DNA of 33,958 bases, taken from the sequence record SRR20825019_1196; one strand, given 5' to 3'. Position 1 is the stretch's first letter, and each line of letters begins with the position of its first letter. A model generated the notes under the pieces. The model worked only from the letters and a program-made list of their open reading frames with translations. It was not told the origin of the DNA and searched no databases. The translations under genes and the position numbers were made by a program. Positions 1 through 33,958 of this stretch are shown here, in pieces.

Positions 1-1413
1 GGTCTTGTCGACGACCAGCACATCGACCTTGGAAAAGCGTTCCAGCGCTTCCGCGTCGCGGATCAGCACGCCGGCATTCGCGCCGCGCCCGGTGGCGACC
101 ATGATCGACATCGGCGTCGCAAGCCCCAGTGCGCAGGGGCAGGCGATAATCAGCACCGAAACCGCCGCGACGAAGGCATAGGAAAGGGCAGGCGAGGGGC
201 CGAATGCCAGCCAGGCCAGAAAGGCTGTTGCCGCGACCGCGACGACGGCCGGCACGAAATAGGCCGCCACCCGGTCCGCCATCGCCTGGATCGGCGCGCG
301 GGACCGCTGGGCCTTGGAGACCATGTCAACGATCCGGGAAAGCGTCGTCTCCGCGCCGACGCTTTCGGCGCGCATCAGGAAGCTGCCGTTCTTGTTGAGC
401 GTGCCGCCGGTCACCGGCTCGCCCTCGCTCTTTTCAACCGGGACCGGCTCGCCGGTAATCATGCTTTCATCGACGGAGGAATGCCCTTCGGTGACGACGC
501 CATCGACAGGCACGCTCTCGCCGGGGCGTACGCGCAGCACATCGCCCGCCTGCAGCGTCTCGACGGGCACGTCCTCCTCGCCGCTGTCGGTGACCTTGCG
601 CGCGGTCTTGGGCGCGAGATCCAGCAGCGCCCGGATCGCATCGCCGGTGCGTTCGCGCGCCGCAAGCTCCATCACCTGGCCGATCAGCACCAGCACTAGA
701 ATGACGGCGGCGGCTTCAAAATAGACCGGCGCCATGCCCATGGCGTCTCGCATTGCCGCGGGAAACAACCCGGGCGCGACAAGGGAGACGACGGAGAAAA
801 CATAGGCGGCGCCGGTTCCGAGCGCGATCAGGGTCCACATATTGGGACTTGTGTTGACGATCGACGACCAGCCGCGCCGGAAGAACGGCCAGCAGATCAC
901 CATAACGGGCGTCGCCAGCGCGAATTGCAGCCAGCCGAACAGCGTGTGGCCGAGCCAGGCCTCGAAGGGCAGACCCAGATGGCTGCCCATTTCGAGAACG
1001 AAGACGGCGAGCGCCAGCGGCGCGGCAATCATCAATCTGCGCTTGAAATCGACATATTCAGGATTGGGTCCGGCATCGGCGGAAGGCGTCATGGGCTCCA
1101 GCGCCATACCGCATTTCGGGCAATTGCCGGGGTGATCCTGAACCACCTCTGGATGCATCGGGCAGGTATAGAGCGTGCCCTCCGGCTGGGCTTCGGCCTC
1201 GGCAGGCCCGGCGGCGTAGCGCTCCGGATCCGCCTCGAACTTTGTCTGGCAGCCGCCGGAGCAGAAGTAATGCTGTTCGCCGCCGTGCCTGACCATGTGG
1301 CTGGCGCTGGCGCGGTCGACGGCCATGCCGCAGACCGGATCGCGCGTCACGGTCCCGCCCGCAGTATGTCCGCCATGGCCGGAGCCGGACGCATGACTGT
1401 GCGAATGCTGCAT
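1..1413 (-). CDS. copA: Cu(I)/Ag(I)-translocating P1B-type ATPase (CopA/ActP/SilP-like), 5' part; 3' end lies outside the window
   Basis: Manual translation from the ATG at 1413 (RBS AAGGAG): His-rich start [19 protein letters not shown] domain (RDPVCGM...HYFCSGGC), YTCPMHP...[10 protein letters not shown] domain, IIACPCAL motif, and VVDKT at the window edge. Missing from the ORF track because the stop is outside the window. Confidence 0.95.
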
Positions 1414-1444
1414 TTGAAGCCTCCTTACAATGTCCATCGTCCAT

Positions 1445-1475
1445 CATATGGACCTTCCGGCAACTGGAAGGTCAA
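1445..1475 (-). promoter_or_regulatory. CueR-type MerR promoter/operator for copA
   Basis: Minus strand reads TTGACC-19 bp-CATATG. The dyad ACCTTCC-N7-GGAAGGT (1452-1472) matches the classic CueR box. Confidence 0.9.
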
Positions 1476-1724
1476 GGCTGGACATCTCAGGTTTTTGATG
1501 GTGGCAAGAATGTGCGCGAAACCGCATCAACATTCGAGAGAGCGGGAGAGGCGAAGATATAAGAATCTCATATGAAAAGCGCGCGTTTTGCGATCGAATT
1601 GGAGCTGGAAGACGCGCTCGCCGCGAGCGTTGTCTTAGCGACTGACGGTCGCCAATATCTCGGTCCGTGCGGTCACGCCCTCCCGTCAACCAGGTGAAAG
1701 CTGCAGCAGAAGTTTAATCTCCTG

Positions 1725-2129
1725 TCAGGCCGGCGATAACGCCTCGATGATCCGGCACTCGGCGATCGTGCCGCAGCCGCATTGATCAAGGATGCTACCG
1801 AGTTCGCGTCGCAAGGCCTGCAGGTCGGCGATCTTGCGATCCACCTCAGTCAGATGCGCGCAGGCGATCGCGTCGACAGCTTCGCATGATCGGCCGCGTT
1901 GATCGGAAAGACTGAGCAGATCGCGCACCTGCTCGATAGTGAAACCAAGGTCCCGCGCCCGGCGGATGAAGCTGAGGCGGCCGAGATGCGCCGCCGAATA
2001 GCTGCGATAATTGCCGGCCGTGCGTTCCGGCTCCGGCAGCAGGCCGATCCGCTCGTAGTAACGGATGGTGACCACCTTCGTTTCCGTGGCCTTTGCGAGA
2101 TCGCCGATCGAGAAGTTTTCGTGCGCCAT
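1725..2129 (-). CDS. MerR-family divalent metal regulator (CadR/PbrR/ZntR-like), 134 aa
   Basis: Real start is MAHENFSIGDLAK, within the tail of the 507-aa track ORF. Has the HTH TIRYYERIGLL, the Cys in SCEAVD typical of divalent-ion sensors, and C-terminal QCGCGTIAECRIIEAL. Confidence 0.93.
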   Translation of the reverse strand: MAHENFSIGDLAKATETKVVTIRYYERIGLLPEPERTAGNYRSYSAAHLGRLSFIRRARDLGFTIEQVRDLLSLSDQRGRSCEAVDAIACAHLTEVDRKIADLQALRRELGSILDQCGCGTIAECRIIEALSPA

Positions 2130-2133
2130 GGTC

Positions 2134-2164
2134 TTGACCCTATAGTTGCTACAGGGTGCATATA
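2134..2164 (+). promoter_or_regulatory. CadR/PbrR-type promoter/operator for the Zn/Cd ATPase
   Basis: TTGACC-19 bp-CATATA with the dyad ACCCTATAG-ttg-CTACAGGGT. Confidence 0.9.
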
Positions 2165-2195
2165 GGGTGTCGCATCGAACACGTCGAGGTGACAC

Positions 2196-4439
2196 ATGGC
2201 AGCCGAAGTTAACACAGCGCTCAAACTCCTCGTCGAAGGTATGGACTGCGGCGCCTGCGCGATCAAGATCGAGAACGGGCTGAAGCGCCTGCCGGGCGTC
2301 TCCGAGATCAACGTGAATTATGGGCTGGAGACGCTGTCCCTCGTCCTCGATGAGGACCGCACGTCCCGTGGCTCCGTAGAGGATCGTATCCGCTCGCTTG
2401 GTTACATGCCGCGTTCGATGCCGGGTGAAGGGGCCAATGCGGGAAAGACCTCCGCAGGGGAACGTGGCGTTTCCGACCGGGTTTGGTGGCAAACACGGAA
2501 AGGCCAACTCGTCATCGGCGCCGGCGTTTTGCTGGGTCTCGCTTTTATCATCGCGACGGTTGCGCCCGCGATCGCCGAATGGGCCTATCTGGCGGCGGCG
2601 ATGCTCGGGGTCTTGCCGATCCTCCGGCGCGCAATCTCCGGTGCCCGGCATGGCACGCCGTTCAGCATAGAAACGCTGATGTCGGTCGCCGCGATTGGTG
2701 CGGTCGCGATCGGCGAGAGCGCGGAAGCCGCGATCGTCGTCTTCCTCTTCGCGGTCGGAGAAATTCTCGAGAATGTCGCCGCGGGTCGGGCGCGTGCCGG
2801 CATCGAGTCGCTGATGAACCTCGTTCCACGCGTGGCGCGCCGCGAACGCGACGGCGCGGTGACGGAGGTGCCCGCCGATGAACTCGCTATCGACGACATC
2901 GTCTTGATCCGTCCGGGCGACCGCGTGCCGTCTGACGGAGAGGTGATCGATGGCAGCTCCGAACTGGACGAGGCGCCGGTCACCGGCGAGTCCGTGCCGG
3001 TGTTGAAGGAGGCGGGCAGCGCCGTCTATGCCGGCAGCATCAACGCCAATGGCGTGCTTCGGGTGCGCATCACCCGAACAGCCGCCGACAACACGATTGC
3101 CCGCATCATCCATCTGGTCGAGGAAGCTCAAGGCTCGAAGGCGCCGACGGCGCGCTTCATAGACCGCTTCAGCGCCTACTACACGCCCGCCGCCATGGCG
3201 GTATCCGCTCTTGTCATGGTCGTGCCCCCGCTGCTCTTTGGTGCGCAATGGTCGACCTGGATCTATCGCGGACTGGCGACACTACTCATCGCCTGCCCGT
3301 GCGCGCTGGTCATCTCCACACCGGCGGCAATCGCCTCGGGGCTCGCCGCCGGGGCACGGCACGGGCTCCTGGTCAAGGGCGGCGCGGCGCTGGAAACGCT
3401 TGGCAAGGTGCGCACCGTCGCCTTCGACAAGACGGGCACGTTGACGGTCGGACGGCCGCGCGTGACCGACATCATGGTCCTCGAGGGTGACGATGCGGAA
3501 CTGCTGGCGAAAGCGGCAGCGGTCGAGGGCGGTTCCAGCCACCCGCTTGGCGAGGCGATTGTCGAGGAGGCCGAACAGCGCGGTCTCGAACTGCCGAAGA
3601 TGTTCGGTGGCGCGATGGCGATCCCTGGCAAAGCCGTCACCGCGCGGCTGCGTGAGGGGTTCGTCTCCGTCGGCTCGCCGCGCTACGCCGCAGAGCAGGG
3701 CGAACTTTCGCCGGAACTCAGTTCAAGGCTTGAAACCCTGGAGGCAGAGGGCAAAACAGCCGTGGTCGTACTGTCCAGCAAGCGACCCATAGGTGTCATC
3801 GCACTGCGCGACGAGCCGCGCGCGGATGCCGCGACCGGAGTTGCGCGCCTCAATGCCCTCGGTATCCGCACAGTGATGTTGACGGGCGACAACCAGCGCA
3901 CCGCCGATGCGATCGCCCAAGGCCTCGGTCTTGAGGCCAAGGCGGAGCTGTTGCCAGACGCCAAGCTCGCCGAGATAGCCAAGCTGCGCGAGCACGGCGG
4001 CATCGCCATGGTCGGCGACGGTATCAATGACGCCCCGGCGCTTGCGGCGTCCTCGGTCGGCATTGCCATGGGCGGTGGTACCGACGTTGCTCTGGAGACT
4101 GCCGATGCCGCCTTGCTCAAGAACCGTGTGATGGGCGTCGCTGAACTGGTCGGATTGTCGCGCGCCACGCTCGGCAACATCCGGCAGAACATTGCGCTGG
4201 CGCTCGGGCTGAAAGCGGTCTTCCTGATCACGACCCTGACCGGCGTGACGACGTTGTGGATGGCGATCCTGGCCGACACCGGCGCCACCGTGCTCGTCAC
4301 CATGAATGCCCTGCGTTTGCTGCGCTTTCGCGGCGAGGACGCGCCCGAGGGAGCATCTGGGGATAAGCTGAACAGGAGCGCCGCCGTCAACGCGCACGTT
4401 CCCAGTCAGGAACTGCACCAAACGGGGCATGGCACATGA
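2196..4439 (+). CDS. zntA: Zn/Cd/Pb-translocating P1B-2 ATPase (ZntA/CadA)
   Basis: GMDCGAC HMA domain, TGES, IACPCAL, DKTGT, SSHP, GDGINDAP, transmembrane Lys (LGLKAVF) and ADTG typical of P1B-2. Confidence 0.95.
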   Translation: MAAEVNTALKLLVEGMDCGACAIKIENGLKRLPGVSEINVNYGLETLSLVLDEDRTSRGSVEDRIRSLGYMPRSMPGEGANAGKTSAGERGVSDRVWWQTRKGQLVIGAGVLLGLAFIIATVAPAIAEWAYLAAAMLGVLPILRRAISGARHGTPFSIETLMSVAAIGAVAIGESAEAAIVVFLFAVGEILENVAAGRARAGIESLMNLVPRVARRERDGAVTEVPADELAIDDIVLIRPGDRVPSDGEVIDGSSELDEAPVTGESVPVLKEAGSAVYAGSINANGVLRVRITRTAADNTIARIIHLVEEAQGSKAPTARFIDRFSAYYTPAAMAVSALVMVVPPLLFGAQWSTWIYRGLATLLIACPCALVISTPAAIASGLAAGARHGLLVKGGAALETLGKVRTVAFDKTGTLTVGRPRVTDIMVLEGDDAELLAKAAAVEGGSSHPLGEAIVEEAEQRGLELPKMFGGAMAIPGKAVTARLREGFVSVGSPRYAAEQGELSPELSSRLETLEAEGKTAVVVLSSKRPIGVIALRDEPRADAATGVARLNALGIRTVMLTGDNQRTADAIAQGLGLEAKAELLPDAKLAEIAKLREHGGIAMVGDGINDAPALAASSVGIAMGGGTDVALETADAALLKNRVMGVAELVGLSRATLGNIRQNIALALGLKAVFLITTLTGVTTLWMAILADTGATVLVTMNALRLLRFRGEDAPEGASGDKLNRSAAVNAHVPSQELHQTGHGT

Positions 4440-4579
4440 GCGAGCGCCGGAAGCTCCTGAAACGAGCGCGCCGGGTCGAGATCGGCAGTTTCACCTGTAA
4501 CGCTCCCGGAGTCGCAATCTCGCTGACGGCGGGTTTCCTCTCGGGGCGGCTATATGGGCGTGCGTTTTCCTGTCGCTGA
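4436..4579 (+). pseudogene. Truncated N-terminal remnant of a cation efflux (CDF-like) transporter
   Basis: ATGA overlap with the ATPase stop. The 47-aa product MSERRKLLKRARRVEIGSFTCNAPGVAISLTAGFLSG... resembles the first helices of small CDF-like cation transporters, then loses similarity. Confidence 0.5.
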
Positions 4580-4606
4580 AACACGAAACCGGTCTATCTA
4601 TTCTCT

Positions 4607-6271
4607 TTAATGATTTTTGTGAACATCAGGTATTGCACCGTCCGCTGACTGCGAAATGCTATGGCCGCTGTCTTTAAGCCGGGTTTTGGCGAGCCGCCCA
4701 CTGCGCTCCAGGACAGCATAGCCGATGGTGGCGAACTTGCTGTTGACTTCCTTCAAAGCGGCGATTGTCTCAAGATGTTCATCACTTGAAGCAAGGCTGG
4801 CAAGGTTTCCGCTGCGCAGCCGTGCGAGATGTCTCCCGCGGCTTCCAGCCTCAAGGCTTGCGACATTCTGTTTTTGAAGGACGAGCCGTTCGGCAGTCGC
4901 CGCATCCCCCGTCCATGCTGCATCATGCGCGATAAGTATCGTTTCATGCACCGCTTCGACCAGGTCCGCGATCTCCGCCTGCCCCTCGTCAGAAAAGCGG
5001 GCTCCCGATTGCATCTGGGCGAGGTGCAGCCGGTGGAGTTTGCCGGACAACACGTCCCCACAGCGCTCCACACGTATTGCAAAGTCAAGGATTTGCTCCA
5101 TATCCGTCATCGCTTTGGCGTCGGCGCCGGGATAATGGGCATATACGTCACGGATTGCGGCAAGACCTGCATTCATGCGGGTCTCGAGCGCCTGCATCGT
5201 TGTCACTTCGGACTTTCTTGACGTCACTTCGTTCAGCATCGAGGTCGCGATGTCGAGCATATCCGAGAGCATGCGTTTCAGTGCCGGCAACGCCAATCCG
5301 ATATCGCTTGTGGCTTTCGGTGGCAGCAACGAGGAGCTCGCATTGTCACCAGATCGCTGTTCGAAAACACGGCAAAGTCGCGCGCAGCCCGGGGACAGAA
5401 ACAGAAGCGCGAAATTGAAGATCAGATGGCCTGCGAGCATGGTTTCATCGGCGGGCAGCACGATGACTGCATCGATGCGGTTCTTCAGAATGGCGAGAAG
5501 GGCGACGAGCACGATGGCAAGGCCCGTCCGTAGTATCGCGACCACGGCGGCGACGGCTCGGGCGCCTGCGGCCTCGCCCTGCAGCAACCACAGCGGCAGC
5601 AATGCGCTGCCGATATTGCATCCGAGAACGAAGCCAAGCGCTGCTGCCGGCGCGAAGGCCGCGTGGGCCGCGAAGGCAATGGCTGTCAGGACCGCGGCAA
5701 CGCTCGAATGCATCACGAATGTCAGCACTACGCCGGCAATCACCGCAGTGATGACATCTTTGTTCAGGTAGCCAACCAGCGCTGCAGTTCCCTCCATCGC
5801 ACTGATCGGTTCCACAGTGTTGCGGATGATCGAAAGCGAAAGAAAGACGAGACCCAGCCCCAGCAAGACGCGACCCAGATTGCGCAACTGCGGGTTATTG
5901 GCCCTCAGATAGGCCGTCGCGCCCACGAGAATCGCAAACGGGCCGAGTGCGGAAACCGGCAACTGCAGAAAACGCACAGCAAGTGCCGATCCCATGTCTG
6001 CGCCAAGCGCAAGCACCGTCGCGGAAACAAGCGGTATCGCGCCAGTGCCCGCAAGACCCGCCGCCATCAGCATGACCACTGTCGCCCCTTGCATGACGAA
6101 ACCAAGTCCTGCCCCCTTGATGAGGTTGCCGCCGATTGACGACGTCTCACTGAGTCCTTGTCGAATCTGGGCGCTCCACAGGCGTTCGATACCGATCCGC
6201 ATAAAGCGCACCGAAAACAGCAGAAGCATTGCGCCGCTCATCAACTGGATCAGGAATTCGAGAATCGTCAC
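4607..6271 (-). CDS. Na/Pi cotransporter family protein (YjbB/NptA-like) with PhoU-like C-terminal domains
   Basis: 554 aa. Duplicated QG/HSS...LGADMGS / LGCNIGS repeats in the hydrophobic half and a helical C-terminal part (RVERCGD, RHLARL). GTG start with GGGAGAG RBS. Confidence 0.92.
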   Translation of the reverse strand: MTILEFLIQLMSGAMLLLFSVRFMRIGIERLWSAQIRQGLSETSSIGGNLIKGAGLGFVMQGATVVMLMAAGLAGTGAIPLVSATVLALGADMGSALAVRFLQLPVSALGPFAILVGATAYLRANNPQLRNLGRVLLGLGLVFLSLSIIRNTVEPISAMEGTAALVGYLNKDVITAVIAGVVLTFVMHSSVAAVLTAIAFAAHAAFAPAAALGFVLGCNIGSALLPLWLLQGEAAGARAVAAVVAILRTGLAIVLVALLAILKNRIDAVIVLPADETMLAGHLIFNFALLFLSPGCARLCRVFEQRSGDNASSSLLPPKATSDIGLALPALKRMLSDMLDIATSMLNEVTSRKSEVTTMQALETRMNAGLAAIRDVYAHYPGADAKAMTDMEQILDFAIRVERCGDVLSGKLHRLHLAQMQSGARFSDEGQAEIADLVEAVHETILIAHDAAWTGDAATAERLVLQKQNVASLEAGSRGRHLARLRSGNLASLASSDEHLETIAALKEVNSKFATIGYAVLERSGRLAKTRLKDSGHSISQSADGAIPDVHKNH

Positions 6272-6310
6272 GTTTCACTCTCCCGCGCAGTACATATCGC
6301 CAACAGCGCA

Positions 6311-6330
6311 AATGATCGAGTTCGATCATT
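6311..6330. promoter_or_regulatory. Palindromic operator, probably bound by the DeoR regulator
   Basis: AATGATCGA-gt-TCGATCATT, with perfect 9-bp arms, about 40 bp upstream of the Na/Pi gene. Confidence 0.65.
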
Positions 6331-6420
6331 CCAATTAGGGTTGCGCATGAAATTGGCACTGGTCGCTCAGAATATCCGAAAATATCCGCGTCAAATTGAA
6401 GATAAACTTGCGATTATCGA

Positions 6421-6465
6421 TTGACAAGATCGTTTTCAATCGTACTGTGATCGAAAGTGATCATT
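6421..6465 (+). promoter_or_regulatory. Sigma70-type promoter of the deoR-ABC operon with an overlapping operator
   Basis: TTGACA (6421-6426), 16 bp, TACTGT. TGATC-N6-GATCA at 6448-6463 has the same form as the 6311 palindrome. Confidence 0.65.
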
Positions 6466-6476
6466 GAGAAGATGAT

Positions 6477-7283
6477 ATGAGCGTTGAATTTGATACCGAC
6501 GACGACGAAAGCGGCTTCCGTTCCGCCGCCCAACGCCAGGCCCGCCTGCTCGAGAAGCTGCGATCTGACCTCTATCTAGATGCAAATGCGCTGAAGGACG
6601 CATTGGGAGTTTCCATCGCCACGATCCGGCGCGATCTCAGCGAGCTTGAAAGCCGTGGGCATCTCAAACGCACACATGGCGGCGCAACGGTCATCAATCA
6701 GGTAACCCGTGACTATGTCGCATCGGTGCGTGAAACCACAAACTCGGAGGAAAAGGGGCGGATTGCGGAGGCGGCGGCCGAACTGATTGTCGAGGGCGAT
6801 GCCGTGATGATCGACAGCGGTACGACCTCACTGAGGGTGGCGCGGCTTCTGGCTTCCAACTCGTCGCTCACCTTTGTCACCAATGGCAGTGATGTCCTTG
6901 CAACGCTGGTCGCCGGCGGCGCCCGCAACGTCCATATGATCGGCGGGGAGTATATCGACATCAACCATTCGCTCGGCGGCCCGATGGCAGCGCAAATGGT
7001 GCGATCCTTCCATGTCGACAAGTGCATTCTGAGCGTTTCGGCCGTTGATCTGGAGCGCCGGATCCTATGCACGCTGAACCCGCAGATCGGTTGTGTGCAG
7101 CAGGCGATGATCGATATGTCGCAGACCTCTATCGTGGTCGCGGATCATTCCAAGTTCGACCGGGCGGCACTCTCGGTCATCGCATCCGAAGACCGGATCG
7201 ACCATTTCGTTACCGACGAGGCCACCCGGCCTGTGGTCGCCAAGGCAAGCCCGGACATCAGAAAGAAGTTTATTTTCGCCTGA
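6477..7283 (+). CDS. DeoR/GlpR-family transcriptional regulator
   Basis: VSIATIRRDLSELE...KRTHGGA HTH, IDSGTT and VVADHSKF motifs. Confidence 0.95.
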   Translation: MSVEFDTDDDESGFRSAAQRQARLLEKLRSDLYLDANALKDALGVSIATIRRDLSELESRGHLKRTHGGATVINQVTRDYVASVRETTNSEEKGRIAEAAAELIVEGDAVMIDSGTTSLRVARLLASNSSLTFVTNGSDVLATLVAGGARNVHMIGGEYIDINHSLGGPMAAQMVRSFHVDKCILSVSAVDLERRILCTLNPQIGCVQQAMIDMSQTSIVVADHSKFDRAALSVIASEDRIDHFVTDEATRPVVAKASPDIRKKFIFA

Positions 7284-7303
7284 GGCGGAAAAGGGGAGGA
7301 AAC

Positions 7304-8353
7304 ATGTCCGCCATCAAAGTGGAGAGCCTGGTCAAGAACTGGGGTTCGTTCGTAGCCGTTGACAATGTCAGCTTCGAAACCGGCGACGCCGAGTTTGTGG
7401 CGCTCCTCGGCCCGTCGGGCTGCGGGAAATCGACAACGCTGCGGCTGATCGCCGGGCTTGAACAGACCAGCAGCGGCCGGATCACCATCAAGGGGCGCGA
7501 TGTCACCCATGCGCCCTCGGCCAGACGGAACCTGTCGATGGTGTTCCAGTCCTATGCGCTTTTCCCGCATTTGACCGTCGCTGACAACATCACCTTTGGG
7601 CTTTCGGTGCGGCGTGTTCCCCGTGCCGAAAGGCAGGAGCGACTGAAGGAGACCGTCGAGATTCTCGGCCTCAGCCATCTGCTTGACCGCAAGCCGAGCC
7701 AGCTTTCCGGCGGTCAGCAGCAACGCGTCGCGCTTGGCCGGGCGCTCATTTCGCGAACGCCCGTGTGCCTCCTCGACGAACCCCTTTCCAATCTCGATGC
7801 AAAGCTGCGGGCCGAAATGCGCAACGAGATCCGCTCGCTGCAGCGCCGGCTTGGCATCACGATGATCTTCGTGACCCACGATCAGTCGGAGGCCATGAGC
7901 ATGGCCGACCGCGTCATCCTGATGCGGGAAGGCCGTATGGAACAGTCGGGAACGCCTGACGCTCTTTACGAACGGCCGGTCACGACCTTTGTTGCAAGCT
8001 TCATCGGCACGCCACCGATGAACCTGATCGACCTTGACGCCCGAAATGCGCACAAGCTTGTCGATCCCGCAATGACAGGCGCTCCTACGGGACTGACGCT
8101 CGGCGTTCGCCCGGAACATATGGCGATCGGCGATCAGGGCCACCCGGCCCGTGTGGTCAACACCGAGTATTTTGGCGCCGATTCCGTTGTCACATGCACG
8201 ATCGCCGATCAAACCGCGCTGGTGCGCGTGCCCGGCCATGCGCGATATGCCGAAAACGAGACGGTGCACATTTCATGGCCGCGGGAGGCGGTACATCTGT
8301 TCGACACGATATCCGGCAAGTGCGTCGAAAACGCCGTTGCCGAAAGCGCCTGA
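7304..8353 (+). CDS. ABC transporter ATP-binding protein (UgpC/MalK-like)
   Basis: GPSGCGKST, LSGGQQQRVA and LLDEPLSNLDAKLR motifs plus TOBE tail. Start at ATG 7304 after GGGGAGG. Confidence 0.95.
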   Translation: MSAIKVESLVKNWGSFVAVDNVSFETGDAEFVALLGPSGCGKSTTLRLIAGLEQTSSGRITIKGRDVTHAPSARRNLSMVFQSYALFPHLTVADNITFGLSVRRVPRAERQERLKETVEILGLSHLLDRKPSQLSGGQQQRVALGRALISRTPVCLLDEPLSNLDAKLRAEMRNEIRSLQRRLGITMIFVTHDQSEAMSMADRVILMREGRMEQSGTPDALYERPVTTFVASFIGTPPMNLIDLDARNAHKLVDPAMTGAPTGLTLGVRPEHMAIGDQGHPARVVNTEYFGADSVVTCTIADQTALVRVPGHARYAENETVHISWPREAVHLFDTISGKCVENAVAESA

Positions 8354-8389
8354 ATAGGGCGTCAACGGACTTTCAAGGGAGGAGAAAGC

Positions 8390-9673
8390 ATGAAAACCAT
8401 CAATAGATATATCGCGGCCACAATGATTGCCGGCGTCTCGTCGATAGCACTGGCGAGCGGCGCGAGCGCCCAGACCGAAGTCGATTTCTATTACCCCGTT
8501 CAGGTCGGCGGCCCGCTGACCAAGGTGATCGACGGCTATGTCGCTCGCTTCGAGGAGGAGCATCCCGAAATCGATATCGTTCCAGTCTATTCCGGTAATT
8601 ACAACGACACGACCACGAAATCGCTGACGGCGGCGCGCAGCGGCAACGCGCCCGCTGTGGCGGTGCTGCTTGCCACCGACATCTTCACTTTGATTGACGA
8701 GGATGTGATCGTGCCGATCGACACCTTCGTCACCGCCGAAGATCAGGCCTGGGTCGACGGCTTCATGCCGGCCTTCCTGGCGAGCGCCGAGACCGACGGT
8801 CATCTTTGGGCGGTTCCGTTCCAGCGTTCGACCGCTGTACTCTACTGGAACAAGGAAGCCTTCGAAAAGGCCGGGCTTGATCCCGAAAAAAATCCGGAAA
8901 CCTGGGATGAGATGGTCGAATACGGCAAGGCCATCGTCGAGGCCGGCGAACCCGGTCAATGGGGCGTCGGCATTCCGGGCAATATCGGCTCCGCGCAATG
9001 GCTGTTCGGCGCGCTGGCTGCGCAGAATGGCGCAAGGCTTGCAAACGAGGATGGCACCGAAACTTATCTGACGGACCCGAACGTCGTCGAGGCGTTGCAA
9101 TTCTGGGTCGACCTCAGCGAGAAGTACGGCGTTCACCCCGACGGCATCCAGGAATGGGGAACCACCCCCTCGGATTTCCTGGAGGGCAGGCTGGCGATGA
9201 TCTGGACGTCCACCGGCAACCTGACCAATCTGCGCAACAGTGCCACCTTCGATTTCGGGCTTGCTCCCTATCCGGGCAATCCGGAGCCTGCCTCGGTGCT
9301 GGGCGGGGGCAATCTCTATATCTTCAAGGATGTGAGCGAGCAGCAGCAGCAGGCTGCTTTCGAGTTCGTCAAGTTCCTGACCTCGGATGAAATCCTTGCC
9401 GACTGGAGCATCCAGACCGGTTACGTCGCGCCGCGCGACGGGTCGTGGGAGACGGACGCCTTGATGACCTACACCGAAGAGGTTCCAGCCGCACTGGTTG
9501 CCCGCGACCAGATCCCGGTTTCGGTTCCGGAATTCTCCACCCATGAGAATGCCCGCACGACCAAGGTGCTGAACGACGCGCTATCGGCCGCCCTGACCGG
9601 CGCCAAGACGCCCGAGCAGGCGCTCAGTGATGCCCAGACGGAAATCGACCGTATCCTGAAGCCCTACCGGTAG
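8390..9673 (+). CDS. ABC transporter substrate-binding protein (UgpB-like, CUT1)
   Basis: Signal peptide ending ASA-Q; PFQRSTAVLYWNKEAF, PETWDEM and LGGGNLYIF motifs. Confidence 0.92.
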   Translation: MKTINRYIAATMIAGVSSIALASGASAQTEVDFYYPVQVGGPLTKVIDGYVARFEEEHPEIDIVPVYSGNYNDTTTKSLTAARSGNAPAVAVLLATDIFTLIDEDVIVPIDTFVTAEDQAWVDGFMPAFLASAETDGHLWAVPFQRSTAVLYWNKEAFEKAGLDPEKNPETWDEMVEYGKAIVEAGEPGQWGVGIPGNIGSAQWLFGALAAQNGARLANEDGTETYLTDPNVVEALQFWVDLSEKYGVHPDGIQEWGTTPSDFLEGRLAMIWTSTGNLTNLRNSATFDFGLAPYPGNPEPASVLGGGNLYIFKDVSEQQQQAAFEFVKFLTSDEILADWSIQTGYVAPRDGSWETDALMTYTEEVPAALVARDQIPVSVPEFSTHENARTTKVLNDALSAALTGAKTPEQALSDAQTEIDRILKPYR

Positions 9674-9684
9674 AGCATCTCGCA

Positions 9685-9720
9685 GTCGGGTGGAATCATC
9701 CGACGTCCGCGAAAGCGCGG
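9685..9720 (+). other. Tandem intercistronic hairpins after the binding-protein gene
   Basis: GTCGGGTG-gaat-CATCCGAC and CCGCG-aaag-CGCGG with no U tract. Likely an mRNA-stabilising or attenuating structure. Confidence 0.45.
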
Positions 9721-9765
9721 CAAAAGGAATGGATAGAGTCGGACGGCAGGGACTGGGAGGTGAAG

Positions 9766-10641
9766 GTGAAGTTATCGCGCAATGCACTTTACGGGGGACT
9801 ATTGCTCCTGCCGGCAACGATCTTTCTGTGGGTCTTCACCTTCCAGCCAATCTTGCTGACGCTTTATAACAGCTTGTTCTCGACCCCTCGCGGACGCCGG
9901 CCTTCGGCGTTCGTCGGCGCCGAGCAGTACCAGTACATGCTTTCCGACCAGGTATTCTGGAAGGCGCTGACCAACAATGCGATCTATGCCGGACTGACGA
10001 TCCCGCTCTCCATGGCGCTGGCGTTGATCATGGCCATGCTGGTCAACTCCAAGCTCAAGGGCGTGACCTTCGCCCGTGTCGCGTTCTTTACGCCGACGGT
10101 TTTGCCGATGGTGGCGGTCGCCAATATCTGGCTGTTCTTTTATGCCCCGGATTACGGCCTGGTGGATAAATTTCTCGGCCTGTTCGGCGCCGGCGGCAAC
10201 AATTTCCTCGGTTCGCCCGAAACGGCGCTGCCTGCCATCATCGTCATCACGATCTGGAAAGAGGCCGGCTTCTTCATGATCTTCTACCTTGCGGCGCTGC
10301 AGCAGGTACCCCCAACCCTGATCGAGGCGGCGAAGCTTGAGGGCGCGAACGACTGGCAGACCTTCCGCCGCGTGGTGTTTCCGCTGCTGATGCCGACCAC
10401 GCTGTTCATCCTCATCAACGCGGTGATCAATGCATTCCGCATGGTCGATCATGTGCTGGCCATGACCAAGGGTGGTCCAAACAACGCCACGACACTGCTG
10501 CTCTACTACATCTACGAGGTCGGCTTTGCCTATTGGGATACCAATTACGCGGCCGCACTGACGGTCGTCCTGCTGGTCATTCTCGCAGCCATCGCCCTGT
10601 TCCAGTTTGGTTACGCCGACAAGAGGATTCATTACCGATGA
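9766..10641 (+). CDS. ABC transporter permease (UgpA-like)
   Basis: Multiple TM helices and an EAA loop (LIEAAKLEGA). GTG at 9766 follows GGAGG; alternative start at 9760. Confidence 0.93.
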   Translation: MKLSRNALYGGLLLLPATIFLWVFTFQPILLTLYNSLFSTPRGRRPSAFVGAEQYQYMLSDQVFWKALTNNAIYAGLTIPLSMALALIMAMLVNSKLKGVTFARVAFFTPTVLPMVAVANIWLFFYAPDYGLVDKFLGLFGAGGNNFLGSPETALPAIIVITIWKEAGFFMIFYLAALQQVPPTLIEAAKLEGANDWQTFRRVVFPLLMPTTLFILINAVINAFRMVDHVLAMTKGGPNNATTLLLYYIYEVGFAYWDTNYAAALTVVLLVILAAIALFQFGYADKRIHYR

Positions 10642-11456
10642 AGGACTTTGACAAGGCACTTTCGGTGCTGACCAATGTCGGCCTCTGGCTGCTGGCCCTG
10701 ATCTGGATTCTGCCGCTCGTCTATGCCTGCTGGACAGCCTTTCATCCGCCGGCTTATGCGACGAGCTACGATATCACCGCTCCTTGGACGCTGGAAAATT
10801 TCAGGCGCGTGCTCTCGGTCGCCCCCTTCGGTCGCTACTTCTGGAACACGTTCCTGCTGGTGACCATGATCCTTTGCGTGCAGTTCGTGATCTGCACTCT
10901 CGCGGCCTACGCATTCGTCTGCTTTCCGTTCCGCGGCTCGCGCATCCTATTCTATCTTGTTCTTCTGCAGTTGATGATCATGCCGGAGGCGCTGCTGATC
11001 GAAAACTATCGGACGGTCGGCGCGCTGGGTCAGCTTGACACGCTCGTCGGCATAGGCATGCCGTATTTCGCATCCGCGTTCGGCATATTCCTGTTCCGGC
11101 AGACATTCATGAGCATTCCCAAGGAACTGGAGGAAGCCGCGAGGCTTGAAGGCGCAAATGTTGTCCAGGTGCTACTCAGGGTGTTCGTACCGCTGGCAAA
11201 ACCGATCTATGTCGCCTTCGGGCTAGTGACCGTGAGCTACCACTGGAACAACTTCCTGTGGCCGCTTGTCGTTACCAACTCGGTTGAAACGCGACCTATT
11301 ACGGTCGGACTTCAGGTCTTCGCCACGGTTGAACAGGGTGTCGACTGGAGCCTCGTGACGGCTGCAACCGTCCTTTCCGTGGCACCTCTGCTGATCGCTT
11401 TCCTGCTGTTCCAGCGCCAGTTCGTGCAGAGTTTCATGCGCGCCGGCATCCGCTAA
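10638..11456 (+). CDS. ABC transporter permease (UgpE-like)
   Basis: ATGA overlap with the upstream gene; IPKELEEAARLEGA and WNNFLWPL motifs. Confidence 0.93.
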   Translation: MKDFDKALSVLTNVGLWLLALIWILPLVYACWTAFHPPAYATSYDITAPWTLENFRRVLSVAPFGRYFWNTFLLVTMILCVQFVICTLAAYAFVCFPFRGSRILFYLVLLQLMIMPEALLIENYRTVGALGQLDTLVGIGMPYFASAFGIFLFRQTFMSIPKELEEAARLEGANVVQVLLRVFVPLAKPIYVAFGLVTVSYHWNNFLWPLVVTNSVETRPITVGLQVFATVEQGVDWSLVTAATVLSVAPLLIAFLLFQRQFVQSFMRAGIR

Positions 11457-11471
11457 CGGGAGGGACTTTCT

Positions 11472-12248
11472 TTGCTCATCGCCCATCTCTCCGATTTTCA
11501 TGTGTTTTCGGATACCCCGGAAACAAGCCTCGTGCGGCGCGATGCGCCTGAAGCTGCCCGCAAGGTGGTCGCCGACCTTGCCGCCTTTACGCCCGCGGTC
11601 GATGCCGTCATGCTGACCGGCGACCTGACCGATTGCGGGACAGCCGAAGATTATGCGCTTCTCGACGATATCCTGGCGCCTCTGAAGGTCCCGGTCTTCG
11701 TCGTGCCGGGCAATCATGACCGACGGGAGACCATGCGCATGGCGTTCCGCTCGCGCCTTCCGCTTGCCGCTACCGGTGTCCTCAATTACGAGGTCGAGTT
11801 TGCCGGGGTCCGCATCATCGCGCTCGACACGCTGATCGAGGGCAGGGTGGATGGGCGCCTTGCATCAGAGAGCCTTGATTGGTTCGAGGATGCTCTTCGA
11901 CGCGCGCATGGCATACGGACCATCGTCCTTCTCCATCATCCTCCCTTCCCATCGGGCATTACCGGGCTCGATGAAATGGCCCTCGGCGAGGGAGCAGACA
12001 GACTTGGGGAGATCGTAGCGTCTTACGCCGGAAATCTCTCGATCCTCTCAGGCCATATCCACCGGCCTTACCAGGCATTCTGGAACGGGGCGTTCTGCGC
12101 CGTTGCCGGCAGCCCGGCGTTTCAGGTCGCGCTCGACCTCAGGCCTGGTGCACCTGAGCCTGGAACTGTCGCGGAACCCTATTCCTATTTCATTCATCGG
12201 CTTTCCGAGACGGGCGTTGCCATCCATCGCCGTTTCGTCAGCCTCTAA
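11472..12248 (+). CDS. Calcineurin-like metallophosphoesterase (GpdQ/CpdA-type phosphodiesterase)
   Basis: HLSDFH, TGDLTD, PGNHD, HHPP and GHIHR motifs. TTG start after GGGAGGG; no signal peptide. Confidence 0.92.
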   Translation: MLIAHLSDFHVFSDTPETSLVRRDAPEAARKVVADLAAFTPAVDAVMLTGDLTDCGTAEDYALLDDILAPLKVPVFVVPGNHDRRETMRMAFRSRLPLAATGVLNYEVEFAGVRIIALDTLIEGRVDGRLASESLDWFEDALRRAHGIRTIVLLHHPPFPSGITGLDEMALGEGADRLGEIVASYAGNLSILSGHIHRPYQAFWNGAFCAVAGSPAFQVALDLRPGAPEPGTVAEPYSYFIHRLSETGVAIHRRFVSL

Positions 12249-12269
12249 TTCTCCGAGGAAAGTGCGACC

Positions 12270-13052
12270 ATGTACTCCAAAGCTGAAGACATCGCCATCG
12301 AGGCGGGTGAAATCGCCATGCGCCATTTCAGGAACCTGACCGCGCTGCCGGTTGAAGCGAAAGGCCACCTTGATCTGGTCACAGAAGCCGACAAGGGCGT
12401 TGAGCTGTTTTTGATCGACGCCTTGCGGCAGCAGTTTCCGGATGATGGCGTCTTCGGCGAGGAAGGCAGCAACATCGCTGGCACGTCGGGCCGTACCTGG
12501 GTCGTGGATCCGATCGATGGCACCTTCAATTTCGTTCGTGGGGGAGACCAATGGGCGGTGTCCATCGGGCTCTACGAAGATGGCGCTCCGAAGTTCGGTG
12601 TGATCCACGCGCCGGTTCGGGGTGAAACCTATGTCGGCAGCGCTGATGGCGGGGCCACACTCAACGGTTCGCCGCTGCGTGCCCGTCAGGGTGTAGACTG
12701 GGCCAAGGCGGCAACGAATGTTGGGTTCCATCCGATCATACCGGTGGCGCAACGTCTCGAAGTGCTCGATTTCGTCATGCGTGAGGCGCGCATGATGTTC
12801 AAATGCTGCGGTTCGGCGACGATATCGCTGATGCAACTCGCCTCCGGCGAGGTCGATGGCTATATCGGTATGGGCGAATCGAGCTGGGACCTGATGGCGG
12901 CGCTGGCTATTTTGAAGCCTCTGGGTATCGACAGCACAATCGACTGGTCTGCGGCTGGTCTGGACACACGTTTCAAATTCGCTGCAGGTACGCCCGAATT
13001 CCTCGCGGCAGTAAAGCCTGCAGTACCGTTCGGCGCGCGTTTGACGCTGTGA
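12270..13052 (+). CDS. Inositol monophosphatase-family (FIG) phosphatase
   Basis: DLVTEAD, GEE, VDPIDGT and WDLMAA motifs. Confidence 0.93.
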   Translation: MYSKAEDIAIEAGEIAMRHFRNLTALPVEAKGHLDLVTEADKGVELFLIDALRQQFPDDGVFGEEGSNIAGTSGRTWVVDPIDGTFNFVRGGDQWAVSIGLYEDGAPKFGVIHAPVRGETYVGSADGGATLNGSPLRARQGVDWAKAATNVGFHPIIPVAQRLEVLDFVMREARMMFKCCGSATISLMQLASGEVDGYIGMGESSWDLMAALAILKPLGIDSTIDWSAAGLDTRFKFAAGTPEFLAAVKPAVPFGARLTL

Positions 13053-13307
13053 TGATAGGACAATTTCATCAGCGTGTTGAAGAAAGGGGTCGGCGGTTCC
13101 AATCCCTTCAAGACCATGATTTTGTCTGTCAATGCGGGCAGAGTCACATCAATATCCGGCGAAGGTTCCAAAAAAAGCTTTGCGCCTTTATTTCGGACAT
13201 TTAGTACAACGTGATTTCCTATCTAGGGGAGACGTTCAATAGTCAGTTCAGACAAGCGTTACTTCTGTGGCCTCGGATCGCAATGATCTATCAAGAAAGT
13301 TGCGCAA

Positions 13308-14330
13308 TCACTCAGTTTCAGGGGGGAAGACACTTGCCCAATCGCGCTTCATGCTGATCACGATCCAGCCGCTCGCCTCAGCCTCATCCACCGTCGCCTG
13401 AGACAGGTGACCAAAGCTTGTGTCTGGCAGCCCACCGGCCGGCCCGTATGCATATTCCCGTTCTGCGTCGTCATGGTTCACCAGAAGAGCCAGTCGCGCC
13501 CCCGGGCCCGATGTGGTCCATTCGAGCATCTGCCGGTCGCCATCGGAATTTCCGAAGGCCATGATGGGACGTTTGCCGATTGCGGTGTTGATACCGACCG
13601 GCTTGCCGCCTTTGTCGTCGTTGAACGCAAGAGATGGCAGTCGAGTCAGTTGTGGCGCGCCATCGACAATTTCATATTTCGTTTCAACCACGGAGCCCAC
13701 GACCTGCTGGGGCGGGATGCCGTAGACTGCGTCGGTGATCACTCGCATGAACTCGATACCGCCGCCGGAAACGATATAGGTCTGGAAACCTTCCGAACGG
13801 AGATAGTCGAGTATTTCCAGCATCGGCTGGTAGGCTAGCTCGGTGTATGGTCTGTCGAACCTTGGGTGACGGGCGCTGGTGAACCAGTTAGCGACGATCT
13901 CGGAAAATTCGTCGGAGTTCATGCCAGCATGGGTTACGGCAAGAAGCTGCGCCACGGCACCTTCGCCGGCTGCGGCAACCCCCTTCATGTTACCGGTAAG
14001 CGCCGATTTGAACGGCTCTGTCGTTTTCCATTCCGGATGCTCTGGGGCCAGAGCCTTCAGCCGATCGAACATGAAGGCCAACTGGGTATACATCGGATGC
14101 TCATTCCAAAGAGTACCGTCATTGTCGAAGACAACAATCCGGTCCTCTGGCGCCACATATGCGTCGCCTGTTTCATCGGTGGTGGCCGCGACGAAATCGA
14201 GAATTCTTTGTTTCGTATCGCCGCCATTCCATGAGGCAAGCGGCTCTGCCGGCTGCGCAGCCGCCAAGGTGATGGTGAAAAACGCAAAACAGGTGGCCAG
14301 TAAGGTTCGGCCGAGTGCGGTCATGCTCAT
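13308..14330 (-). CDS. Secreted HAD-superfamily hydrolase (nonspecific acid phosphatase-like)
   Basis: Signal peptide; FDNDGTLW, IVSGGG, GKP and FGNSDGD motifs. Start at 14330 chosen from the GAGGGG RBS. Confidence 0.9.
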   Translation of the reverse strand: MSMTALGRTLLATCFAFFTITLAAAQPAEPLASWNGGDTKQRILDFVAATTDETGDAYVAPEDRIVVFDNDGTLWNEHPMYTQLAFMFDRLKALAPEHPEWKTTEPFKSALTGNMKGVAAAGEGAVAQLLAVTHAGMNSDEFSEIVANWFTSARHPRFDRPYTELAYQPMLEILDYLRSEGFQTYIVSGGGIEFMRVITDAVYGIPPQQVVGSVVETKYEIVDGAPQLTRLPSLAFNDDKGGKPVGINTAIGKRPIMAFGNSDGDRQMLEWTTSGPGARLALLVNHDDAEREYAYGPAGGLPDTSFGHLSQATVDEAEASGWIVISMKRDWASVFPPETE

Positions 14331-14363
14331 CGTCGAGTACCCCTCGCGCGTGATCAGATGGAA

Positions 14364-14391
14364 CCCCGCAGACAAAGACCCGTCTGCGGGG
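14364..14391 (-). terminator. Strong hairpin between the sulfatase and HAD genes
   Basis: CCCCGCAGAC-N8-GTCTGCGGGG, a 10-bp perfect stem just after the sulfatase stop, with a weak U tail. Confidence 0.55.
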
Positions 14392-14400
14392 CGCTGGTTG

Positions 14401-15984
14401 CTATTGCGCCATACCGCTCAGCACATCCTCGAGATGGGCCTGGATCTGGTCGACCGAGAAGCTTGCTGCGTCCTGAGACGGCGGATATTCCTCGAAGGTT
14501 TCAAAGAACTTGGCCACCTCAAGCTGCGCCGGCACCAGCAGGAAAGCGTGATCGATCAGCCAGTCGTAATAGGTGTTCGATGTGACGTCGGCGCGTTCAT
14601 AAGGGTCGGAGCGAAGGTCGAAGATCTTCGGCAGCCGTAGCTGGGTGAATGGCTCTGCCCAGATATTCAGCGTTCCAGTTTCACGCTGCTCCGCAAAGAC
14701 CATCTTCCAGTTTTCGTAACGCAGCGCGACAATTTCGCCGTCATCGTTGAAATAGAAGAACTCGTTGCGCGCGCTCTCGTCCTCTTCGCTAGTCAGGTAG
14801 GGAAGCTGATTATAGCCGTCGAGGTGAACCTTGTACTCGCTTCCGTCGATCGTCGTGCCCTGCTTCAGGCGTTCGGTGATGTCCGTGTCGCCCGCCGCTG
14901 CCAAGAGTGTCGGAAACCAGTCGAGGCCTGAAAAGATGCCGGTCTTGACCGTGCCCGGTTCGATATGGCCCGGCCAGCGGATCATGGCGGGCACGCGGAA
15001 TGCGCCTTCCCAGTTGGTGTTCTTTTCGCTTCGGAATGGGGTCGTGCCGGCGTCCGGCCACGAGTTCTGGTGCGGGCCATTGTCTGTGGAGTAGATGACG
15101 ATGGTATTATCGGCCACACCTGTTTCATCCAACGCGTCAAGAATCGTGCCGACGACGCCGTCATGCTCGATCATGCCGTCTGCATATTCGGTAAGCGCCG
15201 TCAGTCCCGGTTCGCTGCGGTGCTCATCGCGGACATGGGTGCGGAAATGCATGCGTGTCGTGTTCATCCAGATGAAGAACGGTTTGTCCTCTTCAACCTG
15301 GCGGTTCATGAAATCGATGGCTGCAGCGGAGGTCTCGTCATCCACCGTTTCCATGCGCTTTTTGGTCAGCGGCCCGGTGTCTTCGATTTCGCCACCGGCA
15401 TAGGAATGGATTACGCCGCGCGGACCATATTGTTCGCGGAAAACCGGATCGGTCGGGTAGTTGCGGTTTTCCGGCTCCTCCTCGGCGTTGAGGTGGTAAA
15501 GGTTGCCGAAGAATTCATCGAAGCCATGCGCGGTCGGCAGGAACGCATCCTTGTCGCCAAGATGGTTCTTGCCGAACTGTCCGGTGGCATATCCCAAATC
15601 CTTGAGCGCTGCGGCGATCGTCACGTCATCGGCGCGCAAGCCGACATCGGCGCCCGGAAGGCCGACCTTGGACAGGCCGGTCCTGAGGGTCGATTGCCCG
15701 GTGATGAATGTTGAGCGGCCCGCCGTGCAGCTCTGCTCCGCATAATAGTCGGTGAATTTGGCGCCATCAGCAGCAATGCGATCGATATTGGGCGTGAGAT
15801 ATCCCATCAGACCGAAGCTGTAGGTAGACAGGTTTGTCTGCCCTATATCGTCGCCCCAGATGACGAGAATGTTGGGCTTGGCGCTGCTTTCCATGCTTTC
15901 CTGAGCCTGGGCGAGGCTCGGCGCCCCGACAAGAGACAAGAGGCTCAGGGTCATGGCAACCGAAGAAAATCTTCGCAATTTCAT
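14401..15984 (-). CDS. Secreted arylsulfatase (formylglycine-dependent, Cys-type)
   Basis: Signal peptide MKLRRFSS...AQA; KPNILVIWGDDIG, SCTAGRSTFITG, GKNHLG, TDNG and WEGAFRVP motifs. AGAGGGA RBS. Confidence 0.93.
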   Translation of the reverse strand: MKLRRFSSVAMTLSLLSLVGAPSLAQAQESMESSAKPNILVIWGDDIGQTNLSTYSFGLMGYLTPNIDRIAADGAKFTDYYAEQSCTAGRSTFITGQSTLRTGLSKVGLPGADVGLRADDVTIAAALKDLGYATGQFGKNHLGDKDAFLPTAHGFDEFFGNLYHLNAEEEPENRNYPTDPVFREQYGPRGVIHSYAGGEIEDTGPLTKKRMETVDDETSAAAIDFMNRQVEEDKPFFIWMNTTRMHFRTHVRDEHRSEPGLTALTEYADGMIEHDGVVGTILDALDETGVADNTIVIYSTDNGPHQNSWPDAGTTPFRSEKNTNWEGAFRVPAMIRWPGHIEPGTVKTGIFSGLDWFPTLLAAAGDTDITERLKQGTTIDGSEYKVHLDGYNQLPYLTSEEDESARNEFFYFNDDGEIVALRYENWKMVFAEQRETGTLNIWAEPFTQLRLPKIFDLRSDPYERADVTSNTYYDWLIDHAFLLVPAQLEVAKFFETFEEYPPSQDAASFSVDQIQAHLEDVLSGMAQ

Positions 15985-16034
15985 TTGGTATCCCTCTCTG
16001 TGTTGAACGCACGCGTCAGCCTTCGGCGTGTTTC

Positions 16035-16283
16035 TCATCGGTTTGAGGTCTGACGTGGATGATGGTGTGCGATGAACCGGAGCACCTCTCGCTCCAGTTC
16101 GACGACCAGGTTCGCGTACTGCGCAGCCCGCGTTGCATCATGGTGCCAATCGGCAAGGGCTTGTGTTGCAATGGCATAATCGTCGCAAAGGGCTTTGAAC
16201 TCGGCGTCGAGACCACAAAGTCGCCTGAGAGCGAATTCGTGTTCAGGGAGCCTGGAGATGATCGGGACCGTTGTGATGCTCAT
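16035..16283 (-). CDS. Small hypothetical protein (82 aa)
   Basis: MSITTVPIISRLPEHEFALRRLCGLDAEFKALCDDY...; helical, first gene of the sulfatase unit. Resembles small proteins I recall next to TolB-like/TPR genes in rhizobia (not verified). Start codon uncertain. Confidence 0.7.
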   Translation of the reverse strand: MSITTVPIISRLPEHEFALRRLCGLDAEFKALCDDYAIATQALADWHHDATRAAQYANLVVELEREVLRFIAHHHPRQTSNR

Positions 16284-16538
16284 TGGCCTTGCTCTTGTCT
16301 GCGCAGCCAATGGTCTCCTTGCGGCTGAACGTTTGCTAGGTTCGCACTGTACGAACATGTAGCGATCACCAGTACAGATCCTAGGTTCTTTTCCTGATTG
16401 AGCTGACTTTTCAGTAGTTTGCGTTCTGTCATAATTGATTAATAGTTCACGGAACCCGCACTCTGAAAAATAGGCCTGACTTATATTTGAAATCGTTGAT
16501 GGAAAATCGCCAGCGGATGAATTACGCTTTACGAATAA

Positions 16539-18317
16539 ATGCCGACGGGAAATCTTCCGAGAGACAAGGGAATTGACTTCCGAGGGGGCCGCGCTTTGGA
16601 GCGGAAGGCAGATTTCGACATTTCAACAATGGAGGAGTTTTGTCCCGATGACATCAGGGCAGAGCTTTGCCGGATACTTGCTAGCTCTTCGTTCCGCGCG
16701 ACACGGCTGCGGCGCGAAATGCTCTCCTTTGTTGTCGAAGAAACCCTTGCCGGTCGTTCTAACGAGCTGAAGGGCTACACAATCGGCGTGCATGTTTTCG
16801 CGCGCGCGGATGATTTTGACCCGGGTGCCGATCCGGTCGTTCGGCTCGAGGCACGCCGTTTGCGCAACGACCTCGGCGTTTACTATTCGGAGGCCGGCAG
16901 GCGTGACAAGCTGAGGATTTCCATCCCCGTTGGCGGTTATGTTCCCTCGATAACCCGGCAAGTGCCGCTTGCCCCTGATGCGTTCGAGCCGACCGAGCCG
17001 GAACCCGTCACAGCCAGGAATACGGCTGGTTTGCTCCGCCGTTGGCAAGCTCTGGGCATTTCTGCAGTCGTTCTGGTCCTTGTAGGTGCCGGGGTGGGGA
17101 TGTTCTTGGCAGCAGAGAAGCCGAAGGTGGGCACAGAGAGACCCTCACTCGTCGTGCTGCCTCTCCAGATCTTGAGCGACAATGATAATGACAGATTCTT
17201 GGCGCTCGGTATTGTCAGCCGCATCGTCGGCGATCTGAGCCGCTTTCAGGGGCTGTCGCTTTACGATCCGCGCCAGGGCCTGTCTCAGGAGCCGGACACG
17301 GATCCGGCCGAACTTGGCAGGCAATGGGGTGTTTCATATGTGCTCGCCGGAGATTTCTGGACCCGCGGTCCGCTTGTCACCGTTGTTGCGCGGCTCATCG
17401 AAAGCGGGACCGGGCGCGTGGTATGGACGGGTTATTACGACCGGGCTCTGAGCGCGCACGACGCCACGGCACTCGAACAAGAAATAGCCGCCAGCCTTGC
17501 CTCCGCGCTCGCCCAGCCGTTTGGGGTGATCAATGCGGATATTGCCAGAACACTCCCCGATGATCCGGAACTGAGCACCGAAAACTACGAGTGCGTGCTG
17601 CGCGGCTATTATTTCCGTCATACTTATGAGCCGAAGCTGCATGGCCCGATCATGACGTGCCTGGAGGCGGCGGTCGCGAGAGACCCGTCCGACGCGGAGG
17701 CCTGGGCAATGCTTGGCTTCATGCATTTCACATCCGTCGCTATGAGCATCATTCCCGATTATCCGGAAATTACGCTCGACAGCGCCGCCGATTTCGCACT
17801 GCGCGCTATCCAGATCGAACCCGAAAACATTCTCGGCATCAAGACGCTTTCGGTTGTCCAGTATCTGCGGGAGAATTACAAGGATGCCGAGCGCCTTGCT
17901 CGCCTTGCAATCCAGCTCAACCCCAACGATCCCGAAGCGCTCTACCAGCTGGGCTGGCGGCTTGCGATCCGCGGCAACTTTTCCGAAGGCATACCGCTTA
18001 TAGAAGAGGCCATCGAGCGGACGGTCAATCCGCCAGGGCCGTATTATCACCTTCTTGCAATTGACCAGCTGATGCGTGGCGATGGCGAGGCCATGCTGGC
18101 ATTCGCCACCCGGGCATCTTCTGACGACTCGGCGCTCAGCCAGTCGCTGGTTGCCATGGCGGAAAATCTTCTCGATGATCACCATGGCGCTCAACGTGCC
18201 ATAGACCGCATGAACATGATCACGCCCGGCTACGACCCGATCGCCCGCTTCCGGGCCTACAAGGCGGCAGACGAAATAATTGCGGCAATGACCGCGGCCC
18301 TTGAGGGCAGGATCTGA
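16539..18317 (+). CDS. Membrane-anchored TolB-like/TPR protein with a conserved N-terminal cytoplasmic, putative DNA-binding domain
   Basis: N-terminal ELCRILASSSF...VVEETLAG...LKGYTIGVHVF...DPVVRLEARRLR...GGYVP, one TM helix, PSLVVLPL...YVLAG TolB-like domain, TPRs (AIQLNPNDPEAL). Alternative start at ATG 16629. Confidence 0.85.
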   Translation: MPTGNLPRDKGIDFRGGRALERKADFDISTMEEFCPDDIRAELCRILASSSFRATRLRREMLSFVVEETLAGRSNELKGYTIGVHVFARADDFDPGADPVVRLEARRLRNDLGVYYSEAGRRDKLRISIPVGGYVPSITRQVPLAPDAFEPTEPEPVTARNTAGLLRRWQALGISAVVLVLVGAGVGMFLAAEKPKVGTERPSLVVLPLQILSDNDNDRFLALGIVSRIVGDLSRFQGLSLYDPRQGLSQEPDTDPAELGRQWGVSYVLAGDFWTRGPLVTVVARLIESGTGRVVWTGYYDRALSAHDATALEQEIAASLASALAQPFGVINADIARTLPDDPELSTENYECVLRGYYFRHTYEPKLHGPIMTCLEAAVARDPSDAEAWAMLGFMHFTSVAMSIIPDYPEITLDSAADFALRAIQIEPENILGIKTLSVVQYLRENYKDAERLARLAIQLNPNDPEALYQLGWRLAIRGNFSEGIPLIEEAIERTVNPPGPYYHLLAIDQLMRGDGEAMLAFATRASSDDSALSQSLVAMAENLLDDHHGAQRAIDRMNMITPGYDPIARFRAYKAADEIIAAMTAALEGRI

Positions 18318-18320
18318 TGA

Positions 18321-18525
18321 CGGCGGTGCGTCGAGAACTCTTCGTGCAGCTTTCACCCCTGATCCAGCGCATTTATCTTCGACTCTACCAGCCTCAGGCA
18401 ATAAATACGCTCGAAGATGATATCGCTCCGGTCCCAATTTGCGGATGACGATTGGTGAACTTGCCACGGTGGCCGATCACGAATTCATCGACATAGCCTC
18501 GGACTCAGACGTTCCGATGACCGTA
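18321..18525 (-). mobile_element. Degraded IS21-family istA fragment
   Basis: Manual translation YGHRNV*VRGYVDEFVIGHRGKFTNRHP, frameshift, WDRSDIIFERIYCLRLVESKINALDQG*KLHEEFSTHRR. Resembles the C-terminal region of IstA, with 2 stops and 1 frameshift. Confidence 0.75.
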
Positions 18526-18726
18526 GCCAACCGTCCGGCTCCGCGTGATCTGCTGGAAGTCTGCGTATTTCGCCTTCAATGTGACGGTTCGCCCGCTGAT
18601 CTGCTTGTTCTCCACATGGCGCCAGACCTTGCTTGCGAGCGGGAGCAGCTCGGACTTCGCCGACGCCAGCTCGAAAATATCGGCGGCAAAGGTATCTTCC
18701 GCACCGATTGATTTGCGCGGCCGATC
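18526..18726 (-). pseudogene. dinB: DNA polymerase IV little-finger fragment
   Basis: DRPRKSIGAEDTFAADIF...GRTVTLKAKYADFQQITRSRT; no catalytic domain and no start codon. Confidence 0.88.
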
Positions 18727-18776
18727 TTGTTGCCGAGATCGGCGGTGCAGAAGTCGGCCACGGAAGCGGCAGCCGC

Positions 18777-19682
18777 TTAAGCGTTCAGATAGGGTTTGCA
18801 ATTTTCGATCAATAGTTCCCTGAACCTGGCATAGGGACGAATTCTCAAGAGTTCGGTACGATAGATTATGCCCGCCTCGTAGCTTTTCAGATTGCCCTTG
18901 ATTGCAAGCGGGGCGATCTGCCACTCGGTTTCATTTGCCCGAATCGTTTCCGGAAGCATCATTAAATAGTCGCGTTGCCGCATTATGCGAAAGCCGGTCT
19001 GAAATGACGTTGTTGTCATTGAGGGTTCCGGAGGCTGCAAGCCTGCGGTGGAGAAGTAAGCCGCTATGACGGCCGGGCCGTATATCGATTCACGAAACGT
19101 TATCCATGGATAATCGAGAAGTCGTCGGGGGTCGACCGCCGTCTCCGAAGCGAGCGGATGTGCGTTGCGTGCAAAGATGTGCCGGCGGATTGTCATGACC
19201 CGTTCGTATTCGAAACCGGGGAGCCGTTTCTGCGGAATTTCGGCAATCAGCATATCGAGCTGACCAGCCTCCAGCATCTGATAATATTCGGACAAACGCG
19301 TCGTAACTTCGATCAAAAGCGCAGGAAACTCGTCGTAGAGCGCGGACAGCGTATCGGGCACTATGGTGTAGGCCCAGGCCGGCCCCATGCCAATGCGCAG
19401 ACTACCGGCTTCGCCCGAACTGATCCCCTTGAGTTCATTGGTGGCGTAGCGCAGCGTCTGATCAATTTGTCGCGCATAATGTAAAAAGGTCCGTCCGAAG
19501 CGCGTGAGCTCCATACCTTGAACGCCGCGCGTGAACAACGCTCCGCCGAGTTCGTCTTCAAGCACTTTGATCTGTCGCGTCACAGCTGGCTGACTGAGAT
19601 TCAGCTGCCGTGCAGCCTCATGAACCGAACCATGATCGACGACCATTATGAAAGCGTGGAGGGGGGTTCGACGTGTCAGCAT
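18777..19682 (-). CDS. LysR-family transcriptional regulator
   Basis: HGSVHEAARQLNLSQPAVTRQIKVLEDELGGALFTR HTH; 301 aa; divergent from the TTT operon. Confidence 0.95.
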   Translation of the reverse strand: MLTRRTPLHAFIMVVDHGSVHEAARQLNLSQPAVTRQIKVLEDELGGALFTRGVQGMELTRFGRTFLHYARQIDQTLRYATNELKGISSGEAGSLRIGMGPAWAYTIVPDTLSALYDEFPALLIEVTTRLSEYYQMLEAGQLDMLIAEIPQKRLPGFEYERVMTIRRHIFARNAHPLASETAVDPRRLLDYPWITFRESIYGPAVIAAYFSTAGLQPPEPSMTTTSFQTGFRIMRQRDYLMMLPETIRANETEWQIAPLAIKGNLKSYEAGIIYRTELLRIRPYARFRELLIENCKPYLNA

Positions 19683-19683
19683 T

Positions 19684-19700
19684 GATAACCTAATATTATC
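19684..19700. promoter_or_regulatory. LysR T-N11-A recognition box
   Basis: GATAA-N7-TTATC dyad in the AT-rich divergent intergenic region, adjacent to the lysR ATG. Confidence 0.65.
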
Positions 19701-19784
19701 TTATAATCATAATTCAACATTATATTTATCTTTTCAATGGCATTAAAACCTATCCTGAGGAAAGATAATTCTAAGGGAGGACAC

Positions 19785-20744
19785 ATGAAAATGACGTATT
19801 TAGCCCGTTTGCGCGGTCTTGCGGCCGCAGTCGCCATGATCGCCGGCGCCGGGAGCGCAAGCGCACAATATCCCGAAAGCAGCATCAATCTTATCGTGCC
19901 GTTCGGAGCGGGCGGAACGACGGATGCCGTTGCGAGGATCCTTGGCGCTGAACTCCAAAAGATACTCGACCAGACGGTCGTCGTTCGCAACGAAACCGGC
20001 GCGGCCGGGACGGTGGGCACGGCCAATCTCGCGCGGCAAGCCCCGGACGGCTATACGCTCGGCTATATTCCGATCGGCCCTCTGGCGCTTCAGACCAATA
20101 TGCGCAATCTGCCTTATTCGGTCGATGACTTCAGTTATATCTGCCGCGTGAGCGACGAGCCCAACCTGCTTCTGGTCCAGCGCGACGGCCCGTTTCAGTC
20201 GGTCGAGGATGTCGTCAACCTGGCCCAGGAAAAACCTGGCGGTCTGGTCTATGTCGCCGTGCCGGGCGGCATGCCACATATTTCGATGGCCGGCTTCAAT
20301 CAGGCCTACGGGCTGGACATGAAGCAGATCAGCGGCGACACCGCAACGGCCGCGCGCTATATCGCCGGCGGCGTTGCTCAGTTCCATTCTTCGCCGGTTG
20401 CGGCCACGAACAGCTTCGAGCTGGATCCTGTGGCGGTGTTTGGCAGCGAACGCAGCGAGGCGTTTCCGGACGTCCCGACGTTCAAGGAACTGGGCAAGGA
20501 TTTGGAGTTCTCGACCTGGTTCGGGGTTGTCGGCCCTGCGGGTATGCCCGCTGACGTCGTCGCGAAACTAGAATCGGCCTGTTCCGAGTCCGTTGAAAGC
20601 GCGAACTTCAAGGAGGCTCTCGCAAAACTCGGAACCCCGATCCGCTATCAGGATTCGAAAGCGTTCGAAGCCTTTGTAAAAGGCCAATACGAGAGCCTGG
20701 GAGCCGTCATTGATGCGGTTGACCTCAAAAACGCACAGCAATAG
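19785..20744 (+). CDS. tctC: Tripartite tricarboxylate transporter substrate-binding protein (TctC/Bug)
   Basis: Signal peptide; YPESSINLIVPFGAGGTTD, APDGYTL and PDVPTFKE motifs. GGGAGGA RBS before ATG 19785. Confidence 0.93.
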   Translation: MKMTYLARLRGLAAAVAMIAGAGSASAQYPESSINLIVPFGAGGTTDAVARILGAELQKILDQTVVVRNETGAAGTVGTANLARQAPDGYTLGYIPIGPLALQTNMRNLPYSVDDFSYICRVSDEPNLLLVQRDGPFQSVEDVVNLAQEKPGGLVYVAVPGGMPHISMAGFNQAYGLDMKQISGDTATAARYIAGGVAQFHSSPVAATNSFELDPVAVFGSERSEAFPDVPTFKELGKDLEFSTWFGVVGPAGMPADVVAKLESACSESVESANFKEALAKLGTPIRYQDSKAFEAFVKGQYESLGAVIDAVDLKNAQQ

Positions 20745-20800
20745 GGCATAGGGGCTTCGCGCAACCGCCGTGCAGCCCCCCATAAATCACGGAAATCGCA

Positions 20801-21253
20801 ATGTTGTATCTCGCACGGCTGGCACCGCAACTTTCCGTCATGGCGTTCTGCGTCCTCTTTCTGGTGTTCCTGCCTGCCAGCGATCCAGGCGAATTCGGCG
20901 CTTACACGCTGCCACGGGCGATTTTGTGGATCGTCGTCTGCATCAACGCCGTCGATCTTGCGCGTTGCGCACTGGCCAAAGCGGAGGCCGTATCGACACC
21001 ACCTCAAACCGCCCTGATCGTGCGCGCGGCGAGTGTGATCGCCGTCTTCATCATTGCAGCTGCAATCATCGAAAGCGTTGGTTTTGTCGTTACATCGGCG
21101 CTTCTCTTTCTCGCCTGCGGACGGCTTCTGGGCATCAGGAACTGGTGGGGCTTGGTCTTTGCCTCCATCGCCTTCGCGCTGGCCGCGTGGCTGTTGTTCA
21201 GCTTCGTGATCGACCTTTCGCTTCCGACATCGCCGTTTTCCCGGATTATCTGA
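20801..21253 (+). CDS. tctB: TTT small permease (TctB)
   Basis: 150 aa, 4-5 TM helices, C-terminal LSLP, located between tctC and tctA. Confidence 0.85.
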   Translation: MLYLARLAPQLSVMAFCVLFLVFLPASDPGEFGAYTLPRAILWIVVCINAVDLARCALAKAEAVSTPPQTALIVRAASVIAVFIIAAAIIESVGFVVTSALLFLACGRLLGIRNWWGLVFASIAFALAAWLLFSFVIDLSLPTSPFSRII

Positions 21254-21256
21254 GCC

Positions 21257-22762
21257 ATGGACTTTGCTATTCAGGCCTTTCACCTGGTCTTTTCCTTCAA
21301 TGTTCTGATCCCCATCGTCATCGGAGTGGCCGTTGGTACGGTCGTCGGCGCGCTGCCGGGACTTGGTCCGACGCTCGGCGTCACTCTGGCGCTGCCGTTC
21401 ACTTTCGCGATGGAGCCGACCCCGGCTATCGCCTTGATGCTCGCCATCTACTGCGCATCGACCTATGGCGGCGCAATCGCCGCCATTCTCGTTAATACGC
21501 CTGGAACGGCTGCTTCCGCGGCAACCTGTCTGGACGGTTTTCCCCTTGCACGACGGGGCGGGGCTGATGTGGCGATCGGTTGGGCAACCTATGCCTCGGT
21601 GTTCGGCGGCATCGTGTCAGTTGTGATCCTGATGCTGGCCGCACCCCAGCTAGCCTCCTTTTCATTGCGTTTCGGGCCAGCGCAAACTGCGGCGCTGATC
21701 CTTCTCGCGCTGGCATGTATCTCATCGGTATCGCCCGATAACACCGCGCGGGGCCTGATTGCCGGCCTTGGCGGCATTTTCGCAGCAGGCGTCGGCCAGG
21801 ATCCGATCACTGGCAACCTGCGAATGACGGGCGGCTCTTTCGAATTGTCTGCGGGCCTGTCGCTCATCGCTGTCATCGTCGGAATGTTCGCGTTGTCCGA
21901 GGTGTTTGTTCGCGCCGCCAATGCCGACCCGGCGGTGGACGTCGCCAACCTCAAGACCGGATTCCGGTTTTTGCGGCTGCGCGATATGAAAGGCCGGTGG
22001 GGCAATTTCTTCAGATCGTCGATCGTCGGCACGTTTGTTGGCTCATTGCCGGGCAGCGGCTCGGCCATAGCCTCTTTCATGAGCTACGCGCTGGCGCAGC
22101 GCTGGTCGCCGCGCCGGGAGGAATTCGGAAACGGTGAACCTGACGGTATTGTAGCATCCGAGGCAGCGAATAACGCCGTCACCGGAGGCGCGCTCGTACC
22201 CACCTTGGCGCTGGGCATCCCGGGTGACTCAGTCACGGCGGTGATGATGTCGACTTTCCTCATTCACGGCGTTCAGACCGGTACCCGGCTCTTCGTTGAA
22301 AGCCCGGTGATGGTCTATTCCATGTATGAGTCGCTGTTTATCATCAACCTGATGCTGATCGTGGCCGGCGTTGTTGGCGCGCATGCATTCACACGCCTGC
22401 TCCGCATTCCCGAACCGCTGCTAATGGCTGGCGTGGGCGTTCTTTCGCTGGTCGGCGCCTGGTCGGCGCGGTCCAATCCCTTCGACATCTGGGTCGCCAT
22501 AGGTTTCGGCATTCTCGGCTTTGCCATGCGCCGGACTGGCTATCCAATCGCGCCATTCATCATCGGCTTCGTGCTGGGGAAACCTTTCGAGGAAAACCTG
22601 CGCACGGCGCTAATCCTTGCTGACAACAGCGTTCTGAAACTCGTCTCAGATCCGCTGACCCAGTCGCTTCTGGTTATCGCGGCGCTGTTTCTGGCGCTTC
22701 CTTTCGTCAGCCCCCTTGTCGTTCGAATGATCGACAAACTCTTTGCGGGAGATCAGAAATGA
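21257..22762 (+). CDS. tctA: TTT large permease (TctA)
   Basis: GALPGLG, NTPGT, DGFPLAR, EAANNA and PTLALGIPG motifs. Confidence 0.95.
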   Translation: MDFAIQAFHLVFSFNVLIPIVIGVAVGTVVGALPGLGPTLGVTLALPFTFAMEPTPAIALMLAIYCASTYGGAIAAILVNTPGTAASAATCLDGFPLARRGGADVAIGWATYASVFGGIVSVVILMLAAPQLASFSLRFGPAQTAALILLALACISSVSPDNTARGLIAGLGGIFAAGVGQDPITGNLRMTGGSFELSAGLSLIAVIVGMFALSEVFVRAANADPAVDVANLKTGFRFLRLRDMKGRWGNFFRSSIVGTFVGSLPGSGSAIASFMSYALAQRWSPRREEFGNGEPDGIVASEAANNAVTGGALVPTLALGIPGDSVTAVMMSTFLIHGVQTGTRLFVESPVMVYSMYESLFIINLMLIVAGVVGAHAFTRLLRIPEPLLMAGVGVLSLVGAWSARSNPFDIWVAIGFGILGFAMRRTGYPIAPFIIGFVLGKPFEENLRTALILADNSVLKLVSDPLTQSLLVIAALFLALPFVSPLVVRMIDKLFAGDQK

Positions 22763-24297
22763 GAGCCGTATTCGTCCTGTTCGATACGCTCAACCGACGT
22801 GCGCTTTCCTGTTACGGAGGGAATTCTGCCAACACGCCAAACTTCCAACGCCTGGCCGACCGTTCGGTGACCTTCGACAATCATTATGTCGGCAGCCTTC
22901 CCTGTATGCCGGCAAGACGCGATCTGCAGACCGGCCGCTACAATTTCCTTCATCGGTCCTGGGGTCCGATGGAGCCATTCGATAATTCCTTTCCCGAACT
23001 GCTCGGCCAGCAAAAGGGGGTCTATTGTCATCTGGCCACAGATCATGCGCATTACTGGGAGGATGGCGGCGCGACGTATCATACCCGCTATGACAGTTTC
23101 GAACTGATCCGCGGCCAGGAGGCGGACCAGTGGAAGGGCGTAGTTGCGCCGGATGAGGAAAGGTGGCGCGCCACCTACCATCAAAAACAGCAGGGCTTTT
23201 CACGCCGGCACAAGCACAGGGCCGACATGGTGAACCGGGAGCATCGGAAAACCTATGCCGATTATCCGACCGTGCGTACCTTCGACGCAGGCCTCGAATT
23301 CCTGGAAACCAACCACAAGGCGGACGACTGGTTTCTGCAGATCGAGAGTTTCGACCCGCACGAGCCCTTCACGATCACGGAAGATTTCCGCAAACGCTAC
23401 GCCACCGATTACAAGGGGCCGATCTACGACATGCCGCGATATGGCCGCGTGGACGACACCGACGACGAGATTGCCGAAATCCGGGCCAACTACGCCGCAA
23501 CGCTTGAGCATTGTGACCGTCAGTTGGGACGCCTGCTCGACTATTTCGACGAGCACGACCTTTGGAAAGACACAGCGCTGATCCTGTCCACCGATCATGG
23601 TCTCCTGCTGGGCGAGCACGATCTGTGGGGCAAGCTGATCCTGCCATTCTATAACGAGATTGCTCACACGCCGCTTTTCATCCATCACCCGGATTTTGCG
23701 TCGTCCGCCGGCAAACGTTGCGGCGCGCTGACACAGACAGTCGATCTGATGCCGACATTCCTCGACCTTTGGGGCGTGACGCATCCAGCCGAAGTGCGAG
23801 GGCACTCTCTTCTTCCTTTGCTCGCCAACCCCGATGCGGCGGAGCTGCATGCTTTGCGCGAGGCCGCACTTTTCGGGCAGCACGGGTCTTCCGTCAATGT
23901 CACCGATGGACGATATGTCTATCTGCGCTACCCGACTGATACGCGACATGGCGGCAACCTTTTCCAGTATACGCTGATGCCGACCCACATAAAGTCGCTG
24001 TTCTCGGTCGAAGAGCTGTCTTCAGCCGAATTGGTCAGCCCCTTCGATTTCACGAAGGGGTTGCGCGTGCTGCGGGTTCCCAGCGATGAAAGGTCTCCCT
24101 ACTATCACAGGCAGGGCTCAGGGGTTCAGATCGATTGCGCGACCCGTCTGTTCGACTTGCACTCCGATCCGCTGCAACTCCATCCCATCGATGACGATAA
24201 AGCCGAGGCGCGCATGATCGACCTTCTGATCGGATCAATGAAAGCCAACGATGCGCCATCCGAGCTCTACGACCGCCTGGGACTGGTTCGCGCGTGA
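22759..24297 (+). CDS. Cytoplasmic sulfatase-superfamily hydrolase (Cys-type)
   Basis: LFDTLNR, PCMPARRDLQTGR, FDPHEPF and TDHG motifs. No signal peptide; ATGA overlap with tctA. Confidence 0.92.
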   Translation: MRAVFVLFDTLNRRALSCYGGNSANTPNFQRLADRSVTFDNHYVGSLPCMPARRDLQTGRYNFLHRSWGPMEPFDNSFPELLGQQKGVYCHLATDHAHYWEDGGATYHTRYDSFELIRGQEADQWKGVVAPDEERWRATYHQKQQGFSRRHKHRADMVNREHRKTYADYPTVRTFDAGLEFLETNHKADDWFLQIESFDPHEPFTITEDFRKRYATDYKGPIYDMPRYGRVDDTDDEIAEIRANYAATLEHCDRQLGRLLDYFDEHDLWKDTALILSTDHGLLLGEHDLWGKLILPFYNEIAHTPLFIHHPDFASSAGKRCGALTQTVDLMPTFLDLWGVTHPAEVRGHSLLPLLANPDAAELHALREAALFGQHGSSVNVTDGRYVYLRYPTDTRHGGNLFQYTLMPTHIKSLFSVEELSSAELVSPFDFTKGLRVLRVPSDERSPYYHRQGSGVQIDCATRLFDLHSDPLQLHPIDDDKAEARMIDLLIGSMKANDAPSELYDRLGLVRA

Positions 24298-24371
24298 GAA
24301 CCGTCTTGATGGTCATGGTCAACCGCAAAGCGGCTTCGCCTGAAACCCGAGCTTCCGTGGTTCGGTCGGAC

Positions 24372-24623
24372 GGTACTGTCAAGTTACCGGGCTTCGAACG
24401 AAGGTGCTGGCCTCCGCGGTCGCTTATGCGGCCTGCAGGTGTGCGATTTCATTCCACATCTGCATGGCTGCGGTTCTAAGTTCACGGTGATGGTCGGATG
24501 GAATATCGTGGCGGGGAATATGAAATAGGTTTGCGACCGGATTATGCATGGACGCGAAACGCTGGAGATGTCGGGGCGACTTGAAGCCTTTCATAATTCG
24601 CTCTCGCCGCCGTTGACAGTTTC
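24372..24623 (-). mobile_element. IS6-family remnant: transposase C-terminus plus right inverted repeat
   Basis: Minus-strand RRRERIMKGFKSPRHLQRFASMHNPVANLFHIPRHDIPSDHHRELRTAAMQMWNEIAHLQAA* (stop 24424-24426). IS6-like end GGTACTGTCAAGTT at 24372-24385. Confidence 0.85.
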
Positions 24624-24627
24624 ACAT

Positions 24628-25353
24628 CTATATCGCTTCAACCAAAGCGGAGAAAACATACCCATGACCGCGTTCGGTTTTAATGAATTGAGGGCTGGTA
24701 GGAGTGGGTTCTATTTTGCGCCGCAACCGCAAGATCAGAACGTCGATCGTCCGGTCAAAGATATCATCCCCTGCTCTATGCGTGATCTCAAGAAGCTGGT
24801 CGCGCGAAAGGACACGGCCGTGGCGCTCGACCATGGCATGGAGTAGATCGAACTCAGCGACCGTTAGCGCGATCTGCGTCCCGGCCGGGGCGTTCAACCG
24901 CCGGCGCTCGGTGTCCATGACATATCCGTGGAACCGGTACCCCTTCCTCACCGGCCGCTCATGCGCGAAATCGCCGCGCGCCCTTCTGCGGATCGCCTTC
25001 ACCCTCGCCAGCAACTCGCGGACGCTGAACGGCTTGACTACGTAATCGTCGGCCCCGATTTCCAAGCCCATCACACGGTCCAACTCAGCCCCACGCCCGC
25101 TGAGCATGATGATCGGCACGGAACTGCTGACGCGGATCCTGGCCGCCACGCTAAAACCATCGAGGTCGGGCAGTTGGAGGTCGAGGATGATCAGGTCAAA
25201 TCCGTGATCGGGCGAAAGTTGGCTGAATAGATCCGCCGCGCAGCCAAAGCGTTCCGAATCCATTCCCCCCGTGAGCAGAATGTCGCAGACGACATCGCGA
25301 ATTGCCGGATCATCATCCACAACCGCAACACGAGGTCGTCTTGGCTCGCTCAT
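24628..25353 (-). CDS. OmpR/PhoB-family response regulator
   Basis: VVDDD, LIILDLQLP, GADDYVVKPF and winged helix FDRTIDVLILRLRRKIE...KTERGHGY. Confidence 0.95.
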   Translation of the reverse strand: MSEPRRPRVAVVDDDPAIRDVVCDILLTGGMDSERFGCAADLFSQLSPDHGFDLIILDLQLPDLDGFSVAARIRVSSSVPIIMLSGRGAELDRVMGLEIGADDYVVKPFSVRELLARVKAIRRRARGDFAHERPVRKGYRFHGYVMDTERRRLNAPAGTQIALTVAEFDLLHAMVERHGRVLSRDQLLEITHRAGDDIFDRTIDVLILRLRRKIEPTPTSPQFIKTERGHGYVFSALVEAI

Positions 25354-25384
25354 TGCGGCTATCCTCCATCAACCCGTCCGGCCA

Positions 25385-25413
25385 GTGTCATAAAAATGTC
25401 ATGAAGGCGACAT
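25385..25413 (+). promoter_or_regulatory. PHO-box-like direct repeat
   Basis: gTGTCAT-AAAA-aTGTCAT with 11-bp period (25386, 25397) and a weaker third unit CGACAT at 25408. Confidence 0.6.
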
Positions 25414-25453
25414 CGACGCAAGCCGGTGGTGTCCCGGCAGGCAAGGCGACACG

Positions 25454-25501
25454 TGTGAACAAAGTTACAAGCCAGCTGGCGTTCCTGAAATATCGGGTTC
25501 A
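25454..25501 (+). promoter_or_regulatory. Bipartite regulatory motif, copy 1
   Basis: TGTGAACAaaGTTACA-N15-CTGAAATAtCGGGTTCA; repeated at 33612-33659 on the minus strand. Confidence 0.75.
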
Positions 25502-25591
25502 CAAGCCCCCAGAATACTGGCTAGCTGCGGTCGCCAGGTTTTGGCATTTCAAGGAGCGCGAAGGGCGGAAAATGACCGAGGCGAACGGACC

Positions 25592-26572
25592 ATGAGGGCG
25601 CTGCTTGTAGCCATCAGCTTCATCGTGATGACAGGCGCCGGCGCGAAGGCCAGCGATCTCAGCATCTACTGCGATCTGCCTGCGCGAAACTGCAAGGCCC
25701 TTGTCGATGCATTCACGCAGGAAAACCCGCTCGACGTGGCGGTCTTTCCGAGAAGAACCGGCGCCGAGGCACTGGCAAACAGTGATATCCTGCTCACGAC
25801 GCCCGGCAACGACCGCCCGGAAGACGACAGCATCGCTGCGGTAAAGAATGCCAGCCTTCCCTCCGGACTTCGTGTCTGGGCACGCCGGCCCTTTGAGCAG
25901 TCGCGAGGCCGCTACGTAGGCGTCTATGCCGAGGTCGCCGGTTTCGTCGTCAATACCGATATTCTGCGTCGGCGTCAGTTGCGGGAGCCAGCATGCTGGG
26001 CCGACCTTCTTCGCCCGGAATTCACCTCCGAAATTCGCATGGGAAATCCGACCATATCTGCAACCGCATACCGCGTTCTGGCGAGTCTTGTTCAGATCTT
26101 CGGCGAAGACGCCGCATTCGACTATCTGAAACGGCTGAACACGAACCTGGCGCTAAATGTCGTCTCCGACACATCGGCGGCGGAAGCCGTGGCAGAGGGC
26201 GACGCCGCGATTGCGGTCGTCAACCTCGGAGACGGCATTGCCCTGGCGGCGCGGGGCTACCCCGTTAAGCTGATCGCGCCCTGCGAGGGCACCGGATACG
26301 AGCCGGCCCTGATGGCGATCATGAAGGCGACGCCCCACGCGCAAAATGCGCTTGCATTTTACACCTTTGCGCTGAGTTTGGCCGGCCAGACGGCCGCCGC
26401 GGCTGCGCTCGGATATCCGATGCCCGCAAACAGGGATGCCTCCCTGCCGCCTGAGGCAGCGATCAGCGGTGCAATCCGGCTCATCGATTACGACTTCACC
26501 AGTTTTGACGCGACGGTCGAGCAGAAGCGGCTGACAACTAAATGGGCTGCGCTCGCCGGCCAGTCCTTCTAG
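25592..26572 (+). CDS. AfuA/PgtC-like periplasmic binding protein, probably a sensory partner of the kinase
   Basis: Signal peptide; IYCD...NC, PACWADLL, GEDAAFDYLK, APCEGTGYE and LIDYDF motifs. Ends 12 bp before the kinase gene. Confidence 0.88.
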   Translation: MRALLVAISFIVMTGAGAKASDLSIYCDLPARNCKALVDAFTQENPLDVAVFPRRTGAEALANSDILLTTPGNDRPEDDSIAAVKNASLPSGLRVWARRPFEQSRGRYVGVYAEVAGFVVNTDILRRRQLREPACWADLLRPEFTSEIRMGNPTISATAYRVLASLVQIFGEDAAFDYLKRLNTNLALNVVSDTSAAEAVAEGDAAIAVVNLGDGIALAARGYPVKLIAPCEGTGYEPALMAIMKATPHAQNALAFYTFALSLAGQTAAAAALGYPMPANRDASLPPEAAISGAIRLIDYDFTSFDATVEQKRLTTKWAALAGQSF

Positions 26573-26584
26573 CGGCGGTGACCA

Positions 26585-28411
26585 ATGGGAGTTCATCAGG
26601 ACAGGTCGCAAAATGTTCCGGCTGGCAAAGACCCGAAGCTGACCTCAAAGTCACAGGCCGGGTTGCGACGTCGTCTGCTGTTGACCTCTATCGCTGTTTT
26701 CGCAGCCATCCTGCTGGTCGAAAGTGCGGCACTCGCCAGCCTCGAATATCTCGATGGTCAGCTCTCGCGGCTTCAGGCAGACTCAATTTCCGACAGCCGC
26801 CGCATGCTGGCGATCACGGAAACAACCTCGGATCTCTCCATTGCCGCGCGGCGCTTTCACGAAGTGGCCGACCGCGAAGCCCTGTACCAGGCCGAATTCG
26901 ACCTGCGTGCGCAGATGCGGCGCTTCTCTTCGCAGATCCCGACGCTTGCGCTGTCCGGCACGGCCCCTCCGGCGCCATTTCTCGACAGCGACATCATAGC
27001 GGAGGCAAACCGTCTCGAAGGTATCGTCGAGCATCTGGCTGCGACGGCCGCAGAGGCGATCGATGCCCATGCGGGCATGCGCACCGAAGCGCAGGATCTG
27101 GAACTCATCAGTTCCGAACTTATGCCGGAGGCAACGGCGCGGCCGATGATCGCCGTCGCGCTTACGCTGGCGAGCACAGCTCTGGCATCAGCTGATCGGG
27201 CCAATGTAGAGAACCAGCGCGATGCCTATATCCGCCTGCTGGAGGAGAACGACCGGCCAATGGCGCTCTCCCTTCTGACGTCGCTGTTCGACCGACGTCT
27301 GGCCGTCATCGACGTTGAAAGTCGACAGCGGTTTCTGGTAGCGGCTGCCGAAATGGCGACCCGCGAGATCACCGCGCTCGCCCGCGAATATACCCGCCTC
27401 ATCGACCGGGCCAATCTCGCCCGGCAGGAGGCCACGCGAAGGCTGCTGCTGTTCGGCAAGGTTACGGCCCTTGGCATGGGGCTGATCGCGCTCGCTGCCG
27501 CCTTCGTGGTCGCGAATGTGTTTTTGCGCGGCGCAGTGCATGACCTTGCCGGCATCGCCGCAGCGATGCGCCGACTGGCCGCCGGCGATCCGACAGCGGA
27601 AGCGCCGGGCGGAAGTCGCCGCGACGAAATCGGCGCGCTTGCCGACGCCTTTTCCGTGTTCAAGGCCCAGATGGTCGAACGTGAGGCGATGCAGCGGCGG
27701 CTGACCGAGGCCGAGCGACTTGAGGCGATCGGACGCTTCACCGGTGGTGTCGCCCATGATTTCAACAATGTGCTGACCGTGATCTCTTCCAATCTCCAGC
27801 TCATACACGAGACGACCGATCCCGCCTCGCCCAATGGGCACCGTGTACTCAAGGCGCTCGAAGCGGCTGAGGGAAGTGCTGCCATGGTTCAGCAGTTGCT
27901 GACTTTCGGCCATCGCCGCACGCTCGATCCGGCGCCGACCGATATCGACGCGGTCGTCGCCTCGCTCGTCGATCTTCTGCAGGACAGTTTCGGGCCGCCG
28001 ATCAGTCTGGAAATCATCGATCTAGACGCCGAGACCCGGCCGCTGGTCGCGCTTGTCGATCCGGGCCAACTGGAGAATGCCCTGATCAACCTCCTGTTCA
28101 ATGCACGCGATGCGATTGCCAACACCGGCCGGATAGCGATTGCCACAGGGACAATCGGCGCCGGCGAAATCGTGATACGGGTGGATGATGACGGCGCCGG
28201 CATGTCGCCGGAGGTACTCGCGCATGTTTTCGAGCCGTTCTTCACCACAAAGCCATCCTCGAAGGGCAATGGCCTCGGACTTTCCACCGTCTACGGCTTC
28301 GTCCGTCAGTCGGGCGGCCGGATCGAGCTTCGTTCCGTCGTCGGGTCCGGCACCACGGCGGAGGTCATCCTGCCCCAGTATCCGCGAGCGGGAGCCCCCG
28401 CCATGACGTGA
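26585..28411 (+). CDS. Membrane sensor histidine kinase (periplasmic helical domain, HAMP, HisKA, HATPase)
   Basis: Two TM segments, RRDEIGALA HAMP, GGVAHDFNNVL H-box, NLLFNARDA, DDGAGM, EPFFTTK and GLGLS motifs. Confidence 0.95.
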   Translation: MGVHQDRSQNVPAGKDPKLTSKSQAGLRRRLLLTSIAVFAAILLVESAALASLEYLDGQLSRLQADSISDSRRMLAITETTSDLSIAARRFHEVADREALYQAEFDLRAQMRRFSSQIPTLALSGTAPPAPFLDSDIIAEANRLEGIVEHLAATAAEAIDAHAGMRTEAQDLELISSELMPEATARPMIAVALTLASTALASADRANVENQRDAYIRLLEENDRPMALSLLTSLFDRRLAVIDVESRQRFLVAAAEMATREITALAREYTRLIDRANLARQEATRRLLLFGKVTALGMGLIALAAAFVVANVFLRGAVHDLAGIAAAMRRLAAGDPTAEAPGGSRRDEIGALADAFSVFKAQMVEREAMQRRLTEAERLEAIGRFTGGVAHDFNNVLTVISSNLQLIHETTDPASPNGHRVLKALEAAEGSAAMVQQLLTFGHRRTLDPAPTDIDAVVASLVDLLQDSFGPPISLEIIDLDAETRPLVALVDPGQLENALINLLFNARDAIANTGRIAIATGTIGAGEIVIRVDDDGAGMSPEVLAHVFEPFFTTKPSSKGNGLGLSTVYGFVRQSGGRIELRSVVGSGTTAEVILPQYPRAGAPAMT

Positions 28412-28465
28412 AAGGGCGATCTCTTAAGACGGGCCGGCCTCCATCTTCCCTGCCTTGCATCAAGC

Positions 28466-29437
28466 TCACTGCCTGAGGACGATGATGGTCCTATCATCGA
28501 AAAGCTGCTTGTGGCTCGAACCCTTGACCCCGAAATACCGGCCGGTCTTGAGCGGGTCCTCCTGCTCGATCCGCGCAGCCATCGCCTCCCATGCCGCGAG
28601 CGATACATCTTCCGGATAGTCGAGATATCCGTCGCTGAATATCTCGATCGATTGGACCGACCCAGCGGGCCGTTCGAAGCTCAGCAGCCCGAGCCCCCGT
28701 GTGGTTGTGCCGTTGATGATCGCATAGCCAAGCGGATGATCGGGATCGTTTGCAAAACGGTACTGTCCTTTGGCGATCCCAGCTTTAAGCATCGGAGCGA
28801 CATACTCCAGCAGGCTGTCGTCAAGCCGGCCCCTGAGCTTCTCCGTCGCTTCCGTGATCAGGACAGCACTTTCGTCGGCGGAGATCAGGTCCGGAACGGC
28901 GGTATCGAAACCATGGAAAACGCCGCGGCGCGAACCGGCTTCCAGATCGGTACCATCATTTCGTGCCTTGAGCAGGAAGTAGAGCGCCACTCGGCCGGCT
29001 GACATGATATCATCGACCGGTTTCAGCACCTGAGAGACATCTTCACCATTGATCCGCACGCCGCTGTCGCCGACGAGGGTGAAACGCAGGTTTTCGCCAA
29101 CCGCCTCCACCAGCGCCATCGTGGTCGATGCGCCGACCATGCGGCCCTGCACCTCTGATTCTTTCGCAAGTTTTGTCGCGAGTTCGCCGTTGATGGCGGC
29201 GAGCAGGTCTTCGGTTGACAGCGCGCCGGGCGCATGACGGCTGAACAGCGACGTGAGTGCGGCAGCGGCCGTGAGCGCAGCAAACCGGCCGGAGCCGACA
29301 CCGGCGATTTCCGAGCCGTTGACGTCGGTCGCGCCATCGAACACTGCATAGCAGCGGTCCGGCAGGATTAGCGGAACATCGTCGCCCGGGCGGTCGGAAT
29401 TCAGATATTTGGAAGCGGAAAGGCATTCGATGCGCAT
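28466..29437 (-). CDS. Hypothetical PP2C/PPM-like metal-dependent phosphohydrolase
   Basis: GDD, AVFDGAT, STT, VGDSG, FSDGY and DDRT motifs in PPM order; last gene of the ABC operon. Confidence 0.75.
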   Translation of the reverse strand: MRIECLSASKYLNSDRPGDDVPLILPDRCYAVFDGATDVNGSEIAGVGSGRFAALTAAAALTSLFSRHAPGALSTEDLLAAINGELATKLAKESEVQGRMVGASTTMALVEAVGENLRFTLVGDSGVRINGEDVSQVLKPVDDIMSAGRVALYFLLKARNDGTDLEAGSRRGVFHGFDTAVPDLISADESAVLITEATEKLRGRLDDSLLEYVAPMLKAGIAKGQYRFANDPDHPLGYAIINGTTTRGLGLLSFERPAGSVQSIEIFSDGYLDYPEDVSLAAWEAMAARIEQEDPLKTGRYFGVKGSSHKQLFDDRTIIVLRQ

Positions 29438-29518
29438 GGATATTCCTTTCGCTCCGAACCCGCTGCCAGGCCGGAGCTATTATACTGACGTGCGGGACCC
29501 AGGCCCCGCCCGGAATGA

Positions 29519-31204
29519 TTAGACAAACGCCCCCTCTCGGCTTTCGGAAAGCCTGAACACGATGAATACGCAGATGCCGGAACTGACCAGGAGAATGGTC
29601 GAGAGCGCCGCTGCCAGTCCGAACTCGCCGTCGAGCACGGCACTATAGATCTTGATCGGCATTGTAGCGGTCGCGCCGGTATAGAGCAGCAGCGTAGAAG
29701 ACAGTTCGTTGATCGCGGTGATGAAGCTCATCATCGCGCCGATGATGATGCCGGGGATCATGATCGGAACCGTCACCTTGAGGAAGGCGCGTGCCGGCGA
29801 CGCCCCGAGATTGATCGCGGCCTCCTCGATCGAAGGCTTGATCTGGCGGAGGATCGTCGAGGTCGAACGCACGCCATAGGGCAGCCTGCGGATGAATACC
29901 ACCAGGATGATGATCAGCGCAGTTCCGATGAGATCGACCGGCGGCTTGTTGAAGGTCAGGGCGAACCCGATCGCCATGACCACGCCGGGAACGACATAGG
30001 GAACCATCAGCAGGCTGTCCAGCAGCCCCGAGAGCCAGGTCTCGCGGCGCACGACAATGTAGGACACGAAGGCGCTTGTGATCGTGATCATAGTCACGGC
30101 CGCGAACGCGAAGGTAAACGAATTTCCGACCACATTCGGCAGTTCGTTCCACACCCGCTCATAGCTCGACAGGCCGAATTCTCCGGTGAATACCGGGCCG
30201 TTGGTGGCGAGGATCGAGGTGTAGAACACGACGATCATCGGCAGCGAAGCCATCACGACCACGAAATAGCAGAAGCCGTGAACCATCCAGTTCGCCGGCC
30301 CGGAAAGCTGCTTCGGTTCCGGCAGATTGGTGAGCGCGCCGGCATAGCGCCGCTTGCTCAGAAAATAGCGTTGCAGCACCACAGCGGCCATCGAAATGAC
30401 GATCATCACCACGGAGATCGCGACGGCGATCGACGGCGTTCCGCCCATTTCCGAGGTATACTGGTTATAGGCGATGGTCGACAGAGTCCGAAAATTCCGC
30501 CCGATAATCGCAGGGGTGCCGAAATCGGCGATCGACAACACGAATGCGAGAATGGCGCCGGAACTGACCGCCGGAAACACCAGCGGCAGCGTCACCTTGA
30601 AGAATCGCCCGAGCGGCGAGCAGCCGAGATTGGCAGCGGCCTCCTCGAAGGATCGGTTGATCGAGCGAAGCGCGCCCTCGGTCATAAGATAGACAAAGGG
30701 AAAGAACTTCAGCGTGAACACCAGGATGACGCCGGGCGTGCCGTAGATGGACGGGATATCGAGGCCGAGATCGCGCAATGGCCGGGTGATCCAGCCATTA
30801 TTGCCGAGAAGCAGGATCCAAGAATAGGCGCCGATGAAGGGCGGCGACACCAGCGCCAGAACGGCGACCGTCGAAATCACGCTGCGTCCCTTCACCCGGA
30901 ATCGGGCGACGAAATAGGCGAGCGGAACGCCGATCAGGCAGGCTCCGATCATCCCGCCGAGGCCGACCAGCATCGAATTGCGCAGCGCACCGAGATAGTA
31001 GGGATGGCTGAGCACCTGGGCGTAATTACCGAGTGTGAAGGCGCTGGTTTTCGGATCGATGAAACCGACGACGAAAACCTTGGAGAGCGGCGCGATCAGC
31101 AGGATCGCGATCACGACAAAACAGAGGGTGAAGACGATGTTCCAGAAATTGATCGCCCGGGGCAGGCGCTTGCCGCGGGGTTCGGAGAGCGGAAGATCGG
31201 TCAT
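29519..31204 (-). CDS. ABC transporter fused double permease (FbpB/AfuB-like)
   Basis: 561 aa with two EAA loops (FEEAAANLG, IEEAAINLG), PPFIGAYSW and ADFGTP. Confidence 0.93.
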   Translation of the reverse strand: MTDLPLSEPRGKRLPRAINFWNIVFTLCFVVIAILLIAPLSKVFVVGFIDPKTSAFTLGNYAQVLSHPYYLGALRNSMLVGLGGMIGACLIGVPLAYFVARFRVKGRSVISTVAVLALVSPPFIGAYSWILLLGNNGWITRPLRDLGLDIPSIYGTPGVILVFTLKFFPFVYLMTEGALRSINRSFEEAAANLGCSPLGRFFKVTLPLVFPAVSSGAILAFVLSIADFGTPAIIGRNFRTLSTIAYNQYTSEMGGTPSIAVAISVVMIVISMAAVVLQRYFLSKRRYAGALTNLPEPKQLSGPANWMVHGFCYFVVVMASLPMIVVFYTSILATNGPVFTGEFGLSSYERVWNELPNVVGNSFTFAFAAVTMITITSAFVSYIVVRRETWLSGLLDSLLMVPYVVPGVVMAIGFALTFNKPPVDLIGTALIIILVVFIRRLPYGVRSTSTILRQIKPSIEEAAINLGASPARAFLKVTVPIMIPGIIIGAMMSFITAINELSSTLLLYTGATATMPIKIYSAVLDGEFGLAAALSTILLVSSGICVFIVFRLSESREGAFV

Positions 31205-32268
31205 GACAACAGCCTCCCGTTCTGTGTGTCTTCATAGACCGCAAAATCGGCAAAAGGTAGCGAGACGTCGACGCTGTCACCCGGCCGCAGCTCGATGATT
31301 TCGGCCCTCGGTGCGAGGAGCGCGGTGATTTCCATGTCGCCGGCCTCGACCGCGATCTCAAGCTCACGGCCGATGAACATCGCATGGCGCACCTTTCCGC
31401 TGATCCTGACGGCGTCCCGCCCGCCATCCGCGCCCAGGCGAACCTTTTCCGGGCGAATGGTGGCGACAACAGGACCGCCGGCATGATCGATAGCGCGATC
31501 GAAGCCAGTGCCGGCGACGGTCAGCCGCCCCTCGGAAAAATCGGCATTCATCCGGTTGTTCGAGCCGACGAAGGAGGCAACGAACAGATTGGCGGCGCGG
31601 CTGTAAATCTCCCATGGAGAGGCGACCTGCTGGGCGATGCCGCCATACATCACGCACACATGATCGGAGATCGCCAGCGCCTCCTCTTGGTCGTGGGTCA
31701 CGTAGATGGTAGTGATGCCAAACTCGCGCTGAAGATCGCGGATATCGCGCCGGAGATCGACGCGCAGTTTGGCGTCGAGATTGGAAAGCGGCTCGTCCAT
31801 CAGCAGCACTTTGGGCCGAATGACCAAGGCACGCGCAAGGCCAACACGCTGCTGCTGACCGCCGGAGAGCTGATGCGGCATACGCTCGGCGAGCTGGTCG
31901 AGCTGGACGATATCGAGCATTTCGCGAACGCGCCTGTCCAGCTCATTGCCGCGCACCTTGCGCTGGCGCAGACCGAAGGCAACATTGTCGAACACGCTGA
32001 GATGCGGGAAAACGGCATAGTCCTGGAACACCATTCCGACATCGCGCAGATGAGCGGGCTTGTCCCCGATCGATTCGTCCTCGACATGGATCGTGCCGCT
32101 GTCCTGCTGATGAAACCCCGCAATCGCACGCAAGAGCGTGGTTTTGCCGCAACCGCTTGGGCCCAGAAGGGTGAAAAACGCGCCGGAGGGAATGTCGAGG
32201 GAGATGTTTTCCAGCGCTGTGAAGTCGCCATAGGTCTTCTTCAGATCGGTGATACGTACGCGTGCCAT
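31201..32268 (-). CDS. ABC transporter ATP-binding protein (FbpC/AfuC/PotA-like)
   Basis: GPSGCGKTT, LSGGQQQRV, MDEPLSNLDAKLR and THDQEEA motifs. Confidence 0.95.
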   Translation of the reverse strand: MARVRITDLKKTYGDFTALENISLDIPSGAFFTLLGPSGCGKTTLLRAIAGFHQQDSGTIHVEDESIGDKPAHLRDVGMVFQDYAVFPHLSVFDNVAFGLRQRKVRGNELDRRVREMLDIVQLDQLAERMPHQLSGGQQQRVGLARALVIRPKVLLMDEPLSNLDAKLRVDLRRDIRDLQREFGITTIYVTHDQEEALAISDHVCVMYGGIAQQVASPWEIYSRAANLFVASFVGSNNRMNADFSEGRLTVAGTGFDRAIDHAGGPVVATIRPEKVRLGADGGRDAVRISGKVRHAMFIGRELEIAVEAGDMEITALLAPRAEIIELRPGDSVDVSLPFADFAVYEDTQNGRLLS

Positions 32269-32336
32269 GACCCGTTCCTGAGTTTCTGAATTTTGCGGGA
32301 TATGGAAGGGGCAGCCCGATGCCGCCCCTCAAACGC

Positions 32337-33317
32337 CTATTTCGTCATAATGACTTCGTTCCACTTTTGGAGCGCTTCCGGGCGGTATTCCGAAGCCCAG
32401 TCGATATCGTACTTGATCAGTTTCATGTCGGTGAGCGGCGTCAGCGCGTCGTTGGCGGGAACATCGTCGCGCACCGGCCGACGGCCGATTTCGGCAACGA
32501 TTTCCTGCCCTTCCTTGGAGAGTGCGTAATCCATAAAGGCCTTAGCCCCCTCCTCATTTGCCGGCGTCGCCAGCATCGCCATGCCATCAGCCTGGGCGGT
32601 CGTCCCGTCGGCCGGATAGATCACGTCGACCGGGCCGCCGCCGAACTTGAAGCGCAGGCCGATATCCTCGTTGGCGATGCCGATCCAGGCCTCGCCGTCA
32701 TTGACGAATTTCGGCACGGCGCCGGAGGAATTGGCAAGCTGGGTATTGTCGAGGATGCGGCTGTAGAGATCCCAGCCCTTTTCAAGGCCATATATCTGGA
32801 GAAGCGTGGCGAGTTGAATATAGGCCGACGAGGATTTGTCCAGCCGGGCGATCGAAACCCTGTCCTTGTATTCGGGCTTGGCGAGATCTTCCCAGGTCTT
32901 GGGTCTTTCATCCTCACTCAGTTCGTCGGTGTTGACGACGAAGCTGGTGGCAATCACCGTGAACGGCGTCCACTTGCCCTCAGGACGCACCGCTTCAACG
33001 ATATGATCTGAACCGGCCGGCTGGTAGTCGGAGAAGAGTTCGGGATTGGCTTGCAGGATTTCCCCGCCAACCGACCACAGCACATCCGACGATTCGCGGC
33101 CCTTCTCGGCCTTCAAGCGGTTGATGAGTTCGCCGGAGCCCGCCTTGATCAGTTCAACCTGCATGCCGGACGACGCCTCGAAGCCGGCGACCATCTTGTC
33201 GACAAGCTCCTGCGGCGCCGCCGTGTAAACGATTACCTTGCCGTCCGCGGCGAAAGCTGCCGTCGACGACATCAGACCGAGCGTTGTCACCGCTGCTATA
33301 ATACCTGCAATTTTCAC
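32337..33317 (-). CDS. ABC transporter substrate-binding protein (Fbp/AfuA/2-AEP-binding type)
   Basis: GTG start after AAGGAGGG; signal peptide ending AFA-A; GSGELINRLKAE, PKTWEDL, KSSSAY and YPADGT motifs. Confidence 0.92.
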   Translation of the reverse strand: MKIAGIIAAVTTLGLMSSTAAFAADGKVIVYTAAPQELVDKMVAGFEASSGMQVELIKAGSGELINRLKAEKGRESSDVLWSVGGEILQANPELFSDYQPAGSDHIVEAVRPEGKWTPFTVIATSFVVNTDELSEDERPKTWEDLAKPEYKDRVSIARLDKSSSAYIQLATLLQIYGLEKGWDLYSRILDNTQLANSSGAVPKFVNDGEAWIGIANEDIGLRFKFGGGPVDVIYPADGTTAQADGMAMLATPANEEGAKAFMDYALSKEGQEIVAEIGRRPVRDDVPANDALTPLTDMKLIKYDIDWASEYRPEALQKWNEVIMTK

Positions 33318-33611
33318 TGTCTGCCCTCCTTATTTTTGGCTTTTCTACTCTCAGATACCTGCCGAGTCTCTGGCTTCGGCCGGCGCCCGAACCCGCGACA
33401 TCGAGGGCACGGAATAGTCCGTAGCGGGTAAGAAGAACATGTGGCCATATCGGGCCTCGCCAACAAACCGCGTCAGCCCAACGCCGACCCGTTGCATCCG
33501 AGCCAGATCCTTCTTCTCCCAAGCAACGATGAAATGATTCGGCAAATCCGCGTCTGGCGTTGCGGCAAGCGTATTTCATACGAAGCATTTGAAAACTATC
33601 GAATGCAACGA

Positions 33612-33659
33612 TGAACCCGGTATTTCAGAAAAGAATAGGCATCTGTAACACTGTTCACA
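33612..33659 (-). promoter_or_regulatory. Bipartite regulatory motif, copy 2
   Basis: Minus strand reads TGTGAACAgtGTTACA-N15-CTGAAATAcCGGGTTCA, upstream of the ABC operon. Confidence 0.75.
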
Positions 33660-33837
33660 AACTGCAATGGGGACCAGGTCAGCGGCTGGGAAGCTGACAT
33701 TCCACCATCGGCCCCTTTGCTGCCGATCCGCAGCGTGCCACAAATTTTCTCACCGCAGCCGACATGCGCGTGGATGTGTTCTTCCGAACTTCTGGATCGG
33801 CTCTTGGGTCACAGCACGCTCATTTGAGCGTCCCCTA

Positions 33838-33927
33838 GGAGGCGAGCTTCCGAAGGATCTGGCTTGGCGCGATGCTTCCGGTCGCAATTGTGGCGGCGAT
33901 ACGCAGGATGTCGGGCCAGTTGCGCTC
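33838..33927 (-). mobile_element. Tn3-family transposase internal fragment
   Basis: Minus-strand ERNWPDILRIAATIATGSIAPSQILRKLAS, then a stop; a characteristic Tn3 TnpA segment. Confidence 0.8.
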
Positions 33928-33929
33928 GT

Positions 33930-33958
33930 GTTGAGCCCTTTGTGAGCACGGTGATCGG
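33930..33958 (-). mobile_element. Probable IS6-family transposase fragment running off the window edge
   Basis: Minus-strand DHRAHKGLN resembles the IS6 HKGLNN motif; only 9 codons are visible. Confidence 0.45.

Follow-up and report, generated by a model that had tools for sequence, protein, structure and literature searches.

A candidate binding-protein-assisted sensing and uptake locus that includes a predicted PP2C-fold phosphatase

Described systems and the layout of the locus

The locus reported here was compared with TorT-TorS-TorR, which senses TMAO in E. coli and Vibrio, with HptA-HptS-HptR, which senses glucose-6-phosphate, with the phosphoglycerate-sensing PgtABC and with the sugar-phosphate importer AfuABC. 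The kinase TorS is of the hybrid type, carrying receiver and HPt domains, and PgtA is an NtrC-type regulator. To our knowledge, the AfuABC transporters of Actinobacillus and Citrobacter have no embedded kinase/regulator pair or PP2C gene. Few binding-protein-stimulated kinases are understood, and the part of a 2021 review drawn on here lists about ten of them (PMC8050422). The same part describes TorT as a Peripla_BP_1 protein and the HptS sensor as a dCache domain, and reports that in Staphylococcus aureus the binding protein HptA activates the kinase HptS, after which the regulator HptR induces a phospho-sugar transporter (PMC8050422). AfuA and P5PA were both once annotated as iron binders and were later shown to bind phospho-metabolites. 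According to the excerpts consulted, these are G6P, F6P and S7P for AfuA, in which H205A and E229A each abolish binding (PMC4546632), and PLP for P5PA (PMC8427247).

The window, that is, the whole stretch of DNA analysed (33,958 nt, record SRR20825019_1196), contains the feature under study at 24628..33659. An earlier annotation made from the letters alone (the sequence-only reading) had placed seven genes there, with a regulator gene divergent from a binding protein-kinase pair that converges on an operon of a second binding protein, an ATPase, a permease and a PP2C-like protein. Both the gene content and this orientation were confirmed by coordinates and Pfam domains (Table 1). The HK and PPM genes are convergent with a 54-nt gap. 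The end of sbp1 lies 12 nt from hk, and sbp1 is not accompanied by a separate set of permease and ATPase genes; a related metagenome contig (L139) is arranged likewise. The listed open reading frame of SBP1 opens at a TTG at 25541, and the in-frame ATG at 25592 was preferred because a signal-peptide-like N-terminus follows it and the orthologues are 329-335 aa long. SBP2 starts at a GTG preceded by AAGGAGG.

Table 1. Features of the locus, with positions in the window
Feature	Position	Strand	Domains and remarks
RR, OmpR-family response regulator	24628..25353	-	Pfam Response_reg + Trans_reg_C
Element A, two-part promoter/operator: TGTGAACAAAGTTACA-N15-CTGAAATATCGGGTTCAC	25454..25502	+	90 nt upstream of SBP1 start
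SBP1, periplasmic binding protein of the AfuA family, orphan and remodelled (candidate co-sensor)	25592..26572	+	Pfam SBP_bac_6
HK, histidine kinase	26585..28411	+	Pfam HAMP + HisKA + HATPase_c
PPM, cytoplasmic PP2C-fold phosphatase (predicted), last gene of the ABC operon	28466..29437	-	Pfam PP2C_2
Permease, fused two-domain ABC	29519..31204	-	two BPD_transp_1 stretches
ATPase, ABC with TOBE domain	31201..32268	-	Pfam ABC_tran + TOBE_2
SBP2, transport binding protein of the cassette	32337..33317	-	Pfam SBP_bac_6/8/11
Element B, two-part promoter/operator: TGTGAACAGTGTTACA-N15-CTGAAATACCGGGTTCAT	33611..33659	-	294 nt upstream of SBP2 start

The locus resembles the Tor system in that a binding protein is encoded with the kinase and the regulator belongs to the OmpR family; the periplasmic sensor, all-helical in its model, may form a stacked four-helix bundle as in TorS. 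It differs in that HK has no receiver or HPt domain by Pfam, unlike TorS, that SBP1 is an AfuA/SBP_bac_6 protein whereas TorT is Peripla_BP_1, and that the putative target is an ABC importer instead of a reductase operon. HptA belongs to the same broad family as the binding proteins found here, but the sensor is all-helical in place of the dCache domain of HptS, the putative target is an ABC system and not UhpT, and the SBP1 site is remodelled. The transporter shares with AfuABC the set of a binding protein, a fused permease and a PotA-like ATPase, and AfuA is the nearest solved binding protein for both SBPs, but its His205-Asp206-Glu229 triad is altered in both of them. Finally, RR has a Trans_reg_C (OmpR-type) output, unlike the NtrC-type PgtA. 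A literature search retrieved no paper describing the seven-gene combination or entry 8X1A, in agreement with the sequence-only reading, which had not recognised a characterised system.

Shared promoter element and related loci

A motif upstream of both operons had been noticed in the sequence-only reading, and it proved to be part of a larger, two-part element of 49 nt. The first block, TGTGAACAnnGTTACA, occurs only at 25454-25469(+) and 33644-33659(-), even with two mismatches, in a search that is circular, the pattern having been taken from those very sites. When the upstream regions of both operons were compared without this bias, a second block appeared, CTGAAATAyCGGGTTCA, with 15 of 16 positions matching at the same 15-nt spacing; a match of this quality was reached by 1 of 200 mononucleotide shuffles. 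The two-part element is kept in 11 related loci, namely L139, in the alignment of which elements A and B are conserved islands, and ten others that carry it in the RR-proximal promoter. As a further likeness to the Tor system, (C/T)GTTCA is found within the arms of the element; it forms the core of tor boxes, given in an excerpt of PMC9239176 as CTGTTCATAT and CCGTTCATCC. An Rfam search of 24300-33958 (E <= 0.1) found no RNA family, hence no riboswitch was detected in the 294-nt leader. Matches in a consensus promoter/terminator scan were no more numerous than in shuffles and none lay at the expected places.

The synteny check suggested with the earlier annotation showed that L139 has all seven genes in the same order, at 63-93% protein identity. 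In two further relatives, the SBP1, HK and PPM orthologues share one longest-contig figure each (14034; 106558), which suggests that they sit on one contig in each. RR identity is 84% in L139, 68-73% in L001-L004 and 60-63% in L115-L120. Outside the clade to which the window belongs, the kinase of the loci L001-L004 (type I) is the closest (53-61% identity); these loci lack SBP1, and their kinase gene is immediately upstream of SBP2. Therefore, the kinase family can work without SBP1, and SBP2 may also be a sensing partner. The type II relatives (L115-L120, L131-L133) have the RR homologue, the promoter element, an AfuA-family ABC system and a kinase that is homologous in both its sensor and its core. 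They differ in having a single SBP-permease-ATPase-HK operon with no PPM and no second SBP, and their SBP keeps the AfuA triad intact, unlike SBP1 and SBP2. These loci likewise appear to be uncharacterised. In such comparisons the greedy ORF caller gave spurious antisense ORFs in GC-rich loci, and four gene clusters (c5, c7, c11, c24) were ignored. A nucleotide search of plasmids returned short matches to the ATPase gene only.

The kinase and SBP1 as its candidate co-sensor

HK is a protein of 608 aa with two transmembrane segments, a helical periplasmic sensor of ~235 aa, HAMP, HisKA and HATPase_c, and it is not a hybrid kinase. By NCBIfam its core is VirA-like, below the cut-off, and the best matches of RR (CreB, VirG, TorR and OmpR) are all below their own cut-offs. 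The sensor sequence had no match among solved chains in the PDB. Its model is all-helical (pLDDT 82.8), and the top Foldseek match is the TorS sensor 3I9Y, a weak one (E 8.4e-4, TMq 0.51, TMt 0.63), followed by the McpS HBM domain (2YFA, third match) and TorS-TorT complexes. HBM-like domains such as McpS bind ligands directly, which counts against the binding-protein-assisted reading. A word-based homologue search found at least three close orthologues of the sensor. The domain occurs in 12 of 401 sampled Hyphomicrobiales genomes and lies in or adjoining an AfuA-family ABC operon in 11 of these; in the twelfth (weak match, E 2e-9), an SBP1-like gene is ~1.1 kb off by coordinates.

The nearest solved structures of SBP1 are 8X1A, AfuA 4R72 and P5PA 6WCE, and HptA is absent from the five solved chains matching at E <= 1e-5. 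SBP1 has N-lobe deletions in which the anion-binding segment is lost. In HMMER and MAFFT alignments the AfuA triad reads Gly-Asp-Glu, His205 being replaced by Gly, and Glu229 is also missing in two of the four clade members. By alignment only, the Thr corresponding to AfuA Thr150 is kept and the Ser37 segment is deleted or remodelled. This remodelling falls in segments that are invariant among transport-type members. As the N-lobe anion segment and the essential His are lost, AfuA-style sensing of the same compound by SBP1 is improbable, if SBP1 binds any ligand at all.

SBP1 descends from kinase-linked transport binding proteins. In the tree it is placed among kinase-linked SBPs with a stem branch of 1.68 substitutions per site, and its nine best non-orthologous matches across the 401 genomes coincide exactly with the set of nine kinase-linked SBPs. 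Comparison with the L139 orthologue gave a dN/dS of 0.14, that is, purifying selection.

Co-folding of SBP1 with the periplasmic domain of HK, a check suggested with the earlier annotation, scored 0.78 against 0.02 for the best of three controls. Among solved complexes 51 of 78 attain this mark, and among mismatched pairs 2 of 108 do so. At least 91% of contacts recur between runs, and the partner pLDDT is at least 85. A pass of this kind does not discriminate between members of the family as the partner, and structures of TorS-TorT and HptS-HptA complexes have been solved. The model supports the putative binding of SBP1 to the HK sensor. Of the 25 periplasmic positions that are invariant or nearly so, 6 lie in the predicted HK interface (A2 positions 104-123 and 212-234), namely P104, P108, R116, R220, R222 and A226. 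The predicted-interface residues of SBP1 are conserved in family members without kinase linkage as well; their conservation may instead serve permease docking or folding. The co-transcription of SBP1 with HK and its lack of an own transporter support the three-part sensing logic proposed earlier, and the best fold match of the HK sensor is TorS, a kinase dependent on a binding protein. The earlier interpretation, with the first binding protein as the sensor, is partly supported, with the qualification that AfuA-style sensing of the same compound is unlikely.

The importer cassette, the proposed mechanism and its alternatives

The nearest solved structure of SBP2 is AfuA 4R72 (E 1e-30), and HptA 6LKG matches at 1e-17. 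The AfuA phosphate contacts Ser37 and Thr150 are Ser and Ser in SBP2, a conservative change seen by alignment only, and these two conserved contact residues, whose equivalents are kept throughout the SBP2 clade, suggest that the cargo may be phosphorylated. The AfuA triad reads Glu-Asp-Gln (HMMER and MAFFT alignment), and across the SBP2 clade H-D-E is replaced by E-D-x, with an invariant Glu-Asp and a further Asp. A transport role for SBP2 fits its place in a conserved ABC cassette; the possible additional role as a sensing partner, raised by L001-L004, was not part of the earlier assignment.

PPM matches Pfam PP2C_2 at 25.0 bits against a cut-off of 24. Its model (pLDDT 94.9) has a helical insert of ~90 aa and gave 134 PDB matches at E <= 0.001 in Foldseek, with Stp1, PstP and tPphA on top (E ~1e-10, probability 1.00); TMq is only ~0.45 because of the insert. 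Residues D20, D34-G35, G123-D124, D269-G270 and D314-D315 are invariant in 18 sequences, and we take them to be the metal-binding Asp motifs. An alignment to PstP, which is weak (E 0.028), matches the DG...G and GDS segments.

About 170 PPM loci were found in Alphaproteobacteria and a few other lineages, and 80 were examined. The ABC operon ending in a PP2C-like gene, as first read in the window, turned out to be a conserved module: the SBP2-ATPase-permease-PPM cassette is present in 69 of the 80, usually under ROK, DeoR or RpiR regulators. SBP2 and PPM form a two-gene unit in 23 loci, and the cassette has amino-sugar (nag/aga) genes nearby in 13 of 80. It is widespread among rhizobia, agrobacteria and marine Rhodobacterales as well as Roseibium, Microvirga and Devosia.

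We propose, at about an even chance of being right, that the locus is a binding-protein-assisted two-component system that induces a dedicated ABC importer, with a PPM step. The TorS/HBM-like helical domain of HK would dock an AfuA-family binding protein, here SBP1, and SBP2 may dock too. On signal, HK would phosphorylate RR, which would bind the element GTGAACAnnnTTACA, followed after ~17 nt by GAAAT and GTTCAC, overlapping both promoters, and turn on sbp1-hk (positive feedback) and sbp2-atpase-permease-ppm. The importer would take up an organophosphate, most likely also with an amine, e.g., an amino-sugar phosphate, and from its synteny the cytoplasmic PP2C-fold enzyme would then remove the phosphate. 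We infer the signal, the cargo and the direction of regulation in this scheme.

SBP1 could instead be a second orphan binding protein that feeds another substrate to the same permease, with HK sensing its ligand directly or via SBP2 or the transporter. L001-L004, in which hk is directly upstream of sbp2 without SBP1, speak for this, as do the direct ligand binding of HBM-type domains and the C-lobe surfaces that SBP1 keeps in common with the whole transport family. However, SBP1 is co-transcribed with hk and not with the transporter, its ligand site is remodelled where transport-type members are invariant, its stem branch is long and its co-fold with the sensor passes the controls, and we consider this explanation rather improbable. 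PPM acting as a regulatory protein phosphatase, e.g., on the transporter, a regulator or another phosphoprotein, rather than on the cargo, is doubtful but should be taken more seriously. The solved structures close to PPM are all protein Ser/Thr phosphatases (Stp1, PstP, tPphA, PPM1A and others). Yet no conserved protein kinase gene was found among the neighbour clusters present in at least 4 of the 80 loci, PPM stays with the ABC genes under four regulator types, and the 36 positions invariant across 18 sequences, with identity to the window protein down to 31%, may reflect one fixed substrate pocket.

It is very unlikely that the ABC genes encode nothing other than a usual transporter of ferric iron or 2-aminoethylphosphonate, with HK/RR in a known iron or phosphonate regulon. 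SBP1-like proteins carry the JGI name 'iron(III) transport system substrate-binding protein', and the best NCBIfam models are PhnS2, PhnT2 and PhnU2, but all Phn scores are far below the curated cut-offs: SBP2 161.8 and SBP1 97.4 against 392.75 (PhnS2), the ATPase 369.5 bits against 457.7 (PhnT2) and the permease 195.4 bits against 593.25 (PhnU2). By score, iron-binding SBPs rank below AfuA and P5PA as matches to SBP2, and hardly any of them match SBP1. Both SBPs are nearest to the two former 'iron binders' now known to bind phosphorylated metabolites, in support of the earlier interpretation, and sugar regulators and nag/aga genes are what surrounds the system in other genomes.

The proposed system would pair an AfuA-family protein with a TorS-like helical sensor, a new pairing and a compact testable case, and the locus appears to capture a transport protein turning into a signalling subunit. 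A joint generalisation, in which the PP2C-fold family are cargo-dedicated small-molecule phosphatases and TorS-like kinases have obligatory AfuA-family co-sensors, is put forward only tentatively and is less likely than the proposal for this locus. If true, a cargo-dedicated PP2C would extend the PPM superfamily to a new class of substrates, perhaps amino-sugar phosphates, and in the Martelella-like lineage SBP1 would have abandoned transport together with its ancestral ligand site and would now serve signalling alone, either as a sensor of new specificity or as a ligand-blind mimic that sets the response of HK to the transport protein SBP2. Identification of the cargo, probably a phosphorylated amino sugar, would define a new nutrient route in plant-associated and marine bacteria and would reveal whether metabolites can be substrates of a PP2C-fold enzyme. 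We know of no PP2C that hydrolyses sugar phosphates, and a literature search for a PP2C acting on sugar phosphates found none. A tblastn search of plasmids with PPM gave two records, neither with usable annotation, and in the ESM Atlas PPM falls in 'hypothetical protein' clusters only, some with PP2C_2. An inositol-monophosphatase-family gene is present in the analogous type II locus L120.

Gene content and conservation of the locus

The domain matches placed all seven genes as the sequence-only reading had laid them out (table below). The gene of the OmpR-type response regulator (RR) is transcribed divergently from sbp1-hk, which encodes an AfuA-like binding protein (SBP1) and a HAMP histidine kinase (HK), with 12 nt from the end of SBP1 to the start of HK. 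Convergent to this pair is the operon of an ABC importer with its own binding protein (SBP2) and a PP2C-fold protein (PPM). The SBP1 start is placed at the in-frame ATG 25592, with a signal-peptide-like sequence after it; the SBP1 orthologues have 329–335 residues. The start codon of SBP2 is GTG, with AAGGAGG ahead of it. None of the NCBIfam hits in the locus reached its curated cut-off, and the top models below it were PhnS2, PhnT2 and PhnU2 for the ABC parts, a VirA-like model for the HK core, and CreB, VirG, TorR and OmpR for RR.

Coordinates of the seven genes and of the two copies of the upstream element
Feature	Position	Strand	Domain matches or orientation
RR	24628-25353	-	Response_reg + Trans_reg_C (OmpR type)
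Two-part element	25454-25502	+	towards downstream operon (sbp1-hk)
SBP1	25592-26572	+	SBP_bac_6
HK	26585-28411	+	HAMP + HisKA + HATPase_c
PPM	28466-29437	-	PP2C_2, 25.0 bits (cut-off 24)
Permease	29519-31204	-	two BPD_transp_1 halves
ATPase	31201-32268	-	ABC_tran + TOBE_2
SBP2	32337-33317	-	SBP_bac_6/8/11
Two-part element	33611-33659	-	towards downstream operon (SBP2 operon)

On an orthologous metagenome contig, L139, all seven genes are present with order and orientation kept. The identity to L139 was 84% for RR, 63% for SBP1, 81% for HK, 78% for PPM, 93% for the permease, 84% for the ATPase and 88% for SBP2. Pairwise dN/dS ranged from 0.05 to 0.16 (SBP1 0.14), values that are rough because dS is near saturation, and the dN of SBP1 (0.27) was the highest, against 0.04–0.14 for the other six genes. 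The low ratio together with the highest dN indicates that SBP1 is being maintained, though with a faster rate of change than the genes around it. The closest homologues of PPM, HK and SBP1 were found in Martelella-like organisms.

A two-part element upstream of both operons

The upstream motif that had been noticed in both operons proved to be real and larger than its first block. With two mismatches tolerated, TGTGAACAnnGTTACA has its sole window sites at 25454-25469(+) and 33644-33659(-), a count that is circular because the pattern was derived from those two sites. When the two upstream regions were compared without a preset pattern, the best match was a different sequence, CTGAAATAyCGGGTTCA (15/16 positions), which in each region follows the first block after a gap of exactly 15 nt; a 15/16 match was equalled in only one of 200 mononucleotide shuffles. 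Since the second block stands at this fixed spacing, the unit is a 49-nt two-part element. In the alignments with L139, it appears as a nearly invariant island, the intergenic DNA around it being 70–77% identical. The same layout (GTGAACAnnnTTACA, about 17 nt, GAAAT, then GTTCAC) was observed at the regulator-proximal promoter of 10 further loci with homologous regulators and kinases; the versions in L119 and L120 are degenerate. TTACA and the GAAAT located 16–17 nt further on could be a -35/-10 pair overlapped by the regulator site. Both arms of the element contain (C/T)GTTCA, in opposite orientations. In the available part of PMC9239176, the TorR boxes CTGTTCATAT and CCGTTCATCC have this same core, which is a resemblance rather than a test. 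We consider it quite likely that one regulator, RR, governs both operons.

Two other intergenic blocks are conserved in L139. One, TGTCATGAAG(G/C)CGA, is at about 25397-25415 between RR and SBP1, on the side of the main element that faces RR, and could be the RR's own promoter or a second operator. The other, CAAATGCTTCG, is within the 294-nt leader between the element and the SBP2 start (33318-33610), for which Rfam matched no family. A 144-aa ORF overlapping this leader (33154-33588, minus strand) is probably spurious.

The kinase sensor domain and the two binding proteins

HK has about 235 periplasmic residues (roughly 53-287) between two hydrophobic segments, a region with no Pfam match and no PDB sequence match. 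The sensor model, made from ten homologues, was all helix (pLDDT 82.8), and its top Foldseek match was a modest one to the V. parahaemolyticus TorS sensor (3I9Y; E 8.4e-4, TMq 0.51, TMt 0.63), followed by the HBM domain of McpS and three TorS-TorT complexes. The domain is rare, being found in at least 3 of 401 sampled Alphaproteobacteria and at least 12 of 401 sampled Hyphomicrobiales, which are minimum counts as five candidates were scored per genome. Nine of the 12 Hyphomicrobiales genomes have RR divergent from SBP-permease-ATPase-HK (type II), and two have RR divergent from HK-SBP2-ATPase-permease-PPM (type I); in the last, a weak match (E 2e-9), the coordinates put an SBP1-like gene about 1.1 kb away. 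The window and L139 represent a third arrangement, in which the type I genes are joined by an additional SBP ahead of the kinase. About 60–90 central residues are missing from the periplasmic domain of four type II loci (L115-L118), while L119, L120 and the window have the long form; the two conserved helices that make up the predicted interface with the SBP occur in the short and the long form alike. In L120, an inositol-monophosphatase-family gene (10081-10872, minus strand; Pfam E 2e-56) lies between the regulator and the SBP, and the promoter element comes directly after its stop codon.

Nearest to both SBPs were AfuA (4R72-75), 8X1A and P5PA (6WCE). According to the available text of PMC4546632, AfuA binds G6P, F6P and S7P, with Ser37 and Thr150 contacting the phosphate and His205, Asp206 and Glu229 essential for the sugar. 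The residues at these positions differ among the groups (table below). The SBP1 clade has deletions of 8 and 3 residues, which take out the ...AE..NPxGDVWWGGTGD... segment, an invariant feature of transport-type members, and its best-conserved stretches, on C-lobe surfaces, are RVWARRPFEQS, EPACWADLLR, LVQIFGEDAAFDY, PVKLIAPCEGTG and RLIDYDF. The nine top non-orthologous matches of SBP1 in the 401-genome search were the nine type II kinase-linked SBPs. In the maximum-likelihood tree, the SBP1 clade, itself supported at 100/100, falls among these proteins. Its stem measures 1.68 substitutions per site, compared with about 0.05–0.2 for the other internal branches; the great length of the SBP2 outgroup branch makes the root of this tree uncertain.

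Residues of the binding protein groups at AfuA positions
Group	Ser37	Thr150	His205	Asp206	Glu229
Type II SBPs		Thr	His	Asp	Glu
SBP1 clade	segment deleted/remodelled	Thr	Gly	Asp	Glu in 2/4, Ala/Thr in 2/4
SBP2 clade	Ser (Ala in two members)	Ser	Glu (invariant)	Asp (invariant)	variable; invariant Asp two residues on

It had been proposed that SBP1 senses and SBP2 transports. Co-folding of mature SBP1 with the HK periplasmic domain passed its controls, which fits docking of such a protein. The three runs scored 0.78, 0.70 and 0.82, against 0.02 for the best of three controls. Among solved complexes 51 of 78 attained that mark, and among mismatched pairs 2 of 108; contact agreement was at least 91% and partner pLDDT at least 85, and the tool made no use of the homologue alignments built in the analysis. 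The predicted kinase interface, HK 131-150 and 239-261 (104-123 and 212-234 in the co-folded domain), contains P104, P108, R116, R220, R222 and A226 in domain numbering. They account for 6 of the 25 periplasmic positions that are invariant, or nearly so, across type I and type II kinases, where simple arithmetic gives about 2.7 by chance. The predicted SBP1 interface (95-102, 134-142, 168-181, 231-233, 294-299) corresponds to conserved C-lobe stretches. The same residues are conserved also in family members without kinase linkage, and the co-fold pass is blind to which member binds. Complexes of TorS-TorT and HptS-HptA have been solved; in none of the solved complexes known to us is a helical sensor paired with a protein of the AfuA family. 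From these models, it is rather probable that SBP1 docks onto the kinase. Because its ligand site is remodelled and the type I relatives do not need it, SBP1 may detect a new signal, or it may act independently of ligand, as a partner of SBP2 or as its competitor for a shared docking site.

The ABC-phosphatase cassette and its proposed role

PPM has no signal peptide. A word-indexed search gave 87 homologues, few of them named and nearly all of those as 'hypothetical'. Across 18 sequences, with identity to the window protein down to 31%, 36 positions are invariant, including D20, D34-G35, G123-D124, D269-G270 and D314-D315. The model (pLDDT 94.9) matched the bacterial PP2C phosphatases Stp1, PstP and tPphA (E about 1e-10, probability 1.00), with a TMq of about 0.45 because a helical insert (about residues 140-230) takes the place of the flap region. 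The profile match to PDB sequences was marginal (PstP, E 0.028), with the DG...G, GTT and GDS motifs aligned. From these comparisons, PPM very probably has metal-dependent phosphatase activity.

A profile scan of genome contigs with the PPM alignment gave 170 loci with a relative, and the counts that follow refer to the best 80 of the 170. In 69 of the 80, PPM has SBP2-, ATPase- and permease-like genes no more than 5.5 kb away. Eight of the 11 remaining loci are cut by contig ends (L008, L009, L046, L053, L059, L062, L063, L074), L057 has SBP2 and ATPase with the permease under the detection threshold, and L007 and L012 have no cassette despite flanking sequence. The order SBP2-ATPase-permease-PPM was found in 44 of the 69, an SBP2-PPM pair divergent from ATPase-permease in 23, and another order in two. 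A divergent NagC/Mlc-like ROK protein or ROK kinase accompanies 29 loci, a DeoR (AgaR/GlpR-like) regulator 11 and an RpiR (HexR/MurR-like) regulator five. The two-component-controlled cassette is a minority version, with the HK and RR homologues in L001-L004 only (Pleomorphomonas, Consotaella and one MAG). AgaS-family/NagB-II SIS, NagA-like, NagB-like or GatZ/KbaZ-like genes lie within 10 kb in 13 loci, and L006 and L022 additionally have a NagK-like kinase and more SIS proteins; the NCBIfam scores of these neighbours are below cut-off. The varied regulators and the sugar and amino-sugar neighbours suggest that the cassette is a mobile functional unit tied to sugar, often amino-sugar, metabolism. 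Four loci (L031, L032, L038, L042; cluster c28) encode, downstream of PPM and between the NagB-like and GatZ-like genes, a conserved protein about 250 aa long. Its sole match is a marginal one to NUDIX (E 4e-4), and such a hydrolase, if real, could indicate a nucleotide-sugar or sugar-1-phosphate intermediate.

An action of PPM on the cargo is favoured by its close association with SBP2 and the permease whichever of four regulator types is present, by the lack of a conserved kinase gene near the PPM loci (best 80 of 170), and by the presence of an inositol-monophosphatase-family gene in L120, the analogous locus of type II. From these gene neighbourhoods, we suggest tentatively that PPM might dephosphorylate the cargo. 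We lean slightly towards a phosphorylated cargo, for which an amino-sugar phosphate is a candidate of lower probability. In the mechanism that we favour, an extracellular organophosphate would be sensed at the HK periplasmic domain via a docked AfuA-family protein, and phosphorylated RR would bind the two-part element. Both operons would then be switched on, so that the sensor is reinforced and the importer and phosphatase are made.

TorTSR and HptARS have the same logic, and ChvE-VirA/VirG shows a looser likeness; the HK core and RR are VirA/VirG-like by NCBIfam, below cut-off. The locus belongs to none of these systems. TorS is a hybrid kinase whereas HK is not, the SBP here is not TorT-like, and the sensor, unlike that of HptARS, is not dCache. 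The His205-Asp206-Glu229 triad of AfuA is found in neither SBP1 nor SBP2, the ABC parts score below the PhnS2/T2/U2 cut-offs, and RR is not NtrC-type, unlike the Pgt regulator. The pairing of an AfuA-family SBP with such a kinase is absent from the available part of a review of SBP-stimulated receptors (PMC8050422). The sequence-only reading did not recognise the combination as a characterised system, and we likewise found no description of it in the literature outside subscription journals and supplements. The more novel aspects, if confirmed, would be an uncharacterised, widespread ABC-PP2C cassette and a transport protein turned signalling subunit, SBP1.

Elsewhere in the window, 1-4439 has a MerR-family regulator flanked by two heavy-metal P-type ATPase genes, one cut at the window edge; the regulator lies inside a long ORF that is probably over-extended. 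The region 13308-24297, with a HAD hydrolase, two sulfatase genes, a TPR protein, a LysR regulator and a TctC/TctA tripartite tricarboxylate transporter, reads together with a Na/Pi cotransporter (4607-6271) like an accessory nutrient-scavenging island. A second uptake locus at 6477-13052 comprises a DeoR regulator, a UgpC-like ATPase, SBP_bac_8, two permeases, a calcineurin-like metallophosphoesterase and an inositol-monophosphatase-family gene. These genes suggest import of a phosphodiester or a sugar phosphate by a system equipped with hydrolases of its own, the same import-then-dephosphorylate theme as proposed for the PPM locus.
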